Source: Promethearchaeota archaeon (GTDB lineage: Archaea > Asgardarchaeota > Lokiarchaeia > Sigyniarchaeales > SOKP01). Taken from it: 64,000 nt of DNA. The translations under genes were made by a program, and so were the position numbers. The notes under the pieces were generated by a model that was given only the letters and a program-made list of their open reading frames with translations, made no database searches and was not told the origin of the DNA. Positions 1 through 64,000 of this stretch are shown here, in pieces (within the stretch, counting starts at the first letter, position 1; each line of letters opens with the position of its first letter). The stretch covers positions 32,001-96,000 of the forward strand of contig JAUVXW010000009.1 in the NCBI GenBank assembly GCA_030603385.1. The letters are read 5' to 3'.

Positions 1-2
1 TA

Positions 3-467
3 AGTTTTATAGGATTAAATGAAGCTGTTAAATTTCTAACTGATTTTGAACTGCATGAACATTCAGATGCATTCAATTTTGGAAAAAAAATCTTAATTGA
101 GATGAATAAAATATGTTTAGAATCATCTAAAAAAAATAACATGTCATATGTATTAAGTGAAAATATCTCAAAGAAAGCACCGTTTCGTTTTGCGAAATTA
201 GATTTAAAACATTTTCCAAAAATTGCGATACCTCAATCTAGTGGAGACACATTCTACTATACTAACTCTGCTCATTTTAAAAAAGATGCCGAAATTGATG
301 TAATAGAAAAGGTTAAGAAACAAGAAGAATATCAAATTTTTATCCAAAATGGAGCAATAGAGTATATCTCATTAAATGAACTCAAAAGAAGTAATCTCAC
401 TTTGGTAGATTTTATAAAAAAAATATTCATACCGTCTAAACTTGCAAGTTTGAAGTTTAATTCATAA
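3..467 (+). CDS. C-terminal part of an NrdD-like (class III ribonucleotide reductase fold) protein, apparently lacking the glycyl-radical domain; 5' end lies outside the window
   Basis: Frame is open from position 3: SFIGLNEAVKFL...FRFAKLD...YYTNSAH...IQNGAIEYI resembles NrdD C-terminal motifs (GLNE, RFAKLD, YYTNS, GG-I-HI). The ORF stops before any Zn ribbon or RxxGY motif. Confidence 0.6.
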   Translation, partial: SFIGLNEAVKFLTDFELHEHSDAFNFGKKILIEMNKICLESSKKNNMSYVLSENISKKAPFRFAKLDLKHFPKIAIPQSSGDTFYYTNSAHFKKDAEIDVIEKVKKQEEYQIFIQNGAIEYISLNELKRSNLTLVDFIKKIFIPSKLASLKFNS

Positions 468-627
468 AAGATTAAAACATTTAGATCTTTGGGAGAGAAA
501 AGTAATTATTTAATAGTAATTATTATTTTGAGTATATTAAAGTAATATATTGATTTTGTTATAATCTAAAGAATATAATAAGGTACTTTCTAAAGTATTA
601 CTTTATAGCTAAGGAGATGGGGATAAA

Positions 628-2094
628 TTGACTAATAACAACTCTAAATCGAAAAGGAAACAATCCGATAAAGAAAACGATGATAATAACAAATCCGATT
701 TAATTAAGGCAATTGTTTTAAGTATATTCGATGAAAAGGGTCCAGCACCTAGAGTTGTTTGGCCCATTGATTTAGATGAGAAAGCTGGGCTTTTAATTGC
801 AATGAAAACCATCAGTTTACTCATGGGTGATTCAGTTTATCAAGATTCACAAGGTTCAGATGTAGGGGTTAATTATTTTGGTATATTACCGTTTCCAGAC
901 TTAAAATTAAATGGTTTAACATATTTTTTTCTCATTCCTGAAGAAAAAGCGCGTGGTCAAGCTCTGGCAGCTACTATTACCGTATTAATCAACGAGGATG
1001 ATAGAGTCTTTTTTTATGAGAATATGAAATATTTGAGAATTATTATTGATAAGACCGCTAGCCAGATACAAACAGACAAAGAATTTGATGATCATAAAAG
1101 AATTATGGACGAAATAAGAGATGAATTGTTTGAATTCACTAAGGACTTAAAAGATCCTTTTTCAGTGAGGAGACAAATCAAGGTACTATTAACAGGATTA
1201 GATAAAGCAGGGAAATCAAGTTTTTTAATGGGAATAAGAAGGAGATATTCAGAAATTATAAAGGCTTTACCTACTAGAGGTGTTGAAAGATCAGAGGAAA
1301 ACATTTTTGAAGAGCAAAATTCTGTAATCTCACTTTGGGATCTAGGTGGTCAAAAACAATATCGAGAGAGATTTCTTGAACAAAGTAAACTTTATTTGTA
1401 TAACGTAGATTTAATCTTCTTTTTTGTTGATATTCAAGATGTTGAGAGGATTCAGGAAGCCCTAGAACTTTTTAGGAAGATTACAGATTCTTTAATTGAC
1501 TTGGATGAATTCCCTCCTATTGTAGTTTGCTTAAATAAATTTGATCCAGATCTAAAGGGGTCAAAAGAAATTTTCAAGAATTTGGAGATAATTGCAGATG
1601 AAATTGAGAAGAATTCTGATAGATTTTTAATTAAAATTTTCCAAACTAGTATTTTCAATCACTGGAGCTTAATAAGCGCATATTCCTTTGGTCTTTCACA
1701 ATTAAGTCCTAATCGAGAATTATTCAGGAATCAATTAAAAAAGTTTGCTAAGAAAACAAATTCAGACGCAATATTGTTATTAAATGAAAATGGAATAATT
1801 TTATCTAATTATTCTAAAGATGAAGTTTCTGAAAGAGTATTTGAAATTTCTGCCCCTCATTTTCAAGAACTCTATAAGACTTTCAAAGAGTTTAAAATTT
1901 TACAACAAGATTTTTTAATATCTTCAGGAATCGCTGATGACTCTAAAAAAATAATATTTAAAAAAATTCAGGTCGAAAAATATAATCTATACTTGTTAAT
2001 GTTTATTGAGAAATCTCACCAAATTGAAATGATAGAGAAAAATTTACCAGATTTCTCTAAAAACCTTATAGATATAATTCATACATATATTTAA
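628..2094 (+). CDS. Longin/uDENN domain + Rag/Arf-like small GTPase + C-terminal roadblock-like domain fusion
   Basis: G1 GLDKAGKS, G2 PTRG, G3 DLGGQ, G4 NKFD, G5 TSIF. N-terminal SIFDEKGPAPRVVWP and EEKARG motifs. C-terminal LSPNRELFRNQLKKFAKKTNSDAILLLNENGIILS resembles the Rag roadblock domain. Confidence 0.85.
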   Translation: MTNNNSKSKRKQSDKENDDNNKSDLIKAIVLSIFDEKGPAPRVVWPIDLDEKAGLLIAMKTISLLMGDSVYQDSQGSDVGVNYFGILPFPDLKLNGLTYFFLIPEEKARGQALAATITVLINEDDRVFFYENMKYLRIIIDKTASQIQTDKEFDDHKRIMDEIRDELFEFTKDLKDPFSVRRQIKVLLTGLDKAGKSSFLMGIRRRYSEIIKALPTRGVERSEENIFEEQNSVISLWDLGGQKQYRERFLEQSKLYLYNVDLIFFFVDIQDVERIQEALELFRKITDSLIDLDEFPPIVVCLNKFDPDLKGSKEIFKNLEIIADEIEKNSDRFLIKIFQTSIFNHWSLISAYSFGLSQLSPNRELFRNQLKKFAKKTNSDAILLLNENGIILSNYSKDEVSERVFEISAPHFQELYKTFKEFKILQQDFLISSGIADDSKKIIFKKIQVEKYNLYLLMFIEKSHQIEMIEKNLPDFSKNLIDIIHTYI

Positions 2095-2123
2095 TAAAAA
2101 AAATAAAATTTATTTAGTTTTTA

Positions 2124-3368
2124 TTAATATCCTCCTTTGTTTCTCCTAATCCTTGTTATGAGAATTATTGTAATTAATACAGCAGCTATTCCAATTCCAA
2201 TAAACACAAGAAATAATAATGGAAATTGCTCTAAAGGTAACAAGTTTGACTCTATAACAGTTATATCAACGTCGTATCTATAAGTAAAGCTTGCTGATGG
2301 TGGATAGCCAAAGATGGGATTTCCGAACTCACTTACAGTGAAGTAAGGAGGAAGGAAGAAATTCGCCCCTACATTTAGATTAAAGCGAAGAAAATCAATT
2401 CTATTAAAATAGTTTGTTCCCCAAGTAGGATCACAAACAATCCACCCTATATTTGGAACGTAATATTCAACCCAAGCATGTCCTAACATGTTACTGGCTA
2501 ATTCTGAAACGTAGAAGCTCCATGAGTTACCCACCTGTGGTCGTAAAGCGGGATTATTAGATATTAAGAATCCTGTTACTTTACGAGCAGGAATATCTTG
2601 TATCCGTAATAGTGTAATCATCAAACTCGAATATTCACTACAGTCTCCTTGTGAGTTGTTATAAGCCCATGAAGCACCCATTTCCTGAAGTGGTAAACCT
2701 CCATTATAATTTAGGTTATTATAAACCCAATTATATATTTTTTCCGCTTTTTCAATAACACTTATATTTGTTGGGCCAACTATGCTATTAGATAAAAAAA
2801 TTAAATCTGGATCATCTCGCTCATAATAAGGTTCTGTATTATTACAGTATAAATCAAAAATCTCGTCTGACTTATCATATATACCAATATCTGTTTCTTG
2901 TATGTCTTGAAAACTGATAGCGTTTAATTCAATTATATAATGTTGGCTTAATGTTACTTTTCCTTCAGCCCCTAAAGTTGCATTGAATAAATCATATGTA
3001 TTATTAAATTGGTCATTGTGTCCCATATCAAGTACTGAATATCCTGTAATACTGTTATATAAAATCTCGCTCTCTTGATAAGGTGGTGTATATTGAGTCT
3101 CTGTAACGTTTGGCATCCTATTATTTAGTCGTGCAAATTTAAAATAATAATTATTGCCAGGACCTGATTGATGAGTCAAAGTAAAATTGATCTCAACATT
3201 ATATTTTACACTTTGAGTAATGTCATAATTAGAAACACCATAATCTGGTGATGAAATGAAAGGGTTGGTATACGAAACAGTAGAAAGTAATGGGGCTGTT
3301 GAATAGGCTGAAAATGCTATAGGGAAGAAAAGCAAATATATTAAAGCAAACTTAGCTTTAGCTTTCAT
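2124..3368 (-). CDS. Membrane-anchored transglutaminase-like domain protein
   Basis: Signal peptide; catalytic triad motifs GDCSEYS, HAWVEYY and DPTW; C-terminal TM helix with basic tail. Confidence 0.85.
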   Translation of the reverse strand: MKAKAKFALIYLLFFPIAFSAYSTAPLLSTVSYTNPFISSPDYGVSNYDITQSVKYNVEINFTLTHQSGPGNNYYFKFARLNNRMPNVTETQYTPPYQESEILYNSITGYSVLDMGHNDQFNNTYDLFNATLGAEGKVTLSQHYIIELNAISFQDIQETDIGIYDKSDEIFDLYCNNTEPYYERDDPDLIFLSNSIVGPTNISVIEKAEKIYNWVYNNLNYNGGLPLQEMGASWAYNNSQGDCSEYSSLMITLLRIQDIPARKVTGFLISNNPALRPQVGNSWSFYVSELASNMLGHAWVEYYVPNIGWIVCDPTWGTNYFNRIDFLRFNLNVGANFFLPPYFTVSEFGNPIFGYPPSASFTYRYDVDITVIESNLLPLEQFPLLFLVFIGIGIAAVLITIILITRIRRNKGGY

Positions 3369-3569
3369 TCTTAAAATTGTAGAATATGATTATTTTTTAT
3401 AAAATGTATAAAACTCTCGACTTATAATTTTATTTCTTTAGTAATTAGATGAAATTGATATCTTAGTTTTTATTCGGATATTTTTATTATTGTTAATTTT
3501 TATGTTTTTAATGAGAAAAGTAATTTTGATTTTTACATATCTTAACGAAAAAGTCAGGTTGAGGAATCT

Positions 3570-4205
3570 ATTATATACAAAACGTTTTTAATCGATGGGG
3601 ATAATGGAATTTCGATTTTTGAAGCAACCTTTAAAGAATTAAAAAAAATTCAAGACCAAATATTAACTGGATTTTTTAATGCTATTAATAAAACAATTGA
3701 CGCGATACAAGAATCTATGGCAAAGGGAAGACGAGTAAATGAGATGAATAGAGTTGTAGAATCTGAAGATTCAACAATTTTTATATATTATCATCCTTTA
3801 TCTAGAGTTCTTTTTTGTTCGATTTCAGATGCTGATGATGATACAGAGAAAATAAAAGAAGTAATTCATAAAATTGCCAATAGATTTTGGAAAAAACACC
3901 AATCGGATCTTAAAGTTTTCAGAACTACAAATGAAAAAAGTAGGTTCCAGACTTTAAATGCAGATATTGAGAATCTTACCATAGGAGGAAAAATAGCAGA
4001 GGTATTTCCGAAATTACTTATTGCTAAAAACGTATTAGAAAAAGTTTTGACTATGGGAATGATTAATAATTTTGAATTTCAAGTTGCATTGTTATGCACA
4101 GGGAAAAATTCTCCACTGAAGATTTCGAGAAATCTACATAAAAAAAGAAATGAAATCTATGATGCTCTTAAGAAATTAGAAAATTTGGATATTATAAGGA
4201 TGTAA
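3570..4205 (+). CDS. Longin-domain protein with C-terminal winged HTH; probably starts upstream of the tracked ATG (3717), at ATT/ATA
   Basis: Frame is open from 3546 and adds IIYKTFLIDGDNGISIFEATF...DQILTGFFNAI (longin N-terminal strands and helix). C-terminal SPLKISRNLHKKRNEIYDALKKLENLDII is wHTH-like. Confidence 0.65.
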   Translation: MIYKTFLIDGDNGISIFEATFKELKKIQDQILTGFFNAINKTIDAIQESMAKGRRVNEMNRVVESEDSTIFIYYHPLSRVLFCSISDADDDTEKIKEVIHKIANRFWKKHQSDLKVFRTTNEKSRFQTLNADIENLTIGGKIAEVFPKLLIAKNVLEKVLTMGMINNFEFQVALLCTGKNSPLKISRNLHKKRNEIYDALKKLENLDIIRM

Positions 4206-4332
4206 AAATTACATTCTTCTATTTCCAAAATATATTAAGCTAAATGATGAATGTATCTTCTAATTTGGATTTCATCTAAATAGAAAAAAATAAAAGTTTT
4301 CTTAGTTTATCAAAACTACATTATATAATAAT

Positions 4333-4941
4333 GTGATAATTATGAAGAGTAAAACGGAAATCATTGCTACTGTAAAAAGTCCCGCTAAAGGTTCATATTT
4401 GAGGCAAGGTGTAGGTTTCTCTTTAAAGGAAATAAAGGAATCAGGGAGACATATTAATCAATTAAAAGATCTGAGAATTAACATAGATTATTTTAGAACA
4501 TCTGCTCACCCTGAGAATATTGAAATACTAAAAAATTTAAAAATACCAAAGAAAGAAAGAAGAAAGAGAAAACCATTTATCCAAAAAGAGAAAAGAAGAA
4601 CTCCTTTCAAACCTAAGAAAGAAAAACCCAAAGTTGTGCCCAAAAAAGTTATTAAAAAAGCACCTAAAAAACCCGTAGTTAAGGAAAAACTAAAACCAGT
4701 GAAAAAGGAGAAAGTAAAACCTGTCAAAGCCGAGAAAATTAAAATCGAAGAAAAAGGGACTCCCTTAACCGATTTACCTGGATTAGGTGCTGCCACAGCA
4801 AAAAAATTCATTGAACTTGGAGTTAATACAATAGAAGAGCTTTGTAAGGAAAGCCCCGATGAATTAGCAACGTTAATCAAAGGAGTGTCTGTTGATAGAT
4901 TAAAAAATTGGATTGAAGAAGGTAAAGAGATCATCAAGTAG
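4333..4941 (+). CDS. rpl13e: Ribosomal protein L13e fused via a Lys-rich linker to a helix-hairpin-helix domain
   Basis: RQGVGFSLKEIKESG...IDYFRTSAHPENIEILK matches L13e; LTDLPGLGAATAKKFIELGVNTIEEL is an HhH motif. Confidence 0.8.
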   Translation: MIIMKSKTEIIATVKSPAKGSYLRQGVGFSLKEIKESGRHINQLKDLRINIDYFRTSAHPENIEILKNLKIPKKERRKRKPFIQKEKRRTPFKPKKEKPKVVPKKVIKKAPKKPVVKEKLKPVKKEKVKPVKAEKIKIEEKGTPLTDLPGLGAATAKKFIELGVNTIEELCKESPDELATLIKGVSVDRLKNWIEEGKEIIK

Positions 4942-5087
4942 TATTATTAATTCTTCTAATTCTTCAAACTCTAATTACACCTTTATTAAAAAGGTCTTTT
5001 CAAATATCAGAAGTTTTATAAATACCTAATTTATTTTAGAAATAAGTTTATTTAATAATTCAAAAATCAAACAAGACAAGTACAAAC

Positions 5088-5579
5088 ATGGAATATAATT
5101 ATTATGTTTACAATAAAGCAGAGTGTAATATAACAATTAATAAAATGCCAATTTGGTTTAAAGAAATAGAATATGAAGGCGATGAGAATAATGGATACAT
5201 TATCATGCACTCCCAAAATGATTGTGATGAGATTTGGGGGCCAAACACCAAACTTGAAATAAAATGGGAAAAAAGAGAAAGGATGAATCTTTTTTACTAT
5301 AAAGAAGTAGAAAAGAGTATTGAAACTTATAATGCGATTGGCATTGTGGTTACTAAAAAGGAAAGAGATTGGTTAATGAGTCATGAATTTACATTTTGGT
5401 TTGGGCAGCGAAGGAAGATGATAAGAAAGAGATATTACGTTGAAAAAGTAATACATGGTATTTTTTATTGTGAAATTACTGAACGATTATTTAGTATTCA
5501 TACTTCTATAATAGAAAGTATGTATGAAAATTACAAGCCAAACATAATAAAATCATACAATTCTGTTGAATGTCATTAA
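5088..5579 (+). CDS. Hypothetical protein
   Basis: 163-aa ORF with normal composition and no recognised motif. Confidence 0.7.
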   Translation: MEYNYYVYNKAECNITINKMPIWFKEIEYEGDENNGYIIMHSQNDCDEIWGPNTKLEIKWEKRERMNLFYYKEVEKSIETYNAIGIVVTKKERDWLMSHEFTFWFGQRRKMIRKRYYVEKVIHGIFYCEITERLFSIHTSIIESMYENYKPNIIKSYNSVECH

Positions 5580-5582
5580 AGT

Positions 5583-6323
5583 TTATCTTTTTTGAGCGAA
5601 TAAAAAAAAGTTATCGTTATTATTTGGACCACCCATTATTTTAAACTCTTTAACATCAAAAATCTTTAACAATTTTTTTATCTCTCGTTTGGAGAAAAAG
5701 TGATAAAACCTATTATATGCTTTATTTTCTCCTGAAAGTTTCCATGGGATAAATCTATCGCCTGACTCTTTCAATCCTGCCATCTTCTGCTGTTCATTAT
5801 GCTTAAAACTAAACCTTCTTTTAAATCCATCCAAAAGAAAATAACCTCTATATTTTCTTTGCCATTTACGCCACACTGTAATAACTAAATTACCATTTTT
5901 TTTTAGTATTTCATTGGTTTGTGTCATCAAATCCTTTCTATCAGATTTATTTTTGATATGGTGAATTGTGGCGATTGAGTAAATATTTTGGATTGAATTT
6001 GTTCTAATTGGTAGATACCTTATATCCGCAAGAAGAACTTGAATTAAATTCGATTCAAGTTTTGAATAACGATCGGAATTTCTTAAATCACTACAAACAA
6101 TTTTTAAGAATTCAAGTGATATATCAATGCCGATTAATTTTTTTGGATAAGTTCCTAAAATTTTAAAATTTCTGCCATTAGCACATCCTAAATCCAAACA
6201 AATTCCATTAAAATTATAACCCTTTTTATTTAAAAAATTTAGAAAAAACTCAAGTGGTCTCCATGGTTTTCTTCTTTTTGAATGATAGTCTTTAGCAATC
6301 TGGTTATAGTTATGGCCCTCCAT
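5583..6323 (-). CDS. Class I SAM-dependent methyltransferase, Trm9/ALKBH8-like tRNA wobble-U methyltransferase
   Basis: YNQIAKDYHSKRRKPW, LDLGCANGRN, SIATIHHI and RFYHFFSKREI match the Trm9-family pattern. Confidence 0.75.
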   Translation of the reverse strand: MEGHNYNQIAKDYHSKRRKPWRPLEFFLNFLNKKGYNFNGICLDLGCANGRNFKILGTYPKKLIGIDISLEFLKIVCSDLRNSDRYSKLESNLIQVLLADIRYLPIRTNSIQNIYSIATIHHIKNKSDRKDLMTQTNEILKKNGNLVITVWRKWQRKYRGYFLLDGFKRRFSFKHNEQQKMAGLKESGDRFIPWKLSGENKAYNRFYHFFSKREIKKLLKIFDVKEFKIMGGPNNNDNFFLFAQKR

Positions 6324-6418
6324 GAAATGAAAACGTTTTATTTCTTTATGACATATAAATGTTAATAAAGTTATATAATTTTCAATATATAATAGTGAAT
6401 ATGTTAGGAAATTAGGAA

Positions 6419-8188
6419 ATGGAAGAGCGCGTTATTTTTCTCACTAAGTTTACACAATTGTTGAGGAATGAAGTCTTAGATTATTATGATAAATCTCATT
6501 TGTATTTAAAGGATCTTGTCTCATACAAAGATATTGATTTAAGAAAAGATCCAACCAAAGAAAACGAAGAAAGTTTAAGAAATACACTTATAAAGATGTT
6601 AAAGGCAATAAAAACTGGTTTAAATACGATTGGAGTACCAATAAACAAATTATCTAAAATACAGAATAACTATTTGAAAGAAATTAGTAAAAAAAGAACA
6701 GAACTGCATGATTATGACTCTTATCTTAAAATATATTTCAAAGAATATATCAATAAAATATTATTTGAAATCTTAATTGAATATTTATTGGATTTAGACG
6801 TACAAAAAATTGAAACTTTAAAACTTTTTAAATTAGCACCTCAAAGTTTCATTGATAAATTACATAAATTTAAAATAACATATGTAGATTCGAGGACTAA
6901 AACTTTTATTACTTTCCCAGGTATTGAAGAAAATTTAAATTTTTCAGATTTATCTATTAATATAAAAGCATTCAATGTGAATCCAAAAAAGACCTTCAAC
7001 TCCACCATGAAAAAAGAGGAAGAAATAGATAAACGAGAAGAGAAGATCAGTGAAGAACCAAATATTTTAGCACAGTTACAAGAAGCTAAGAAGGATTTTA
7101 TTGAGACTTTAAAAACTCCAAAAAAAGAACTATTAAAACCTTCACTGGAACAATTGGAAAATTTTATACCTGAAGAAAAGCCAACAAAAACTATGGAAAA
7201 AATCAATCAGACCCCTTCTTTAATAGCCCAAAACAACTTAACCTCCTTTAAATCTGTACCAAGAGATTTGACTTTCAAGTCGCAAAAAGTGAATTTTCTT
7301 GATAATTTTGGCAACTTACCCCCTGTAAATCTTGAAATTCTTAATAAATTTAAAATTAATATTGGCAATCTTTTAAATTCAAGAGTAGTTAATCCAGATT
7401 TTATAGATTTAGAAAATCTCTTTTATTACATATCTATTTTGAAAATGGCAAACATAAAATTTCCTTTTACTTCAATAGAGATATTAAATTTTCTAAGGAA
7501 CCATATAACTGAAATGATTTTTAGCTTTTCAAGAAATACGATGCCAGATTCAATTAACATATTTTATGGTCTTTCAATTGTTACTGAATTGAAATTAATC
7601 CATAAAACTAACATCATTAACCTTCACGCTACTGAAGAATTTCTTAAAATGGAATTGAAGGAGTTTATACCTGAGAAATTAAAAATGAATTACTACACTT
7701 TACTTTGCTTAAAACTGCTAGCAAAAAGTGAAATAATATCAACACGCAAAGATGCTTTATTAAATCAAGTGTTAAATTTAGATATATTGAGTATGAGAGG
7801 ATTTAACCCAACATTAGATATTTATAATCAACTAGCTATTATCAATAGTCTGGACAAAAATGTGAAGCTTACTGGATTTATCGTGCCTTATATGAATGCA
7901 CTTAAAAGAATGTTAACTTCAAAAGGTTCCATTGATGATTCAATAACGGAATCTGCCAAGACATTATTAATTTTAGTTATTTTCGGTTTAAAAGAGCAAG
8001 AATCAGTATTGTGCAGTCGTTTACTCAATTACATTATAAAGTCTACAGATTTCTTTAATCTAGAAAATCTAGATAAAGATTTTAATTGGCGTATTGACAA
8101 ATTAGCATATAAAATAGAATTAAGAATGTTATTTTGGGCATTATTAGCTTGTTCTCAGTATTCTCCCGATAATTTGTTAAATCTTTGA
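6419..8188 (+). CDS. Hypothetical helical protein; C-terminal half possibly a prenyltransferase-like alpha barrel
   Basis: 589-aa ORF with helical repeats such as SINIFYGLSIV and ITESAKTLLIL. Confidence 0.6.
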   Translation: MEERVIFLTKFTQLLRNEVLDYYDKSHLYLKDLVSYKDIDLRKDPTKENEESLRNTLIKMLKAIKTGLNTIGVPINKLSKIQNNYLKEISKKRTELHDYDSYLKIYFKEYINKILFEILIEYLLDLDVQKIETLKLFKLAPQSFIDKLHKFKITYVDSRTKTFITFPGIEENLNFSDLSINIKAFNVNPKKTFNSTMKKEEEIDKREEKISEEPNILAQLQEAKKDFIETLKTPKKELLKPSLEQLENFIPEEKPTKTMEKINQTPSLIAQNNLTSFKSVPRDLTFKSQKVNFLDNFGNLPPVNLEILNKFKINIGNLLNSRVVNPDFIDLENLFYYISILKMANIKFPFTSIEILNFLRNHITEMIFSFSRNTMPDSINIFYGLSIVTELKLIHKTNIINLHATEEFLKMELKEFIPEKLKMNYYTLLCLKLLAKSEIISTRKDALLNQVLNLDILSMRGFNPTLDIYNQLAIINSLDKNVKLTGFIVPYMNALKRMLTSKGSIDDSITESAKTLLILVIFGLKEQESVLCSRLLNYIIKSTDFFNLENLDKDFNWRIDKLAYKIELRMLFWALLACSQYSPDNLLNL

Positions 8189-8230
8189 ACTGATAAAGAG
8201 ATTGAATTAAGCCTAATTTAAATTGAATCC

Positions 8231-8851
8231 TTAGTCTTCATTCATTTTCATAATTCTTTTAATAAAGTTCTTAGCCGATGGAGAAATACGTTTATTTTTA
8301 ACATAATTATTCCAATCTTCATTAAAAATATGATTATCCTTTAATTCCCTTAGTGTCCTATTTGCTACTGTAAACCAATAATCAATATCAATAAGAGGAG
8401 CATCATTATCTATTCCAGGGCAATACTTTTTAGCTTTCTCTGTATATATTACACCGATTTTTTCTTTAGTAATAATATCTTCATTATTAGATTGAATAAA
8501 TGAAAAAGGAAATGACCTACAAAGCATAGGCCTTAAGCTATAAATTAAGCATTTCTTATTTTTTTTTTCATAAAAGCAACACTCACCTTTATTAGTTTTC
8601 ATAAGCCCAATGAAGGCTAAACCTTTTTCAGTTTCTATTGGTGAAATTACCATTTTCTTTAGGATGATATTATTTAATGCTTTATCATAAACGTAAAATC
8701 CGAAAATTTCAAGTGATTCTTTTAACTCTATTTTTAAACCCTTAATTATCCTCGATATATCTAAGTAAGTCACATTTACAAGTGTATTTCTATCTGTACA
8801 ACAATTTCCACACCTAATACAGAAAAATTTCAAATCTTTCGGATTTAGCAT
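8231..8851 (-). CDS. YkgJ/UPF0153 family Cys-cluster protein
   Basis: CIRCGNCC, CCFY, CLIYSLRPMLCRSFPF, CPG. Confidence 0.85.
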   Translation of the reverse strand: MLNPKDLKFFCIRCGNCCTDRNTLVNVTYLDISRIIKGLKIELKESLEIFGFYVYDKALNNIILKKMVISPIETEKGLAFIGLMKTNKGECCFYEKKNKKCLIYSLRPMLCRSFPFSFIQSNNEDIITKEKIGVIYTEKAKKYCPGIDNDAPLIDIDYWFTVANRTLRELKDNHIFNEDWNNYVKNKRISPSAKNFIKRIMKMNED

Positions 8852-8898
8852 TAAAATAAAAAAAAGAATTTTAAAATTTGAATTTTTTTATAATAAAT

Positions 8899-11800
8899 TT
8901 AAGGATTAATCGGTATAATCAATTTTCGCTCTATCAACGTTTCAATGGCTACAATTATGAGATCCTTATTATCTTCACTAACCAATTCAATTACGTCATT
9001 TAAATTAACAATATTATTGTTTCTTTTTGATGCTGATTGGATTACATTTAATGTGCGGATCTCTAGTTTGTCTAAGTTTTTCTCTTTTCGCAATTTAAGA
9101 AGATCGATCTTTCCAGATAATCTGAAAGAGCCTTTATAGTGTAATTCAAAGTACTCGTTTATTATTGTAGGGACTAATTCTTCAAACAGGTCTAAGGAAC
9201 CATCCCAATTTTCTAATTCTATAGATAATTTTAGATTTAAGGCTAAAACCAAATTAGATACTTGACTTTTTAACCTTTCAGAAGACTTTTCTCTTAGGAT
9301 AAATACAGCTCTTACATCATCTTTATCTGCGATTAAACAGTAGAAATACTTGAAATCCAACTCAATAATCTTCTCAATACCATAGCTCTTTGTAGATTTC
9401 TTTGATTCTACGGAACTTATTTCTTGTTCAGAAAACTCTTCTCCAACAGTTGTTATTGCTTGAATAAATCCTGAGAATAATTCCTTCTTGTGTTTTTCTA
9501 AAATCGAATAGCTCTGCGAATAAATAGGTATCCCGCTCAATTTATGTATTATTACAATAGCCTGAATATTTTTGAGGTCCTTAAATCTTTGTGTTTTTGC
9601 TAACAATTCTGCTTCTTTCTTCCTCTTTCTTGGTAGAATTACATAAGACCTTAAACTTAATATTCCTAAAGCACTAACTATGCTTATTAATACACCTATA
9701 ATTATCCATAACAACAGGCCTGGGAATTCATTTCCACCAACAACAGGTTCACCGATTACAACAATAAATGAGTATATAGTTGATTTGTAGATTGAACCAT
9801 TAGGTGTAATTATTAAATCAAATTTATAATTACCTTCTAATCCTTCTGGCAATTTTATATCTACTTCATAAGTTCCAGGAGCGGTCTGATTGATAGTGCC
9901 TATACCATAATCCCATGTATATTTTATAGTCGCGTCTTCGATGATATTTAGTGTTTTATTATCTAGTAATTGAATTTGAATATTTATTGTTTCTCCTACT
10001 TCAGCATTTATTGTGTCTTCAAAACTAATTGGATCTACCTTTATTTCAATCTGATCTATCAAAAGTTGAAAACTGAAAGTTGCATTTTTATAATTAGGAT
10101 GTTCAAATTGAAGGTAAACTAAATTAAACCATAAAGAAAAATCCTCCTGTGAACATATAATTGTTGTATTATACCAGAAATTGGGGTTTATTGTCAAATT
10201 CTTTTGGAAAGCACCGCTTATACAAGTTATTACACCCCCGGTTAAATATTCTGCGTCTATATTTGAGAGTGCCCTTACTGATATATTAAGCTCTTCGTTG
10301 AAAACTGTTCCTAATAATGCATTTTCATTAATTTGTTGAGAATTGATATAAGCTAATAAATTTACAGATTGTTTTATCATCTCAAATTCATAAATATAAT
10401 ATTGAGGTTCGTAAGCTACTGCAGAAAAATTAATCCTCAACTGATAACTACCAATATCGTCAATAAAAAGGGTACTAAATTCTATTTCATATACACCGTT
10501 TCCAGGATTTTTAATTGTATATAAAGATTCATTACTGATGCTGACATTGACTAATGCTCCATCAATCCCATCGCCGTCATAATCTGAAAACTTAAATCTT
10601 ATAGTACTATTAGCATGTAATTCGATCTCATTATCTGATTCAAGAACTTGTATATTTGTTTCTTCACCTAAGTTAATTTCTAATGTAATATTACTCGTAA
10701 TAAATCCAATTTTTGAAGAATTAATAATTATATTATGCAATCCTCGTGATATTAAGTCCCCAGTAAATAACGTTGTTTCATAAATACCTAATCCTGAATC
10801 TGTAAAATAACGAGTCCCATCAGACCAGTTATAAGATACAATCGCATTGGGTATTGTAAAATTATTTTCAAAATCTTTTAAGAGAATCCTTACTGGAATA
10901 ATATCACCGACAAATCCCTCAGTTCTTAAGTCTAACTCTGCGTCATCTGGTTTTAATAAAGTTAGTGAAGTCTGATGGTTTACAATAAGGTCGGATTTAA
11001 CTCCACCAATGGCAGTTCCATTACTCCAAAATATCGTATAATTATATTGACCTCCTATTGAATTCAAGGCTGTGAACGTGATCTCAGAAAATAATACAGT
11101 TCCATTAGAAAGAGGATTTATAGCTTCTTCAAACCAAATTGAACCAGTTGGGTCATAGATGGTTAAATTTACCATAGTTAAAGCTAAATTTGGAGGAATT
11201 TCATTACTATTATTAATTTGGGTTCTAATTTTGGTAGATTCACCTGTAACAAATGATGATTCTACCCATTGACCTTGTTTAAACATTTTAGTGTTTGAAC
11301 TGTTAAGGTAATTAGGTGATGTTGCTACGAATGACCACCAACCAGGAAATATCGCGAATGTAGTATTGATTGTTAAATAAGTTTCCCCATTACTCCCACC
11401 CTCATAAGAAACTGATTGTAATGTAGGATCTAAAACTGAAGTAATTTCCCCGTTTGTCGGCTTAGTAATTGTAAATTCAAAATCAGTATATTGAGATGGC
11501 ATATAAAAATTATGAGTAAACTCCCAATAAACTGATCCATTTTCCAAAATTGTATAACTGATCCCTTCTTGAACTGTTTGTCCAATTTTAGTTGTTGTAT
11601 CATGATACCCATACAAGAACGTATCTAATTCAAATTCTAAAGATGGAGATGCTGTTTGGATAGTTAAAACTACAGGATTATATTCCCATTTTCCAGTAAA
11701 ATTTCGAGAAGAATGCCCCCATTGATTCCCATCAGAAAGGATTTCACTGTTTATAGTAAGGTTTATATCACTTTGGGTTGAATTAGCAAGTGTCGTCAGT

Positions 11801-13068
11801 TCTAAAGAGACGTTATCAAACCTGAAAATTTGTTGAAATTGATCCTCAAAACCACTATACGTAATCGAAGCACCACTCATTATGCCAATTGAAATATTAA
11901 ACTCATTATTATTTTTAATATTTTCAAAAATATTTGAGGTATTTAACCATAAATCCATATTTATCTTTCCAGTATGGTGCCATGTTTGCCTCCCTGCGTC
12001 TGCAACATCTCCGATACCTTTTGAATATACTTTTTTATTATTAATTTCACAATATATAAAATTTTCATTAGAATCCATAGCAAATTCAGCGTAATAATCG
12101 AAACTAATATAAGCATCAATAACAGCACCTCTGGGGATGGTTATATTTTGATATAATTCTACAAAATCTCCTTCATAATAAACCGTATCATATTGTGGTA
12201 GGTCAGGGGAGATTTCTGAATATAATGCCACAAACATACTATCTGCACCCCCAACATTACCCGCTCCATAATTAGTCATTGTAGAAGAATTTGCATTAAA
12301 TCCCCATGATGGTGAATTCACATAGAAGTTAGAGCTCGTATTAATAAACTCATAATAGTCGATTTTATATCCCCAATACTCGTATAAACCGTCTGATTCA
12401 AAGTAGAAATTTAATTCACTTCCCCAAATCCAAGGTGAATAATAGTCAGATTTAAATCCTGTTTCAGTATAGATTATTGTATTATTTTCATTTTCAATAA
12501 AGAAATAATCCCAACTATCCTCAAATTCTAACCGCGTAAAATGAACTCTCATCGCTATTGTTCCAGGATTCGCAGTAATTGAGTCTAGAGTCTGAGGTCG
12601 ACCTCTATTTGGCTGATAATCATGAGGACTTTCTTTACCTGAAACATTTAATCTATAAATGGTAATTGGTAAAAAATCGCTATTATTAACCCACTCCCTA
12701 GTATCTTGTATACTTCGTATTGAATTCTGAATTTCTGAAACTTTCCAATCATGGACTTCATCTAAATAATATGTTAAATTCACTTCTTCCAGATTTGATG
12801 CTGAGATATCTTGATTAAATTTATAAAGATTTCCAGTATCAGTAATATTCAAAGATGGTTCTAATCCTTGGAACAAGATAGCACCACCATTAGCGCCGTT
12901 TAATTCATGTTTAAATATCTTCTTATCATTAATATAATCGTTATCATCAGAGTGGAAGGTTATATTTAAAATAGAATTAAAAAATAACAGTGAAACCAAT
13001 ATCATTGAAATAATAGACAGACAATTTATTTTCTTCTTCATTGAAGAAATCTTTTTATTACATTTCAT
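8899..13068 (-). CDS. Large single-pass surface protein: CUB-like and Ig-like ectodomain, TM helix, cytoplasmic longin-like domain
   Basis: Signal peptide; CUB-like MRVHFTRLEFEDSWDY...FYFESDG...WGYKID; GxY beta repeats; TM LLWIIIGVLISIVSALGIL; cytoplasmic IVIIHKLSGIPIYS...LFSGFIQAITTVGEE. Confidence 0.75.
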   Translation of the reverse strand: MKCNKKISSMKKKINCLSIISMILVSLLFFNSILNITFHSDDNDYINDKKIFKHELNGANGGAILFQGLEPSLNITDTGNLYKFNQDISASNLEEVNLTYYLDEVHDWKVSEIQNSIRSIQDTREWVNNSDFLPITIYRLNVSGKESPHDYQPNRGRPQTLDSITANPGTIAMRVHFTRLEFEDSWDYFFIENENNTIIYTETGFKSDYYSPWIWGSELNFYFESDGLYEYWGYKIDYYEFINTSSNFYVNSPSWGFNANSSTMTNYGAGNVGGADSMFVALYSEISPDLPQYDTVYYEGDFVELYQNITIPRGAVIDAYISFDYYAEFAMDSNENFIYCEINNKKVYSKGIGDVADAGRQTWHHTGKINMDLWLNTSNIFENIKNNNEFNISIGIMSGASITYSGFEDQFQQIFRFDNVSLELTTLANSTQSDINLTINSEILSDGNQWGHSSRNFTGKWEYNPVVLTIQTASPSLEFELDTFLYGYHDTTTKIGQTVQEGISYTILENGSVYWEFTHNFYMPSQYTDFEFTITKPTNGEITSVLDPTLQSVSYEGGSNGETYLTINTTFAIFPGWWSFVATSPNYLNSSNTKMFKQGQWVESSFVTGESTKIRTQINNSNEIPPNLALTMVNLTIYDPTGSIWFEEAINPLSNGTVLFSEITFTALNSIGGQYNYTIFWSNGTAIGGVKSDLIVNHQTSLTLLKPDDAELDLRTEGFVGDIIPVRILLKDFENNFTIPNAIVSYNWSDGTRYFTDSGLGIYETTLFTGDLISRGLHNIIINSSKIGFITSNITLEINLGEETNIQVLESDNEIELHANSTIRFKFSDYDGDGIDGALVNVSISNESLYTIKNPGNGVYEIEFSTLFIDDIGSYQLRINFSAVAYEPQYYIYEFEMIKQSVNLLAYINSQQINENALLGTVFNEELNISVRALSNIDAEYLTGGVITCISGAFQKNLTINPNFWYNTTIICSQEDFSLWFNLVYLQFEHPNYKNATFSFQLLIDQIEIKVDPISFEDTINAEVGETINIQIQLLDNKTLNIIEDATIKYTWDYGIGTINQTAPGTYEVDIKLPEGLEGNYKFDLIITPNGSIYKSTIYSFIVVIGEPVVGGNEFPGLLLWIIIGVLISIVSALGILSLRSYVILPRKRKKEAELLAKTQRFKDLKNIQAIVIIHKLSGIPIYSQSYSILEKHKKELFSGFIQAITTVGEEFSEQEISSVESKKSTKSYGIEKIIELDFKYFYCLIADKDDVRAVFILREKSSERLKSQVSNLVLALNLKLSIELENWDGSLDLFEELVPTIINEYFELHYKGSFRLSGKIDLLKLRKEKNLDKLEIRTLNVIQSASKRNNNIVNLNDVIELVSEDNKDLIIVAIETLIERKLIIPINP

Positions 13069-13178
13069 TTAGTTCCCCTTTAATAAAAGAAGTTAACCTA
13101 TATTCCTATGTAATAAAAATGAAATTTCATAAATTTAAATAATTGTTTTGGCCAAAATTTTAAAATTGGTCTGGAATC

Positions 13179-13493
13179 TTAGTTAGGTAAAAATTCTTCC
13201 TTTAAATCCGCAATTAAAGATTTTCTATCTTTAACAGATATACGATTAATATTAACTCCACGATTATTATAAGTATCGGGAGGTATATCTTCAAATAAAG
13301 ACAACATTAAAATAATAGAATTAGTAACTAAGACTCGGTTTTTTGCTTTATCTAATAATTTCATCAATTCTATTAAGGAATGATCTTTCCAAATCTCAGT
13401 TTTTTCCCTATTTACTTTTTCGTTTTGAAAATAGTCAAGAATTTTCAAATAACAATCTAATTCAAAATCTTCGGTATTCTTGTTAATTTTCAT
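13179..13493 (-). CDS. Hypothetical protein
   Basis: 104-aa ORF. Confidence 0.6.
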   Translation of the reverse strand: MKINKNTEDFELDCYLKILDYFQNEKVNREKTEIWKDHSLIELMKLLDKAKNRVLVTNSIILMLSLFEDIPPDTYNNRGVNINRISVKDRKSLIADLKEEFLPN

Positions 13494-13814
13494 CTTTTTT
13501 TAGTAAGCACTTCGATTCTATTTATTTAAACTTAAAACTTATTTTTAAGTCAGTTTATTTTATCACATTTTTGTTATAGTATTCCGTACAATTTTGCTTT
13601 TTCCTAAGTTAACTACTACTAATAACCCCGTACAGCTATATTTTTATAGAGTATAATTTGTGTGTAAAAATCTTTTAGTATTTAGATAATAAATTTTTGT
13701 GCCTTTTTATTTTCTAATATAATATATAGATATCACTAAATTTTGGAAAATGAAATTTAGACTTATTTTATTAAAGAATTTAAAATAAAAACTATGCTAA
13801 ATTCTTAAGAAAAA

Positions 13815-14441
13815 ATGCAAGATTTATTCGAGGTTATAAACAATCTTAAGAAGAGTGAAGTTAGTAAATTAGTAGAACGCAGAATTAATGAATTTAAAGA
13901 AATTAGAAGCAAATTTCATGATAAAATATTTGGAGAACTTAGTTTTTGTGTTATGACAGCAAACTGCAGTGCAGAGAAATGTATTGAAGTTCAAAAGTTA
14001 GTAGGTGCTGGATTCCATAATTTACCTGAAGTGAAATTAGCTCAAAAATTAAGATTAAATGGCTATAGGTTTCCTAATATTAGAGCGAAATATATTGTAC
14101 AAGCAAGAGAATTACAAGGAGAATTAAAAAGCAATATTAAAACCTATAAAGATCTCCATAAGTTAAGAGAGTGGATTGTAAAAAATATTAAAGGATTAGG
14201 ATATAAAGAAGCTAGCCATTTTCTAAGGAATATAGGTTTTACGGATTATGCGATAATAGATTTTCATATTTTAGATCTTCTAACGAAATTTAACCTAATT
14301 GAAAAGCCGAAAACTTTAACAAAAACAAAATATCTTGAAATAGAGGAATTATTAGAAAAAATCTCAGAAGGATTAAACTTAAATCTTGCTGAACTTGACC
14401 TTTATATGTGGTATATGGAGACTGGAAAGATCCTTAAATAA
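13815..14441 (+). CDS. ogg: 8-oxoguanine DNA glycosylase/AP lyase (archaeal OGG2 type)
   Basis: ELSFCVMTAN, GYRFPNIRAKYI, HhH IKGLGYKEASHFLRNIG, AIIDFHI, LDLYMWYMETGKILK. Confidence 0.93.
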   Translation: MQDLFEVINNLKKSEVSKLVERRINEFKEIRSKFHDKIFGELSFCVMTANCSAEKCIEVQKLVGAGFHNLPEVKLAQKLRLNGYRFPNIRAKYIVQARELQGELKSNIKTYKDLHKLREWIVKNIKGLGYKEASHFLRNIGFTDYAIIDFHILDLLTKFNLIEKPKTLTKTKYLEIEELLEKISEGLNLNLAELDLYMWYMETGKILK

Positions 14442-14475
14442 AAATCCTAATTTTAATGGGATATGATTTTTAGGG

Positions 14476-14617
14476 TGGGGTGTATATAGAATTAATCTTT
14501 TTTTGGAATAACGGTTGTTTTCCTGTCTTGTGTATCACGTGTACTTCTGTTAAGGCTAATGAAATCATTTTCCTTTATTGTACAGTGAATATACATGTTA
14601 GTCTATATATCACCCCA
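14476..14617. ncRNA. Candidate structured RNA (long fold-back) in the intergenic region
   Basis: TGGGGTGTATATAGA (14476-14490) pairs with TCTATATATCACCCCA (14602-14617); inner stem 14529-14544 pairs with 14580-14595. Confidence 0.4.
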
Positions 14618-14702
14618 TTTTAAAGAGGAATGATGAATTACAACTTCACAGAAATAATAAGACAAAAGTGTATATAAAGCTTTTGATTATTTTTATTACT
14701 TT

Positions 14703-14993
14703 TTATGAAACTATAGGAGGCTTTAACTCTCTTTTTTTCTTTTTTTTACTGATAATACCATGTTTCCTTTCTTTCTGTTTAGTATAAATTCCAATAAAAA
14801 TTAGAAATATTGAAAATCCTAAATAAGAAATACAAACTGTGAGTCCAATGTAGAAATTTGTAACGTCTCTAATTCCATAAATTAATGTTGAAAAAATTAT
14901 ACCAATTAATGCCAAAATTGAGTTAACGATACCGCAAATTATGTCAAAATAAAGACCCTTTCTTTCCTCTGTAGCTTTATCTTTACGAACCAA
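14703..14993 (-). CDS. Small two-TM membrane protein
   Basis: Two hydrophobic segments and a basic tail. Confidence 0.65.
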   Translation of the reverse strand: MVRKDKATEERKGLYFDIICGIVNSILALIGIIFSTLIYGIRDVTNFYIGLTVCISYLGFSIFLIFIGIYTKQKERKHGIISKKKKKRELKPPIVS

Positions 14994-15026
14994 TACTGTA
15001 TTTGATTATTTAATTATTCAATTTGA

Positions 15027-16211
15027 TTATTTAATAAAGTTTTCGAGTTTATTATACACAGTTTCTAAAATTTTTAAATTAGGTAAGAATGTAAATCTAA
15101 CATGACCTCTTCCATATTCACCAAATCCAGAGCCATAAACAGTACAAATTCCTGTTGTTTCAAGTAAATCTATGACAAACTCCTTATCATCCTTCCATTT
15201 TCCTAATTCAGTAAAATCAAATTTTGGGAAGAGGTAAAATGCACCGTTAGCTTTGACACAAGTAATCCCTTCAATTTTTCTTAATCTTTCATATGAATAA
15301 TCTCTTCTCTCCTTTAATTTTCCAACCATTTCTTTTGTATGTGTTCCAGGGTTTTTTAAAATTTCAATAGCAGCATATTGAGCAATTGAACTTGCGGATA
15401 ATCTTGCTCTTGCCATTTTTGCAATACCCTCTTTTAATTCATCTAATTTATTTTCGGGATCATGATAGTACATATATCCTAAACGCCACCCTGTCGCAAG
15501 ATGAGTTTTTGAGAAACCATTCAATCCAATTACTGGAACATCCTTACTAAGACTTGCAGGACACGTGAAAGGTTTTTCATAGATGATTTGATCATAAATC
15601 TCGTCTGATAAAATAGGTATGTCATATTCCCCAGCAATATCTATTATTTGCTTTATCATTTTTTCACTGAACATTACACCAGTAGGATTATTAGGAGAAC
15701 AAATTAAGATTGCTTGAGTTCTTTCATTAATTTTTTTCCTTAAATCATCAATATCGGGTTCCCAATCATTAGATTCATCTAATCCATATTCTACAGGAAT
15801 TCCATCAAAAAAATTAGCATAATTTATATATAATGGATAACTTGGTCCAGGAATTAATAGCTCCTTCTTATTCTCTATCATTGCAGCTATGAGAAAAAAA
15901 ATAGCTTCAGTTACCCCTGTAGTAACCAAAATATCATTTGAGTTTATATTAAGGTTATAATTTTGAGTTAAAGACTTACTTAATTCCTCTCTAAGTTCTG
16001 GAGCACCTAATGAATCAACATAAAAATTTTTGCCTCCAAAAGAAGCATCTGCTAATGCTTGGGATATATACCGAGGCGTATTAAAATCAAATATTACAGG
16101 GTCTCCAATATTTAAATGATATATTTTCTTCCCGCTTTTAGCAACTTTATTAGCAACCGCAGCTATTTCGCGTATTGCATAGGAAATTTCTTTAATTCTT
16201 TGGGCAACCAT
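15027..16211 (-). CDS. PLP-dependent aminotransferase class I/II (alanine aminotransferase-like)
   Basis: LNIGDP, SPNNPTG, SDEIYD, NGFSKTHLATGWRLG. Confidence 0.92.
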   Translation of the reverse strand: MVAQRIKEISYAIREIAAVANKVAKSGKKIYHLNIGDPVIFDFNTPRYISQALADASFGGKNFYVDSLGAPELREELSKSLTQNYNLNINSNDILVTTGVTEAIFFLIAAMIENKKELLIPGPSYPLYINYANFFDGIPVEYGLDESNDWEPDIDDLRKKINERTQAILICSPNNPTGVMFSEKMIKQIIDIAGEYDIPILSDEIYDQIIYEKPFTCPASLSKDVPVIGLNGFSKTHLATGWRLGYMYYHDPENKLDELKEGIAKMARARLSASSIAQYAAIEILKNPGTHTKEMVGKLKERRDYSYERLRKIEGITCVKANGAFYLFPKFDFTELGKWKDDKEFVIDLLETTGICTVYGSGFGEYGRGHVRFTFLPNLKILETVYNKLENFIK

Positions 16212-16463
16212 AATTATTCACACGTTCTTGAAGATATAATAGTGAAAAATATATTTAGTAATTATTCAACAAAATTTAATAATTTTTTTTTAGTTGCAAG
16301 ATTAGCCCAAATCACGAAATCTTTTAATTTCGTATAATAGATACGATTAAAATTTGACAAAATTATCATATAAATTTATATATTATATTGATAAAGATAT
16401 TATTATAATATCTAAATAAAAATCCTACTACACAAATAATTAAATTATAAAGAGGAAAATAAA

Positions 16464-16670
16464 ATGATTTTTCAAGATTATGGGTTAGCAGCTGGTGTAT
16501 TGATGTTTATCCTTATACTTTCTGTTGTATTTCTTATTATTGGTATTGCATTAGCAGTTTGGGTTTATAAGGATGCAAAGAAGAGAGATATGAATGCTGC
16601 CGTATGGTTATTAATTGTGCTCCTGACTGGATGTTGTGGATGTGTAATTTATTTAATTGTCAGAGATTAA
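16464..16670 (+). CDS. Small membrane protein (PLDc N-terminal-like)
   Basis: WVYKDAKKRDMNAAVWLLIVLL...IYLIVR pattern. Confidence 0.7.
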   Translation: MIFQDYGLAAGVLMFILILSVVFLIIGIALAVWVYKDAKKRDMNAAVWLLIVLLTGCCGCVIYLIVRD

Positions 16671-16729
16671 ATATAACTAAAACTATTTTTTTTTTCTAAT
16701 TCAATATCAACAAGGGCAATGATTCAAAA

Positions 16730-17302
16730 ATGAAGTTATCTCGAATATTACTTTTTTTCTCAGATATAAAACCAATATTATTGTCACACCATCCAAATTG
16801 CACTGCATTTTCTAATCATGTGTATAACCTTGGAAGATTCAAATTATGTATTGGGTGTTTCACTTTTTATCCCACAATTGTAGTAACTATTCTATTCATT
16901 TTAACATTCTTTAATCTAACATTAATTAACCTTTTTGTTATGTTTTTTATCTCTTTTGTGTTTTTCATACCCATCGTCTTAAACATTTTTGGATTGACCA
17001 AATATAAGTTGCTAAAAATTCTTACAAAAATTTCAATTGGAATAGGAACAGGTTTGTTAATAGTCTCGACAGTTTGTCTTCCAATTTTCCTTTTCATAAA
17101 GATTTCAATCTTAATTGATATTCATTTTATTACTGGGGCAATTGCATATATAAGAGCAAAGCATATCAAGGAAAGATGCTTAGATTGTGAATTTGAGGGT
17201 AATTGGGATCGCTGTCATGCTATGAAGCCCATAATGGACAAATTATATGAACATAATTTTAAGAGAAAGAAAAAATCAGTTAATGATGATTTAAAAGAGT
17301 AA
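16730..17302 (+). CDS. Multi-TM membrane protein with Cys/His motifs
   Basis: SHHPNC...H...LCIGC, four TM segments, C-terminal CLDC...C. Confidence 0.7.
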   Translation: MKLSRILLFFSDIKPILLSHHPNCTAFSNHVYNLGRFKLCIGCFTFYPTIVVTILFILTFFNLTLINLFVMFFISFVFFIPIVLNIFGLTKYKLLKILTKISIGIGTGLLIVSTVCLPIFLFIKISILIDIHFITGAIAYIRAKHIKERCLDCEFEGNWDRCHAMKPIMDKLYEHNFKRKKKSVNDDLKE

Positions 17303-17351
17303 GAGTATTCCTTTTAAAATTAATAAAAATAAATAAGAAACACGTTTTAGG

Positions 17352-18413
17352 TTATAATAATAAATTCCAATCAATTTCTTTTTCGATCAAGGCTAAAACT
17401 TTATCCGTCTCATCTTCTTGAATACCTGGTCTCAAACGTTCTAAATTTCTCATAGTCGTATATGTGTCTGATGGACTTAAAATTATCGGGATATTTTTGT
17501 CATTCGCAGCAGTAATTACACCCATATCAGGTTGAATGAATCCTGTTAATATTAATGTTGAGACATCTTGATCTAATGCAGCCATTGCTAAGTCTGTCCG
17601 ATCACCACCTGTAATAAATGCTGCCCGTTTAACCTGTCTTAAATATTTTAATGCAGATTGTGCATTCATAGCACCTATGAGGAATTTTTCTACGAGATTA
17701 TCTAATCCTGACGTTGCTGATTCATTTATTAATTCTCCTCCAATTTGCTCTTTAATCTCGTTTACGCGAGGAGAAAATAATTCAACACTCTTTTCTATTA
17801 TACCCAAAATAGGGATATTATATTTAGTTATATGACCATCTGAAAGCTCTTTGATTCGTGCAATATATTCAAAATCTATTTTATTGAAAAGAATTCCTAA
17901 AATGCTTATTTTTCGAAAATCAAAATATTTTTTCGTAAAAAAGAAGTCGTCTATACATCGATCTGAGGATTCTGTTGAAATATAAATTAATTCTTTTATT
18001 CCTAAGTTCTCTGCAATGCTTACATCATCAATACCTAATCTAACGAATTTTCTTATGCTAGGATTTCCTTCAATTACAATGTAATCCACATCTTTAGCGA
18101 TTTTGTCATAAGCATTCTTAATCTTTGCTAAGTATTCTTCTTTTTTGCTTGCATCAACTAAATCAATATAATATGCATCCGGAATTGAGGTTGGAGAAAT
18201 GTAGTCATATGGATATTCTGTTTTATAGACAGTATTTAGGATGAACCCAACATCAGGGTCCGCTTTATTGGTAAATGCTGCTTTTGGCACCCCAATTGGT
18301 TTAAAATAGGCAAACTTCTTCCCTTCTTTTTTTAACTTTTGGATAAAACCAATTGAAAGAAAACTTTTCCCAGCATGTTCTTTTAATGAACAAAAATAAA
18401 ATGTTTTTATCAT
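17352..18413 (-). CDS. DRTGG-domain phosphotransacetylase-family protein (BioD-like N-terminus)
   Basis: HAGKS, YFKPIG, IGAM, ITGGDRTDL, DTYTT; downstream of the acetyl-CoA synthetase gene. Confidence 0.85.
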   Translation of the reverse strand: MIKTFYFCSLKEHAGKSFLSIGFIQKLKKEGKKFAYFKPIGVPKAAFTNKADPDVGFILNTVYKTEYPYDYISPTSIPDAYYIDLVDASKKEEYLAKIKNAYDKIAKDVDYIVIEGNPSIRKFVRLGIDDVSIAENLGIKELIYISTESSDRCIDDFFFTKKYFDFRKISILGILFNKIDFEYIARIKELSDGHITKYNIPILGIIEKSVELFSPRVNEIKEQIGGELINESATSGLDNLVEKFLIGAMNAQSALKYLRQVKRAAFITGGDRTDLAMAALDQDVSTLILTGFIQPDMGVITAANDKNIPIILSPSDTYTTMRNLERLRPGIQEDETDKVLALIEKEIDWNLLL

Positions 18414-18475
18414 TTTCTTCCCTTATCTTAACTTTTTACTTTCTATTTTATTTTAATTTACTTAATAATAATTAT

Positions 18476-20626
18476 TTATCTTTTAATTGTGATTTTAATA
18501 TCAACGGCACTATAACCTTTAATAAATGCTAAAAGAGGATTAATATCAAGCTCAACTATTTCTGGAAAATCATTAACTAGCTGAGATAGTCTTAAAAGAA
18601 CATTAATTATCGCTTCAATATCAGATTGCGATTCTCCCCTAACACCTTGGAGTAGGTTGTAAATTTTTGTACCTTCTATCAATATTTTTGCATCTTCTTT
18701 AGTGAATTTATAAGCTAAAGCAAATGCTACATCTTGCATGAAATTAGCGTAGATTCCTCCAGTTCCAAACATTAGAAGAGGACCAAATTGAGGGTCTCTT
18801 GACATACCAATTATAATTTCATTTACTTTTGGCTCAGCTTTAAAGTCAATCATTTCTTGTACTTCCACACCGTAAATTTTAGCGTTTTGTGGACCAAATT
18901 TTTTAGCATTATTTACGATTTGAATGTAAGCTTCAAAGGCATCCTGTTCTGTTTCAATATTTAATAAAATTCCTCCCACATCAGTTTTATGAATAATATG
19001 CGGACTTACGATTTTCATTACAGATTTTCCTGTTTCAGACAGTAGTTTCATTGCTTGTTTGGGAGTTTGTGCTAACCTAGATGTAGGAGATTTTATGCCG
19101 TAGTAATCAAAAACTTCACTTGTCTCATAACTTAATAAAACTGTTCTTCCATCTTCTCTAACTTTAGAAAAAATTTCTTTTACCCTTTCTTTTTTTACCT
19201 CAAACGCAGGAATTACTAATTCATCTAAAGAAGTACTTCTTAAGTACTTACATCGTTTTACAAGTGTTTTCAATGAATGAGCTGCTCTATCTGGAAAATG
19301 GTAACACGGGATATGGTTTTTTTTTAAATACTCTCTCCCATCAAAAATATTTTTTCCTCCTATGAAGGAGCAGACTATTGGTTTTTCTTTTAAATGTTTA
19401 GATGAGATATCATGAATAATTCGAGCAACTTCAGAGGGATTAGTCTGAGCTTGAGGAGTTACGATGACTAACGCTCCTTCTGTAGTAATTTCATTAGATT
19501 CTACTTTTCCATTTAAACCAAAAATTGTTTTTATTGTAAATTCATATCTATCTGGCGCTGCATCTCCTACAATATCGATTGGATTAAAAATTGATGCTTC
19601 TAAAGGTAATTTTGCTCTTAATGCATGAAGAATTGACTCTGAAAAGCCAGCGAACTTTAAATTTTCTCGTTCAAATGCGTCTGTGGCAACAATTCCTGGA
19701 CCTCCCGCATTTGTTATTATCGCAAATGAATTGTTTTTTGGAACAGGTTGATATAGGAAAACCTCACCAAAGTCAAATAGATCTTCTATAGTTTTAGCTC
19801 GAATAACACCACATTTTTCAAACGTTAAATCGTAAGCAATATCCGCGCCTGCTAACGCACCCGTATGACTAGATGCAGCTCTAGCACCTGCTTCACTTAC
19901 ACCTGATTTTAAAATAACTATTGGTTTTTTTCGTGTAGCTTTTGGCAAAATTTCTAAAAATTTTTGTCCATCATTAATACTTTCTAAGTAACATAAAATA
20001 ACACTTGTATTATCATCTTCAGCTAAAAATTTAATGAAATCAACTGCTCCTAAGTCTGCCTTATTTCCTAGACTAATGTTGCAAGAGAATCCGAATGCTT
20101 GTGTCATTGAATAATCCATCATTCCTGTAAGCATGGCACCTGATTGAGAGATCATAGCAATTCCCCCTTTTTTAGGGGTTTCAGCTGCAAAAGAACCATT
20201 GTAATTAAGCCCAATAAATCCTAAACAATTTGGTCCTAAGATCCTCATGTTGTATTTTTTGCCGATTTTGATGAGTTGTTCTTCCCTTTCTACACCTTCT
20301 CCACCAATTTCTTTAAAACCTGCTGAGATAACAATTAAACCTTTTACTTTCTTTTTACCGCACTCTTCTGCTGCTTTATTTACAAACTTACCCGGAATAA
20401 CAAAAATCGCTACATCTATATTATCTTTCACATCTAAAATGCTCTTGAAACATGGGAGATCGCAAACAGTATCTGCCCTAGGATTTATAGGAAAAATTTT
20501 ACCTTTATATCCTGAGTTTATAATGTTATTTAAAACGGTATTTCCCACTTTACCTTTAGTAGAACTTGCCCCTATAACTGCAATACTCTTAGGATTGAAG
20601 AAGAATGAGATATCGTTAGTAGCCAT
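18476..20626 (-). CDS. acdAB: ADP-forming acetate--CoA ligase, fused alpha/beta
   Basis: PKSIAVIGAS, GPNCLG, SQSGA, ASSHTGALAG, NPIDIVGDA, HKTDVGGI, ELDINPL. Confidence 0.92.
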   Translation of the reverse strand: MATNDISFFFNPKSIAVIGASSTKGKVGNTVLNNIINSGYKGKIFPINPRADTVCDLPCFKSILDVKDNIDVAIFVIPGKFVNKAAEECGKKKVKGLIVISAGFKEIGGEGVEREEQLIKIGKKYNMRILGPNCLGFIGLNYNGSFAAETPKKGGIAMISQSGAMLTGMMDYSMTQAFGFSCNISLGNKADLGAVDFIKFLAEDDNTSVILCYLESINDGQKFLEILPKATRKKPIVILKSGVSEAGARAASSHTGALAGADIAYDLTFEKCGVIRAKTIEDLFDFGEVFLYQPVPKNNSFAIITNAGGPGIVATDAFERENLKFAGFSESILHALRAKLPLEASIFNPIDIVGDAAPDRYEFTIKTIFGLNGKVESNEITTEGALVIVTPQAQTNPSEVARIIHDISSKHLKEKPIVCSFIGGKNIFDGREYLKKNHIPCYHFPDRAAHSLKTLVKRCKYLRSTSLDELVIPAFEVKKERVKEIFSKVREDGRTVLLSYETSEVFDYYGIKSPTSRLAQTPKQAMKLLSETGKSVMKIVSPHIIHKTDVGGILLNIETEQDAFEAYIQIVNNAKKFGPQNAKIYGVEVQEMIDFKAEPKVNEIIIGMSRDPQFGPLLMFGTGGIYANFMQDVAFALAYKFTKEDAKILIEGTKIYNLLQGVRGESQSDIEAIINVLLRLSQLVNDFPEIVELDINPLLAFIKGYSAVDIKITIKR

Positions 20627-21044
20627 TTTTGTATCTAAGGTTACTTAATTTTAAAAAAGGTATATAAAAATCTATAATTGTAATTCCTTTTAAAATTTTC
20701 ATAGATTTACAATAAACATGTAAAAAGCTTATTTAAGAGAGAAAAAAAACCTAGAGGAATCTATTTTTAATAAATTTAAAAATAAAATTCGATTAATATC
20801 TTAATTATTTTTCTATTTGTTAGTGATAAATATTCTATTTGTTAAAAATCAAATCTAACAATACATTAGAGAACAAGAGATTTTTATTTTCCAAATCCCT
20901 AAAACAAAATAAATCCAATTTTTCAAATCCACTAAAGAAATAAAAAAGTTTTGAATTTACATTTCAAAATTAATAGATTTATTCTCGGACTCAAAGAAGT
21001 TCATCTTCGTTTACTAATTGCCGAGGAGCTAAGAAATAAACGTT

Positions 21045-22292
21045 CTATTTTCCTATAAGATAAAGAAGCCCATCTGCTATTGAACCTCGGAAACAAATAA
21101 AGTCATGCCCTCCAAGAAATTCCGTATAGTAAACGGGATATCCTTTTTCTTGTAACACTGTACAGAAATGACGGTTAGATATAAATATTCCTGAAGGACT
21201 AGCTTCCTCAAGTACTCCTACGTCAAGATAAAATTTTAAAGATAATCTTTCGCTTTGAGAGAATTGATGGGCGAATTCTTCTCCCTCCTTCCAATAAGAT
21301 CCTGATATAGATAGTACATTACCAAAGATCTCCGGATGTTTAAATGCTATAAATGCAGACATAACCCCTCCGGCACTGGCCCCAGCAATAACAGAATGAG
21401 ACGGATTTGTAGTGACATTGAAATTCTCACGAACCCAAGGTAATAATTCTTTAATGATATACTCCACAAATTTAGGATTAGGAGCTAATTCACTATTTCT
21501 TAAAGCTAAGTTGGTAGACAGGAAATTTTCTACCATAATAGCAACTACGGGAGGCATTTTATCATCCGCAATGAGATTATCAAGAGTAGAGGATACTTTA
21601 GCCACTTCTTCGGATATTATTCCATCAAATAATAGAACAAAATGAAAAGAAGAATGTTTTTTAGAATAATTTGGAGGGGTATAAACTAAGATTTTGCGTT
21701 TATTATTTAGTACTTCACTGTAGGATGTAAATTCTTCTACTTTACCATAATCAATATTAGCTCTTTTCCCATACCAAGGTTGGGGAGGAGCTTCAGGAGA
21801 TTCAGTTTCATTAAGTGGAAAACTAATTCCATTTATTTTATAAAAGTATTTTTTGGAGTTAAAAGGATCAGGGATAATCGAATCTGCATACTTAAACAAA
21901 TTTTCAGTGGGATTTTTTGGTTCTAGTGGAGTATTTTTACTAAAATTATAGGTTGCTCTTATGCCTTTAAGGAGCTTATATGATTTGAAATATATGTTTG
22001 TGTCTTTGATTCTTTCAAGTAAACATTCTTTTATATCTTCAGTCACAAACATATTCTGAAGATATAAACCGATATGACACACAATATTGTCTACTTCCTC
22101 ATCTTCCCTAAAAACAAAGGTAATGAGGTTATATTTATTATCTCCTTCAATATCTTCAAAGATAGGGGTTCCTATCCCTTCAATTTCTTTCCAGAACTTC
22201 GAAACTGCCTCTTTCTTATTTACTTTAATTTCATCTTGAAGCCTTGATATTTTAGGGCTTATTATCTTTGAACTATTACTTTTATTCGACAT
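21045..22292 (-). CDS. Enterochelin esterase (Fes)-like alpha/beta hydrolase
   Basis: Fes-like N-terminus (FWKEIEGIGTPIFE, DPFN), VYTPPNY, GASAGG nucleophile elbow, GGHD. Confidence 0.85.
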   Translation of the reverse strand: MSNKSNSSKIISPKISRLQDEIKVNKKEAVSKFWKEIEGIGTPIFEDIEGDNKYNLITFVFREDEEVDNIVCHIGLYLQNMFVTEDIKECLLERIKDTNIYFKSYKLLKGIRATYNFSKNTPLEPKNPTENLFKYADSIIPDPFNSKKYFYKINGISFPLNETESPEAPPQPWYGKRANIDYGKVEEFTSYSEVLNNKRKILVYTPPNYSKKHSSFHFVLLFDGIISEEVAKVSSTLDNLIADDKMPPVVAIMVENFLSTNLALRNSELAPNPKFVEYIIKELLPWVRENFNVTTNPSHSVIAGASAGGVMSAFIAFKHPEIFGNVLSISGSYWKEGEEFAHQFSQSERLSLKFYLDVGVLEEASPSGIFISNRHFCTVLQEKGYPVYYTEFLGGHDFICFRGSIADGLLYLIGK

Positions 22293-22416
22293 GATTTTCC
22301 ATAATTTTTAAACTCTTTATTTAATTAAAAGGTTTCCTTAGATTTGGTATTTTGTAATTATAATCTCACGGAATTTATCAAAACATCAGCTATGCAATTT
22401 ATCTGGAGATAAAAAG

Positions 22417-22575
22417 ATGCTTTACCATCAATATTCTACATCGAATTTAAGAAATAACGAACAAAAAACAATTGATGGATTAATTTCGGATATTCTGAAT
22501 GAGGAAGATTTGACAGCATTAGTTGGGAAAGCAGAGAGAAACATAGATAAAAAGATGAATAAATCAAAAAAATAA
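22417..22575 (+). pseudogene. Truncated homologue of element ORF 57636..57929
   Basis: Translates ...ISDILNEEDLTALVGKAERNIDKKMNKSKK*, versus ...LSELLNEEILKQIIEETEKNIDLRMNKSRR* in the element; lacks the N-terminal Cys motifs. Confidence 0.65.
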
Positions 22576-22988
22576 GATTTAAACCAATTTTGGCTAGTTA
22601 AAATGATGGATATACAAATAAATTTATAAATATTTTAAATTTTATAATAATTGGATAAATTAGATTACTCCCATTTTCAAATTTGTCTCTAAGTTTGTGT
22701 TCCCTTCGTTTTTGAAGGGTAACACTCTTTTTTTTCTAATTTTAAAATTTTTAGAGATTATAAGTTTAGATGAAAAAAACAGCGTTAAAAAACTATAAAC
22801 AGAACAATTGAAAAATTTAAAATATTAATAAATATTCGAGTTAATTTGTCAAAATCATGTGTTAATATATGTTAAATGGCGAAATATTGTATTAGCGTTA
22901 AATTCCATCAACTTACATCAATAAATTTAAATAAAAATTAAAATTTATTTATTTGGATTAAAAACTAATAAAATTTAGAGGTTTTAAT

Positions 22989-23222
22989 ATGCCTATTGAA
23001 GAATACACTTTAATTCGTGTTAGCAAGTCAAATAAAGAAAAATTAGATGATTATAAATTAACCAAAGGTGAATCATATAATTCTGTACTTGACGAGTTAA
23101 TCGAATTTGGAGAGGAAAATAATTTTAAAAGTATTAGAATTCAAAATTTATCTAAAAACTTGGAGATTAAAGAAAATGGGAGAAATAAAATTAAACAAAA
23201 GGCGAGTACTCAAATCGGATAA
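22989..23222 (+). CDS. Small RHH/antitoxin-like DNA-binding protein; paralogue of 56298..56522
   Basis: EYTLIRVSKSNKEKLDDYKLTKGESYNSVLDELIEFGEENNFK versus EYSSIQISKSNKVKLDDFKLAKRESYNYVLDDLIEFGEENDFK. Confidence 0.75.
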   Translation: MPIEEYTLIRVSKSNKEKLDDYKLTKGESYNSVLDELIEFGEENNFKSIRIQNLSKNLEIKENGRNKIKQKASTQIG

Positions 23223-23349
23223 TTTAGTAGATAAATTCAAGCTCTATTTTTATCAAACTCATTTTAATAGCCCTATATATAAATTTTTATGTTATAAATC
23301 GAATTTTAATTATAAAATATTAAAAAAAAAGTTAAATATGATAAGAATT

Positions 23350-24156
23350 TTAAAGTGATGTCTTTTTCTGAAAGATCTTAATTCCTAAAAAGATAAATGT
23401 GGAAGTGAATGCTAATATGATTAGGATTCCGCTCCAAATGGGAAAGATAGAGGCTTCAGAAGTGGGTAGAATTATACTACCACTATACATTAAATCAGAG
23501 AAGGAATTTCCAATAACTGTCAATTGGAGATAGACTTGTTTGATCCAATACTGTGGAGTAAAAAACACACCCCCATTGTCCAAGGGGAAAAATGAGCCCG
23601 ATACAAACATTAAGGTCATGTGAGACAACATAGCAATTCCGTTTGCTCCTTCAGGAGAATTGAGAAAGCTCGCAATAATAAGACCCAATCCAATAGCTCC
23701 AATACCGAAAATCATAGCAATCAAGTATCCAAGTGGTAACATTGCGAGTTCAAAGTGAGCCCCTAAAATCCCATACCCAAATCCGAATACTAAAATAAGC
23801 TGAAGATTCATAAAAATGGTCTCAGATAATACAGCTCCCAAAAATACATTTCCACGACTTACAGGCATTGAATCTATACGCTCTAAGGTTCCATCTACTT
23901 TACTCATTGCGAACATAACTGCACTTGTAACTGAAGACATACCGATTGTATATACTACTATTCCAGGAAATTCTACGTCAAATGCGGTTAATCCATTTAT
24001 CATAGCATCTCCACCTTCTTCACTAAATGCTAACTTGTAAACAAGCAACATCATAATTGGAAATACAACAGTCCAAAACATCGAACCTAAGTTCTTAAGC
24101 TTTTCTTTTACATTCTTTTTGGTGATATACCATACTTTCAAATCAATTGAATACAT
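23350..24156 (-). CDS. ABC-2 type exporter permease
   Basis: Six TM segments, GTLERIDSMPVSR, FVSGSFFPL. Confidence 0.88.
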   Translation of the reverse strand: MYSIDLKVWYITKKNVKEKLKNLGSMFWTVVFPIMMLLVYKLAFSEEGGDAMINGLTAFDVEFPGIVVYTIGMSSVTSAVMFAMSKVDGTLERIDSMPVSRGNVFLGAVLSETIFMNLQLILVFGFGYGILGAHFELAMLPLGYLIAMIFGIGAIGLGLIIASFLNSPEGANGIAMLSHMTLMFVSGSFFPLDNGGVFFTPQYWIKQVYLQLTVIGNSFSDLMYSGSIILPTSEASIFPIWSGILIILAFTSTFIFLGIKIFQKKTSL

Positions 24157-25211
24157 TAATCACGTAACCCCCTACCAGTTAATTTTAAGAATATATCTTC
24201 AAGTGAATCTTCCCTAAAGTGTAAGGCTTTAAATGATTCTATCTCTCTTAGAATTTCTCGCTTAAAAGTCATAACTCCTCCAGTAAAGGAGATAATTAAC
24301 TTATTGTTATCCATTTCTGAGATTTTTTTCACATTGGTTATTCGTTCTAACTTACTTTTAGCTTGGATAAGTTCATCTCTTGAAGAAAAACTAAATTCAA
24401 GAATATTACCATTACTTGAACTACTTTTTAATTCTTCTAAGGTTCCAAAAGCAATGATTTTACCAAGATCCATAATCGCAATATGATCACTTAGTGCATC
24501 GGCCTCTAGCATATCATGAGTAGTAAGGATGATTGTCACTCCTGTATTTTTAAGGTCCTTGATAAAATCCCATACAAGTCGTCTTGCTTGAGGATCTAGA
24601 CCGGCGGTTGGTTCATCAAGAAATAGAATTTGTGGTTGATGAATAAGGCTCATTACAAGATTTAATCGTCGTTTCATTCCCCCAGAAAAAGTTTTAGCAG
24701 GCTTTTTTCTTCCTGCAATATTCATTTTCTCTAACAGAGTATTCGTCCGTTTTTTTATGTCAACAGGGTCCATTCCATGCATACGACCAACAAATTCTAC
24801 ATTATCCTCTGCTGTTAAGGCTTTAAAAATAACGTTTTCTTGAGGACATACACCAATAAGTGGTTTAATTTTATTTTTTTCTTTTATTAGACTATAATCT
24901 TTGATTCTTGCATCTCCATTCGTAGGTTTTAATACTGTGGTAAGCATTCTAATTGTTGTAGATTTCCCCGCTCCATTAGGACCTAAAAGTGAAAATAATT
25001 CACCTTTACGAATTTTAAGACTAATACCATCAACTGCTTTAATACCATTGAACGACTTTTCTAGATCTTGAACTTCGATGATAAATTCAGTTGAGTATTT
25101 ATTCTCATAGAATTGATTAGGATCTGAATATTTCATTTGTGCTTCTTCTTTTATTGATACATTCATATTTAAAATCAAAATTAGTTTGAATAAATTTCTT
25201 CCGTAGACCAA
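24156..25211 (-). CDS. ABC exporter ATP-binding protein (DrrA-like); true start probably downstream of 25211
   Basis: GPNGAGKST, FSGGMKRRL, LFLDEPTAGLDP, TTH. Confidence 0.92.
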   Translation of the reverse strand: MVYGRNLFKLILILNMNVSIKEEAQMKYSDPNQFYENKYSTEFIIEVQDLEKSFNGIKAVDGISLKIRKGELFSLLGPNGAGKSTTIRMLTTVLKPTNGDARIKDYSLIKEKNKIKPLIGVCPQENVIFKALTAEDNVEFVGRMHGMDPVDIKKRTNTLLEKMNIAGRKKPAKTFSGGMKRRLNLVMSLIHQPQILFLDEPTAGLDPQARRLVWDFIKDLKNTGVTIILTTHDMLEADALSDHIAIMDLGKIIAFGTLEELKSSSSNGNILEFSFSSRDELIQAKSKLERITNVKKISEMDNNKLIISFTGGVMTFKREILREIESFKALHFREDSLEDIFLKLTGRGLRD

Positions 25212-25293
25212 TTTTTGTTATAAACAAGCTAAAAAACCTACCAAAAATGGGTTAAAGCATAATGATTAAAAATTTTTGAATCTTTTTTGTAGT

Positions 25294-25773
25294 ATGACTA
25301 GAATTGTAATGATTACAAGTAAAGGGGAAATAAATCTTAACTTATTTGATGAAGATGCTCCAATGACTATTGCTAGTTTCTTATTTCTAGCAAAACAAGG
25401 TTATTATAATGGTCTAAAATTTCATCGAGTTATACCGGATTTTATGATACAAGGTGGATGCCCACTAGGTACTGGAACAGGCGGACCAAAACAAAAAGGT
25501 ATTGCATCATTTCCATTTGAAGGGAAAAACATAAATTACCCTTTTAATGATGAATTCCAATCAGGAAGAAAATTCGATAAACCGGGGTTATTAGCAATGG
25601 CGAATGCGGGGAAAAATACAAATGGGTCACAATTCTTTATCACACATGTCCCAACTCAACATCTTAATAATAACCACACTATTTTTGGAGAGGTTGTAGA
25701 TCCTATAGCTGATCAAGGAGTTGTAAACTCAATTGCTCAAGGAGATACAATAAAAGAAATCAGAATAATATAG
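25294..25773 (+). CDS. ppi: Cyclophilin-type peptidyl-prolyl cis-trans isomerase
   Basis: FHRVIPDFMIQGG, LAMANAGKNTNGSQFFIT, HTIFGEV; ATG at 25294. Confidence 0.93.
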   Translation: MTRIVMITSKGEINLNLFDEDAPMTIASFLFLAKQGYYNGLKFHRVIPDFMIQGGCPLGTGTGGPKQKGIASFPFEGKNINYPFNDEFQSGRKFDKPGLLAMANAGKNTNGSQFFITHVPTQHLNNNHTIFGEVVDPIADQGVVNSIAQGDTIKEIRII

Positions 25774-25920
25774 ATATCGAGTTAAAGGATATCTTTTTAA
25801 TTTTTTTTAAAGTCCTTACATTCTTTTTGATATATATCTTAAATAGTAAACTAAAAGTTTATAGAGTTTATCAACATTAATATATTTGAAAAAACTAATT
25901 TTCTAATGAAATTAAACTGA

Positions 25921-27396
25921 TTGGATTCTGAAGTTATGAATAGAGATTTAAAGGATTTAATTAATACAGTTGAAAAAGAAACTAAATCACGATCAGAATT
26001 AGAAGCTACCATCAACTCTTTAAAGGAAGATATTAATCGTTTGAAATTTACAATAAAAGAACAACATTTATTGATCGAAGAACAGGGAGATCAAATTAGC
26101 TTCGCTCAAAGTGATTTACCAAGTGAATTTAATATTTTAAAGGAAATGATTACATCTCAAAGGAAAGATTTAATAAAAAGAGATGAAAATATCGATAAGC
26201 TAAATGATAAAATTGATATATTAGCATCTCAAATAGAAAAACCTAAAAATGGGACTTTTGAGATACAAAACGATGACTTATTAGAAGCTCAAGAACTGAT
26301 ACTGAAATTATCTGAAGAAAGTGAAGAATATAGAAATCAAATTGAAGATTTGAAAAATCAACTTGAATCTATAGAATCAGAAAAGGTTGATCTTGAAGAA
26401 ACTGACAAGGTACAAACAGAAGAAAACGAAGAAATAGTGAATATAAAGCGATTGAACTTTCAATTAATGGAACAAAATGGTTTATTACGTGTTGAAATAG
26501 AATCTTTAAAAGCAAAAATGCAAAAAAGAATCCAAGAAGCGAGATCAGAAGAATTGGAATTAGCTAACAGAAAAATTGAAGATTTAACTTCAGAAATAGA
26601 TTCTTTAAACGCCCAAATGCAGGAAAGAATCGAAAAAGTGAGTTCAGAAGAATTAGAATTAGCCAACAGAAAAATTGAGGCTTTAACCTCAGAAATAGAT
26701 TCTTTAAACGCTCAAATGCAGGAAAGAATCGAAAAAGTGAGTTCAGAAGAATTGGAATTAGCTAGCAGAAAAATTGAGGATTTAACCTCAGAAATAGAGG
26801 ATTATGATACCCAATTAAAGTTCTTACAAAGAGAACTAGAAAAACCAATTGAACCTGCAATAATTTCCACGGAGGATGCATTAGAATTTGCTGAGATGAA
26901 GGAACAATATGAAAATGTAAAATCTGAATTATTGAAATATCAAGAAGAAAATGAACTCCTAAATAATAAATTATCAGAATTAGAATCTCACAATATCGAA
27001 TTGATTGATATAGAAAGTTCTACTAATTCAATTGCTTATGATTTTCCAGAGCACTTCCAAATTTCTCTTTTTAAAAGAATGTATAAACTTTTAGATGATA
27101 ATAACAAAAAAGGTGTTATAAACACACTTATTAAAGATTTAAATAGCAAAAATAATGAAATTAAAAGAAGCGCTATAAAAATATTAAGCGAAATAAAAGA
27201 TAAAAAGGTTTATGATGCATTTTTAGAATTAATTCATGATGATGATTGGTTAATTAGATATAATCTTATTAAAGCTTTAAGTAAATTTGATTTTGAATCA
27301 GAAGAGTTTAAGGAATTATTGAAAAGGCTTTCAAAAGATGCAGATGTAGACGTTAGAGAGCTTGCTGTTAAAATGTTTAATGAGATTTCTAAATAA
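25921..27396 (+). CDS. Long coiled-coil protein with C-terminal HEAT repeats
   Basis: Heptad-rich E/K/L sequence; HEAT-like DDDWLIRYNLIKALS and DADVDVRELAV. Confidence 0.8.
   Translation: MDSEVMNRDLKDLINTVEKETKSRSELEATINSLKEDINRLKFTIKEQHLLIEEQGDQISFAQSDLPSEFNILKEMITSQRKDLIKRDENIDKLNDKIDILASQIEKPKNGTFEIQNDDLLEAQELILKLSEESEEYRNQIEDLKNQLESIESEKVDLEETDKVQTEENEEIVNIKRLNFQLMEQNGLLRVEIESLKAKMQKRIQEARSEELELANRKIEDLTSEIDSLNAQMQERIEKVSSEELELANRKIEALTSEIDSLNAQMQERIEKVSSEELELASRKIEDLTSEIEDYDTQLKFLQRELEKPIEPAIISTEDALEFAEMKEQYENVKSELLKYQEENELLNNKLSELESHNIELIDIESSTNSIAYDFPEHFQISLFKRMYKLLDDNNKKGVINTLIKDLNSKNNEIKRSAIKILSEIKDKKVYDAFLELIHDDDWLIRYNLIKALSKFDFESEEFKELLKRLSKDADVDVRELAVKMFNEISK
26545..26798 (+). 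repeat. 99-bp (33-aa) in-frame tandem repeat, about 2.6 copies
   Basis: SEELELANRKIEDLTSEIDSLNAQMQERIEKVS repeated at 26545, 26644 and 26743. Confidence 0.9.
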
Positions 27397-27419
27397 TATG
27401 AATTATTTGATTTATTACT

Positions 27420-28163
27420 TTAGGATATATAACTTTTTGTTCTCTTTCTAGATAGATGGTCAGCTAAATATAGCGGTTCTGGTTGCCGATGTCTTTTAGT
27501 TGTAATTAAACAAATTTTAAGAGCAATGTCAATAGTGGTTTTATAGCCTACACTTATGAAAACTGGCTTTGAACCATCATTTAAACAGATAACATATCCT
27601 AACAATTCGTTTGAAGAATCTTCATCAACATTTTCTGGATCTTTTGCCCATACTGGTGCTTTATTACCCTTAATTTTCTGAATTTCATTCTTATTAAAAT
27701 ATCCGATATAAGGATTTTTCGCAATGCCTATAGTAGGAATATTTAAAGCAAAGCCAAGATGAACTGCTTCTCCAAACCTCCTAGGATGAATCTTCCCATG
27801 ACCGTCACACATTATAAGGTCTGGGCTACTTGGAAGTTTTGCAATTGCTTTAAATAATAATTTGCATTCTCGGAATCCTAGAAAGCCTGATTTATATGGA
27901 AAACTGATGAGATCTTGAGCGAAATAATGTTTTTCTTCTTTATTCTGTTCTAGATTCCAGAGTACGGCACACGAGACTCCATTTTCTTTATTTTCGTCGT
28001 AAAAATAAGAAATATCTACTCCAGCAATAGTCTTTATTGGCTTAATGTCGCTAATATACTCCTCTTTTCTTATACTCTTAATTTTGTTTTGATATTTAAT
28101 TTGAATTAATTCTGCTTGCTCAAATGAGTAGTTATTTCTTAATAATTCTTCTTTAAATATCAT
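27420..28163 (-). CDS. nfi: Endonuclease V
   Basis: AGVDISY, FPYKSGFLGFRE, DGHGKIHPRRFG, GIAK, PVFISVG, PEPLYLAD. Confidence 0.92.
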   Translation of the reverse strand: MIFKEELLRNNYSFEQAELIQIKYQNKIKSIRKEEYISDIKPIKTIAGVDISYFYDENKENGVSCAVLWNLEQNKEEKHYFAQDLISFPYKSGFLGFRECKLLFKAIAKLPSSPDLIMCDGHGKIHPRRFGEAVHLGFALNIPTIGIAKNPYIGYFNKNEIQKIKGNKAPVWAKDPENVDEDSSNELLGYVICLNDGSKPVFISVGYKTTIDIALKICLITTKRHRQPEPLYLADHLSRKRTKSYIS

Positions 28164-29232
28164 TCAAGTTAATAACTTTATTAGTATTTGAGGATTTATA
28201 GATTCCAAAAATTGTTTTCATGGTATTTAAGTTGTCTTTCCCACTACTAAAGGGTTCTTTATCATTTTGACAACTATCAACAAAATGAATAATTTCGTTG
28301 ATAAATGGATCATTACCTACTAATGTATTAGAAATTGGTTTTATTGGAATAAATTCTCCTTTCTGAGAAGTTCTTCCATCGTTATCTAATTTTCTAGATG
28401 ATATTACAGCACTACCGATTTGATAATGAGCTTTATTTAATGGAGGAGGATTTGAATAAATAGTTCCAGAATCACCATAGATCAGGTATTTTATATTCCA
28501 AGGAGTTCTTCCAATAGAAAAACTAGCGAAGATGTTTCCAATTGCGCCTGATTTGAATTCTAATGTAGCACTCGAGAAATCTTCAGCACCATTAATGAAT
28601 AATGGGTTCATAGTTTTACAGATACCACTTACCTTTTTCACATCCCCAAGAAAATATCTTAAAAGATCTATTAAATGTATTGAGAGAGTAATTAAAACAC
28701 CTCCACCAGCACGATTGCCATCAAACATCCAATGATCGTGAGGTAATATCAATGATTGCTTAAGAATAGAATTTCCTTGAGCAGCGCGAATTGAACCAAG
28801 TTCTTCATTTTGTATGAGACTTAATACTCCTTGAGATGATGGTAGATATCGAAGAACTTGTGCGATCATAAAATTAACACCAGCTTTTTCAGTTGCTTTA
28901 ACCATATCTCGGCAATCCTGCAATGTACAAGCCATTGGTTTCTCAAGTAATATATGTTTTCCTGCTTCAGCTGCGATAATGGTTTGAAATTTATGTTGAT
29001 CATGGATAGTACATATATCAACGGCATCAATATCTTCTTCTTTTAGCATTTTCTCAAAATCATTGTAAATAGCACTAATTTTTGCGGTTTTAGCAAATAA
29101 TTTTACTGCTTCTTGTCGGATATCACAAACAGCAGTTAATTGAACCTTATCAGGGAATTTAAGATAAGCGGGTAAATGGGCATATGCCATTGCTCCAGCT
29201 CCTATCAACCCTACTTTGATAGGTTTTGAAAT
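28153..29232 (-). CDS. Gfo/Idh/MocA family oxidoreductase; probable ATT start at 29232
   Basis: SKPIKVGLIGAG Rossmann motif, LLEKPMA, GGGVLITLSIHLIDL. Confidence 0.88.
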   Translation of the reverse strand: MSKPIKVGLIGAGAMAYAHLPAYLKFPDKVQLTAVCDIRQEAVKLFAKTAKISAIYNDFEKMLKEEDIDAVDICTIHDQHKFQTIIAAEAGKHILLEKPMACTLQDCRDMVKATEKAGVNFMIAQVLRYLPSSQGVLSLIQNEELGSIRAAQGNSILKQSLILPHDHWMFDGNRAGGGVLITLSIHLIDLLRYFLGDVKKVSGICKTMNPLFINGAEDFSSATLEFKSGAIGNIFASFSIGRTPWNIKYLIYGDSGTIYSNPPPLNKAHYQIGSAVISSRKLDNDGRTSQKGEFIPIKPISNTLVGNDPFINEIIHFVDSCQNDKEPFSSGKDNLNTMKTIFGIYKSSNTNKVINLNDI

Positions 29233-29239
29233 AGTAATG

Positions 29240-30094
29240 TCACCGTTTTAAAAAGATTTTTTTTATTACCGAGTCCCCAAGAGGTACATATCTTTGAAAC
29301 ACTCCTGGAATACTTAATGTTTCAGGGATTAGATCCGCCCAACGTTGCTTCCTATCGACGGTAACTTTAACTGATCCTTGAATCCTTTCTTGAACGCTTA
29401 TAGGACCATATGAAAATATTAGCACTATACCCTTTCTTAAAGGATGAACAACTGCCATGTTATTAATTCCCCATGCGTTTCCTGGGGGTATAATAACGTC
29501 GCTTTCGTTTATAGATGGATTTGGAGTAATCTCAAGGGCTATATGCGTAACTCCTTTATCTAAAACTAGGGTTTTTTCTTTTGTGACTGTTATATCAAAA
29601 ATACGTTTGGGAAATCCCCAATCAACACCCATTTCCATCATCAACCATGTTTCAACTGGCATACTCAACACGAACCAAGTTTCTTCACCATCAGGGCATA
29701 TCCCCTTGATCATTACCATACTTTCATTATAGCGTGTTATTGAATTTCCAGTGTTATAATCAACCGTAACTAAAGATACAATAGGGTGCTCTGGCATGAT
29801 AAGATGTTTCGGTAGGAGTGATTGGTAAAGTTCAATATTAATAGGTTTAAAGGCAGCGAAAATACCATTTGTGCCTAAATCTCCACCGACTTTTACGGTT
29901 TTAGGATTAATTGTTGATTTACTCCTTGATCCATAGCCCCAATTGATGAGTTCTTTAATGTCATCATTTTTCACGAAATTACGTACACGTTGGATGATCA
30001 TACCACTATAATAAGCGTGTTCGACCTCATTTTTCGGACCAATTCCTCTATTTCTTGACTCTGTCATAATGATCAATAATTGTCCAATATACAT
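29240..30094 (-). CDS. Acetoacetate decarboxylase-like family protein
   Basis: LLPKHL, YNESMVMI, MGVDWGFPK (ADC-type GxxxWGFPK). Confidence 0.7.
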   Translation of the reverse strand: MYIGQLLIIMTESRNRGIGPKNEVEHAYYSGMIIQRVRNFVKNDDIKELINWGYGSRSKSTINPKTVKVGGDLGTNGIFAAFKPINIELYQSLLPKHLIMPEHPIVSLVTVDYNTGNSITRYNESMVMIKGICPDGEETWFVLSMPVETWLMMEMGVDWGFPKRIFDITVTKEKTLVLDKGVTHIALEITPNPSINESDVIIPPGNAWGINNMAVVHPLRKGIVLIFSYGPISVQERIQGSVKVTVDRKQRWADLIPETLSIPGVFQRYVPLGDSVIKKIFLKR

Positions 30095-30246
30095 AAATTG
30101 TTTTCATAATTATTAAAAACTAATTATAATAATAAATCCTATTTTGTTATAATTTTAAATGGGCTTGTTCTGAATAATAACCATGAAATTCAAATCAAAG
30201 AAATTCTTAATTGAAGTAAGTTAAAAAAAAACTACGTTTGATATCG

Positions 30247-31050
30247 ATGAAAATAGCCGTCTCAGGAAAAGGTGGGGTTGGAAAAACTCTTATAGCTGGT
30301 ACGTTGGCAAGAATGTTTGCTAAAGATGGATTTAATGTGTTAGCCATCGACAACGATTCTGCTATGAACCTAAGTTATACTCTTGGTATTGATTCAGAAA
30401 CTAAAGAAAAAATTGTTCCAATCTCAGAAATGAAAAAACTAATTGAAGAGAGAATAGCTGTCAACGGGGCGGGACCTGGAGTATATAACATTAATCCTAA
30501 AGTTTCAGATATTCCAGATAGATATAAAATATCAGGTCCGGATGGCTTACAACTTCTAGTACTTGGTTCAATTGAGGAACCTGCAACAGGATGTCTTTGT
30601 CCTGAAAATGCGTTAATAAGAACATTATTGTATAATTTGTTTGTTAAAAGAGAAGAAGTTATTATCGTCGATTTTGAAGCGGGATTAGAACATTTAGGAC
30701 GAGGAACAGCTAAAGGTATTGATGTAATGCTTGTAATAACAGAACCTTCCCAAAAATCATTAGATCTTTGCAACAAAATTATAGACTTATCAAAAAAATT
30801 AGGTGTTAATAATATTTATCTAATCGCAAATAAAATAACTGATGATACTCAAAGAGATATTATTAACAAACGAATTGAAGATTGGGAGGTACCTCTTTAC
30901 CATTCAATTCCTTTTGATTTTGAAATAGGAAAAGCCGATTTGAATGGAGAATCCCCCATAGATTTTAATCAAGATTCTCAAGGTATACAAGCCATTAAAA
31001 ATCTCTACTCTAAATTAAAAAAATTGAAAAAAGAAATTATCGATTTATAG
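30247..31050 (+). CDS. cooC: CooC-family nickel-insertion ATPase
   Basis: MKIAVSGKGGVGKT, GCLCPEN, DFEAGLEHLGRGT. Confidence 0.92.
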   Translation: MKIAVSGKGGVGKTLIAGTLARMFAKDGFNVLAIDNDSAMNLSYTLGIDSETKEKIVPISEMKKLIEERIAVNGAGPGVYNINPKVSDIPDRYKISGPDGLQLLVLGSIEEPATGCLCPENALIRTLLYNLFVKREEVIIVDFEAGLEHLGRGTAKGIDVMLVITEPSQKSLDLCNKIIDLSKKLGVNNIYLIANKITDDTQRDIINKRIEDWEVPLYHSIPFDFEIGKADLNGESPIDFNQDSQGIQAIKNLYSKLKKLKKEIIDL

Positions 31051-31088
31051 TTCTCCATAGATTTATTTTTAATTCTATAAATCTTAAG

Positions 31089-31331
31089 TTATAGCATCTC
31101 GGATAAATCTAAATCTTGTTCTTCTGCAAGTTCCTTCCACTGTTCTATTGACTCTAATGCATCTTTTTCATCCATCATTTCAATTGCATAACCTGCATGG
31201 ACAATAACGAATTTCCCAACCTCTGGATCTTGAATTAAAGCTATAATTACTTTTTGTTTGATACCATCAAAATCTATTAATGCTGAATTTCCATCGATTT
31301 TCAAGATTTTTCCTGGTATGGCTAGACACAT
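31089..31331 (-). CDS. hypC: [NiFe]-hydrogenase maturation chaperone HypC
   Basis: MCLAIPGKI...VIVHAGYAI. Confidence 0.95.
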   Translation of the reverse strand: MCLAIPGKILKIDGNSALIDFDGIKQKVIIALIQDPEVGKFVIVHAGYAIEMMDEKDALESIEQWKELAEEQDLDLSEML

Positions 31332-31499
31332 ATTAAATCAGTTTGGAACTTTATTTTATACACATTTGATAATATATAAAACCAAATAAAATTATTGATT
31401 CATTTTCAAAAGAGAACCATTTATTTTTAAGTATAATGAAAACAATATATTTCTAATACATTAGCTTAAAAATTCATTAAATAAAATACGTGAAGAAAA

Positions 31500-32054
31500 A
31501 TGTTCTTGGATAGATTTAAAAAATTTCCTAAAAATAGAATCTTGTACCTTATAACAATAGCAGGTTTCTTGATCGTTCTATTAGTAGAAATATTCGTATT
31601 TATACCTATTGAAGCTACTGTCTCTGGGTATGGTATCTTGGATTATGAGTTTGCTTGGACTTCAAGCCGAGTCGAAATTATTTTTTCTGTGTGGGGTACT
31701 GATGGAATAGATAATCAACTAATGGCAATATATTGGGACTTCTTATTTATTGTTGGCTATGTTTCATTGGCTTTTGGTTTAATAATCATAGTATTACGGA
31801 GATCAAATAGCAAAATCGAGACTATTGGATCTTTTATGGCTATAACACCCTTTTTAACAGGAATTTTTGACGTAATTGAGAATGTATTTTTAATAACAAT
31901 GGCTAATACTCCGACTTCTGTTTCAAATCCTCAACCTTTAATAGCCTCTTTAAGCGCAACGCTGAAATTTGGTCTCTTATTTGCTGCAATAATATATTTC
32001 GTTATAGCCCTAATAACTATTTTAATCACCAAATTTAAAAAGAGAAATGAGTAA
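31500..32054 (+). CDS. Four-TM membrane protein
   Basis: Hydrophobic segments; DFLFIVGY and FDVIEN motifs. Confidence 0.75.
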   Translation: MFLDRFKKFPKNRILYLITIAGFLIVLLVEIFVFIPIEATVSGYGILDYEFAWTSSRVEIIFSVWGTDGIDNQLMAIYWDFLFIVGYVSLAFGLIIIVLRRSNSKIETIGSFMAITPFLTGIFDVIENVFLITMANTPTSVSNPQPLIASLSATLKFGLLFAAIIYFVIALITILITKFKKRNE

Positions 32055-32114
32055 AAATCGATTTAATTAAACAGTATAATTAAATTAACAAGGAGCCCAA
32101 AGGCTCCAGTTTGG

Positions 32115-32915
32115 CTAATCTCTTCGAGAATAAAAGGCAACTAAATCATCAAGCCAGTTAAAGATCTCTTCCTTAGATAAGCCATCAACATTGAATTTTA
32201 GTCTATCTAATTCTCGTAATAAATTCTTTATATCTAAGGGAACAGGATTATGACATAATTCAAATAAGTATTCATTAGTCTTTGTTACTAGTGCCTTTAT
32301 ACCTAAATCCATCGGATCAAAAACTGATTTTTTAGTTACTTCACTAATGCTTTTATCTAATTCAACCAGATGATTTATTAAGTCAAATAGACGCCCAGTT
32401 TCATTTCCCTTAAAGGAACTCCCTACTTGATAATAATATCCTTTATAATCATCTATAGGTATTAATTCCATATATTTATTGGCTATTTTGATAACAGATT
32501 TCACATTTTTATAAAGGTTTGATGGTGCCCATGAATGAATATCAAAACTGGATTCAATTTTTTCATTATGAACTACTAATCTAAATTTATGCTCATCCTT
32601 AAAATAACCAAAAGGAATTATGACAAAATCCAAAGAATTCATAGGTTCTTTATTTAAAACATATTTAAGATCATTTATCATATGAATTTGATCAATCGAA
32701 TGCTTATAAAGATCAAATTTAATTCTTGTAGAATGAGGCTTATACATATAAAAAAGTAATCCTTCAAATCCTTGGATGTCTAATTCTATTGAATATTCTA
32801 TTTGTTCTTGAATGATGTCTCTATTATTAAATCTTATATTCAAAAACAAATGATAATAATTTTCTATATGATGAAAAAACCAAGGAACCTCCCGATTTAG
32901 ATTATAAAGAACCAT
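32115..32915 (-). CDS. Hypothetical protein
   Basis: 266-aa ORF. Confidence 0.65.
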   Translation of the reverse strand: MVLYNLNREVPWFFHHIENYYHLFLNIRFNNRDIIQEQIEYSIELDIQGFEGLLFYMYKPHSTRIKFDLYKHSIDQIHMINDLKYVLNKEPMNSLDFVIIPFGYFKDEHKFRLVVHNEKIESSFDIHSWAPSNLYKNVKSVIKIANKYMELIPIDDYKGYYYQVGSSFKGNETGRLFDLINHLVELDKSISEVTKKSVFDPMDLGIKALVTKTNEYLFELCHNPVPLDIKNLLRELDRLKFNVDGLSKEEIFNWLDDLVAFYSRRD

Positions 32916-33117
32916 ATTTAGCTCAATTCAAGAAATTAATTGTTATATTCTTATATTTAAAAAGTTTAAGAAACCCAACTTATTAATGAAATCTTTATTA
33001 TTTAAATTTTACAATCCAGAAAATTTCTTATTTTGTAATAATCCCTAAGATAAATACAATGGAATTGGATAATTGTACAAATTTATAAAATTCCAAATTA
33101 TCTTTCTTATTTAAACT

Positions 33118-33315
33118 TTACAACCGTTCTTCTAATCTCTTTTTAGCATTTTCCATGACTTGTTTATGAGGAATTACTTTTCCTAGCTCAACCTCTTCAA
33201 TGCCCGTTAATATCTTCTTTTTAACATATAGATGATACATGATATCATCAATTGTAGCATCTTCTGGTAATTTTCTTATAAGAGCTATTATTTCTTCCTT
33301 AAGATTAGTAGTCAT
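33118..33315 (-). CDS. Putative antitoxin of the type usually paired with RelE/ParE toxins
   Basis: KEEIIALIRKLPEDATIDDIMYHLYV...GIEEVELGKVIPH pattern; no intact toxin ORF downstream. Confidence 0.6.
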   Translation of the reverse strand: MTTNLKEEIIALIRKLPEDATIDDIMYHLYVKKKILTGIEEVELGKVIPHKQVMENAKKRLEERL

Positions 33316-33473
33316 AAGTTCTCACTATCTAAATAACCATTTTAACTTTTATAATTACTTATCCACTTCTAATAACAAGAACTCATTAAATTTAAAAAAA
33401 AAATAATTGACAATCCAAATTACAAAAAATAAAGAAAATAAAAAAAATAAATTAAATATTAATTTAAGACTTT

Positions 33474-34337
33474 TTATAAATCTATTTTCAATCGGACTCG
33501 ATGGAATTTTAATCCTATATCATCAGGACTAATTCCCATTGCTAAAGCATACAATTCAGTTAAATACAGAACAGGTATATTATATTCTGTCTCAAACTTC
33601 TTAGAAAGATCTCTTTGTCGTGTATCAAATTGTTGGAAACAAGCAGGACAATTTACTACGATTATATCTGCTCCCGCATTTTTAATGCTATCCATCTTAA
33701 TCTTTAGATTTGCTAATCCATGTTCTTCATATGCATTTGTAACTGCAGATCCACAACAAAGTGCTAACTCTTCATAATCCACAACTGTTGCACCACTTGC
33801 AGCTACAAGTTCTTTTAAGTTTACAGGTCTCATCGGATCATCTGATTCCATCCATTCAGCGGGTCTCATATAATGACACCCAGGATGGCACGCAACTTTT
33901 AAACCGCTTAATTGTTTCGTAAAGGAACCTTTAATTTTATCAATCCCAACTTCGTCTTTTAAAACATCTACGAAATGCTTTACATCAATAAATCCCTTAA
34001 ATTCTTTACCAATCTTTGCTAATTCAGCATTGACTTTTTCTTTCTTAAGACTATCATGCTTCAGCTGATGCTGCACGCCTCTTAATGTATTTGTACAACC
34101 ATTACATAAGGAAATAATGTCTTTTCCCTCTGCTTCTGCTAATGTAAGATTTCGCGCTCCAAGTGCTAGCCACGCATCATTATCGAAACTTTTCATTCCA
34201 GTTGGATCAGGACAACACGAAAATGGAGCCTGTGATGTCTCAATTCCAAGCTTTTCAAAAACTTTCTTTGAAGCAGCTTCGATAAAGGGGATTCGATTTC
34301 CAATAACACAACCTTGAAAAATTTTATATTCTGTCAT
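33474..34337 (-). CDS. hdrB: Heterodisulfide reductase subunit B
   Basis: Two CCG domains: FQGC...SCCP...LCNGC and HPGCH...LCCG...NCPACFQQFD. Confidence 0.93.
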   Translation of the reverse strand: MTEYKIFQGCVIGNRIPFIEAASKKVFEKLGIETSQAPFSCCPDPTGMKSFDNDAWLALGARNLTLAEAEGKDIISLCNGCTNTLRGVQHQLKHDSLKKEKVNAELAKIGKEFKGFIDVKHFVDVLKDEVGIDKIKGSFTKQLSGLKVACHPGCHYMRPAEWMESDDPMRPVNLKELVAASGATVVDYEELALCCGSAVTNAYEEHGLANLKIKMDSIKNAGADIIVVNCPACFQQFDTRQRDLSKKFETEYNIPVLYLTELYALAMGISPDDIGLKFHRVRLKIDL

Positions 34338-34354
34338 TTTCTTTTACCCTCGAA

Positions 34355-34861
34355 TTATTTTAATTTTTTATCTGAACCAATGTTTTTTAATAATGTTTGT
34401 ACTTCATTAACATCCGGAACAATTATAGCTGGTAATCCTAATTGTTCTCTTCTCCTTTCAATTGCTGGTTGTGGTGGAATTGCTTTAGCACTATCGAATA
34501 TTGCTTTAGCTTGTGCGTAAATGAAATCTGGACCCTTTCCTAAAGCTATACTTTGATTTTTCAAAAAGGTAAAAATCTCAGTAAGCTCTATATTTTGAGG
34601 ACAAACTTCATCACAAGTATCACATACAGTACAACCCCATATTCCTAACTCATCTCCTCCAAGAAGTAAATCTTTGTATCCTAAAAGAGCGGCTAAAATA
34701 TTTTTTCTAGGATCGTATCCCGTTGTAGTATAAAAGTCAGCTGTAACAGCAGTTACGGGGCAATTATCGGAACATCGACTACATTGATAGCAATATTTAA
34801 TTACATCAGACCCAATATGAAAATCCATAACTTGTTTTCTAAATTCAAAATTCGCTTCCAT
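34355..34861 (-). CDS. hdrC: Heterodisulfide reductase subunit C; start at ATG 34861, not 34927
   Basis: CYQCSRCSDNCP and IWGCTVCDTCDEVCP; adjacent to hdrB. Confidence 0.92.
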   Translation of the reverse strand: MEANFEFRKQVMDFHIGSDVIKYCYQCSRCSDNCPVTAVTADFYTTTGYDPRKNILAALLGYKDLLLGGDELGIWGCTVCDTCDEVCPQNIELTEIFTFLKNQSIALGKGPDFIYAQAKAIFDSAKAIPPQPAIERRREQLGLPAIIVPDVNEVQTLLKNIGSDKKLK

Positions 34862-34906
34862 TTTTTTTCCACTTTTTTTGTTTTTTTTGAATAACTTATT
34901 AATTTT

Positions 34907-34982
34907 GTAGGTTTTAACCCCACGCAAGGGGCAGTTATATCCAATTTCTATTATTTTTATTGGACATTCATCCTAAACCTAC
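34907..34982 (-). promoter_or_regulatory. Candidate SECIS-like structure at and after the vhuU stop codon
   Basis: Minus strand: GUAGGUUU-AGG-AUGA-AUGUCCAAU-[AAAAAUAAUAGAA]-AUUGGAUAU-AACUG-CCCC[UUGCGU]GGGG-UUA-AAACCUAC. Confidence 0.55.
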
Positions 34983-35117
34983 GTTCATCTCTCGAGAGTA
35001 AATCTCTGCGCCTTCTTCATCAACAACTGTGATGTGAGCTGCGCATGATAGTCAACAGTCAAAACAACGAACTATCATTTCTAAGATATTTACTACTCCT
35101 TCTGGTATATCACTCAT
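34968..35117 (-). CDS. vhuU: Selenocysteine-containing [NiFeSe]-hydrogenase subunit VhuU (49 aa), absent from the ORF track
   Basis: MSDIPEGVVNILEMIVRCFDC-U-LSCAAHITVVDEEGAEIYSREMNVGLG*. The in-frame TGA at 35052-35054 occupies the first ligand position of the L2 motif that the upstream large subunit lacks. Confidence 0.92.
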
Positions 35118-35150
35118 CTTTTTTTTTCACACTCTAAATTTTGATTTAGT

Positions 35151-36458
35151 TTATTTTATCCATGGTTCTGGTAATTTTAATCCATCTAACGCCTTATCTT
35201 CAAATACCTGTTTAGCAACATGCATTAATGTTTTTTCGATTCCAGCAATATTGTGATTAGTCGCAACTAAGAGATTTGCTTTCTTACAGATACCTTCAGC
35301 ATCTGAAAAGATATGGTACAACAAAAGTCCTCTTGGTGCTTCTACTACGCCAACCCCATCAGCTTCTCTTGGCTGAACATCCAATGTTTTGCAATCCGGA
35401 TTTACAATATCAGGATCCTGAAGTAATGTAGCAATCATTTCAATTGATTCAACAAGTTCTATAAGCCTAGCCCAGTGATATGCAAATGTGTGATGAGGTA
35501 TGTTTGTTCCCAATTTGGCTCTCATCGCTTGTAATGCTTCATCGGCTAAAGGTGTTGCCATTTTATCAGCAGCGTTAATCATTGCTAATGTGTTTGCTCG
35601 ATAAATACCTTCAGGATATCCAGCAGGTTTATAATACATATGGGTTGCATAAGAATGTTCAGGAATGTGTTCTCCTAAGGCATCTAAATATTTTTGAGGA
35701 GCATAATCAAATTTTTCTCCAGTAGGAGAAACAATTCTAATATCTCCTTCATAGATGTCGTGAACACCATTCTTAGTCATTCCTACGTAGTATGTTGGAA
35801 CAACTCCTACGTTAGCTACAACGTCCCAATAGTCATCGATAACCTTTAAACCAATTTCAACTGTTTTCTTGCTCCATTCTACTTGGTCTTCAATCTGCTT
35901 CAAAAATAAGTCTCGAGCACTTTCATCCATTGGTTTTTTCATACCTCCAACTATTGCAGATACTGGATGAACAGACTTCCCACCTACTGTAGCACACAAT
36001 TTCTGTCCAAAATCCATCATTTTCAATGCCATTGCACCTACATCTGGCATTTTATTGATTACATGAACTACATTCCTTAATGCAGGATCAGCGAAAGGTC
36101 CTAATAAGAAATCAGGAGCTGCAAGTGCATAGAAATGTAACGTATGTGAGGAGTATTGTTTTGCATTTATTAACAATTGTCGCAATTTCAAAGCTGGAGT
36201 AGGGATTTCGACACCCCACGCATCTTCAATAGCCTTAGTTGGAGCTATATGATGAGGAATTGGACAAATTCCACAAATTCTAGGTGTTATTCTTGGAATG
36301 TGTTCACAATAACGTCCCTCAAGAAATTTTTCAAAAAACCTCGTTGATGTGATGTTAAATTGAACATCTTGAACTTTTCCATCATCACTTAAAACTATTC
36401 TCAAACCTCCGTGCCCTTCTAATCGAGTTACGGGCTCTACTACTATTTCTTTTACCAT
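35151..36458 (-). CDS. vhuA: Group 3c F420-non-reducing hydrogenase large subunit, split form lacking the C-terminal CxxC
   Basis: IVVEPVTRLEGHG, RICGICPIPH (L1), VEAPRG, LVATNHN; no DPCxxC at the C-terminus; ATG at 36458. Confidence 0.92.
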   Translation of the reverse strand: MVKEIVVEPVTRLEGHGGLRIVLSDDGKVQDVQFNITSTRFFEKFLEGRYCEHIPRITPRICGICPIPHHIAPTKAIEDAWGVEIPTPALKLRQLLINAKQYSSHTLHFYALAAPDFLLGPFADPALRNVVHVINKMPDVGAMALKMMDFGQKLCATVGGKSVHPVSAIVGGMKKPMDESARDLFLKQIEDQVEWSKKTVEIGLKVIDDYWDVVANVGVVPTYYVGMTKNGVHDIYEGDIRIVSPTGEKFDYAPQKYLDALGEHIPEHSYATHMYYKPAGYPEGIYRANTLAMINAADKMATPLADEALQAMRAKLGTNIPHHTFAYHWARLIELVESIEMIATLLQDPDIVNPDCKTLDVQPREADGVGVVEAPRGLLLYHIFSDAEGICKKANLLVATNHNIAGIEKTLMHVAKQVFEDKALDGLKLPEPWIK

Positions 36459-36462
36459 TTTT

Positions 36463-37770
36463 TTATACACCTCCTTTTCTACTTGCCAGAGTGAATTTTT
36501 CAAAAGTGCCAATAGGATCTTTTACCTGAGCGAGTAGTTCCTGTTTGGATAAACTCACATTAAATCCTTTCAATACTGTATCCGCAAATCTCTCTGCTTG
36601 GTTAACACCCCATTCTGTTTGGCCATAACAGCCAGAACATGGTGTATTAACCTTTATACATAAACCACCGCAGCCAGCACGAGTGACAGGTCCCATACAG
36701 ATATATCCTTGTTCAATAAGGCAATCATCCATATTAGGAAGTCCCTCATAGTCTCTTTTAACTCTTGTCATCGTTGATTTACTTCCAATAATTCTTGGAC
36801 ATGTGTCACAAACATTTGAAATTTCAGTGAATTCTGGATTATCCCTTAGAAAACTCATTAAACTCCCTGAAATTTCTGTAGTTGTGGGGGGCATATTTGC
36901 TAAGGGTGTCTCAGGTGCTCCGCGTTTCTTAATTTGTTTTAAGATATCTCCAGCTAAATCAAATCCCGCCATTAAGGGAATATTGAGAAACAGCGTTAAG
37001 AATTCATAGAGGTTCTTTTTATCACCTGAACTGATTGAGCCAAGGTTTTTAGTCATATTATTCAGCTTCTCCGCTCTAGAATCTACTGTTTTTGCCGGTC
37101 CAAAACAACCTACACAAGGTTTTCTATCACTTGTACACTTTAAGCTACAGCCGATACTTGTAATAGGTCCGAAGCATAAGGTTCCTGCATCTAATAAACA
37201 ACTATCTTTTATCGCACAATCATTACAAAATGCGAGATCATTCATAGGAAAAGGTTTTTGTCCCAATAAAAAGACCACCGAACTTATAATTTGTTCTGTC
37301 TTAGGAGGACAACCCGCCATATAAACGTCTACATTGATAACCTCATCAACATTTACAATCTTATCTTGAAACGGAGGTACATGTTGAGTTGGAATCGTCT
37401 GATCAGTTGCAGATTCTACTTCCATGAATTTTCGTTTTATACATTCTTCAATGTCCCATTGATTCGCTAAACCTGCTACATTTCCATAGCAGGAACATGA
37501 ACCAAATGCTATAATAAGAGCACATTTCTGTCTCATCAGTTTAACATTTTCATAGTCCTCTTTTGTTCTGATTGCTCCTTCAATAAAACCGACTAATATT
37601 GAACCGTCTTCTCTAGCTTTTAATGAATCGTGTTTGAAATCAACTACTGCTGGCCAGTAAACTATTTCGAGTGCTGGAAGAACTGGTAACAATCCTAAGT
37701 GTGCATTTAATAAGGACTGATGACATCCCCAACAATCGGAAAGTTGCATAAAAGCTACTTTTACTGCCAT
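36463..37770 (-). CDS. vhuG: F420-non-reducing hydrogenase small subunit with a duplicated Fe-S module
   Basis: SDCWGC, EGAIR, FGSCSCYG, GCPP, followed by two CxxC...CL...C.GP.T..GC...C.....PC.GC.G modules. Confidence 0.9.
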   Translation of the reverse strand: MAVKVAFMQLSDCWGCHQSLLNAHLGLLPVLPALEIVYWPAVVDFKHDSLKAREDGSILVGFIEGAIRTKEDYENVKLMRQKCALIIAFGSCSCYGNVAGLANQWDIEECIKRKFMEVESATDQTIPTQHVPPFQDKIVNVDEVINVDVYMAGCPPKTEQIISSVVFLLGQKPFPMNDLAFCNDCAIKDSCLLDAGTLCFGPITSIGCSLKCTSDRKPCVGCFGPAKTVDSRAEKLNNMTKNLGSISSGDKKNLYEFLTLFLNIPLMAGFDLAGDILKQIKKRGAPETPLANMPPTTTEISGSLMSFLRDNPEFTEISNVCDTCPRIIGSKSTMTRVKRDYEGLPNMDDCLIEQGYICMGPVTRAGCGGLCIKVNTPCSGCYGQTEWGVNQAERFADTVLKGFNVSLSKQELLAQVKDPIGTFEKFTLASRKGGV

Positions 37771-38449
37771 TTTACATCATTTTTTGTTTATAGTTTTTAA
37801 ATTAATTTTAAATATAATTGTTTAGGTTAATTTATTTCCCACTCAATTAAAAAATTCTGCTTTTCTTTATCTTTGGAGTAAAATTGTTTATGGATAAATA
37901 TGAATTATTATTCATAACTAATTTTTTTTTAGGTTCAGTTAATTAGATGAATGAATTCTTTTGAATAATTATTCATTTTATTGTAAATTTTGTCTATAAA
38001 GGTATCATTTCTAGCAATTCTTACTTAGAAGAATTTAGCTAATTTGATAATTAAAGAAAAAGTTTTCTTTATCATTTAAACCATTGATAAATAGATACAG
38101 ATTTTGAATAATTATTAATTTTATATAATTGTTAGATTATATTCGCAACGTCAAAAATAACAAATCTAACTATTCCTAGAACTATTAATATATGTCCTAA
38201 GTGTAATAAAAAAAGTAAAATAACTCAAGATAAAAGTATGAACAAAGATGAAATAATTCAGTGGTTTTCTCTCTTCATCAATATAAATAAAGATAATTTC
38301 ACATTAGATTGGTTTAGAGGGCAAAAGTTAACATTTGAGAGTATTTATGAAATGAGAAAACAACCTTATTAATCAAAATTTATATAAAAGAAAGCAACCT
38401 AATTATTAATTACTTACAAATTATATTTTACAAATTTGGCGAAATTAAT

Positions 38450-39808
38450 ATGAAATCAAATACAAAATCAAATTTAATCATTATAGGATTCCTTTTCGCA
38501 TTATCAACGATGATAAGCATTAATCTCAATTCTGATGCAGGAAATAACGATAGAAGTACGGAATATAGTGATGATATTGAGTTTGATTATGAAAATGTGA
38601 AACTCTCAAAAATATCGGGAAAAATTCATATTGATAATAATTGGACTGTTGCCAAGAGTGCGGGAATTTGTACAGGTTCTGGCACTTATTCTGATCCATA
38701 TGTCATAGAAGATTTGGTAATAGATGGTAAGGGAACGGGAAATTGTATATTGATTGAAGACTCTAATGTATTCTTTAAAATAGAAAATTGTACGCTTTAT
38801 AATTCCGGAGGTGGACCACTTACGGCTGGGATTAAGTTAGATTCTGTTCGTAATGGATTATTAATCCAAAATAATGTTTTAAATAACTATGCATTTGGGA
38901 TATATTTACTGTCTAATGAAAAAGTAAAAATTATAGGAAACACCGTAAGTAACAACGTCGCCGATGGAATACAATTATCAATGGCTAATAATAACACGAT
39001 TTCGGGAAATGATGTAAATACTCATCCTTATTGGGGAATAGATTTACACCATAGTGATAATAACATGGTTTCGGACAACACTGCAAGCAACAATGATGAT
39101 GGAATACGTTTAGGGTTAAGTAATAATAACATAATTTCGGGAAACACTGTAAATTCTAATAATAATTTTGGGATAGAGATAATAACTAGTGATAACAACA
39201 CGGTTTTTGACAACACCGTAAACAATAACCGTCAAGGGATAGAATTAGGTAAAAGTGATAATAACACGATTTCGGGAAACACCGCAAATAATAACAGAGA
39301 GAATGGAATACGTTTAGGGTTAAGTCATCATAACAAAATTTCGGGAAACATTGTAAACAACAATACTGAAGATGGGATATATATACACTATAGTAATAAT
39401 AACACTGTCTCGGGAAACACTTTATTCAACAACAACAATACAGGGGTATATATAAGCTCTATTTCCAATAATAACAACATAGCTCTTAATTGCTTTATTA
39501 CTAATACTATCAATGCTGTTGATTATGGCTCGGGTAATCAATGGGATAATGGAATTAGGGGGAATTATTGGGCGGATTATGCTGGTTCAGATGCTAATGC
39601 TGACGGAATTGGTGACATTCCGTATAATATTACAGGTTCTGCGGGAAGTCAGGACAATTTTCCATTAATGAAATGTCCAATTTCAACTCGAAAGGGTGGG
39701 GGGGTTCCTTTCGAATTGATTATTTTAATTTCGGTTATTAGTGGAGGAGCAGTAATAGGTGTAGCAACCTTACTGTTAATTAGACGTAAAAGGAAAGGAA
39801 TACAATAA
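38450..39808 (+). CDS. Membrane-anchored parallel beta-helix (NosD/CASH-like) surface protein
   Basis: GSGTYSDPYVIED, repeated GIxLxxSNNNxISGNxxxNN, GNYWADY, DGIGDIPY, DNFPL, C-terminal TM helix. Confidence 0.88.
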   Translation: MKSNTKSNLIIIGFLFALSTMISINLNSDAGNNDRSTEYSDDIEFDYENVKLSKISGKIHIDNNWTVAKSAGICTGSGTYSDPYVIEDLVIDGKGTGNCILIEDSNVFFKIENCTLYNSGGGPLTAGIKLDSVRNGLLIQNNVLNNYAFGIYLLSNEKVKIIGNTVSNNVADGIQLSMANNNTISGNDVNTHPYWGIDLHHSDNNMVSDNTASNNDDGIRLGLSNNNIISGNTVNSNNNFGIEIITSDNNTVFDNTVNNNRQGIELGKSDNNTISGNTANNNRENGIRLGLSHHNKISGNIVNNNTEDGIYIHYSNNNTVSGNTLFNNNNTGVYISSISNNNNIALNCFITNTINAVDYGSGNQWDNGIRGNYWADYAGSDANADGIGDIPYNITGSAGSQDNFPLMKCPISTRKGGGVPFELIILISVISGGAVIGVATLLLIRRKRKGIQ

Positions 39809-39931
39809 TTAAATTTTTTTTTCCTATTTTTTTATTATTTTAAAATACTTAGTTTTTAACCCTCTTTTTCAATATCTCCAAGTATCTAAATCTAAGATAA
39901 ATTCATCTGCGAAACCTTCCAATCAATCTAT

Positions 39932-40153
39932 TTACTCTACGCCACTATTTGAAAGTTCATATTCAAAAGGGCGCCTATAAGGATTATGCTTACGCCTTAT
40001 TAATCCATTTCTGCGATAGTGCCAAATAGAGCTATTTACATTATTACTGTCTATGTTAGGTTCTATTTTTTGAAGGGATTCGGCTATATCTCGAACTATA
40101 GTCTCTTTATTCTCATTATTCATTATCTCAATTACAGTAAGAATTTGATACAT
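39932..40153 (-). CDS. Small winged-helix-like protein at the element border, possibly truncated
   Basis: VRDIAESL...NVNSSIWHYRRNGLIRR...YELSNSG. Confidence 0.55.
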   Translation of the reverse strand: MYQILTVIEIMNNENKETIVRDIAESLQKIEPNIDSNNVNSSIWHYRRNGLIRRKHNPYRRPFEYELSNSGVE

Positions 40154-40324
40154 TCTACTTCATTAAGGATTAATTTTGAAAATGAAAATTTTATATAATA
40201 GCGAATATACTCAAACAATTTTATATAAAAATTTATGAAAGTTTCCAAAATTATAAATATAATAATTAATTTATAATAATTATAAATTTAAAAAAAATTT
40301 AAATTTTTGGAGGTATTAAGAAAC

Positions 40325-41779
40325 ATGTTAGAATTGAGTGAAGAAAAAGTATACGATATTCGAAAGGTTTATGGAAAAGACAAGAAATCAGGAGAAGACT
40401 TTTATAACAAATGGCTTAGAGAATATCCAATCCTAAAAAACGAAGATGTACAAAAGTGGATTAGAAATAAGATAAATCAATTTACTGATGAGGGAAAAAA
40501 TCCGAAAGGTTTCAAAATAACGACATATTTAAGACCATTATATCAATATTGCCTGTTTAATAAAGTAGAAAACCCTACAGATTTATTAGATGAAGTAAAC
40601 ATGACTGTAGAAATAAACGGAAAAAAGGGAGATATAGAAAACGGAAATCTAAGATTAAAGACATATATTAATTTTCTTTTGGATGTAATAAAAGACAAAA
40701 ATAACAAACAGAAATTACAGAAATTAAAAGATCTAAAATTTAGGGTAATGAAAAATACTGGAAAAGTAAAGATACCAAACGAAGTTTCAGTTAGAAATAT
40801 GATACAAGGCAGAATTAGGAGTTTTTACTCATCCCGTGGATTTCAATTATCCGTAAAAATAAAAACAAAGGATTCTGGTAAAAATGTAAACGAAATAGAT
40901 GTAGACAAAGAAATGATAAAACGAATTAAAAACAACATCAATAATATTACATATAATTTGGTCTGTAAATTTCAAACTCAGACAGGATTAAGAATAAATG
41001 ATATATTGAAAGAGTTAACAAATGGTAAATATGTAATTGAAAATTATAAAGATGGAGATTTCGAACGTTACTTTATTAGAAATTTTGAAACACAGAAAGA
41101 AAAAGTGGTAATTAATTTTATGCCATTTACAAACGAATTAGCAGATATGTTGAGTCTTACATATCCTGAAATAAAAGATGATTTAACCAAATTGGATTTA
41201 TCAAATTTATTTATAACAAGAAACAATAAACGTATAAGGGAAGTTGATTACTTAGACAGATTAAAATTGGCAACTAAAAGGGCTGGAATAAAAGGAAATA
41301 TGAAGACACATTTGCTTAGAAAATATTATATAACACAGATAGAAGATGTTAAGGAAATAAGTAGTAAATTTAGAGACCATTTAGAAGGACATACCACAGA
41401 TTATTCAGATAAAACATATAATAAGAATATTAGACGTATCAAATGGTTTTTTGATAATTGGAAATTAATAGAAGAGAGTATTTGTGTAAACGGTGTTATA
41501 TATGGTAAAACAGATAAGAAAGTTATAAAATTGGATAAAAGATACAAAGATATAATGGAACAATTAGTTGAAACCAATAAAACAAATACAGAATTACAAA
41601 ATAAATTAAATAGTATGGAACATAAGGTAGAAGGATTTGACCAGTTATTTAGAATATTACTCGAAAAGCAAAGATATTCAGAGGAAATCGATGAAAAACA
41701 TGGAATTGAATCTACAAAGGTATACAAAGTTATGAAAAAGGTATTTGAAGAACATTTTGAAAAGTTAAGTAAAAAATAA
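40325..41779 (+). CDS. int: Tyrosine recombinase/integrase with C-terminal coiled coil
   Basis: QTGLRIND (R), TQKEK (K), THLLRKYY (HxxR), LEGH, DKTY (Y); GGAGGT precedes ATG 40325. Confidence 0.9.
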   Translation: MLELSEEKVYDIRKVYGKDKKSGEDFYNKWLREYPILKNEDVQKWIRNKINQFTDEGKNPKGFKITTYLRPLYQYCLFNKVENPTDLLDEVNMTVEINGKKGDIENGNLRLKTYINFLLDVIKDKNNKQKLQKLKDLKFRVMKNTGKVKIPNEVSVRNMIQGRIRSFYSSRGFQLSVKIKTKDSGKNVNEIDVDKEMIKRIKNNINNITYNLVCKFQTQTGLRINDILKELTNGKYVIENYKDGDFERYFIRNFETQKEKVVINFMPFTNELADMLSLTYPEIKDDLTKLDLSNLFITRNNKRIREVDYLDRLKLATKRAGIKGNMKTHLLRKYYITQIEDVKEISSKFRDHLEGHTTDYSDKTYNKNIRRIKWFFDNWKLIEESICVNGVIYGKTDKKVIKLDKRYKDIMEQLVETNKTNTELQNKLNSMEHKVEGFDQLFRILLEKQRYSEEIDEKHGIESTKVYKVMKKVFEEHFEKLSKK

Positions 41780-41822
41780 TTTTTTTTTTTCGTGAATTAT
41801 TATTTTAAAATTAGTATTCTTA

Positions 41823-43040
41823 TTATTTCCCTCTCTTTTCTATTAATAAATCTAAAATATCTTCTATGGTCATATCTCCAAAAAATTCATCAATCTTTTT
41901 ATCCTTCAACGAATTTAATTTTTTCTTTGTATATTCAAGCTTTTCGTTTATAAGTTTACTCTCTCTTTTAATATACTTTTTGGAATTTTCCAAATTTTTT
42001 ATCGCATATTCTGATTCTTCCATCTCCTTCATATAAAAGAATATATAATCATTAAGACGTTCTAATAATAATAGTATTGTTTTTATTAAATATGGTTTAT
42101 CTTGTGTAATTAATTTCTCTAAAACATCTGTGTCTTTTTTCTCCCTACCTATAAATTTTCCACGTGTATATTCATCATATTGATAACCTAAAATAGCATC
42201 AACAACAATTTTATCCAAATTATTATTAATATTTCCAATATGAAAATCATCTTTTTTTCTATCCTTAGAAATTATTTCACTTATATATTTTAAAATATTA
42301 GTATTTTTATATTTTATCGAATGTTCTATCATATCATCTAAATAATGATTTCTCATATAATTATAAACTTCATTGGTTGGTTCTGTTCTTAAAATAGAAT
42401 TGATCATATCTCGATTTACATTAATTTTATTATCTGGATATTTTATATTATAATCATTAAAATAATCTATTAAATAATTTACAATAGGTTCAATATAATG
42501 TGGATGTCTATTAGGATCCTTTCTATAATACAAAGTTTTATACATAAATGCCTTTTCGGAAACTGGTAAATTTAATCCTCTTTTTTCATCCTCTTCTTTT
42601 TTCTCCCTTTTTTCATCCTCTCTCTTTTTTTTCTCTTCTTTTTTTATTTCTAATTTTACTTTTCTTTTTATACGTTCCTCATACCATTCCTTTTCTACAA
42701 TAGGAAGTCCAATCACTTCATTTACATTATTAATATCAATCATATTCATAGTTTTTATTAATTCCTCTTTTTCTATATCATTCATATGTTCTATTTCAGA
42801 TTCTCTTTTACGGAAATCAAAAGGCATTTCATGAGTCTCAAAATAAAGCAATTGTACAAACTTCCATTTATAATCACTTTTATGACTTTTAAGTCTACCT
42901 AAGATATGCTTTGTTTCTCCAGTGTAATATCTCCAATCATCATTTCTACTCAAACAATTTAATATATAAATAAAATGATATTTATGTTTATTAATTCCAC
43001 ATAAAAATTCCATTTCTTTTTTAAACTCATCAATCTTCAT
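41823..43040 (-). CDS. GIY-YIG nuclease domain protein with a long C-terminal extension
   Basis: FIYILNC...YYTGETKHILGRLKSH...LLYFE...KRESEI. Confidence 0.78.
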   Translation of the reverse strand: MKIDEFKKEMEFLCGINKHKYHFIYILNCLSRNDDWRYYTGETKHILGRLKSHKSDYKWKFVQLLYFETHEMPFDFRKRESEIEHMNDIEKEELIKTMNMIDINNVNEVIGLPIVEKEWYEERIKRKVKLEIKKEEKKKREDEKREKKEEDEKRGLNLPVSEKAFMYKTLYYRKDPNRHPHYIEPIVNYLIDYFNDYNIKYPDNKINVNRDMINSILRTEPTNEVYNYMRNHYLDDMIEHSIKYKNTNILKYISEIISKDRKKDDFHIGNINNNLDKIVVDAILGYQYDEYTRGKFIGREKKDTDVLEKLITQDKPYLIKTILLLLERLNDYIFFYMKEMEESEYAIKNLENSKKYIKRESKLINEKLEYTKKKLNSLKDKKIDEFFGDMTIEDILDLLIEKRGK

Positions 43041-43345
43041 TTAAATAACCTTAATAAGCCATTTTTCTAAATAAATTATAATGTTTATAAAATTTAATAA
43101 TTTTGAATAAACACCATATCTAACAACCAATAATCATTAGAAAAAGAATAATTAATTTTTTTTCTCTAAATATCAAATTAAATAATCTAAAAATCAATAC
43201 AATCATCATTTATAACTGAAAATTTGAATGAATCATCACACATCAATATTTTATATTGGAAATTTATAAATATTATAAAAACCAATGTTTTGACTCTTAA
43301 ATTTGATAAACGCCAAAACATTTTAAATAAAAGAAAAAAAATTAA

Positions 43346-44035
43346 TTATTGTTCTTTTCCGCACATTGGACAGAACATTTTTGTTTCGTCTAATATTTCA
43401 GTTCCACATTCTGGACAATATAACTTTTGTATTTTATAAATTTCTTTTTGCTTTTTTATGGTTTCTCTTATATTCCTTTTTTTATGTCTCTTTTTGAATA
43501 TATTTTTCCCTGTAATAATAATAACTACAGACATATATCCAAGACATCCTAAAAATATATAAATAGGTATAAAAGTAAGTAGAACCAAAAAATCCAACGA
43601 AGTCTCTTTATATGTAGAATAATATTCAAAAGATATATAGGAAGAAATTACATCAAAATTTATAACCAAAATAGTCCACGTATCGTAAAAAGGGAAATCC
43701 ATATTATACCATGCTTCTCCTCCAGATTCATCTGTAAAATGCCAATAATTAGTATATGAATTATAATCATAAACATCAAAGTCAAGCCCGTGTTGCCCAG
43801 AAGACAATAAAACAACATAAAAATCGAATGGTGGATCACAATAAAATTTAAAAAGAAAATGATCTCCATCTTGTCCTTTAACATAAAAAAGCCATCCTGT
43901 ATCTCTCTGCATTTCACGTTCAGTACGTCCTTCCCATGTTTCTACTTTTGGATAAAAAACAACTATTATCGCTGAAATAACTACTCCTATTAATAAAAAG
44001 GAAACCAAAAACAAAACAATTATATATTTCTTCAT
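43346..44035 (-). CDS. Two-TM membrane protein with extracellular beta domain and C-terminal zinc ribbon
   Basis: N-terminal TM, second TM, CPECG...FCPMCG; ATG 44035 follows the SD sequence. Confidence 0.78.
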   Translation of the reverse strand: MKKYIIVLFLVSFLLIGVVISAIIVVFYPKVETWEGRTEREMQRDTGWLFYVKGQDGDHFLFKFYCDPPFDFYVVLLSSGQHGLDFDVYDYNSYTNYWHFTDESGGEAWYNMDFPFYDTWTILVINFDVISSYISFEYYSTYKETSLDFLVLLTFIPIYIFLGCLGYMSVVIIITGKNIFKKRHKKRNIRETIKKQKEIYKIQKLYCPECGTEILDETKMFCPMCGKEQ

Positions 44036-44076
44036 TTTTTTTATCACCTCCTTCATTTGTTTAATTTGAAATAAAT

Positions 44077-44553
44077 TTATCCAATTATCATTTCTCCTGT
44101 ATATCTAAAATTAATTCCTTCAACAATCAATTCCTCCATATCTGGATATTCACTCTTCATTCCCATAATTACCTGTTTCCATGTTATTAATTTACATGTC
44201 ATACATTCTGTCTCACCATATATATCAACAAAATCTTCAAGATAATGCTTATTTTTGGGTTGAATCCATTTTTTTAATCCTGTTAGTATCCAGATATGAT
44301 CTTCTTTAAACAGACATTCATCATATATTGGCTGAATTCTATGTCTATCTGCAATTATTTGCTTTATATTGTGCTTCTTATTATGAGTTTTACACCATAC
44401 ATACCTCTCATCTTTCGTCCTTAGCTTGTTAATTTCAATCATCTTCTCAGAATGTTGTTCGTCTATTTCGTTAAATTTTTTTCTTAAAATTCTGCTCTGT
44501 TCCCTTAGTTTCATTATTTCTTCATATAATTCCATTATTTCTTCTTCACTCAT
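44077..44553 (-). CDS. Hypothetical protein (N-terminal coiled coil; CxxH and CxxC)
   Basis: ORF with SD GGAGGTG. Confidence 0.7.
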   Translation of the reverse strand: MSEEEIMELYEEIMKLREQSRILRKKFNEIDEQHSEKMIEINKLRTKDERYVWCKTHNKKHNIKQIIADRHRIQPIYDECLFKEDHIWILTGLKKWIQPKNKHYLEDFVDIYGETECMTCKLITWKQVIMGMKSEYPDMEELIVEGINFRYTGEMIIG

Positions 44554-44567
44554 TATTTAACACCTCC

Positions 44568-44882
44568 TTATTTTTTTAATGAATAATTTAACATATTAAA
44601 TACAGCCATATTTCTCCTCCTTATATTCATCAACCCGCCACTCTCATCTGTTTGGAATCTAAATTTTCTACCATCTTTTAGATTAATTAATGGTCTTTTA
44701 GCTGTTTTCGGAAATTTCTCAGAAATAGTAACAGAATTAATTTCTTCAAATTTAATCTCAGTTATATTTCCTCTATGAAACAAAAATACGATCTTATCGT
44801 CCTCAATCTTTAAAGTTCCCCAGTGTCGTCTTTTTGGTAATCGTGTTTCTCCTTCCAACATTAAAAATCCCTGATAACTCAT
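44568..44882 (-). CDS. PH-like domain protein
   Basis: WGTLKIEDDKIVF...EIKFEEINSVTI...LINLKDGRKFRF resembles bacterial PH/GRAM folds. Confidence 0.55.
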   Translation of the reverse strand: MSYQGFLMLEGETRLPKRRHWGTLKIEDDKIVFLFHRGNITEIKFEEINSVTISEKFPKTAKRPLINLKDGRKFRFQTDESGGLMNIRRRNMAVFNMLNYSLKK

Positions 44883-44901
44883 CTTTTCACCTCCTCATTT
44901 G

Positions 44902-45108
44902 TTATTTTTTTAATGATTTTAAATCTTTTATCTTTTCATAAATATCTTTGTCAAATTGTTTTAAAAATTCTGAACTACATTTTTCTTTTAAATATTTCAC
45001 TATTTCCCTGATAATCGTTAATGAATCACGATTCATTTGTATACTTGATTTAACGTTCTCCTGTATAGAATCAATTCGTTTTAATATATCATCTAATTTT
45101 TCACTCAT
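44902..45108 (-). CDS. Small hypothetical protein
   Basis: ORF following a junction repeat. Confidence 0.65.
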   Translation of the reverse strand: MSEKLDDILKRIDSIQENVKSSIQMNRDSLTIIREIVKYLKEKCSSEFLKQFDKDIYEKIKDLKSLKK

Positions 45109-45150
45109 CTTATTATCACCTCATCATTTGTTATTTGGAATAAATTTATA

Positions 45151-45354
45151 TCATGATAATGATTTTTGATCTAATAAAATTCGAGTTAAATGTAACCCAA
45201 GACCTGGATATGCCCCTCCCCATATTCCAGCATATTCTCCAATTATAGCAATAGTAAGGAAGGTTATGACAATAATAATAAATATAATTGTATATTCCAA
45301 TAACTTAATTCTTTTTTCCAAATATTTTATTCTATTATCAAAATCTTCTGTCAT
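45151..45354 (-). CDS. Small single-TM protein
   Basis: Short coiled coil plus hydrophobic segment; overlaps the upstream stop codon. Confidence 0.65.
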   Translation of the reverse strand: MTEDFDNRIKYLEKRIKLLEYTIIFIIIVITFLTIAIIGEYAGIWGGAYPGLGLHLTRILLDQKSLS

Positions 45355-45710
45355 GTTAGAACCTCCTGTTTTAATTTTTCCATATCTTTTATTGCTTCAT
45401 CTCTATATTCTATTACAATATCTTTTAATTCTGGCAATTCAAATAATTCTAATTTTAAAAATGTCACACGATTTTCATCATATATTTCTAAAAACATAAC
45501 CAATTCATTTTTTGGATGATAAGTCCATTCAAATCCACCGTATTTAATATTCCTTTTTTTTAATGCTTCGTTGGTTTTATTTATTAAATTAGAATATTTA
45601 TCCAATAGTTTACCTTTTAAAAAAATAGGTTCACTCCATTTTTCACCTGTATCTTTTTCTAATCGTTTTTGTCTTAGTTTTATCATTCTCTTATGATATT
45701 TTTCACTCAT
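45351..45710 (-). CDS. Hypothetical protein
   Basis: ORF following a junction repeat. Confidence 0.7.
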   Translation of the reverse strand: MSEKYHKRMIKLRQKRLEKDTGEKWSEPIFLKGKLLDKYSNLINKTNEALKKRNIKYGGFEWTYHPKNELVMFLEIYDENRVTFLKLELFELPELKDIVIEYRDEAIKDMEKLKQEVLT

Positions 45711-45752
45711 CTCTTTTCTACCCCTTCATTTGTGATTTGGAATAAATTTATT

Positions 45753-46484
45753 TTATATTAAAGCCTCAATATCATTTTCTTTATTTCCAATATCAATCCA
45801 ATAATCTATGGCTTGTTTAGCCTTTGGATTTGCTTCAAATCCAATGTATTTTCTATTTGTTATGATACAATTATAAGCAGTAGTTCCATTTCCCATAAAA
45901 GGGTCTAATACGATATCTCCTTCATTGCTTGAATTTTCAATTAAATCACGAACTAATCGATTTGGTAGTTTAGTACCAATTTTCGGTACATTAGCAGAAA
46001 TTCTAGGTCTACTCATAGTAAAAACATCTGGCATATTGAGTCTTAGTCTATTAAACTTGTATTTGTTTATGTCCCTAACCAAGAAATAGATATGATAATG
46101 AGCTGATGAGTATTTCTTTTTTGCTTTTGCTTGTGTAGTGCCACATACCCAAATACAATGGTTTAACCTAATCAAATCGAGTCTGTCTAATATTCTTTCT
46201 ACATTATTTAAATGATTCCAACCTAACACTATATACATTGAGCCAGAATGTTTTAACACTCTTTCTGCTTCTAACATCCATTTAAGTGTAAAATTATAAT
46301 AATGTTCTGGTTTAACTTCTACATATCCTTCCATTAAATTTTCAGAGTTTCTGACATAATTATATGCACCCTTATCAAACCAAATGCCAAACGGAGGATC
46401 TGCTATAATTAAATCAATTGAATTGTTACGTATTCTTTTCATGCCTGATATACAGTTTTCATAATAGATATGATTTAATTCCAT
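45753..46484 (-). CDS. Orphan amino-DNA methyltransferase (m6A/m4C, beta class)
   Basis: DLIIADPPF precedes VLDPFMGNGTT; KPxxL-like KLPNRLVRDLIENSSNEGD. Confidence 0.9.
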   Translation of the reverse strand: MELNHIYYENCISGMKRIRNNSIDLIIADPPFGIWFDKGAYNYVRNSENLMEGYVEVKPEHYYNFTLKWMLEAERVLKHSGSMYIVLGWNHLNNVERILDRLDLIRLNHCIWVCGTTQAKAKKKYSSAHYHIYFLVRDINKYKFNRLRLNMPDVFTMSRPRISANVPKIGTKLPNRLVRDLIENSSNEGDIVLDPFMGNGTTAYNCIITNRKYIGFEANPKAKQAIDYWIDIGNKENDIEALI

Positions 46485-46515
46485 TTAATCACCTGTTCTG
46501 TTTTTTGAAATAAAT

Positions 46516-46779
46516 TTATTTAATTATTCCTAAACGTATCTTGTTGGCTTTCCGTAAATACAATATTGGATAAATCATAAAAACAACAATAGTTAAAACT
46601 ATACCTATACACAAGCTAATCATTGCTTCGTATTGAAGGACATAATTACCCGTTGTATCTACATAATCAAGAGTTTGTATTGCATGTATCATAATATAAA
46701 GAATCACACAGCCAACTATTATTGAAATTGTGACCAATGTTCTTAATTTATCATATTTCATCATTTCCTCTTCACTCAT
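46516..46779 (-). CDS. Small two-TM protein
   Basis: Two hydrophobic segments; ATG 46779 follows GGAGGTGG. Confidence 0.7.
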   Translation of the reverse strand: MSEEEMMKYDKLRTLVTISIIVGCVILYIMIHAIQTLDYVDTTGNYVLQYEAMISLCIGIVLTIVVFMIYPILYLRKANKIRLGIIK

Positions 46780-46799
46780 CCTTATTACCACCTCCTATA

Positions 46800-47252
46800 T
46801 TATTTAATTTCGATTTTTAAATGTTTACATTCCTTCAACTTCCTTTTTAAGAAATTCAAGAATTTTTTATATGATTTTAAACCATATCTTTTTTTAATCC
46901 AGTTGGTCATTGCTATGAAAATCATATCTACATCTTCCAATGTCTCTTTTAAAATTTGATTATCTAACTCCTTTTCTGTCACTTCTGTAAATCCTAATTC
47001 CTCCAATTTTTCTATTGACGGATCATCTAAAAATTTCTGCTTTAATTTTTCTTGTTTATTTTCTTGTTTATTTTCTTGTTCATGTTCCCACATTTTAAAA
47101 GCATGAGTTATCTCGTTATTTTTATTTAACGCAGTCCTATTTGTTTCATGATAATATTGTTCAAATAATATTTCTTGTCTTTTTGTATATCTTTGTCTAC
47201 TACCTTGAGAATAATACCATTTCTTTATTCTCCTCCAAAATTCATTACTCAT
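46800..47252 (-). CDS. Hypothetical protein carrying the recurrent ETGK module
   Basis: YYHETNRTALNKNNEITHAFKMW. Confidence 0.7.
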   Translation of the reverse strand: MSNEFWRRIKKWYYSQGSRQRYTKRQEILFEQYYHETNRTALNKNNEITHAFKMWEHEQENKQENKQEKLKQKFLDDPSIEKLEELGFTEVTEKELDNQILKETLEDVDMIFIAMTNWIKKRYGLKSYKKFLNFLKRKLKECKHLKIEIK

Positions 47253-47258
47253 TTTATA

Positions 47259-47990
47259 TCACGTCCTGTTTTGTTTAATTTTCTTTTGATATTGTAACCA
47301 TTGTTTAAATTGTACAGTGATTTTATTACCCCAAATAACATGTTGACCTGTCTCGGCTTCAAATCTTTTTATTAATTTTGGATATTTATTTTGAAACTCA
47401 TTTACACTCATTTTTATTCCTTTTTGTTTCTTTAAATTTTGCGGATTTAAAAGAACATGAAACATAAAATTCAATTTATTTTTTTCCCCGTCCTTTTCAT
47501 CTTCTTTATCATATTCATAAGTTTCATAAACTCCATATATCCTTCCGTACAATTTACATAAGGAAATAAATTTATCAAAGTTCTGTCTAATATGAATAAT
47601 TTTTTCGAGATTATTAGTGGCATAATCAATAATTTGAATGTAATTCTTAAACTCTTTATGTAGCTTTAATTTTAATAAAATTTCAATGAACTTTGCTTTA
47701 TATTTAAAAGTGAATTTATTATATTTGTCACGTTTACTCTCAATACATTCAGCAAAATTATACCATAAATTATTATCAAGATATTTTATAAAACCTCCAC
47801 CAAGTTTTAATGCACCTCTCATCGAAATAAGCACATATTTACCATCCTCTGTATCTGGTGTTTCTGGTAAAGGTATATTGCTTTTAATGAATTCTTCAGC
47901 AGTAAGCTCTATATAATCTTTCTCATTCCCCTTTTCAAACATTTTTCTTACCATTTCTTTTAATCTCCTTCTTTTTATTAGGAATTCCAT
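47259..47990 (-). CDS. Hypothetical protein with C-terminal ETGK module
   Basis: FEAETGQHVIWGNKITVQFKQW. Confidence 0.7.
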   Translation of the reverse strand: MEFLIKRRRLKEMVRKMFEKGNEKDYIELTAEEFIKSNIPLPETPDTEDGKYVLISMRGALKLGGGFIKYLDNNLWYNFAECIESKRDKYNKFTFKYKAKFIEILLKLKLHKEFKNYIQIIDYATNNLEKIIHIRQNFDKFISLCKLYGRIYGVYETYEYDKEDEKDGEKNKLNFMFHVLLNPQNLKKQKGIKMSVNEFQNKYPKLIKRFEAETGQHVIWGNKITVQFKQWLQYQKKIKQNRT

Positions 47991-48450
47991 AACGAAATTT
48001 ATCTGTATGTTTAATATATGTGAGTCTCTTTTCGATGAGTTTTATGATGGATTTTGTGCTTTCATCATCAACGTGTTCTCTAATAAATTGATAATACTCA
48101 TCCCAAGTTTCCAATTTGTGATATTTCATAAATCTCGCAATATCTAATAAAGGTAAATCTGTACCTCTTCCTTTTTCAAACAAATAAAAAATACAGAAAA
48201 TATTGTTTTTCCAACCATAATCAACCTCTTCTATGCCTAAATCTTTAAAAACTCTCTTTATGAACGGCACCAAATTAATAATTTCTTTCTCATATCTCAG
48301 AACTTTATGTGCTGGCTTTTTCACAAATTTCGTTAAAAAATCCAAATAACCTGTATATGTATAACAACGTACAACTCCACATCTTAAATATCCTTCATCT
48401 ACTTTTCCTTTTTCTAAGACATTCTTATATTTATTGCTCAATTTTTTCAA
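47935..48450 (-). CDS. Hypothetical protein
   Basis: 171-aa ORF in the co-oriented array. Confidence 0.65.
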   Translation of the reverse strand: MKKLSNKYKNVLEKGKVDEGYLRCGVVRCYTYTGYLDFLTKFVKKPAHKVLRYEKEIINLVPFIKRVFKDLGIEEVDYGWKNNIFCIFYLFEKGRGTDLPLLDIARFMKYHKLETWDEYYQFIREHVDDESTKSIIKLIEKRLTYIKHTDKFRYGIPNKKKEIKRNGKKNV

Positions 48451-48462
48451 CTCTTTTTTTTA

Positions 48463-49158
48463 TTACTTCGCATAACCTTTATGCTCTTTATATACATTCC
48501 CTCTATAATGTGTTCTCTTACACCACGAGCAGTAATAAGGTTGAGTCATAGGTGGCGGTGGTCTATTAGTCCTTTCAATATTATCTACCCATTCATTTAA
48601 GTTATGGATTTCATCATTACTAAGTAATCCTTTTTCTATTTTTTCATTCAATATACCTCGAAAAAGATATGTTTGTTTTTGTATTTGTTCGTATGATAAT
48701 TCTTTACAACCTAAATTTGCTGAAACAAAAATACCCATAGCTTCACTATCAGAGAGTTCCATTATTTTACAACTAATTTTTTCACGACCTAACTTTTTCG
48801 TGGCAGTAAACCTTCGATACCCCTCCACAAGAGAATATTTTTCACTATTATTAATTGGTCTAATAATAACAGGAGTTATCAAACCTACATCAAGTATAGA
48901 CATTAATAAAGCTCCATCATTTTCGTCATTAGACCATCTATCTCGAAATGAGATAGAATCATCAATTTTAATATTCTTAATGTCAATCTCTTTTATATTC
49001 CATTTCATTTGTTTTATCTCTTTTTGCTTATATCTCCATTGTTTAAATTGTCCAGATAGCTTACCACCTATAATGGCATTTTTGCCTGTCTCTTTTTTAA
49101 ACAATAAAGTCGATTTATATATTTTTGGATATTTATTTTTGAATACTTCTGTGTTCAT
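48463..49158 (-). CDS. ParB/Srx-like domain protein with N-terminal ETGK module and C-terminal CxxC-H-H motif
   Basis: LLMSILDVGLITPVIIR...YSLVEGYRRFTATKKLG...SAN. Confidence 0.85.
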   Translation of the reverse strand: MNTEVFKNKYPKIYKSTLLFKKETGKNAIIGGKLSGQFKQWRYKQKEIKQMKWNIKEIDIKNIKIDDSISFRDRWSNDENDGALLMSILDVGLITPVIIRPINNSEKYSLVEGYRRFTATKKLGREKISCKIMELSDSEAMGIFVSANLGCKELSYEQIQKQTYLFRGILNEKIEKGLLSNDEIHNLNEWVDNIERTNRPPPPMTQPYYCSWCKRTHYRGNVYKEHKGYAK

Positions 49159-49319
49159 TATCTAACCTCCTTGTTATTTGAAATAAATTTTTTAATTGAT
49201 AATTTCTTTAAAAATTCATACTCGTCATAAGGGCTATGTGGTACATAATATAGAGAGTCATAATTCAGGAGCTTATGAGTTTCAGCATCTACAGGTAGTT
49301 TTTTAATTTCCTTACTCAT
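49158..49319 (-). CDS. 53-aa ORF, below the ORF-track size cut-off
   Basis: MSKEIKKLPVDAETHKLLNYD...NNKEVR*; start overlaps the end of the upstream gene and the stop overlaps the ParB ATG (TAATG). Confidence 0.55.
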   Translation of the reverse strand: MSKEIKKLPVDAETHKLLNYDSLYYVPHSPYDEYEFLKKLSIKKFISNNKEVR

Positions 49320-49629
49320 CTTTTTTAACCTCCTTGATAAGTTCTGATAATTTATGTTGACATTTTTTAAACTCCCATTGTATCATATTATATACTTCCT
49401 CTGCTGTATCCAATTCTCGAACTAATTCACCAATTTCACCGATAATTGACATTTTTTTACTGACTTTAATTATAGCAGGTGAAAACATTCCTTGCTCTTT
49501 TTTTACCTTCTCCACATGTTTAATTATATTATCCAATGAGTTTCTTATCTGGCTCATATTCCTAAAATTCAACATATGTCTCAATTTTTTCAAATTATCC
49601 AATAAATTTTCTGTAAAGGGTTCTGGCAT
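49312..49629 (-). CDS. Hypothetical helical protein
   Basis: ORF abutting the stop codon of the TOPRIM gene. Confidence 0.7.
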   Translation of the reverse strand: MPEPFTENLLDNLKKLRHMLNFRNMSQIRNSLDNIIKHVEKVKKEQGMFSPAIIKVSKKMSIIGEIGELVRELDTAEEVYNMIQWEFKKCQHKLSELIKEVKKDE

Positions 49630-51636
49630 TTACTCATCCTCCAATTCAAATTCAATTTCATCATCTATTTCCTCATCTTCAATTTCCTCTAATTCCTCTT
49701 CTTCAAGTTCAATATCTTCAATTTCCTCATCACCCAATTCTTCGAAATCAATTGGTTCCTCAAGTATTTCAATAAGTTCGTCTTGTAATTCTGTCATAAA
49801 ATTATCAAAATTAGTTTCAATAAAACTTTCTCTTCTCTCTATAAATTCCTCTTTAAGTTCATTATATTCTGGAATTTGCTTAATAATTCTTTTACATATA
49901 ACCTTTTGCTTTCTTACCAGTTTTCTAAGTCCCTCAGTTTGTTCATTTGATAATATACGCAATTGTCTATTCTGCTTTTCAATAATACTCCAAGGATCTT
50001 TAACAATATTATCACCCTTATATCCCTTATTTTTCCTTAGAATTTTTTTGAAAATATCATATTTACCCTTTGTATATATTAGATTTTGGAGCTCCTCATT
50101 AGTCTCACGCATTTTATTAACTCTATCTCTTATAAGCTCATACCAATCTGTCGTAAATCGCACGTTCCTCTCATCTAAATACTCATTAAATTCTCTATAT
50201 GCTTCTTCTCCAATTTCTCCCTGTTTTTCAGTTATTTTATCTGATAATTCCCTCAATTTATTATTGACAATATTTATTCTTCTCTCTATTTCCTTGTCTA
50301 TATTATCTATAAATTCTGGTCTTGAAACATTGAGAGTATTTAATGTTGGCTCATAATAATCTGGTTTTTCATATCTACTCAAGTTCCATGGTCTTTCTGG
50401 ATCTTCTAAAATTCCAATTAAATAATCAATAAAATCTCTGGCTTTATTTTGCTCATAATCTTCTTCTTCTCTTTTTGTTAACAAACTGTTTATCTCTGCC
50501 CGCCTCTCTAAACAGGAATTAATCCAATTATTATATTTTTCTCTTTCATCTTCAGTTATATCAAACTCTAAAACCTTATTTCTTACCTTTTCTTTCTGTT
50601 TTTCTTTCTGTGTTTCTGTAACATCATAATCTTCGGCTATTTCATCAAACTCCACCCCAATATGCTCTAAAAAGTCAGGATTTATCCCTACACTTTCACA
50701 GGGAAATCTTTCCCTAATGTTGAAATAAATCATAAGTCCGTCTATATCTAAATCATGTTGAACAAATACATAAAAATTTCTAACTTTTGAAAATGGTATT
50801 AAATATTTAATTACTGCACTTACAGGATAACCACCTAAAGAAATACCATAAAATCCCTCGTTATATCCCCTATTAATTAGTTCTCGCATTGTAAAATCAA
50901 TAAGTATCGTTTTTTCACAGATAATTAAGAAAAAAGGTACATTTTCAAATTCCTCCAATCTCTCCAATTCAATCAGATTTTTCTTTGTTAAAATAATTTC
51001 TACCATATTCATATCAAATATATTCGCAGTACCCTTAATATCAACTCCGAGATAATCTGGAACATAACCCCAATACTCAAAACCTAAAAATTCAAAGAGT
51101 TTATTATAATATTTATCTACTGCTTGACCAATAGCTTTTTGTTGCTCTTCTTTAGTGCCTTTTAAATTTAATTTACCACCAAAACTTTTCCTGACCTTAT
51201 AGAATACCTCCCGTTTATCTGTTTTTTGGAGGTTCAAATCTAATTGCTTAAAAATCCATCTCTTATTTAATATCTTAACTACTTCTTTTTTTTCTTTAAT
51301 TCTTGGAAATTCTTTGACTAAATACACTATATCTTTATATTTTGTTTTTGGTATTTGTTTCCTATAATAATCATCCAATTTTTCAACAACATGTTCTCTA
51401 ACATTTGTCCTCCATATAGGTATATGAATAGCACGACAAATATGATGATATTTTGGTTTTCTCATTAACCAAACTTCAAAATCCCCCAGATGTACTCCAT
51501 TATCTTTAAATGCCTGTTTACCTGTTTCGGCATAATATTCCTTTATCGATTCGTCTCCATACTTTTCTATAAATTCATTATAAAGCATTCGAACAACAGG
51601 CGAGTGAAATTTTTTTATTAAATCTTCTCGATTCAA
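49630..51636 (-). CDS. Spo11/Topoisomerase VI-A-like TOPRIM protein with N-terminal ETGK module, coiled coil and acidic tail
   Basis: KREVFY (5Y-CAP-like Tyr), IICEK, LGGYP, HDLDIDGLMIY (DxD), SVGI, RAEINSL. Confidence 0.78.
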   Translation of the reverse strand: MNREDLIKKFHSPVVRMLYNEFIEKYGDESIKEYYAETGKQAFKDNGVHLGDFEVWLMRKPKYHHICRAIHIPIWRTNVREHVVEKLDDYYRKQIPKTKYKDIVYLVKEFPRIKEKKEVVKILNKRWIFKQLDLNLQKTDKREVFYKVRKSFGGKLNLKGTKEEQQKAIGQAVDKYYNKLFEFLGFEYWGYVPDYLGVDIKGTANIFDMNMVEIILTKKNLIELERLEEFENVPFFLIICEKTILIDFTMRELINRGYNEGFYGISLGGYPVSAVIKYLIPFSKVRNFYVFVQHDLDIDGLMIYFNIRERFPCESVGINPDFLEHIGVEFDEIAEDYDVTETQKEKQKEKVRNKVLEFDITEDEREKYNNWINSCLERRAEINSLLTKREEEDYEQNKARDFIDYLIGILEDPERPWNLSRYEKPDYYEPTLNTLNVSRPEFIDNIDKEIERRINIVNNKLRELSDKITEKQGEIGEEAYREFNEYLDERNVRFTTDWYELIRDRVNKMRETNEELQNLIYTKGKYDIFKKILRKNKGYKGDNIVKDPWSIIEKQNRQLRILSNEQTEGLRKLVRKQKVICKRIIKQIPEYNELKEEFIERRESFIETNFDNFMTELQDELIEILEEPIDFEELGDEEIEDIELEEEELEEIEDEEIDDEIEFELEDE

Positions 51637-52130
51637 TCATCTTCATCTCCTATTCCCCTATCTTTACCACCAAAAATATATGGCGAGTATAATTCCTCTA
51701 AATCCTGATAACTTAAATCTTTTAAAGAATTATTACCTTTCCATCGATTTTTCCAAAATATTTCTAATTCGTCAAGTGTATTAAATTCAGCACCTTCTAA
51801 ATAATCTGGATTTTGTCTTACCCAATGAAACATATATATTGGAATTAGTTCTGGATATTCCTTAACAAGTTTTAAATATTTTATAAAAAATTGGTTTGTT
51901 TTTTTCTCAGTTAATCCAAGAATTTTTATCATGGATTTTACATTATACGATGAATCAGGTTTATGATTATCCGATATATCTTTAAACAATGGTTCTAATT
52001 CCTTTTTTAACCAATTTAAATTATTAGCATCTTCTCCTTCCAAATTACAGAATTCAATAGCCCATTCAAATTCTTTATATTTTTTCATACATTTTAAAAT
52101 TATTTCCTTAAACATCAAATGTTCACTCAT
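51633..52130 (-). CDS. Hypothetical protein
   Basis: 165-aa ORF with SD GGAGG. Confidence 0.7.
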   Translation of the reverse strand: MSEHLMFKEIILKCMKKYKEFEWAIEFCNLEGEDANNLNWLKKELEPLFKDISDNHKPDSSYNVKSMIKILGLTEKKTNQFFIKYLKLVKEYPELIPIYMFHWVRQNPDYLEGAEFNTLDELEIFWKNRWKGNNSLKDLSYQDLEELYSPYIFGGKDRGIGDEDD

Positions 52131-52279
52131 TATTCTCTGACCTCCTCGTTTTTTACTTTAATATCAAGATAATTTCTAACAAGTTCAGCAACCAGCTTTT
52201 TTATGGATTTGTTTTCTTTTGAGGCTCTTGTTTTCAATAGAATGTGAAGTTCGTCATCTATAATAATTTGTTTAACCAT
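52130..52279 (-). CDS. Ribbon-helix-helix (CopG-like) regulator, 49 aa, absent from the ORF track
   Basis: MVKQIIIDDELHILLKTRASKENKSIKKLVAELVRNYLDIKVKNEEVRE*; first gene of the operon, TAATG overlap with the next gene. Confidence 0.8.
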   Translation of the reverse strand: MVKQIIIDDELHILLKTRASKENKSIKKLVAELVRNYLDIKVKNEEVRE

Positions 52280-52289
52280 AATATAATCT

Positions 52290-53583
52290 CTCTTTCATTT
52301 TTTTCGATTTATCGATTAATCTATTAATTAAAATAAATATTGGATTATTTATAAATCTATTTTTCACATACAAACGATATATCCTGTTTGATAATAACAT
52401 TAGCAATAATTAGATTCATGAGTTGAATAATTAGACAGATGTGATATTTTGAGTTTCTGGGAATTTTAGATATTTGACTTGTAGTATGGTTTAAACTCAA
52501 TTATAATACATGAAATTGTGTTTTGAATATTCCAAACATGTTTTAAATCTTTCTACTCTATAAATATGGCATAATTGGAATATCGAAAATTTTTCGATCT
52601 TATATTTTTATATTTTATTAGTTTGATGACATCTATATATCCAATTAATCTACAACTCCAATTTGATATATAGCATTTAATAGATTAAAAAAAATCCAAT
52701 GTACACCAATTCTATTGGTGTATTAATATATACTATAATTGAAAATTAGAGTGTATGTATATGTACCTTGGAATATTTAAGTTTAAAAATTTTTTTGAAA
52801 AAAATTTAATTTTTTTACAAAAAATAGATAAATATTGAAAAATTTTTAATGTTCTCTTAAATTGTTTAAAAGATATTATAGAGATTGAATGATTTTCCGT
52901 TATATATTAGATATAATATAAAATCTTTAAAATAAATAAATAATTATATCATTTTTTTCAAATAATAGGAATTTTTTACTTTATAATAATTATTATTTTA
53001 TTGGATTGTTTAATATATAAAGTTAAAGTATAATGATTATGGTTTCTGGCTATTTGTTTGATGTACTTATTATTTTCAATACTAATTTCTAAAACTTGGG
53101 TAATTTTAGTATTAAAAAAATCCAAAAATAACACGAAATTAGTTAATTATAATTAAAATCATAATTATCTTTGATTTAAATTAGATTAAATCCAATAAAT
53201 TTAATAGAAATAGAATGAAATTAAGTTATTTTTAAAGATAATTGATTTTGAATAGTGGAAATGATAGAATCATTAGAAAATTTATTTTGATTATAACAGG
53301 AGATATAATGTATAAATTTTTTATTAGATGATTTATTCTGAATACGATTAGAAAGTTTCTACTCAATATAGATATGTTTTATATTTAAATCAATCGTGAT
53401 TTTTTTTAAAATTCTGCTTCTAAATACCAAATTCAGAGTTTAATTTTTTCTCCATAATGAGAAATGAAGAAATATTCAAATATTCTATATATAGGAAAAA
53501 AAAAAAAATAAAAAAAAATAATAAAAAAAAATAAAATATATATAATATAATATTGAGTTTTTTCTAATTATCTCATTATGAAT
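52290..53583. other. AT-rich non-coding region; candidate replication origin of the element
   Basis: 1.3 kb without ORFs, immediately downstream of the SF3 helicase. Inverted repeat CATAATGAGA (53453) / TCTCATTATG (53571) flanks an A-tract; palindrome TACACCAAT-TCT-ATTGGTGTA at 52702-52722. Confidence 0.5.
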
Positions 53584-55362
53584 TTAAAAAGCTTCAAATT
53601 GAAAATCATCGTCTGTTTCAAAAAGCTCATTAGCATCTATTTTCTCAGAGTCCTCTAATTTAATATCATCAAAAATTTCTACTTGTTTTTCTGTTTCAAA
53701 TTCACTTTTTCCATATTCCTCGTTTTCCTCTCTTGCATCTTCAAATGCCCTTCTTACTCTTATTGATTGTATGTTATCATCACTTTTAAAATCTTCGTTA
53801 TAACTTATTCCTCTATATTTATAACCACTACTTTCTGAATGTGTTTTCTTGCTAACTGAAATAACTCTTACTTTTGGATATATCGATTTTAAGGAACGCG
53901 TACATTTTGATTTAGAAATTTCTGGGAGTCCTCGTTTCTTCCTCCAATTACATATCATCTCATAAAATAATTGACAATCAATTGAACCAGTTTCATTATC
54001 TGAACAATATCTTTCAGTATATTGTGCTACTGGATTCCTCTCAAGTGCCCAAGTCACCCTAACATACTCTTCAGTTTGTCTAAATCCCTTTCTCTCCTCT
54101 AATCTTAATATGGCTATCAAACATTTATTTAATAATCCACTTAATTCTTCTTGTGTAGAAATTTTATCTCCAAAATCTCGAATTATTTCTTTTATTCCAA
54201 ATATATTATAACATGGTATTAATATCCATCTTCTATGAAATCCTTCTGATACATATTTATCGTCTGGTAATATATTACAACCAAATAAATTTTTTGTAAT
54301 ATTCCACCATGTAACATCATCTTGAACTCCTTTCATTTCTCCCGATAATATCTTATTAGTAACAATTTCATTAAATGTATCTGTATATTTTATAGGTTTA
54401 TCTAAAAGATCATCTCCAATATTTACCATTTTATCTCTTAAGTTATGTATTTGAAAAGTTCTACCAAGTTCATGTAATTTTTTTTTACAAATATGTTCCT
54501 TTCCAATAAAATTTGTTATAATCTCTATAAGTGTTGTTTTACCTGAACTGGGAGGTCCAAACAGCATAAAAGCCTTTTGAAATTTAATTGTTGGTATTAA
54601 AAAATAACCAATCATTTCATATACATCGTTTTTATACCTTTTTCCAACAATTAAACTAATTTCCTTATCAATTAAAGGACATTTAGCTTTTGGATTGAAT
54701 TCAACAGGTAATTGAGTAAATGTTCTAATTGGTTTTTCTATCTTTTTATGAGATATGAATTGCCATTTTTTACCCCTTCTTATTAATAAACCATTTAACA
54801 CATTTATAATATTTTCATTGTAGTGAAATGTATCTAAATGTACATATGTTTCATCTCGAATTAGATCATAAACATTATTACGTGTTGATATGGTATGTCT
54901 GAAACCTTCAATTCCTTTGGCAATTTTATTAATCTCCTGTTTTATCTTTGTTTTTGGTATTGTTCCTCTTTGATAATATCCCTTATTATATAAACAGAAT
55001 TCATCAGTTTCTCGAAGTGTTAATAATTTATCTCCATGTTTATCTACAATTTGTTTTTCTATATTTCTCTCAATTTGTTCAGATGTTTCTGTTTGTTTTT
55101 CTGCTTCAATTTGAACCTTAATTGTATGTTCTAAATTAACAAAATAATTTAATAATTTTTGAGCTGTATTGTTAGTTAAAAAATTTAATTCCGAAAGATA
55201 TTGATTAAGTTCATTTTTAGGTTTTTTAATTTCAATATGTTGTTTTTTATTCCAATTAAAGTAACATATAAAATTCTTATCATGAAATATATTAACTCCC
55301 TTTTTATCAGGGTCAATTACTAACACTAAATTATCATTAACTTTTAATCTTCTTCTTACCAT
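53584..55362 (-). CDS. Superfamily 3 helicase (P4/D5-type primase-helicase C-terminal region)
   Basis: D5_N-like INVLNG...FTQLPVEFNPKAKCP; Walker A GPPSSGKTT; Walker B NIGDD; motif C FGCN; FHRRW; C-terminal wHTH. Confidence 0.88.
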   Translation of the reverse strand: MVRRRLKVNDNLVLVIDPDKKGVNIFHDKNFICYFNWNKKQHIEIKKPKNELNQYLSELNFLTNNTAQKLLNYFVNLEHTIKVQIEAEKQTETSEQIERNIEKQIVDKHGDKLLTLRETDEFCLYNKGYYQRGTIPKTKIKQEINKIAKGIEGFRHTISTRNNVYDLIRDETYVHLDTFHYNENIINVLNGLLIRRGKKWQFISHKKIEKPIRTFTQLPVEFNPKAKCPLIDKEISLIVGKRYKNDVYEMIGYFLIPTIKFQKAFMLFGPPSSGKTTLIEIITNFIGKEHICKKKLHELGRTFQIHNLRDKMVNIGDDLLDKPIKYTDTFNEIVTNKILSGEMKGVQDDVTWWNITKNLFGCNILPDDKYVSEGFHRRWILIPCYNIFGIKEIIRDFGDKISTQEELSGLLNKCLIAILRLEERKGFRQTEEYVRVTWALERNPVAQYTERYCSDNETGSIDCQLFYEMICNWRKKRGLPEISKSKCTRSLKSIYPKVRVISVSKKTHSESSGYKYRGISYNEDFKSDDNIQSIRVRRAFEDAREENEEYGKSEFETEKQVEIFDDIKLEDSEKIDANELFETDDDFQFEAF

Positions 55363-55376
55363 TATTTAACCTCTTA

Positions 55377-55919
55377 TCAATTTATATTAATATCCTTCCA
55401 ATATTTTTCCGTTTTGGCTTTGGCAAAAAAATTCAATACGTCTTCTGGTGGTTGTGATGTAATATTCCCAGATTCTAAATTTCTTTTTAAATAATTAACA
55501 TAACTTTTACAAAAACCTTTAAAAGATGTATTTGGAATTTTCCAATTATATCCAATTAATTCTAATAATAATAAACAACGTATATTATCTTCCCTCTCAA
55601 TCTTTCCTTTAATATTAATAGTAATTAAATTATCAAATTCTTGTTGTGTTACGACCTCACCAGATTGTGTTTCAATAAATTCTTTTAACTCCTTAATTTT
55701 TTTGCCAATACCAATTGGAAAAATTGGTCTACCGAATGTTGTAAATATTACAATAAAATCTCCATTTCTGGATGTTCCAGGTGTGTAAACTCCATTTTCA
55801 ATAACATCCATTCCAACACCACCTAAAATTAAAACCCAGTTATTATCTAAATATTCCTCTAACATACTCCATAATTCGTTATTATCAAAAAGTCCAATCT
55901 TTCCATGTTTTTTACTCAT
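55377..55919 (-). CDS. Hypothetical protein
   Basis: 180-aa ORF upstream of the helicase. Confidence 0.7.
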   Translation of the reverse strand: MSKKHGKIGLFDNNELWSMLEEYLDNNWVLILGGVGMDVIENGVYTPGTSRNGDFIVIFTTFGRPIFPIGIGKKIKELKEFIETQSGEVVTQQEFDNLITINIKGKIEREDNIRCLLLLELIGYNWKIPNTSFKGFCKSYVNYLKRNLESGNITSQPPEDVLNFFAKAKTEKYWKDININ

Positions 55920-56344
55920 CTTTTATAACCTTTTATTAAACTCCCTACATTTTCTTTTTCTATCAATAATTTATTTAATTCTTCTTTGGTGTCGCACGGT
56001 TTAACAATAATATAATGTGCTTTACAATGTAGACATCTGATATATATAAAAATTACTAATACCTGATTACAAACTTCAATATCATCTATAATTACGTTTT
56101 TATTACATGTTCCACAGATGTTATTATCCAACAATTGTTTTACATGTAAATCTATATCTTCTTTGGTTATAACTAATTTGAATTTAGTTATAATATTACA
56201 GTGTAAACATCCTTCTGAAACTATAACATCATAATCTTTTAGATTATATTCCGTTTGTTTAATTAAAGGATTTTTACATATACTACAAATATTCGATTCA
56301 AGAATTCTCCTTTTGCTTGATTTTAATTTTTCTGTCACTTTCAT
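55916..56344 (-). CDS. Tandem zinc-ribbon protein
   Basis: Two repeats of NICxxC...CLHC. Confidence 0.75.
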   Translation of the reverse strand: MKVTEKLKSSKRRILESNICSICKNPLIKQTEYNLKDYDVIVSEGCLHCNIITKFKLVITKEDIDLHVKQLLDNNICGTCNKNVIIDDIEVCNQVLVIFIYIRCLHCKAHYIIVKPCDTKEELNKLLIEKENVGSLIKGYKR

Positions 56345-56522
56345 CTTCCAAGTTTTTAGTTAGATTTTTAATTCTAATTCTTTTAAAATCATTTTCTTCC
56401 CCAAACTCAATTAAATCATCAAGCACATAATTATATGACTCTCTTTTAGCTAATTTAAAATCATCTAATTTTACCTTGTTTGACTTACTTATTTGTATTG
56501 AAGAATATTCATCGACAACCAT
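56298..56522 (-). CDS. Small RHH/antitoxin-like regulator heading the replication operon
   Basis: SSIQISKSNKVKLDDFK...ESYNYVLDDLI; paralogue at 22989. Confidence 0.75.
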   Translation of the reverse strand: MVVDEYSSIQISKSNKVKLDDFKLAKRESYNYVLDDLIEFGEENDFKRIRIKNLTKNLEDESDRKIKIKQKENS

Positions 56523-57040
56523 AATTTAATCATCCAATTTTATCATAACTTATAATTAATTATTATAATTTATTATTATTTATAAATATTATTGAGTAAA
56601 TCGATGTAATACATAGATTCAACATAAAACATACATAAGCACATGATTTGGATAAATCTAACAAAAGTTAAAAAATAGTTAAAAAATTGTAAATGTCGTT
56701 AAAACATATATGAGATGTTATTTTTATACATTAGATGAAAAATGAACAAAGACAAAAATATTCGAAAAATTGAAAAGACCCCTGTGGAAGGCAGGGGCAA
56801 TAAATAGAGGTTTAAGATTTTGACAGAAAAATTAAACTCTAATTATTATAAAATTTATAACATTTATAAATTTATTTGAATGTAATCATTCTAAACCTAT
56901 CATTGGGTTTTAGTTTTATCCAATTTGTAAAATTGACTTAAATATTCACTTATTTGTTATTAGAAGTTATATAATAGAAAAATTATAATTGGATTAAAAA
57001 TTTATTTTAATTAATTGGATAACCAAATAGAGTAATTAGA

Positions 57041-57631
57041 ATGAAGATATTGATAACAGAAATCCCAGAAAAACGTCCAGATTTAATTTTGATGTTTGAA
57101 AGAGAAACTGGTAAGAATGCTATGTATAAGAAGAGTGGAAAAATAACTAAACAATTTAAATATTGGCTTCGACAAAAAATAAAATATGAAAACCTTCAAT
57201 GTGACATCTGTAGCAGAAATGACTTTAAAAATAAATATTCGTTGGCTCGTCATTTAAACTGGCATAATAAAGAATATCGAGAAAATCATAGTGGAGAAAA
57301 CCATCCTCATTTTGGTAAACGTGGCAAAGAAACTCAGTATTGTAAGGGTGATAATGCTGGTTATCATGCTATACATAACTGGGTTGATAAATATATGCCA
57401 AAGACAGGTATTTGTGAGATATGCGGTAAGCCAGAAAATTATAGAGATTTAGGTCCATTAGAAAAATCCAACAAGACTGGGAAATTAATTAGAGATATCA
57501 ATAATTTTCAGTGGGCTCATAGATATTGCCACAATAAATATGATAAAGATAACAATATAATACATGAGGGTTCACCTAATTTAAAAAAAGAAATAAATTT
57601 AATTAGTTTATCATCTGCCAAAATCGAATGA
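57041..57631 (+). CDS. HNH-type homing-endonuclease-like protein with ETGK module, C2H2 finger and NUMOD3-like motif
   Basis: CDIC...HLNWH; SGENHPHFGK; GYHAIHNWV...CEICG...RDINNFQWAHRYCHNKYD. Confidence 0.78.
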   Translation: MKILITEIPEKRPDLILMFERETGKNAMYKKSGKITKQFKYWLRQKIKYENLQCDICSRNDFKNKYSLARHLNWHNKEYRENHSGENHPHFGKRGKETQYCKGDNAGYHAIHNWVDKYMPKTGICEICGKPENYRDLGPLEKSNKTGKLIRDINNFQWAHRYCHNKYDKDNNIIHEGSPNLKKEINLISLSSAKIE

Positions 57632-57635
57632 TATT

Positions 57636-57929
57636 TTATCTTCTCGATTTATTCATCCTTAAATCTATGTTCTTCTCTGTCTCCTCTATTATCTGTTTTA
57701 AAATTTCTTCGTTCAGAAGTTCCGACAAGTCATAAATATGTCTCTTTCTCTGTCTCTTTTTAGAAGTCCACGTTCCGATATGTATTTCATTCATTTTTTT
57801 AAAATATAATATCTTACATTTCATGCTACAGAAGTTGTTATTATATTCTTTTGATATTTTACCGCAATATCCACATCGACATTTGAGAAATCTAAATACA
57901 CCTTCTGTGATATTGTTATATTCAGTCAT
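57636..57929 (-). CDS. Small zinc-binding protein (CxxC...FCSxxC)
   Basis: CGYCGK...FCSMKC; C-terminus homologous to 22417..22575. Confidence 0.7.
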   Translation of the reverse strand: MTEYNNITEGVFRFLKCRCGYCGKISKEYNNNFCSMKCKILYFKKMNEIHIGTWTSKKRQRKRHIYDLSELLNEEILKQIIEETEKNIDLRMNKSRR

Positions 57930-57950
57930 TTATCATCATTAAAATTTATT

Positions 57951-58067
57951 TTATAACGAGTTGATGTATGGTAATTTTAATCTGGCTTTTCTCTTCTCTT
58001 TAATTTTCTGTTGCTTCCGTTTCTTTCTTTTACTCATTATTTTCTTAATCCTTCGACCTACCATCAT
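57951..58067 (-). CDS. Very basic 38-aa peptide
   Basis: MMVGRRIKKIMSKRKKRKQQKIKEKRKARLKLPYINSL; TAATG overlap with the upstream ORF. Confidence 0.45.
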   Translation of the reverse strand: MMVGRRIKKIMSKRKKRKQQKIKEKRKARLKLPYINSL

Positions 58068-58219
58068 TACCAATTCCAAAAATTCTGTAAATCTTCTTGT
58101 GTAAATAAGCCAAACATTATAAATATACACATTAACACAAAAAATAAAGTAATGCACATGGAAACAATCGAAAGCTTATTCCTGCGTGTTTGCCATGTTT
58201 TCCAATTTTTCTCAACCAT
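58067..58219 (-). CDS. 50-aa single-TM protein, absent from the ORF track
   Basis: MVEKNWKTWQTRRNKLSIVSMCITLFFVLMCIFIMFGLFTQEDLQNFWNW*; TAATG overlaps on both sides. Confidence 0.6.
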   Translation of the reverse strand: MVEKNWKTWQTRRNKLSIVSMCITLFFVLMCIFIMFGLFTQEDLQNFWNW

Positions 58220-58653
58220 TATTTTTTACCAACTTTTTCTTTACATTTTACGCAAATTAAAAAACCATTCTGTTCTATTATTTCTTTATGTGTACAGAAC
58301 AAATCAAGAAGTTTTTCTTTTCTATCTTTCTTTTTATTAACTCTAACTCCACACACTCTACAAACAGTAAATCCGTCAGTGTCCATCATGGATTCGTCGT
58401 GTATACATTTAGTAATGATACCATCAGGAATAAGACTCTCTTTTTGTCTTTTAATTTCTTTATCACTAATTTCTTCCTTGTTTTCTGTTAATATGGGGTG
58501 TAATGCTCGATGGCTCTTATTGATAATATTTTCAAATTTTTGGATAGCCAATTCTTTTTCTTCTTTAGTTCTCCGTCTTTTTCTCTTTCTTTCATATGGT
58601 TTTACTAGTGGAGATCCAATTGAATATTCTCCAATTTTTTTAATTTTTCCCAT
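58219..58653 (-). CDS. Basic protein with two small Zn-ribbon repeats
   Basis: CIH...GFTVCRVCG and CTH...GFLICVKC. Confidence 0.7.
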   Translation of the reverse strand: MGKIKKIGEYSIGSPLVKPYERKRKRRRTKEEKELAIQKFENIINKSHRALHPILTENKEEISDKEIKRQKESLIPDGIITKCIHDESMMDTDGFTVCRVCGVRVNKKKDRKEKLLDLFCTHKEIIEQNGFLICVKCKEKVGKK

Positions 58654-58654
58654 T

Positions 58655-59155
58655 TTAATTCACCATATCTTTATTTATTTTATATGTTTTCTGAGAATAT
58701 CTTTCAAGCATACCTTTTTCTATGTAATACCTGATTATACTAGCAAAATCTCTTTTAATATTACCATCCTCGGTTATAGGTGGATGCACCTTATCCTTAT
58801 ATATCCCTATTATTATGTTCTTAGAAAAGTAGGTGTGTTCATTCAAGAAATTTAAAAAAAACTCATGAATATGATTATTCGAATCAAAATTTAATTTTAT
58901 TTCTTTGTGACGCCATTTATGTGAAGTTAATCCATGTTTACTATCAAATTCTCTATTACAAATATTACAACGATTATTCGGATTTGAATTTATTTTTTGA
59001 CCTTTATATGTTATTATTATATTTCTTTCTTGTGATAGCCAATTTATAAACGCAGTTGTAAATTTATTAGATCGAAATGGAGGGCTACGTGGAGTTTCTT
59101 TTCTGAAATCTGAAATTAAATTTGAATGCACTTGCTTAAATCTATTTATATCCAT
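58655..59155 (-). CDS. ETGK-like module + C2H2 zinc finger + winged-helix-like protein
   Basis: FRKETPRS...NKFTTAFINW; CNICNREFDSKHGLTSHKWRH; YIEKGMLERYSQKTYKI. Confidence 0.72.
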   Translation of the reverse strand: MDINRFKQVHSNLISDFRKETPRSPPFRSNKFTTAFINWLSQERNIIITYKGQKINSNPNNRCNICNREFDSKHGLTSHKWRHKEIKLNFDSNNHIHEFFLNFLNEHTYFSKNIIIGIYKDKVHPPITEDGNIKRDFASIIRYYIEKGMLERYSQKTYKINKDMVN

Positions 59156-59334
59156 TAATATTTATAAAATTTCTAATTATTATAAATTATTTGTGTTTTA
59201 ACACGATTTTAACAATCAAACCATATAAAAATATTATGATGAAAAATTAATAATAAAAACATAATATTTAAATAATAGAAAAATAATATTAAATTAATTA
59301 AAAAAATAATAAAAACATAATAAAGGTTAAAAAA

Positions 59335-59580
59335 ATGGTCTATAAATTAATAAGTGAATGGAAAAGTAAGGATGGAAAATCTCACGAGATTACAGTTTAT
59401 AAGTATAATGTAAGCCAAGACAATGTAATAAGATATAACTATGAATCGAAAAATGATTATGTAGATATAAAGGTTCAATGGTTTGGTAATCCTACTATGA
59501 CTGAATATGTTTATGTTCAATATAATAAACAAAAATTAACTGAAAATGAAAGAGCCTTAGTTCAAATCGGGAGGGATTAA
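59335..59580 (+). CDS. Hypothetical protein, first gene of a divergent operon
   Basis: ORF downstream of an AT-rich divergent intergenic region. Confidence 0.65.
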   Translation: MVYKLISEWKSKDGKSHEITVYKYNVSQDNVIRYNYESKNDYVDIKVQWFGNPTMTEYVYVQYNKQKLTENERALVQIGRD

Positions 59581-59582
59581 AA

Positions 59583-59936
59583 ATGCCAAAAGTAAATTAT
59601 GAAAAACAACCTTTTAGATTATGTAGATGGAATTCTATTGATTATAAAAGGAAAGGAAGAGAAGATATGTATTGGTGTTCTGATGCAGAAGAGTATGTTG
59701 AAGAAGATAGATGTATGAAATGTTTCTGTAATAATTGGTTTAATATTTGTTCAACCTGTAAAAAACAAATTCTTAAAACAGAGCTTATATATGTTTTCTT
59801 GCCAGAATTCAAACTTGGTTATATCTGTAATGATTGTTATGATGGTGAAGAGAAAGTTCAGAAAAAACCTTCAAAAACAGAAAGATATATAATTTTTGAT
59901 ATAAAAAAATGGATAAAATTAAATAAAGAGGAATAA
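59583..59936 (+). CDS. Cys-rich zinc-binding protein
   Basis: CMKC, CSTC, CNDC. Confidence 0.7.
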   Translation: MPKVNYEKQPFRLCRWNSIDYKRKGREDMYWCSDAEEYVEEDRCMKCFCNNWFNICSTCKKQILKTELIYVFLPEFKLGYICNDCYDGEEKVQKKPSKTERYIIFDIKKWIKLNKEE

Positions 59937-59941
59937 AAAAA

Positions 59942-60304
59942 ATGACAGAAATATCAAAAAGACAAAAGTTGTTAGTATTATTAAAAGATAAAGAATTAAC
60001 AGCAAAAGAAATATCGGAACAATTAGAAATTCCAATAGAATATGTGAGAACCTATATATCTCAATTTCCACAGATAAAAAAAGTCGGTAAAAAAGGTAGA
60101 TATAATTTATATAGATTTGTAGAGGCTAAACCAATAGAAATTGATGATTCTGGAGTTATGTCAAATTTTAAAAGACTTTACGAAATAATGAATATATGGT
60201 TAATTAGTAAAATGACACAAAAACAAATTTCAAATATTCCTGAAAATGTTTTAAAAGAATTAGATAATATGGAGGGAATTCTAAATGTCAAGTCTAACCG
60301 ATAA
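59942..60304 (+). CDS. Winged-helix transcription regulator
   Basis: LLVLLKDKELTAKEISEQLEIPIEYVRTYISQ...GRYNLYRF. Confidence 0.78.
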   Translation: MTEISKRQKLLVLLKDKELTAKEISEQLEIPIEYVRTYISQFPQIKKVGKKGRYNLYRFVEAKPIEIDDSGVMSNFKRLYEIMNIWLISKMTQKQISNIPENVLKELDNMEGILNVKSNR

Positions 60305-60563
60305 AATTAGAAAAGCTAAAAAATCAATGGAAATTCGAGAAGAGTTTAAAGATATACCTGGATTAAAAAAGAAACTTAAAGATCTTAAAGAGAATGGCAA
60401 AAAAATAGATGAAGAACTTGGAAAACCTATAAAATCTGACTGGGATAAAATTCACGAGACTTCTGATTATAAGAGATATATTTATCGAGTATTTGAAGGA
60501 AAGACTTTTAGAGGCTCAAATGCTGAATTAGATGAGTGGATCAAAACAAAATTTAATAGATAA
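60285..60563 (+). CDS. Hypothetical protein
   Basis: ORF with SD GGAGG, overlapping the upstream gene. Confidence 0.68.
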   Translation: MSSLTDKIRKAKKSMEIREEFKDIPGLKKKLKDLKENGKKIDEELGKPIKSDWDKIHETSDYKRYIYRVFEGKTFRGSNAELDEWIKTKFNR

Positions 60564-60657
60564 AATATTTTTTTTTCTCTAAATATCGATATTTTTAAGA
60601 GGTTATGGCTTAATTTCAACTTTTTTGAATATTTTTATATATCCAAATAAGAACAAT

Positions 60658-61027
60658 TCAAATTTCGAGATATAACAATAGAGTTTATTGATGTTTGAAA
60701 TAAATTCTAATTAGAAATTTATTTTTTTGATCCAAAATCCTTATTTTGTTCGATCTTAATTATCAAATTTTTCTAAAAAACAGTGTTTTTGGCATTCTTC
60801 CAATGTCTACTCTATTTAGAATACATAATTTTATTATGTTAATTTAAAAGAGTAGACGGTATGTAATCGAATATATGATCCAATATAGATCTTTTGAATA
60901 TGATATCGAATGAAATTAATGAAATTAAGTATAATATTATCTAAATTATCATTTTAATATATTTAGATGTAGTTCTATATCATAATCAAATTTCGAGAAA
61001 TAACAATAGTTTTAATCGATTTTTGAA
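60658..61027. repeat. Direct repeat pair flanking a 53-nt hairpin
   Basis: TCAAATTTCGAGAWATAACAATAG at 60658 and 60986 (23/24 identical); hairpin at 60805-60857. Confidence 0.8.
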
Positions 61028-61306
61028 TTTTCTAATCCAATATTCAAAAAATAAATTTTCCATCGATCCTTTGGAGCAAATATAGGGTTATTTCTAAATT
61101 TAAATGAATTTTCTAATTGAAAATTTATTTTATTGTAAATATATTTGATGATTTTTAATTTTCTGTTTGTAAATCAACTCAAAATGCACATGAACACAAT
61201 AAATTTATATATGAACATTGTAATCTATTTATTAATTAAAAATTTATTTAAAATGATTAAGAATATTTATCGAGAATCGATTGTAAATAAGGAGGTATAG
61301 AGTAAA

Positions 61307-61579
61307 ATGGAAGAAATAGATTATACATTGGTGGCAGAAGTTTCTAAAGCTTTTGCTGGAATAATTAATAAGAAAGTTATGGTTTCAAAAACATCTGAAG
61401 CTATAAAATATCTAAGAACCATCAAACAAGCAATTGTAAAAGGATGTAAAAGATCTGATTTCTTTTCTACATTTGGGCAAATTCTAAATTTAGTCCAATC
61501 TACAGTAGAAACGTGGTTAGATTGTTTACAACCAAGATATGTTGGGACATATAAGGGAACATGGAGTCCTTATAATTAA
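61307..61579 (+). CDS. Hypothetical protein
   Basis: Strong SD AAGGAGGT. Confidence 0.7.
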   Translation: MEEIDYTLVAEVSKAFAGIINKKVMVSKTSEAIKYLRTIKQAIVKGCKRSDFFSTFGQILNLVQSTVETWLDCLQPRYVGTYKGTWSPYN

Positions 61580-61637
61580 TTTCAAATTTAAAGAAAATGA
61601 ATATTTTATCAAAAATTAAAATAGGAGGTATAGTAAA

Positions 61638-62174
61638 ATGACAAAAAAAGCAAAAGCAAAACAGGTAGTAGTAGAAAAGAAAGAGCAAATGATTGTAGAC
61701 GATTTATCAATTGGAGATATAGTACCTGATTTACATGGTGTAGATGTAGAAATCACAGATGACTTAATTTCGGATATGAAAACTTTTGAATCTGAAGGAA
61801 AAACAAAAGCAATTTGGCGAAATAAAATCACTGGAATGTTTTTATTTTGGAGAATGAATAAAGACAAGCCAAAGAAAGAGAAAAAGGTGAAGAAAGCTAA
61901 GCCAAAAGTCGTTGAAGAAGAAATCGAAGAAGAACTTGAAGACATTGAAGTTGAATATGATGACGAAGAAGAAATCGATGAGATGGAAGAAATAGAAGAA
62001 GCAGTAGACGAAGTTAACAAATTAGATGAAGCAATAGAAATAGAAGCAGAAGAAGAAATAGACGAATTAGAACTTATCGATGAAGCATATAAAGAGAAAT
62101 TTAGTGTCCAAAAAGTTAATCGAAACGCAAAGAAATACAAAGCATTTGCTAAGAAGTATAGAGAGTCAGAATAA
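61638..62174 (+). CDS. ETGK-like module protein with a long acidic tract
   Basis: FESEGKTKAIWRNKITGMFLFW followed by a Lys patch and about 55 aa of E/D-rich sequence. Confidence 0.72.
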   Translation: MTKKAKAKQVVVEKKEQMIVDDLSIGDIVPDLHGVDVEITDDLISDMKTFESEGKTKAIWRNKITGMFLFWRMNKDKPKKEKKVKKAKPKVVEEEIEEELEDIEVEYDDEEEIDEMEEIEEAVDEVNKLDEAIEIEAEEEIDELELIDEAYKEKFSVQKVNRNAKKYKAFAKKYRESE

Positions 62175-62329
62175 ATTTTAAATTTTTTTTCTCTATTCAT
62201 GAAATAAATAAAATCTATAATCCAATTATTATTTCTAATGATTCTAATGAACACTACATATATTTAAAACACCAATATATTTAAATTTTAGAAATTTATA
62301 TTAATATTAATAATCAAAATTTAATTTGA

Positions 62330-62572
62330 GTGGTGTATATTAATTATATGAAGGGTTTAGAACATAAGATTCAAATTTTAGATAAATTGATCAATTTTAA
62401 CACGAATTTGATGACGAATTCTAATTGTGACGGTGTTAAAAAATCTTACGAGACATTTATCCAATTATTGTTAAATCAGAAAATAAAAATCCAACAAACA
62501 ATTGATGATTTTAAATCCAAAAAAGAATTTGAACAAGAAAGTAAAAAATTATTAAAGAACATATCACGGTAA
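62330..62572 (+). CDS. Hypothetical protein
   Basis: 80-aa ORF. Confidence 0.55.
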   Translation: MVYINYMKGLEHKIQILDKLINFNTNLMTNSNCDGVKKSYETFIQLLLNQKIKIQQTIDDFKSKKEFEQESKKLLKNISR

Positions 62573-62614
62573 AGAATTTTAATTCTTTATAAAACAAAAA
62601 AGAAAAGAGGAAAA

Positions 62615-63919
62615 ATGAAAAGATTTAATCATAAATGTGTGCGATATGATCGAAACGATCTTCGCAAATTTTTAAAAGTTTCATTTGCCCTTCTAATATT
62701 ATTTATTGCTTCCATTCCATTGTCCACATTTGTTGATGCTAAAGACAAGGATAAAAAACCTAAAAAACCTAAGGATAAATCTGCGATATTTAATCTATCA
62801 TATCTCAATCCAGATGCACAATTCACATCAATTGATTATTCAGGTATCGAATATTACCTGAATGGTGAACTATTATATGTTACCAATAGTTTAGGACTCA
62901 TTGAAATAGATATTAATAAACTTGGAGAACAAAATTTTACAATGATTTTCGGTGGAGTACGTTATGAATTTATTTTTAACGAATCTATTACAGAATCCAT
63001 TATCCTTAACACAAAATCCATAGATGCATTAGCAATGTGGGATGAAATATTCATGTCTATAGTTAATAGTACAAATGATTTTAACTTAAATCTACTATAC
63101 TTTGATGGTACAAGCTGGGTTACGATTGAGACGTTTACTGCCGTTGAAAGTGGGATGGTTCAATTCAACAATTTAATTATGGGCGAATATGCATTAAGTT
63201 CTGGTATTAAAGATACTTCGATTACATTTACAATTGGACAAGATATGATTAATTACACCGATACCATGATTGTAGTTCCAGACAAAACAGAAATTTCAAT
63301 AACATACTTTGATTCTATATTTGGAACTGACTATCCAGTTGATTTATCTACTATAAACTATATATTAGAAATTTGGTCTAATACCGCAAATGATTACATA
63401 ACTATTCCTGAGAATTACTATGTCGCAGTTAAAGATGATGTTTTAGGTATGATAGTAATCTATGAATTGCTTCAATCTGGTAATGAATATAGAATTTGTA
63501 TTGGCAATGCTTGGAATGAAAATTATGAGTTTAATGAAGATGTATTAACGGAAATTGGATTAACAGCCAAATCATTAGTAGCTGAATTCTTATGGAGTTT
63601 CGAATCAGAACCAGTTAATGGAACGAACTTTGAATTATTCTATTATGACGGTACTGACTATATTTCTGCTGGTATATACACAACTGATATAAATGGTAAA
63701 ATTATCATAACAGAATTATTACCAATGGGAACCTATAAATTCGATGATTACGCAACTTTTGATATTGTAGCTGATGATGTCGTAAAGACAGTGGGTTACA
63801 CTGTTGAATCCATATTAGGAGGTTTTAGAACACCTGCTTGGATTTCATTTGGAAGCGTGAAGTCTAAGCTTTTTTCTTTTTTAACAATTAAAATAAATTT
63901 ATATTATGAAGGTGAATGA
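62615..63919 (+). CDS. Secreted/surface protein with repeated beta-sandwich (SpaA/prealbumin-like) units
   Basis: Signal/TM segment; repeats LxxKSxxAxxxW...FxLxYxDGTxxxxxxxxTxxxxGxxxxxxLxxGxY. Confidence 0.65.
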   Translation: MKRFNHKCVRYDRNDLRKFLKVSFALLILFIASIPLSTFVDAKDKDKKPKKPKDKSAIFNLSYLNPDAQFTSIDYSGIEYYLNGELLYVTNSLGLIEIDINKLGEQNFTMIFGGVRYEFIFNESITESIILNTKSIDALAMWDEIFMSIVNSTNDFNLNLLYFDGTSWVTIETFTAVESGMVQFNNLIMGEYALSSGIKDTSITFTIGQDMINYTDTMIVVPDKTEISITYFDSIFGTDYPVDLSTINYILEIWSNTANDYITIPENYYVAVKDDVLGMIVIYELLQSGNEYRICIGNAWNENYEFNEDVLTEIGLTAKSLVAEFLWSFESEPVNGTNFELFYYDGTDYISAGIYTTDINGKIIITELLPMGTYKFDDYATFDIVADDVVKTVGYTVESILGGFRTPAWISFGSVKSKLFSFLTIKINLYYEGE

Positions 63920-64000
63920 TAATAGAAAAAATGACTATGCAATTTATTAGTAGCATATCGAGAGAAAATCAAATTTTTAAGGGCAGATCATATAAAATTG

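Follow-up and report, generated by a model that had tools for sequence, protein, structure and literature searches.

A lokiarchaeial protein uniting a longin domain, a Rag-like GTPase and a roadblock domain, with a conserved candidate arginine finger

The stretch of DNA that we analysed (64,000 nucleotides, hereafter the window) contains a gene for a 488-amino acid protein in which a longin domain, a Rag-like G domain and a roadblock domain follow one another in a single chain. The longin carries a Gly-Pro pair (the GP motif) and a loop arginine, R109, at the positions that they occupy in longins with GAP activity; both are strongly conserved among orthologues, and a conserved, linked paralogue lacks the arginine. 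In eukaryotes, nutrient sensing by mTORC1 relies on Rag GTPases, which longin GAPs (FLCN-FNIP and GATOR1) switch off: FLCN-FNIP acts on RagC/D and the NPRL2-NPRL3 pair of GATOR1 on RagA/B, whereas SMCR8-C9orf72 acts on Arf/Rab. The archaeal gene may likewise encode a GTPase switch, here a self-contained one with a built-in longin GAP module, a reading for and against which we see the chances as evenly balanced.

Domain architecture of the fusion protein

The open reading frame, all the peptide strings quoted in the original prediction and the codon of R109 were found as claimed (Table 1). The start codon is TTG, preceded by GGAG 12 nt before it and by an in-frame TAA (610-612) just ahead; the orthologues share this start position, at which several of them have ATG. 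Metatranscriptome contigs from three studies covered positions 757-1655 with 95-99% likeness, which is a hint rather than proof of transcription.

Table 1 Features of the gene for the 488-amino acid protein (positions in the window).
Feature	Positions	Strand	Remarks
Whole gene, class A (Arg-bearing), 488 aa, longin - Rag-like GTPase - roadblock	628..2094	+	Start codon TTG at 628; stop codon 2092-2094
Residues 1-24, N-terminal tail rich in Lys/Asn/Asp	628..699	+	Differs among orthologues; low model confidence
Residues 25-175, longin domain	700..1152	+	AF2 pLDDT 90.1; Foldseek, VIA and Atlas matches to FLCN-FNIP2, Lst4, C9orf72-SMCR8 and GATOR1 complexes
Longin strands and helices (residues)			β1 26-35, β2 38-45, α1 51-65, β3 83-89, β4 94-104, β5 112-122, α2 123-149, α3 153-172
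G38-P39, GP motif, start of strand β2	739..744	+	Motif defined in PMC12290439
A108-R109-G110, β4-β5 loop, candidate arginine finger	949..957	+	R109 = CGT 952-954; G110 = GGT 955-957
Residues 176-183, short conserved junction from longin helix α3 to first G-domain strand	1153..1176	+	D176, P177, S179, R182
Residues 184-350, Rag/Gtr-type G domain	1177..1677	+	G1 1195-1218, G3 1339-1353, G4 1534-1545, G5 1645-1653
Residues 351-488, roadblock domain at the C terminus, a homologue of the RagA/Gtr1 C-terminal domain	1678..2091	+	Profile vs PDB; AF2 confidence low here

All five nucleotide-binding motifs are present in the G domain and conserved among 129 Arg-bearing (class-A) sequences: G1 (GLDKAGKS, residues 190-197), G2 (T216), G3 (DLGGQ, 238-242), G4 (NKFD, 303-306) and G5 (TSI, 340-342). 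Together with the retained switch II glutamine, Q242, these intact motifs would make the domain a competent substrate, which supports the reading of the longin as a GAP. The Pfam Gtr1_RagA model matched residues 185-401 with 86.6 bits (cut-off 22), and a profile of residues 352-488 searched against the PDB retrieved the C-terminal domain of the Lokiarchaeial Rag-like protein 8yl2 (E 1.6e-10), RagA 174-272 (E 7e-5) and RagA roadblocks present as isolated chains (E 4e-3). The arrangement originally proposed, a complete Rag-type G domain followed by a RagA-type roadblock, was thus borne out. Since roadblocks of this type dimerise Rags, the C-terminal domain is probably a dimerisation module, and the related 8yl2 was crystallised as an oligomer according to the title of its entry. 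Both the 488-amino acid protein and its Arg-less paralogue match RagA/Gtr1; RagC/Gtr2 was not among the sequence matches listed for either of them. The AF2 model of the full-length protein, built on a 14-sequence alignment, was poor (pLDDT 57, with 30-47 in the roadblock part).

The orthologues are named 'ADP-ribosylation factor-like protein' in the sources, and the Pfam Arf model matched residues 172-321 with 63.3 bits, as might be expected if the protein were, as NCBI annotates it, an ordinary Arf-like GTPase with an uninformative N-terminal extension. We consider this extremely improbable and reject it: Gtr1_RagA outscores Arf and reaches into the C-terminal domain, which is itself of RagA type, the best PDB matches over the G domain and C-terminal domain are Rag-like Lokiarchaeial proteins together with Gtr1 and RagA, and at the N terminus lies a conserved, well-folded longin with the structural neighbours described below.

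The longin domain and its conserved motifs

Modelled separately with AF2, residues 20-178 adopted a longin topology (β-β-α-β-β-β-α-α) with high confidence (pLDDT 90.1, pTM 0.87). The closest solved fold is 8yqg, a Lokiarchaeial longin (Z 18.8, rmsd 2.1 Å, 141 residues). Chains of FLCN-FNIP2 (Z 13.4, 12.7 and 12.4) and Lst4 (13.3) come next, with those of C9orf72-SMCR8 (12.7 and 12.6) and GATOR1 (12.0); the chains of these complexes span Z values of 10.4-13.4, given here by complex rather than by subunit. The DENND1 GEF longins reached 10.5 and 9.9, and longins of the SNARE, TRAPP and adaptin type (Ykt6, VAMP7, Sec22, TRAPP) at most 9.3. In the ESM Atlas the domain matched C9orf72 (TM 0.76), SMCR8 (0.72) and a uDENN cluster of FLCN/SMCR8 type (0.76). 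The AF2 fold, Foldseek, the Atlas and the ranking by Z agree in placing the N-terminal domain in the FLCN/SMCR8/NPRL2 structural group, where the original prediction had put it.

Sequence similarity to the eukaryotic GAP longins is sub-threshold. A profile of the N-terminal domain searched against PDB sequences had 8yqg as its sole match (E 3.8e-26) and did not reach FLCN, SMCR8 or NPRL2 at E<=10; the 488-amino acid protein stayed below the threshold of the Pfam Folliculin model (PF11704; 13.6 bits for a gathering score of 23.3, E 0.061), which 28 of the 72 family members matched at E<=1 (best E 8.8e-7). The family-level matches favour a longin of GAP type, whereas the weak score of the protein itself, of a size that unrelated control genomes yield too, counts against it. 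Across the whole genome, Folliculin gave sub-threshold matches only (E 0.07-0.12); since E<=1 matches turned up in 8 of 14 control genomes as well, we gave these no weight. No DENN domain follows the longin of the 488-amino acid protein, in which the G domain lies directly downstream. DENN follows the longin in FLCN, FNIP, SMCR8 and C9orf72 but not in Lst7 or NPRL2.

In GAP longins the GP motif lies at the end of the β1-β2 loop or the start of β2, and the pair that it forms with the arginine has been reported as specific to them and missing from non-GAP longins (PMC12290439). G38-P39 opens strand β2 in the AF2 model, in keeping with this definition, and R109 falls between β4 and β5, the same loop that contains SMCR8 R147 and FLCN R164. 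The model therefore agrees with the earlier placement of R109 in a finger loop of FLCN/SMCR8 type; as an equivalent of FLCN R164 it is a candidate, identified by loop position and motif likeness rather than by residue-level superposition. Among the class-A orthologues, G38 is kept in 128 of 129 sequences and P39 in all 129. R109, whose conservation the original prediction had named as one of its tests, is invariant: each of the 128 orthologues in which the loop is covered keeps it together with G110, even where the full-length identity is only 31-45%. The conservation of both motifs far exceeds chance. In the wider family, RG occurs at this position in 63 of the 95 representatives covering the loop.

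A rather unlikely but serious alternative is that the longin serves for dimerisation, as a platform or as a GEF-type module, much like those of TRAPP, Mon1-Ccz1, DENN or Ragulator-like assemblies. The Arg-Gly pair would then be structural or partner-binding, and the protein a Rag-like switch to which a scaffold domain has been added. Longin and roadblock platforms mostly act as GEFs or scaffolds (PMC10933270), the DENND1 GEF longins are among the structural neighbours, and 8yqg, the Lokiarchaeial relative with a solved structure, is a longin dimer without the arginine. Moreover, the Arg-less paralogues keep GP and are equally well conserved, which suggests a domain function that needs no arginine. 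Against the reading of the longin as a GAP it also counts that most longins are GEFs or platforms and that the eukaryotic GAP longins are heterodimers within larger complexes. A structural or partner-binding role sits less well with the invariance of a surface-loop arginine across 128 orthologues, with the reported specificity of the GP and Arg pair, and with chains of GAP complexes outscoring the GEF and SNARE longins.

Paralogues, fusion partners and the proposed GAP module

In ~60 genomes the conserved paralogue that keeps GP and lacks the arginine is encoded on the opposite strand, at a distance of 4-20 kb; here it is the 501-amino acid protein at C31:20980-22485 (minus strand). Some genomes have the Arg-bearing gene without the Arg-less paralogue and others the reverse; in the genomes without the Arg-bearing gene, we found no compensating arginine in the Arg-less protein. 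Related GP/RG longins are fused within one genome to two GTPase classes, Rag-like and Ras-like (the latter in tandem neighbouring paralogues), and the longin clades sort by fusion partner. This recurrent fusion, with clades following the partner, points to the attached G domain as the target of the longin, and the conservation of the eight-residue junction between them suggests a fixed geometry.

In the mechanism that we propose, R109, adjoining G38-P39, would enter a Rag-like G domain's nucleotide pocket and accelerate GTP hydrolysis. The pocket could be that of the same chain or, in a roadblock-mediated dimer, that of the partner chain, and the protein would in this way time its own inactivation. 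The Arg-less paralogue, ~10 kb away, would be the most likely partner or else an alternative form of the switch. A more elaborate version, which we think unlikely, has the Arg-bearing protein and the linked Arg-less paralogue heterodimerise through both roadblock and longin, one finger firing across onto one G domain. If so, two chains would stand in simultaneously for RagA/RagC and for FLCN-FNIP (or NPRL2-NPRL3), and would form an asymmetric, self-resetting two-GTPase switch, a minimal archaeal Rag nucleotide-locking cycle.

The target of a longin GAP might also be a separate GTPase, with the protein's own G domain regulating or localising the GAP. A longin-less Rag-like GTPase-roadblock protein of 326 amino acids is encoded 5 kb upstream (C31:27266-28246; L006:4867-5847) and would be a candidate client, as would Ras-like or ArfR proteins. 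The eukaryotic longin GAPs do act on separate GTPases, and the family contains free GP/RG longins and roadblock-longin proteins. We nevertheless judge this distinctly unlikely: the longin clades track the fused G domain, fusions to two GTPase classes are seen, and no conserved operon joins the gene to a free GTPase. After the 326-amino acid Rag-like gene comes a 286-amino acid ORF (L006:6296-7156) with a tail that looks roadblock-like by eye and no Pfam match. Compared with the GP-longin family profile, the 1389-amino acid ORF at 8899-13068 (cytoplasmic tail) and the 162-amino acid ORF at 3717-4205 had probabilities below 1%, in single-sequence comparisons of low power.

Relation to known systems and distribution of the fusion

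The layout of the protein and its motifs have each been published, separately. Longin-GTPase-roadblock 'Rag-like' proteins have been described, as AF2 models only, in Ca. Prometheoarchaeum syntrophicum MK-D1 (Tran et al. 2024, PMC10933270), and, earlier, fusions of longins with Arf-like GTPases in Lokiarchaeum (Klinger 2016, cited in PMC4917890); they share with the 488-amino acid protein the order of the three domains and the Rag-like/Arf-like class of the G domain. A longin of FLCN type, the GP motif, the arginine or a pair of Arg-bearing and Arg-less proteins is not mentioned in the accessible text of these reports. Conversely, Asgard longins of 'Folliculin/SMCR8-type' that carry a GP motif plus an arginine finger at the same structural positions have been reported (Traffic 2025, PMC12290439) in a text that mentions no GTPase fusion and asks which GTPases these longins serve, ArfR or Rag/Gtr. 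The original prediction had left open whether a fusion with an arginine finger was already described: the layout and the motifs were, and the link between them is in neither paper. The present analysis adds the fusion of the finger-bearing longin to Rag-like and also Ras-like GTPases, the conserved linked Arg-less paralogue and the finding of the Rag fusion in one order only. The gene family would offer a domain-fusion answer to the client question (Rag-like, and Ras-like in the neighbouring paralogues) and bears on the route from a longin exchange factor or scaffold to an arginine-finger GAP. It also provides a small, soluble, single-chain system for the finger hypothesis, with a naturally finger-less paralogue as built-in comparison.

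Several solved structures help to situate the protein. Its best sequence matches, over residues 163-434, are LokiRagO (8yl2, a homotetramer with GTP; E 4e-31) and LokiRagM (8zla/9m28, a monomer; E 5e-25), which share the G domain and the roadblock C-terminal domain but, with 342 and 385 amino acids, lack the N-terminal longin. The 8yqg structure, the dimeric longin of a Lokiarchaeial Roadblock-Longin protein, shares the GPEP motif; however, it is fused to a roadblock only, and its arginine position reads KEPEK, without a finger. Our literature search found no paper on 8yl2, 8zla, 9m28 or 8yqg. The MglA-MglB system of Myxococcus resembles the fusion protein in that a platform of roadblock/longin type controls a prokaryotic small GTPase, although MglB is a separate protein, a roadblock GAP without arginine finger (PMC10933270). 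With the eukaryotic longin GAP complexes the archaeal protein shares the longin fold, GP at strand 2, the β4-β5 arginine, the association with a Rag-type GTPase and a paralogue pair made of one finger-bearing and one finger-less member. It differs from them in having the GAP-type domain and the GTPase in one chain, without a DENN, DEPDC5, WDR41 or Ragulator context.

Among the 151 Asgard genomes sampled, longin-Rag fusion ORFs were confined to one order, whereas GP longins that are free or otherwise fused were more widely spread. A lineage-specific fusion is therefore a simpler view than the forerunner of the Rag-FLCN/GATOR1 switch that had been suggested for this gene, and the latter idea is weakened. 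Being apparently specific to one order, the fusion informs us about the capabilities of Asgard longin-GTPase pairs rather than about the direct ancestry of the eukaryotic machinery. Related genes occur in a sister family (f2), including two single-contig genomes, with N-terminal domains 42-51% identical.

Domain structure of the fusion protein

Within one conserved chain, both hallmark motifs sit in what we assign as a GAP-type longin, which is joined to a competent Rag-type G domain and to a dimerisation domain of the Rag type. Residues 25-175 of this class A protein had no Pfam match above threshold. An exhaustive search with residues 20-178 yielded 104 representative clusters, and 72 sequences were aligned. 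The AF2 model built from this alignment (pLDDT 90.1, pTM 0.87) has the order b1 (26-35), b2 (38-45), a1, b3, b4 (94-104), b5 (112-122) and two long helices. Its top Foldseek match was the Lokiarchaeial longin 8yqg, followed by chains that included those of GATOR1, Lst4, FLCN-FNIP2, C9orf72-SMCR8 and DENND1. VIA-align, scored per complex chain, gave Z values of 18.8 for 8yqg, 13.4, 12.7 and 12.4 for FLCN-FNIP2, 13.3 for Lst4, 12.7, 12.6, 12.0 and 10.4 for C9orf72-SMCR8, 12.0 down to 9.7 for GATOR1 and the yeast SEA complex, 10.5 and 9.9 for DENND1, and 9.3 or less for SNARE, TRAPP and adaptin longins. The ESM Atlas search agreed with this ranking (TM 0.84 for archaeal longin-Ras fusions, 0.80 for a Heimdallarchaeial Folliculin-type cluster, 0.76 for both C9orf72 and an FLCN/SMCR8-type uDENN cluster, and 0.72 for SMCR8). 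Topology and structural neighbours thus bear out the original prediction of an FLCN/SMCR8-like longin. Pfam Folliculin was matched at E<=1 by 28 of the 72 family members (best 8.8e-7); the class A protein scored 13.6 bits against a cut-off of 23.3, a level also reached by unrelated genomes, so that the probable GAP-type assignment rests on fold and family rather than on a single-sequence match.

The predicted Rag-like GTPase is complete (residues 184-350). Pfam Gtr1_RagA matched residues 185-401 with 86.6 bits (Arf lower, 63.3 bits). Among solved structures, two Lokiarchaeial Rag-like proteins came closest, 8yl2 (E 4e-31) and 8zla (E 5e-25); Gtr1 and RagA ranked after them. G1 (GLDKAGKS), G2 (T216), G3 (DLGGQ with Q242), G4 (NKFD) and G5 (TSI) are conserved in 129 class A sequences, and the longin/G-domain junction is short and conserved. 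A profile of residues 351-488 matched the C-terminal domain of 8yl2 (E 1.6e-10), human RagA 174-272 (E 7e-5), isolated RagA roadblock chains (E 4e-3) and also Gtr1, in keeping with the roadblock domain expected there; AF2 confidence is low over these residues, and the fold call therefore rests on homology.

GP motif, candidate arginine finger and the paralogous longins

The GP motif, as defined in Traffic 2025 (PMC12290439), sits where the b1-b2 loop ends or b2 begins. That paper reports it for FLCN, NPRL2, SMCR8 and C9orf72 but not for non-GAP longins, places it next to the arginine finger, and finds both in Asgard 'Folliculin/SMCR8-type' longins. The finger itself, SMCR8 R147 and the corresponding FLCN R164, belongs to the b4-b5 loop of the longin (SMCR8 cryo-EM preprint). 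In the AF2 model, strand b2 starts with G38-P39, and R109 falls within the b4-b5 loop. In line with the predicted arginine finger, R109 probably corresponds in loop and motif to FLCN R164 and SMCR8 R147. Conservation of the ARG motif in homologues, a check that the prediction had suggested, was borne out at R109 and G110 (128/128 each), with G38 kept in 128/129 and P39 in 129/129 of the 129 class A sequences compared, whose full-length identity goes down to 31%. Across the 104 representatives of the longin family, GP was found in 73 of the 79 covering it and RG in 63 of the 95 covering the loop.

Three paralogous longins lie within 23 kb upstream on the same contig (see table). The two tandem proteins combine a GP/RRGG (or KRGG) longin with a Ras-family G domain (Pfam Ras, E 1e-46 to 1e-48) without roadblock, a fusion type (about 335-360 aa) widespread in the family. 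The third, class B, is colinear with class A (33% identity over the full length). Class B, compared over 133 sequences, retains the GP motif (131/131 and 130/131) and has intact G1-G3 and G5; its G4 is SKGD throughout, and its b4-b5 loop is variable, without conserved Arg-Gly. Situated between the longin paralogues are a longin-less Rag-like protein of the 8yl2 type and an ORF whose N-terminal half is acidic and rich in Lys; by eye its tail resembles a roadblock domain, and Pfam gave no match for this ORF.

Coordinates of the features discussed (C31, contig carrying the class A gene; L002, L003 and L006, loci on it)
Feature	Position	Strand	Remarks
TTTATA box	window 602-607		21 nt upstream of the TTG start
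In-frame TAA	window 610-612		upstream of class A
GGAG	window 613-616		upstream of the class A start
Start codon TTG	window 628	+	class A
Class A gene	window 628-2094	+	single 488-codon ORF
Transglutaminase-core membrane protein, 414 aa	window 2124-3368	-	hydrophobic segments at N- and C-termini
162-aa ORF	window 3717-4205	+	weak TrmB-type winged-helix match at C-terminus, E 2e-4
1389-aa protein	window 8899-13068	-	large extracellular part, one transmembrane helix, ~230-aa cytoplasmic tail
Longin-Ras fusion, 342 aa	C31:9909-10937 (L002:910-1938)	-	tandem
Longin-Ras fusion, 347 aa	C31:11099-12142 (L002:2100-3143)	-	tandem
Class B, 501 aa	C31:20980-22485 (L003:523-2025)	-	~10 kb upstream of window start
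Longin-less Rag-like GTPase with roadblock, 326 aa	C31:27266-28246 (L006:4867-5847)	+	Gtr1_RagA 89.5 bits
286-aa ORF	C31:28695-29555 (L006:6296-7156)	+	~450 bp downstream of the 326-aa Rag-like gene

Both classes match RagA/Gtr1, and RagC/Gtr2 is not among the matches listed for either, so the A/B duplication appears archaeal rather than the RagA/RagC split. A longin-domain tree from a quick maximum-likelihood search grouped sequences by fusion partner, with Ras-fused, roadblock-longin (SH-aLRT 99) and Rag-roadblock (84-90) clades; within the last, Arg-bearing (91) and Arg-less (88) groups are adjacent. As the other longin clades have the arginine, its loss in class B would be the simpler reading, only suggestive because support is moderate.

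Distribution and proposed mechanism

In a survey of 121 genomes of the class, clear class A orthologues (E below 1e-30) occurred in 88 of the 102 genomes of the host family; most of the sister family f2 and the single f3 genome sampled have them as well. Class B was present in 93 of the 102. In ~60 genomes, which represent at least eight genera and two families, both genes are found on one contig, where 4-20 kb separates them and their strands always differ. Consistent with this linkage, the longest contigs reported for many A/B orthologue pairs are equally long. No class A orthologue was detected in three class-B-bearing genomes of the same genus (G093:C1, G103:C41 and G087:C44; loci L007, L009 and L008), one of them a single 3.3-Mb contig, and their class B has gained no arginine; class B was undetected in a few good genomes that have class A. 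The pairing is not obligate. Of 151 sampled Asgard genomes, 71 have the GP-longin family; longin-Rag-roadblock ORFs (470-505 aa) turned up in one order only, in its families f1 and f2, a restriction that means 'not found' among these 151, the f3 match coming from the 121-genome survey. With so narrow a distribution among the genomes sampled, class A is probably not a direct forerunner of the eukaryotic Rag switch, the possibility that had been raised. One orthologue has a single in-frame TAG in its longin region (G081:C154:3421-3921, minus strand); sequencing error, pseudogenisation or codon recoding could each account for it.

We regard the chances that the class A longin is a built-in GAP as about evenly balanced. 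R109 would complete the active site of a Rag-like G domain, that of its own chain or, in a dimer held together by the roadblock domains, that of the partner. Finger-less class B would be the obvious candidate partner, recalling the non-catalytic member of the FLCN-FNIP, NPRL2-NPRL3 and SMCR8-C9orf72 pairs; the imperfect co-occurrence argues against an obligate A/B pair. That the longin serves instead as a scaffold or a GEF-type module seems to us rather unlikely, and that it is a GAP for a separate GTPase more doubtful still: related longins are recurrently fused to two GTPase classes, and their clades track the fused G domain, which favours action on the attached one.

Both halves of this combination, whose novelty the original prediction had left undecided, are on record. 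AF2 models covering the MK-D1 proteome had already shown Lokiarchaeial Rag-like proteins with the order longin-GTPase-roadblock (PMC10933270), and longin-Arf-like fusions were noted in 2016 (Klinger 2016, cited in PMC4917890). NPRL2-like and FLCN-like Asgard longins were noted by Liu et al., and solved Lokiarchaeial structures in the PDB cover Rag-like GTPases and a roadblock-longin domain. Asgard longins with GP plus Arg were described in 2025, the GTPases they serve being posed there as a question (PMC12290439). In those texts we did not find the two combined, that is, a finger-bearing GAP-type longin as a domain fused to Rag-like or Ras-like GTPases, nor the invariance of the finger across class A orthologues, nor the conserved, linked, finger-less paralogue.

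Gene start, surroundings and expression

Every peptide string quoted in the prediction was found in the class A ORF, and the R109 codon, CGT, occupies window positions 952-954 as had been stated, followed by GGT (955-957) for G110. The start is sound, since the orthologues share its position and several of them have ATG there. Judging from the TTTATA box and GGAG close to the TTG, the transcript may have a very short leader or none. The genes on either side are unrelated and provide no operon context: the upstream neighbour is the end of a 599-aa ORF, and the transglutaminase-core gene converges on the 3' end with a gap of 29 bp. Of the other window ORFs compared with the GP-longin family, neither the tail of the 1389-aa protein (profile comparison, probability 0.1%) nor the 162-aa ORF showed any relation to it in these low-power comparisons of a single sequence with a profile.

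Metatranscriptome contigs from three studies cover window positions 757-1655 with 95-99% likeness, beginning only at 757; the longest on the gene has 846 nt (depth 104), and outside the gene coverage of window 300-2400 amounts to one 37-nt piece. This hints at expression of close relatives of class A. Named relatives of the protein come from Lokiarchaeia/Promethearchaeota MAGs, and DNA near-identical to that of the window, which is AT-rich (~28% G+C), is contained in marine-sediment and cold-seep metagenomes.

Follow-up and report, generated by a model that had tools for sequence, protein, structure and literature searches.

A repeated promoter-like and Shine-Dalgarno motif at the gene junctions of a mobile element in an Asgard archaeon

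Introduction

What is the role of a short repeat, 15-35 bases long, that lies between unrelated genes in an integrated mobile element of an Asgard archaeon? The repeat was noticed in a first-pass annotation of the window (the whole 64,000-nt stretch of DNA analysed here), which described a cassette-like gene array near an integrase gene. It proposed that a standardised module, TATA-like plus Shine-Dalgarno (SD), both expresses the cargo and offers microhomology or recombinase sites for gene shuffling. How genes are switched in Asgard archaea and their mobile elements is a subject on which very little is known, and our literature search found no promoter study of these organisms.

Results

The element and its array

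The array is part of a ~39.9-kb insertion that is bounded by two direct repeats and absent from two congeneric genomes. Comparison within the same genome rejected a paralogous element. The features are, in window positions:

37916-38068, plus strand: left direct repeat copy, ~155 bp, 85-90% identical to the right copy, with a 40-bp exact core (right copy at window-equivalent 77619-77781, past the window's end)
40325-41779, plus strand: divergent tyrosine recombinase ("integrase"), PF00589 at 25.7 bits, below the cut-off
43334-43341, minus strand: T8 run, 5 nt past the array's last stop codon
43346-44035, minus strand: last array gene, 229 aa, N-terminal TM-like segment and C-terminal zinc ribbon
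44077-44553, minus strand: 158-aa protein with no assigned function, starting ATGAGTGAA; SD, without the TATA-like core
44568-44882, minus strand: 104-aa protein with a PH-like fold (predicted structure, pLDDT 70.7)
44902-45108, minus strand: 68-aa protein, no family match
45151-45710, minus strand: two overlapping genes, of 119 aa (45351-45710) and of 67 aa with one TM-like segment (45151-45354), neither product with a family match
45753-46484, minus strand: N6/N4 DNA methyltransferase (PF01555, E 1.6e-32)
46516-47954, minus strand: three genes without the TATA-like core, of 87 aa (2 TM-like segments), 150 aa and 231 aa
47935-48441, minus strand: 168-aa protein, TTG start, no family match
48463-49158, minus strand: ParB N-terminal-domain protein, 231 aa (PF02195, E 7.9e-12)

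The recombinase gene is 1.5 kb from the array. Its product is weakly XerA-like: it scores 30.9 bits with the archaeal XerA model, whose cut-off is 220. None of the other recombinase models gave E 0.01 or better, and the protein did not classify as an IntI-type integrase. The cargo proved as mixed as the first-pass annotation had it, with the methyltransferase and the ParB-like protein recognised by Pfam, the 104-aa PH-like protein by Foldseek, and TM-like segments in three small array proteins. For the 104-aa model the top Foldseek matches (E <= 0.001) were mostly PH, GRAM or GLUE domains (TM 0.53-0.67), beside a weak Pfam match to CheF-arch. The methyltransferase is an orphan, with no restriction partner among the genes scanned. 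The ParB-like protein matches the ParB N-terminal domain family only; the C-terminal ~50 aa of the 231-aa protein encoded within 46516-47954 resemble its N-terminus.

The junction repeat

All six strings quoted in the first-pass annotation were located on the minus strand, at the places given there. The junction copies, and one related copy outside the array, are:

44044-44080, minus strand: j1, ATAAATTTATTTC core, spacer and GGAGGTGA, then ATG at 44035
44887-44904, minus strand: j2, the 3' half alone (TAACAAATGAGGAGGTGA); ATG at 44882
45116-45149, minus strand: j3, full core and GAGGTGA; ATG at 45108
45717-45751, minus strand: j4, full core and a weak SD (GGGGTAGA); ATG at 45710
46489-46519, minus strand: j5, preceding the methyltransferase gene; ATG at 46484
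49161-49191, minus strand: j6, preceding the ParB-like gene; ATG at 49158
61240-61253, plus strand: related copy with 1 mismatch, oriented with the plus-strand gene 61307-61579

The 14-mer AAATTTATTYCAAA occurs in five exact minus-strand copies between 44,065 and 49,190, and within a region of 27% GC all 14 bases are kept in the five. Outside the core the copies are 73-86% identical, and their spacing is irregular (602-2,673 bp). An independent de novo repeat search returned one 5-copy family of 33 nt and one 3-copy family of 64 nt. In j2 the TATA-like upstream part is eroded; the junction is 86% identical to j3 over 29 nt. The similarity between j3 and j4 covers 54-64 nt and extends 13 nt into the coding region of unrelated genes, and two other unrelated genes have a common 40-nt 5' end at 75% identity. 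Related copies also precede plus-strand genes elsewhere in the same insertion, singly and far from the array.

The position of the motif at or near the previous stop codon, as first described, was confirmed for five junctions. The stop is inside the core in j1 (44077-44079) and j5, at the start of j2, and 1-2 nt before the motif in j3 and j4; j6 lies within the last 13 codons of a 53-codon ORF (49158-49319). The stop thus falls in or adjoins the core in four of the five full copies, with the ATG 31-42 nt further on. An SD-like run and then an ATG follow all six copies, again as described.

The whole 3.89-Mb genome holds 12 exact copies of the 14-mer, 5 of them in these 5.1-5.2 kb. From the genome-wide count ~0.009 copies would be expected in the stretch 44,065-49,190, and five in 5.2 kb have a Poisson probability of ~6e-13. 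When up to one mismatch was allowed the window contained 9 matches (2.3 expected), and at least 9 were reached in 0 of 100 shuffles. A 17-mer with <=1 mismatch gave 17 matches in the genome, 6 of them inside the 39.9-kb insertion, against 6 and 0 for the reversed 17-mer control. When this 17-mer had to be followed by an SD and an ATG, all five occurrences fell in the element, and five of six did at <=2 mismatches. The first-pass annotation had named, as an outcome fatal to its proposal, a motif that is simply the genome-wide promoter/SD consensus; because the full module is confined to the element, that possibility was rejected. A 15-mer search of 135 genomes of the family yielded singletons only, with no cluster in any other genome. 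The repeat is real and element-specific.

Single-strand structure and terminators

Integron attC sites are imperfect inverted repeats of 57-141 bp that fold as single strands. Single-stranded DNA folding of 66-nt segments, for five junctions on the coding strand and for three (j1, j3 and j4) on the opposite strand, gave -0.7 to -3.8 kcal/mol, with z of -0.1 to +1.3 against shuffles. No structure was found at these junctions, and attC-like folding was rejected. The core's only symmetry is a 10-bp AT palindrome, ATAAATTTAT. Compared with the flanking direct repeats, the junction repeat gave nothing better than matches with 4 mismatches, too common to be significant, and a known RNA family was rejected for it. 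No T5+ run occurs at any junction carrying the motif; for the co-directional array, the T8 run at 43334-43341 is probably the sole oligo-T terminator.

Promoter-like features

The motif's 5' half, ATAAATTTAT, recurs unchanged as the TATA region of the host tRNA-Arg promoter, where ATAAATTTAT(AT) stands 25 nt upstream of the mature 5' end; the near-identical ATAAATTTA(G) stands 21 nt upstream of the mature 5' end of host tRNA-Cys. Eight copies from both strands were aligned; each is oriented with the gene that follows, whose ATG is no more than ~45 nt away. All eight contain ATAAA followed by TTTATTYC, a TATA-like 8-mer with a BRE-like stretch upstream, and the 8-mer ends 21-32 nt before the ATG (22 nt in j5, a leaderless geometry, and 21 nt in j6). 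In length the sharply conserved core corresponds to a BRE and a TATA box together, and towards the SD the sequence varies.

Host genes, with starts taken from crude ORF-based calls, show a peak of TTTA[AT]A beginning -32 to -28 from the ATG. In the element, TTTATT starts at -29 and -30 (ParB-like and methyltransferase genes), at -35 and -36 (an RmuC-like gene, j3 and j4) and at -40 (j1). Archaeal BRE/TATA promoters start transcription ~22-27 nt downstream of the TATA box, and both the distance of 21-32 nt to the ATG and the host TATA peak are compatible with leaderless or short-leader starts. Host promoters have almost no conserved bases around the TATA hexamer, and no BRE/TATA consensus beyond TTTA[AT]A could be derived from them; the TTYCAAAT block of the repeat is therefore not explained by TBP/TFB alone.

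The RmuC-like gene of the element has a chromosomal counterpart beside leuA/leuCD, to which it is 89% identical. The upstream regions of the two align, with 10 additional bases on the element side by which the motif is completed.

Shine-Dalgarno sites and gene starts

SD sites precede 64% of the genes in the array but 10% of those in the host, whose starts are again crude ORF-based calls. The SD part differs from copy to copy (GGAGGTGA, GAGGTGA, GGGGTAGA, AGGTGA or GGAGGT), and the best-conserved part of the repeat lies 15-25 nt upstream of it. The common opening letters that had been noticed in several genes are also a feature of the array: ATGAGTGAA opens 5 of the ~17 genes in the array, compared with 0.9% of genes in the host (binomial P ~3e-7). 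A 16S rRNA, from which to read the anti-SD, was found neither in this genome nor in a one-contig congener. Lokiarchaea are reported to have few SD sites (PMC12993045).

Search for relatives

Searches of 154 genomes of the order, of IMG/VR and of JGI contigs turned up no related array. In the 135 family genomes a 668-aa neighbour protein had two distant matches (35-42% identity) with only that gene in common, and the array DNA returned noise and methyltransferase fragments only. An alignment of 9 homologues retrieved nothing from IMG/VR and only the known distant match from GTDB contigs. Each matching contig carried a single match, both for the motif pattern in JGI metagenomes (38 contigs) and for a broader one in IMG/VR; in the fetched loci, protein homology was limited to two distant methyltransferase matches (25% identity). 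IMG/VR did not contain the ParB relative P0011, the ParB-like protein was without a close match in the family, P0002 was not found in genomes of the order, and a phage collection returned distant primases only. The closest database relatives of three proteins lie on contigs of 37,989 bp (668-aa protein), 12,073 bp (ParB-like protein) and 16,038 or 1,037 bp (methyltransferase), and these differing contigs hint at mosaic gene content.

Discussion

Most likely the repeat is a standard promoter and ribosome-binding signal, and the finding as a whole a set of ordinary promoters. Specifically, we consider it probable that these are element-specific internal promoters of BRE/TATA type within a co-directional array, combined with unusually strong SD sites. 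The conserved 15-17-bp core, ATAAATTTATTYCAAAT, would be read by host TBP, TFB and RNA polymerase, and an element-encoded regulator may recognise TTYCAAAT, the conserved bases just past the TATA box. The core would be followed by a purine-rich SD site and the start codon, giving the element one standard expression signal. Five such promoters would lie inside one array that has no terminator before the T8 run (43,334-43,341), so that it is probably transcribed as a long read-through RNA as well as from the internal promoters. By host geometry the latter would start 0-10 nt before the ATG and yield leaderless or near-leaderless mRNAs, and the SD sites would serve translation on the read-through RNA. 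Promoter activity, transcription start sites, this dual mode of translation and any regulator are what we infer from these patterns. Of the original proposal, the standardised expression module is supported by the gene-oriented copies on both strands, the short distance to the ATG, the core matching a tRNA promoter and the enrichment in the element; the recombinase sites are not.

The arrangement resembles known systems in part. Integron cassette arrays are likewise one-directional rows of unrelated small genes with a repeat, near a tyrosine recombinase gene, but the element is without an attC-like palindrome or single-strand fold, carries a promoter-like signal at each junction and has a recombinase that is not IntI-like. 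The TATA-like 8-mer behind an A-rich BRE-like stretch, with extra conserved bases right after it that are common to many genes of one element, recalls archaeal promoters including virus-specific ones; the rudiviruses SIRV1/2 have a promoter consensus of their own, a TATA box and then GTC. Unlike these, the element, in an Asgard host, combines a predicted promoter with a strong SD, which is unusual given the reported rarity of SD sites in Lokiarchaea. The promoter-early stem-loop (PeSL) regulatory cassettes of T4-type phages (Arbiol et al. 2010, PMC2839356; Comeau et al. 2014, PMC4122927) are repeated AT-rich intergenic cassettes that run from the upstream stop through a host-type promoter to an SD and start codon, and that are found mainly in front of small ORFan genes of a non-core region. 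The junctions, too, have the upstream stop at the 5' end and the SD and start codon at the 3' end; however, they have no stable stem-loop terminator or attenuator (neither structure nor a T5+ run), and the predicted promoter is of archaeal TATA rather than sigma-70 type. The function of PeSLs is defined by recombination between copies and by mini-circles, whereas the likeness here is one of anatomy. The start-associated sequences (SAS/ESAS) of Cluster K mycobacteriophages, of unknown function, are phage-specific, lie upstream of many starts in one orientation in the non-structural genome half, sometimes hold the upstream stop codon and do not occur in the genome of the host (Pope et al. 2011, PMC3203893). 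Core, SD and ATG together are similarly near absent from the host chromosome here, but SAS are 13 bp long, include the SD core and stand 3-7 bp from the start, whereas the TATA-like core of the element ends 21-32 nt before the ATG and its SD part is variable.

This resemblance bears on a reading at the RNA level, in which the repeat would be an AU-rich unstructured landing or re-initiation region with an SD, or a processing site, in a long polycistronic mRNA. The stop codons in or adjoining the core in four of five full copies (ATG 31-42 nt on), the lack of terminators between genes, the unstructured junctions and an SD use far above that of the host all agree with it, as does the existence of SAS of the same anatomy, absent from their host's genome (PMC3203893). 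Moreover, the SD would lie upstream of or across the predicted start site, so that promoter and SD cannot serve the same transcript and read-through transcription must be assumed. We nevertheless hold this reading to be unlikely, as conservation is best 15-25 nt upstream of the SD and not in the SD itself, and the conserved part matches tRNA promoters, which act at the DNA level; to our knowledge AU-rich translation enhancers are not established in archaea.

Recombination hot-spots or cassette junctions, providing homology for gene gain, loss and reordering as PeSLs do, could coexist with a promoter. The PeSL-like anatomy minus the stem-loop (PMC2839356), the j3/j4 similarity into the first 13 coding bases, the common 5' end of two other genes and the hint of mosaic content speak for such a role. 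Copies of 15-35 bp with 73-86% identity outside the core are short for homologous exchange, though, and the integron-like recombination site first suggested finds no support in the unstructured junctions, the lack of significant likeness to the direct repeats, the weakly XerA-like, not IntI-type, recombinase, the place of j6 within an ORF or the single copies before plus-strand genes far from the array. We regard this role as very unlikely. It is more improbable still that the repeats bind an element protein outside transcription, as a centromere-like site for the ParB-like protein or as iterons: they are direct repeats, all oriented alike, close to a gene with a ParB domain, and have the palindrome ATAAATTTAT in the core, but their spacing is irregular, no copy stands apart from a start codon, those on the opposite strand are oriented with their genes and the ParB-like protein matches the N-terminal domain family only. 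Just as little credence is given to functionless remnants of repeated local duplication of one 5' gene end. The common ATGAGTGAA starts and the j3/j4 similarity are what such duplication would leave; conservation, however, ends sharply at the intergenic core with unrelated flanks, neutral drift at 27% GC would have blurred the 14 bases kept in five copies, and an acquired host gene gained the motif.

If the repeats are the element's own promoters, this compact element-specific promoter and SD module is a candidate strong expression signal for Asgard archaea, one that could help to define TBP/TFB recognition in vitro and later serve genetic tools. A bolder and quite unlikely extension is an Asgard counterpart of the PeSL: TATA promoter, SD and first codons (ATGAGTGAA) would form one portable unit, copied before acquired genes, which would impose SD-led translation in a host lineage with few SD sites and offer homology for gene gain, loss or swap. 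Should relatives swap genes at the repeat, regulatory-cassette shuffling, so far a matter of bacterial phages, would reach archaeal elements. The captured host RmuC-like gene suggests that the unit may be copied before newly acquired genes.

Junction repeats within a 39.9-kb insertion

The first-pass annotation had quoted six junction strings (j1-j6) from the gene array at 44041-49192, and each was found on the minus strand where it had been placed.

Junction repeat copies in the array (window coordinates)
44044-44080, minus strand, j1
44887-44904, minus strand, j2 (3' half only)
45116-45149, minus strand, j3
45717-45751, minus strand, j4
46489-46519, minus strand, j5
49161-49191, minus strand, j6

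Five exact copies of the 14-mer AAATTTATTYCAAA occur in the window and 12 in the whole genome under study (G000); the number expected in 5.2 kb is ~0.009 (Poisson P ~6e-13). When up to one mismatch was allowed, nine matches were counted in the window against 2.3 expected, and shuffled sequences never reached nine. An independent repeat search returned a 33-nt family of five copies and a 64-nt family of three. The junction repeat is a real, statistically solid observation. At one mismatch or fewer, the 17-mer ATAAATTTATTYCAAAT matched 17 sites in the genome, six of them inside the insertion that holds the array (1% of the genome); the reversed 17-mer, used as a control, gave six genome matches and none inside the insertion. 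The motif might simply have been the genome-wide promoter/SD consensus, a possibility raised in the first-pass annotation. This is not the case, because all five ATAAATTTATTYCAAAT matches that were followed by an SD and an ATG lie within the element.

G000 carries an insertion of ~39.9 kb at this locus, since in the congeneric genomes G047 and G036 the left flank (ending near window position 37,917) is joined directly to the right flank (starting near 77,850, a window-equivalent position extrapolated past the window's right end). Located upstream of a NiFe-hydrogenase operon, the insertion is bounded by a direct repeat of ~155 bp, 85-90% identical between copies, with a 40-bp exact core.

Direct repeat bounding the insertion
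37916-38068, left copy
L014:13619-13781 (window-equivalent 77619-77781), right copy, beyond the window

Its genes encode a divergent tyrosine recombinase, a weakly GIY-YIG-like protein, a D5-type primase-helicase, the junction array, and RmuC-like, coiled-coil, zinc-finger and LRR proteins. No virion genes were recognised among the proteins scanned, and the insertion may be either a provirus or an integrated plasmid. Both edges contain genes with host paralogues, namely a NosD-like gene on the left and wHTH and LRR genes on the right, so the part that is truly mobile may be smaller than the insertion and span roughly 40.3-73.5 kb.

Layout of the junctions and translation signals

At j1, j3, j4 and j5 the full motif lies between genes and fills an intergenic space of 31-42 nt. 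The order is upstream stop, conserved 15-17-bp core, variable ACAAA-rich spacer, SD, 5-8 nt and ATG, with the stop codon inside the core at j1 and j5 and 1-2 nt before it at j3 and j4. Array junctions without a core are tighter, with overlaps or gaps of 6-21 nt. Copy j6 lies wholly within the final 13 codons of a 53-codon ORF, a usual position for a promoter but one that fits a cassette boundary poorly. Elsewhere in the insertion, plus-strand genes are also preceded by related copies.

Related copies outside the array
61,240 (window), plus strand
69,581 (window-equivalent), plus strand, before the RmuC-like gene
about 72,208 (window-equivalent), plus strand

All eight aligned copies have the same orientation as the next gene. 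None of the motif-bearing junctions contains a run of at least five T; beyond the array's final stop codon there is a T8 run, and the primase gene is likewise followed by long T-runs.

A review (PMC12993045) describes SD sequences as rare among Lokiarchaea. When the array region (43000-52300) was set against the whole genome, 10% of host genes, 32% of element genes and 64% of array genes had an SD-like 5-mer at -20 to -4. The start ATGAGT was seen in 50% of array genes vs. 5% of host genes, and ATGAGTGAA in about 29% vs. 0.9% (P ~3e-7). Given this enrichment over the host, the standardised part of the module begins at the TATA box and includes the first codons.

Comparison with host promoters

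The core part ATAAATTTAT equals the TATA region of host tRNA promoters: ATAAATTTATAT is found upstream of tRNA-Arg, its end 25 nt from the mature 5' end, and ATAAATTTAG upstream of tRNA-Cys, its end 21 nt from the mature 5' end. In 1,401 host genes whose upstream DNA is non-coding, the position of TTTA[AT]A relative to the ATG shows a peak at -32 to -28, so that part of the host mRNAs seem to be leaderless. The flanks of the host TATA hexamer carry almost no information content. The TTYCAAAT block just downstream of the TATA box in the element is thus not a host feature, and may be a putative operator for an HTH or zinc-finger protein of the element.

In the element's own copies, the hexamer TTTATT begins at -29 and -30 (ParB-like and methyltransferase genes), at -35 or -36 (RmuC-like gene, j3 and j4) and at -40 (j1). 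With host promoter geometry applied to these distances, transcripts from the core promoters are predicted to start 0-10 nt before the ATG, i.e. at or after the SD. From these predicted starts, and from the lack of T-runs at motif junctions, we infer that the array would be one co-directional unit read through from upstream. The SD sites would serve translation on the read-through RNA, and the repeated cores would be internal promoters adding leaderless or short-leader transcripts. The explanation we favour, with moderate confidence, is that the repeats are promoters peculiar to the element and accompanied by strong ribosome-binding sites. The interest of the finding lies chiefly in its Asgard host.

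Similar arrangements are known from phages. PeSL cassettes of T4-type phages likewise have an upstream stop in AT-rich DNA, an SD and a start before ORFans; their host-type promoter would correspond to the putative promoter core, and their stem-loop is missing from the junctions described here. Mycobacteriophage SAS repeats, to which no function has been assigned, resemble the junctions in that they sit at gene starts, all face one way and do not occur in the host.

Array cargo and the question of gene shuffling

The unrelated cargo described in the first-pass annotation was borne out: a methyltransferase and a ParB N-terminal domain were confirmed, a 104-aa protein folds as a PH-like domain, and three small proteins have TM-like segments. 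Its further proposal, that the module doubles as an integron-like recombination site, was not supported. The defining features of integrons are lacking, as the junctions have no single-strand structure (z-scores -0.1 to +1.3) and the recombinase is weakly XerA-like, with no other recombinase model matched. No Rfam family matched the junctions, and the bounding direct repeats match the motif only at four mismatches, a level common in G000. A gene-shuffling role has a low probability, and an RNA-level start signal a slightly higher but still low one. Searches of the accessible genome, viral and metagenome collections returned no related array.

Several shared gene parts hint weakly at shuffling. 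Similarity between copies j3 and j4 extends over 54-64 nt and takes in 13 coding bases, although the genes concerned are unrelated. The genes at 44,077-44,553 and 46,516-46,779, otherwise unrelated, have a common 40-nt 5' end (44514-44553 vs. 46740-46779, 75%), and their proteins begin MSEEEIME... and MSEEEMMK... A module of ~50 aa (49-50% identity) is common to the C-terminus of a 231-aa protein (47259-47412) and the N-terminus of the ParB-like protein (49010-49158); in the 231-aa protein its first codons are an internal ATGAGT with a weakly SD-like stretch in front, as though a mini-gene had become attached there. The nearest database relatives of three proteins of the region lie on contigs of differing length, likewise a weak hint: that of a 668-aa neighbour protein (67% identical) on one of 37,989 bp in Logan/ENA, that of the ParB-like protein (60%) on one of 12,073 bp in JGI/ENA, and those of the methyltransferase (78%) on two Logan contigs of 16,038 and 1,037 bp.

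The RmuC-like gene points the other way. The element protein is 89% identical to that of a chromosomal copy.

RmuC-like gene copies in G000
L014:5571-6562 (window-equivalent 69571-70562), element copy
L172:9748-10725 (C24:22747-23724), chromosomal copy, beside leuA/leuCD

DNA homology of the pair begins 50 nt upstream of the ATG, and in the element copy ten extra bases complete a ATAAATTTATTTTAAAT motif from a host-type upstream region. Judged from this alignment, the motif looks to have been installed on an acquired gene, which favours selection on expression over recombination at the motif.

Other features of the genome and the insertion

The G000 assembly (3.89 Mb, 30.8% GC), in which the window is C31:32001-96000, contains archaeal markers and a tRNA-Sec; the host is an Asgard archaeon of Loki type. 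ARAGORN found only 13 tRNAs in G000 and no 16S rRNA was detected, probably because further tRNAs contain introns and the rRNA is unassembled. A one-contig congener likewise yielded no 16S rRNA.

One 14-mer of the exact core shared by the flanking direct repeats, ATTTTATTGTAAAT, recurs in the element at 61127-61140, in a non-coding block where it adjoins the motif-like AAAATTTATTTTA. The element's terminator region or replication origin may lie in a 1.3-kb non-coding stretch (52280-53583), within a 2-kb bin of 21.5% GC and with T9-T13 runs directly after the primase gene. The small region that separates the array from the GIY-YIG-like gene is flanked by a 25-nt inverted repeat (43141-43165 and 43332-43356; 92% complementary, 166 nt apart) with T8/A8 runs, which could terminate transcription in both directions. 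Sequence from upstream of the replication operon (56278-56894) is partly repeated at 22598-23232 (73-86% DNA identity), at a distance of 34 kb and in host DNA not belonging to the insertion.

Follow-up and report, generated by a model that had tools for sequence, protein, structure and literature searches.

A basic mini-domain shared by RNA polymerase and mobile-element proteins in one order of Loki-type Asgard archaea

What is the short 'ETGK...F..W' stretch that recurs on seven proteins encoded in one region of an archaeal contig, and what does it do for the proteins that carry it? We address this question in a window of 64,000 nucleotides (the whole stretch of DNA that was analysed) from a Promethearchaeota archaeon, one of the Loki-type Asgard archaea, which are the closest cultured relatives of eukaryotes. 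The original prediction had described an unnamed, portable module of a single element. We find that the stretch is a real, autonomous protein domain, basic and roughly 45 residues long, that it is confined to a single order of Loki-type Asgard archaea (Promethearchaeia), and that RNA polymerase subunit A' is the most conserved of its carriers. Assigning the module to the element was therefore too narrow: it is a lineage-wide host domain which the island uses at high density.

Seven copies on an integrated island

All seven carrier genes lie in an island of ~39.7 kb between direct repeats, with the following landmarks:

37916..38068, no strand: left direct repeat, ~150 bp, ~90% identical to its right partner
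40307..41779, + strand: tyrosine-recombinase-like integrase near the island's left end (Pfam Phage_integrase, E 1.2e-5)
about 77,620-77,780 (L069:15619-15781), past the end of the window: right direct repeat, ~90% identical to the left

The integrase scores 25.7 bits, just below the Phage_integrase cut-off of 27.1. Positions 42-62 kb of the window are missing from 15/15 same-genus genomes, 20-38 kb is syntenic, and in the same-genus genomes G219 and G212 the island's flanks lie 214-291 bp apart, marking an empty site. Absence in relatives, empty site, repeats and near-threshold recombinase together identify the island as an integrated, strain-specific mobile element.

With an HMM built from the seven copies we searched the whole genome, translated in six frames as 47,100 ORFs. 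The search returns 8 additional copies that were not used in training (E 5e-8 to 2e-2 before iteration) and, once iterated, 15 copies in the genome. The proteins with these 8 further copies belong to the host, one of the copies being at the C-terminus of RNA polymerase A', and module-carrying genes are ~84-fold enriched in the island. As an independent measure we use a foreign-only profile of 64 modules, each <60% identical to any copy of this genome, with E-values calculated genome-wide. The seven predicted motif strings are all found in the expected ORFs:

47064..47210, - strand: divergent copy in the 150-aa ORF 46800-47252, aa ~15-63; foreign-only E 0.008-0.02, marginal
47274..47417, - strand: C-terminal copy in the 243-aa ORF 47259-47990, aa 192-239; foreign-only E 1.1e-14
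49012..49155, - strand: N-terminal copy in the ParB-like protein 48463-49158, aa 2-49; foreign-only E 2.9e-9
51445..51591, - strand: degenerate copy near the N-terminus of the 668-aa protein 49630-51636, aa 16-64; foreign-only E 0.1-0.6
57041..57190, + strand: N-terminal copy in the C2H2 + HNH-like protein 57041-57631, aa 1-50; foreign-only E 2.5e-15
59015..59155, - strand: N-terminal copy in the C2H2 protein 58655-59155, aa 1-47; foreign-only E 2.3e-5
61731..61874, + strand: copy in the acidic-tailed protein 61638-62174, aa 32-79; foreign-only E 2.9e-6

By these E-values five of the predicted seven copies are solid, that of the 46800 ORF is marginal, and that of the 668-aa protein is degenerate, matching the profile over its first half only, through ETGK.AF. 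The modules of the 47259 ORF and of the ParB, HNH and C2H2 proteins form one subtype, which is common to C2H2/NUMOD3/HNH-like endonucleases of other Loki metagenomes; the module of the acidic-tailed protein is nearest to host-type copies in a nearest-neighbour comparison. The copies at 47270-47410 and 49010-49158 do share the DNA words from which a recent duplication had been proposed. Among their 24 identical residues, however, 19 have identical codons where 14.8 are expected from genome codon usage alone, so the shared words, being mostly codon bias, say little about recent duplication, and we reject them as evidence for it.

The names that had been given to the carriers fare unequally. ParB is well founded: the module of the 48463-49158 protein is followed by a ParB_N domain (PF02195, aa 55-145; Pfam E 7.9e-12, 45.5 bits against a cut-off of 26.3), and TIGR00180 matches at E 4e-11, under that model's cut-off. 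For 57041-57631 the Pfam HNH match is weak (E 0.37), and so are the best Foldseek matches, which are HNH restriction enzymes (E 0.03-0.1), with C2H2 fingers also weakly matched; an alignment of its homologues shows the H...N...H and Cys pairs to be conserved, and homologues contain NUMOD3. The Pfam C2H2 matches of 58655-59155 are likewise weak. The TOPRIM (TopoVI-A) label is left unconfirmed, because Pfam, PHROGs and NCBIfam give no match for the 668-aa protein and neither do the PDB sequences in a single-sequence search.

Sequence, predicted fold and identity

The core of the module reads [FY]-E-K-E-T-G-K-x-A-I-W-x-G-K-x-T-x-x-[FY]-x-x-W. Its polar positions are conserved identically across all paralogues, its net charge averages +4.4 per 47 residues, and its flanks and linkers are rich in Lys. 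An AF2 model of the isolated module of the 47259-47990 ORF, following the AlphaFold check originally proposed, gives a helix-helix-hairpin-helix arrangement with a pLDDT of 85.8, and in the full-length model of the C2H2 + HNH-like protein 57041-57631 the module fold is unchanged from that of the isolated module (pLDDT 82-92). A two-copy complex prediction from an 83-row alignment returned a homodimer score of 0.00, which weighs neither way on self-association. The module also exists as a stand-alone protein of 44-46 aa, conserved at 64-91% identity and found on contigs of up to 67 kb. We regard the module as autonomous because this stand-alone form is conserved and because the fold is alike alone and within a full protein; the models predict that it folds independently, in line with the earlier idea of a portable module on unrelated proteins, and the carriers are indeed diverse.

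The module region matches no Pfam, NCBIfam or PHROGs family at E<=1 in the 7 window, 8 host and 10 multi-copy foreign proteins searched. A PDB sequence search with the module profile yields chance-level matches only (E>=0.27), and fold searches with the module return nothing significant. We found no description of it in the full-text literature covered or in titles and abstracts on Asgard mobile elements, sources in which absence is not proof. No named family in these databases covers the module, as had been suggested.

Spread of the module and its host carriers

A library of 1.84 billion proteins contains 572 module representatives at E<=1e-3, with 39 at <=1e-10. The module lies at the protein end in 106/149 representatives; 39 of the 149 contain at least two copies, with a maximum of 8 in one protein. 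At the level of genomes it is present in 40/40 of family f1, in 3/3 of the sister family f2 and in one genus of f5 (4/21), and it is not found in any of the 137 genomes sampled from the other 24 families of the phylum.

In f1, 23/26 genomes have the module on RNA polymerase A' in a single contiguous match. The A' proteins of f2 genomes are longer, and genome G089 has three copies; the A' C-terminus consists of a Lys-rich linker and one to three copies of the module. A stand-alone module gene lies between rpoA' and rpoA'' in one relative and outside the polymerase operon in other genomes. Carriers with recognisable domains include NUMOD3 endonucleases (8/94 representatives), RHH-HisKA-REC proteins (6), RNA polymerase (2), ParB and ribosomal L13e, and further nucleic-acid-type carriers are C2H2, HNH and CapR/treble-clef proteins. 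In the two-component carriers the module always adjoins a ribbon-helix-helix (RHH) DNA-binding segment. Other carriers are Ras/Roc/Arf-type GTPases, LRR proteins, a BBS7-like propeller, an IFT52-GIFT protein, ABC and MoxR ATPases and a Na/Pi transporter, and some copies in membrane proteins form cytoplasmic tails that directly adjoin transmembrane helices or a C-terminal anchor. Capture of a mini-gene was considered as a general route of spread and rejected: a boundary Met is not enriched (6 vs 8.0 expected after N-terminal copies, 7 vs 7.7 before C-terminal copies), so the signal of capture is absent.

Three known systems invite comparison. The NUMOD1/3/4 modules, reportedly parts of homing endonucleases, are also short, stand at the ends of mobile-element HNH or GIY-YIG nucleases and are shuffled among unrelated catalytic domains; NUMOD3 even occurs elsewhere in the 8/94 carriers counted above. 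The NUMOD1/3/4 Pfam models nevertheless do not match the module itself at E<=1, and NUMODs, unlike the module, are not known from host RNA polymerase, GTPases, LRR or membrane proteins. Rpo13, said to be a lineage-specific small RNA polymerase subunit of Sulfolobales, is likewise a small, helical, Lys-rich polymerase element of a single archaeal lineage that is thought to touch DNA. It is, however, a separate subunit with no known reuse on other proteins, whereas the module is fused to A' through a long linker, and the Rpo13 Pfam model has no match on the module carriers searched. SHOCT (PF09851) resembles the module in its length of about 30-45 residues, its terminal position, its promiscuity, its frequent tandem arrangement and its unproven function; it is mainly bacterial and helical, whereas the module, strongly basic in charge, includes a hairpin and belongs to one archaeal order, and the two have no sequence match.

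What the module may bind

According to the original prediction the module may bind DNA or a hub protein and may bring the seven proteins together. The explanation that we put first, tentatively, is that the module is a generic tether to nucleic acid, specifically DNA, that acts independently of sequence. It would bind a polyanionic structure of the cell, most likely double-stranded DNA, irrespective of sequence and raise affinity or avidity locally; specificity or catalysis would come from the partner domains (ParB, HNH, zinc finger, RHH). Starting from A', the module has spread as a terminal add-on to many host proteins, as the 44-46-aa stand-alone protein and onto mobile-element proteins, and on the tether reading the proteins of the island would stay on DNA by a handle that the host polymerase tail also uses. 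Since seven island genes carry the module, the island seems to connect its DNA-handling proteins to whatever that tail touches. The net charge and the Lys-rich flanks and linkers point in this direction, as may the lead of nucleic-acid proteins among the carriers whose domains can be recognised and the constant place of the module beside an RHH segment in two-component proteins. Tandem arrays would suit avid binding to a polymer, and identical polar positions in all paralogues would fit a ligand common to all copies better than specificities that have diverged. Against a DNA tether, many carriers have no obvious DNA role, and a docking or membrane tag fits these at least equally well; most of the conserved residues (core aromatics, helix caps, hairpin glycines) could be structural only; and known DNA-binding domains show no significant match to the module in sequence or fold.

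The main rival, somewhat less probable, is that the module docks onto a protein hub, perhaps the transcription machinery. The copy tethered to A' would then occupy or compete for a site on the hub, and tagged regulators and island proteins would be recruited to, or would themselves recruit, the polymerase or a scaffold. A position at protein ends, surface positions conserved alike in all paralogues and carriers as diverse as GTPases, LRR proteins, a propeller, ATPases and membrane tails speak for such docking; A' as the ancestral carrier and the one stand-alone copy inside the rpoA'-rpoA'' operon point to the polymerase, and the RHH + module architecture looks like a DNA-binding domain joined to a contact domain. 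A hub with a single site would hardly call for arrays of up to 8 copies, however, and in other genomes the stand-alone gene is found away from the polymerase operon. A bolder version, which we consider rather doubtful, makes RNA polymerase the centre of a recruitment code specific to this lineage: all tags would bind one partner (a polymerase surface, a chromatin protein or a scaffold), and the mobile element, by mimicking the polymerase tail, would link its nuclease, zinc-finger and ParB proteins with the transcription complexes of the host. If true, the closest relatives of eukaryotes would have a prokaryotic counterpart of tail-based recruitment.

Two further readings strike us as unlikely, to a similar degree. 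One takes the module as a peripheral membrane tag, whose polybasic flanks and interfacial Trp/Phe would favour anionic lipid surfaces and which would give Asgard small GTPases the membrane anchor they are missing. The basic and aromatic composition, the copies that adjoin transmembrane helices or a C-terminal anchor, and carriers such as the Na/Pi transporter, the Ras/Arf/Roc-type GTPases, the BBS7-like propeller and the GIFT protein all agree with it. The conserved carrier, however, is RNA polymerase A', the recognisable carriers are mostly nucleic-acid enzymes, and the predicted fold is compact rather than an amphipathic helix.

The other takes the module as a diverged form of a known small nucleic-acid-binding fold, either the hybrid-binding domain of RNase H1 (Cauli_VI, PF01693) or the MerR/excisionase winged helix (HTH_17, PF12728). 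Cauli_VI shares a length of ~40 residues, basic character and a similar hydrophobic-x-G-K/R ... aromatic ... W spacing. Its best match to the module carriers, however, reaches 19.1 bits over 16 residues of one protein (threshold 21 bits), and at E<=0.001 it is found in 0/151 genomes of the phylum, 25 of them from the module-bearing family, and recovers none of the module copies. The elements of Cauli_VI run strand-strand-helix-strand-helix, unlike the predicted helix-helix-hairpin-helix order of the module. HTH_17 has a matching order of secondary structure and a final helix with a conserved Trp, yet hhalign of an 84-row module alignment against 23 HTH_17 domains of the same archaeal family gives a probability of 0.5% over 16 columns. 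Finally, that the seven copies are a chance low-complexity likeness with no common ancestry or function, as an AT-rich, Lys-rich genome and two of seven copies weak by the independent profile might suggest, is highly improbable given independent E-values down to 1e-15, the 572 foreign representatives, a confident and consistent fold prediction and conserved stand-alone orthologues, and is already contradicted for 5/7 copies.

Whichever ligand applies, one mini-domain is carried by the RNA polymerase of an entire order and by GTPases, LRR, BBS/IFT-like, two-component and membrane-tail proteins, and knowing its ligand would open up the biology of the polymerase, the targeting of proteins and the interplay of element and host from one starting point. 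The 44-aa stand-alone form makes that question directly testable in vitro. The module also merits a family model, with which hundreds of 'hypothetical' extensions would become annotatable. A degenerate DNA pattern search additionally places it on two IMG/VR contigs.

The module as a family of small domains

The seven peptides originally quoted are all found in the ORFs to which they had been assigned, and they align as a family: an HMM built from them and run against all 47,100 ORFs read in six frames from the 3.89-Mb assembly, as the original prediction had proposed, recovers eight further copies genome-wide that were not used in training. The count is stable at 15 after iteration, with seven copies on the window's contig and eight elsewhere in the genome. 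Circularity was removed with a profile made from 64 foreign modules, none of them 60% or more identical to a copy from this genome.

Window copies of the module, with genome-wide E-values from the foreign-only profile
HNH protein: 2.5e-15
47259 ORF: 1.1e-14
ParB: 2.9e-9
Acidic protein: 2.9e-6
C2H2 protein: 2.3e-5
46800 ORF: 0.02
668-aa protein: 0.1-0.6, match confined to the first half

By these scores five copies are solid, one is marginal (46800 ORF) and one degenerate (668-aa protein). The recent duplication that had been read from two shared DNA words fares less well: the words exist, but the codon test does not show a duplication, with identical codons at 19 of 24 identical residues, against the 14.8 that codon usage by itself would give.

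In a wider alignment the core reads L-I-x-x-[FY]-E-K-E-T-G-K-x-A-I-W-x-G-K-x-T-x-x-[FY]-x-x-W, the T and the final W are more than 90% conserved, and net charge averages +4.4 across about 47 residues. The AlphaFold2 model, another check proposed at the outset, starts with two short helices, followed by a tight hairpin (A-I-W-x-G-K) and a helix at the C-terminus (mean pLDDT 85.8); a prediction for the full-length HNH protein, made from another alignment, shows these elements again at pLDDT 82-92. The module is autonomous, basic, terminal and often tandem, and its conserved positions do not differ between carriers.

Searched with the profile, 1.84 billion representative proteins yield 572 matches at E<=1e-3, of which 39 reach E<=1e-10, and the highest number of copies in a single protein is eight; a 2,873-aa animal-type protein among the matches listed is a false positive. 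The source records read 'hypothetical protein', Lokiarchaeota or Promethearchaeia. Among the best 149 of the 572 representatives, 52 have the module at the N-terminus, 54 at the C-terminus and 12 in an internal position; 31 are no longer than 90 residues and 39 carry two or more copies. The top copy numbers seen belong to one protein family (P0001, P0002, P0005, P0009 and relatives), where an unassigned ~150-aa N-terminal domain precedes 3-8 copies in which two module subtypes alternate, separated by Lys-rich spacers.

That the module had no recognised family name holds up, as neither family libraries nor full-text literature searches give a name or description for it. Membership in two known families is not supported: the RNase H1 hybrid-binding domain gives only a sub-threshold match, and a search of 151 genomes with its family model turns up no copy, while the MerR/excisionase winged helix is alike in element order but reaches an hhalign probability of just 0.5%. 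It is improbable that the module is a diverged known fold. Small shuffled add-on domains are known as a general phenomenon; what is new here is this module family, its polymerase link and its use by a mobile island.

Carriers and the polymerase tail

Host carriers in this genome
RNA polymerase A': C-terminus, after a Lys/Pro-rich linker
Two adjacent proteins: module, ribbon-helix-helix-like segment, HisKA, REC
Treble-clef/CapR protein, 957 aa
119-aa fragment, probably of a paralogue of the 957-aa protein
IFT52-GIFT-domain protein
LRR protein
261-aa protein

The 119-aa ORF (L001:1419-1775, on contig 4) lies 2.2 kb upstream of rpoA' and is a near-repeat of the N-terminus and module of the 957-aa protein (contig 26), of which it is probably a truncated paralogue.

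Recognisable partner domains among 94 foreign carriers
NUMOD3: 8
Response_reg: 6
HisKA: 4
Ras/Roc/Arf GTPases: 4
LRR: 4
RNA polymerase: 2
NosD, Na/Pi cotransporter, BBS7-like propeller, ribosomal L13e, GIFT, ParB: 1 each

The Atlas adds ABC and MoxR-type ATPases, and several module copies sit on cytoplasmic tails immediately beside transmembrane helices.

Profile matches in 201 genomes across the phylum
Window's family: 40/40 genomes, 4-25 per genome
Sister family, same order: 3/3 genomes
Family f5: 4/21 genomes, all one genus, in a weaker small protein
Other 24 families: 0/137 genomes

Over its last 152 residues, which take in the conserved end, the linker and the module, A' gives one unbroken alignment in 23 of 26 genomes of the window's family; in the sister family the A' proteins are longer (1025-1217 aa), and the one inspected bears three module copies with acidic spacers between them. 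This makes the A' tail the carrier with the widest conservation, and plausibly the oldest one. In genus g35 of f5 (loci L063-L066), a weaker relative of the module, Y-I-x-K-T-K-K-N-P-F-x-Q-G-E-F-x-D-D-F-L-N-W, forms the end of an ORF of 74-92 aa, with per-genome E-values of 2e-5 to 8e-4; it is the sole trace outside the window's order in the 201 genomes sampled.

A strain-specific island

The window's 20-38 kb are syntenic at 70-87% identity in 15/15 same-genus genomes searched; its 42-62 kb have no counterpart in those 15. The left and right flanks of the island are just 214-291 bp apart in two relatives (G219, G212), and direct repeats, about 90% identical, bracket a strain-specific inserted segment of about 39.7 kb.

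Direct repeats of the island
Left: window 37,916-38,068, ~150 bp
Right: L069:15619-15781 (island part beyond the window), about window 77,620-77,780, ~150 bp

Other relatives carry different inserts at this site, which is therefore an integration hot spot. Island genes include a near-threshold tyrosine recombinase, a GIY-YIG protein, an N4/N6 methylase and a D5-like helicase, with an RmuC-family protein encoded beyond the window. Seven module copies in the 39.9 kb of the island against eight in the remaining 3.85 Mb amount to about 84-fold enrichment (rough Fisher test, p about 1e-9); in five other genomes of the window's family the copies are dispersed, and no comparable cluster was found.

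The 47259, ParB, HNH and C2H2 copies have their closest relatives in other Loki metagenomes, in modules at the N-terminus of C2H2/NUMOD3/HNH-like proteins; the module of the acidic protein is nearer to host-type copies. A clear module also occurs in a single short ORF on each of two low-G+C, predicted viral IMG/VR contigs, L036 (3300027901_000002) and L037 (3300035158_000603), with E-values of 2e-11 and 4e-17.

A 385-bp stretch in the conserved flank (window 22,840-23,232) is 73% identical to one inside the island (56,278-56,662) and looks like a remnant of a related element. Also in the island, beyond the window, a 189-aa C2H2 protein (L069:10928-11497) begins at its zinc finger without a module, consistent with paralogues having gained or lost it.

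How the module may work and spread

The module is anchored evolutionarily on the polymerase tail and concentrated on the island's DNA-handling proteins, and all copies would share one common ligand. We tentatively rank first a sequence-independent nucleic-acid (DNA) tether, because of the charge, the Lys-rich linkers, the tandem arrays, the stand-alone basic mini-protein and the constant pairing with a ribbon-helix-helix segment, and because identifiable carriers are mostly nucleases, ParB, zinc fingers, polymerase and a ribosomal protein. In the main rival the module would dock to a protein hub, which may be the transcription machinery; this accounts better than the tether for the carriers of the GTPase, LRR, propeller and membrane-tail kinds, but on balance we hold it to be somewhat less likely. 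We give little credence to a membrane-binding tag.

In its stand-alone form (44-46 aa) the module has a Lys-rich head and a Lys-rich tail, and is kept at 64-91% identity across nine clusters, on contigs of up to 67 kb. Spread as a captured mini-gene is an attractive idea because this stand-alone gene exists, but module boundaries show no Met enrichment. One close relative has a stand-alone module between rpoA' and rpoA'', its A' retaining the fused copy, and the orthologous mini-gene sits elsewhere in other genomes. On that relative's metagenome contig the mini-gene encodes 46 aa (L071:5001-5141), and rpoA'', a single ORF in this genome, is split there between two ORF calls of 94 aa and 285 aa.
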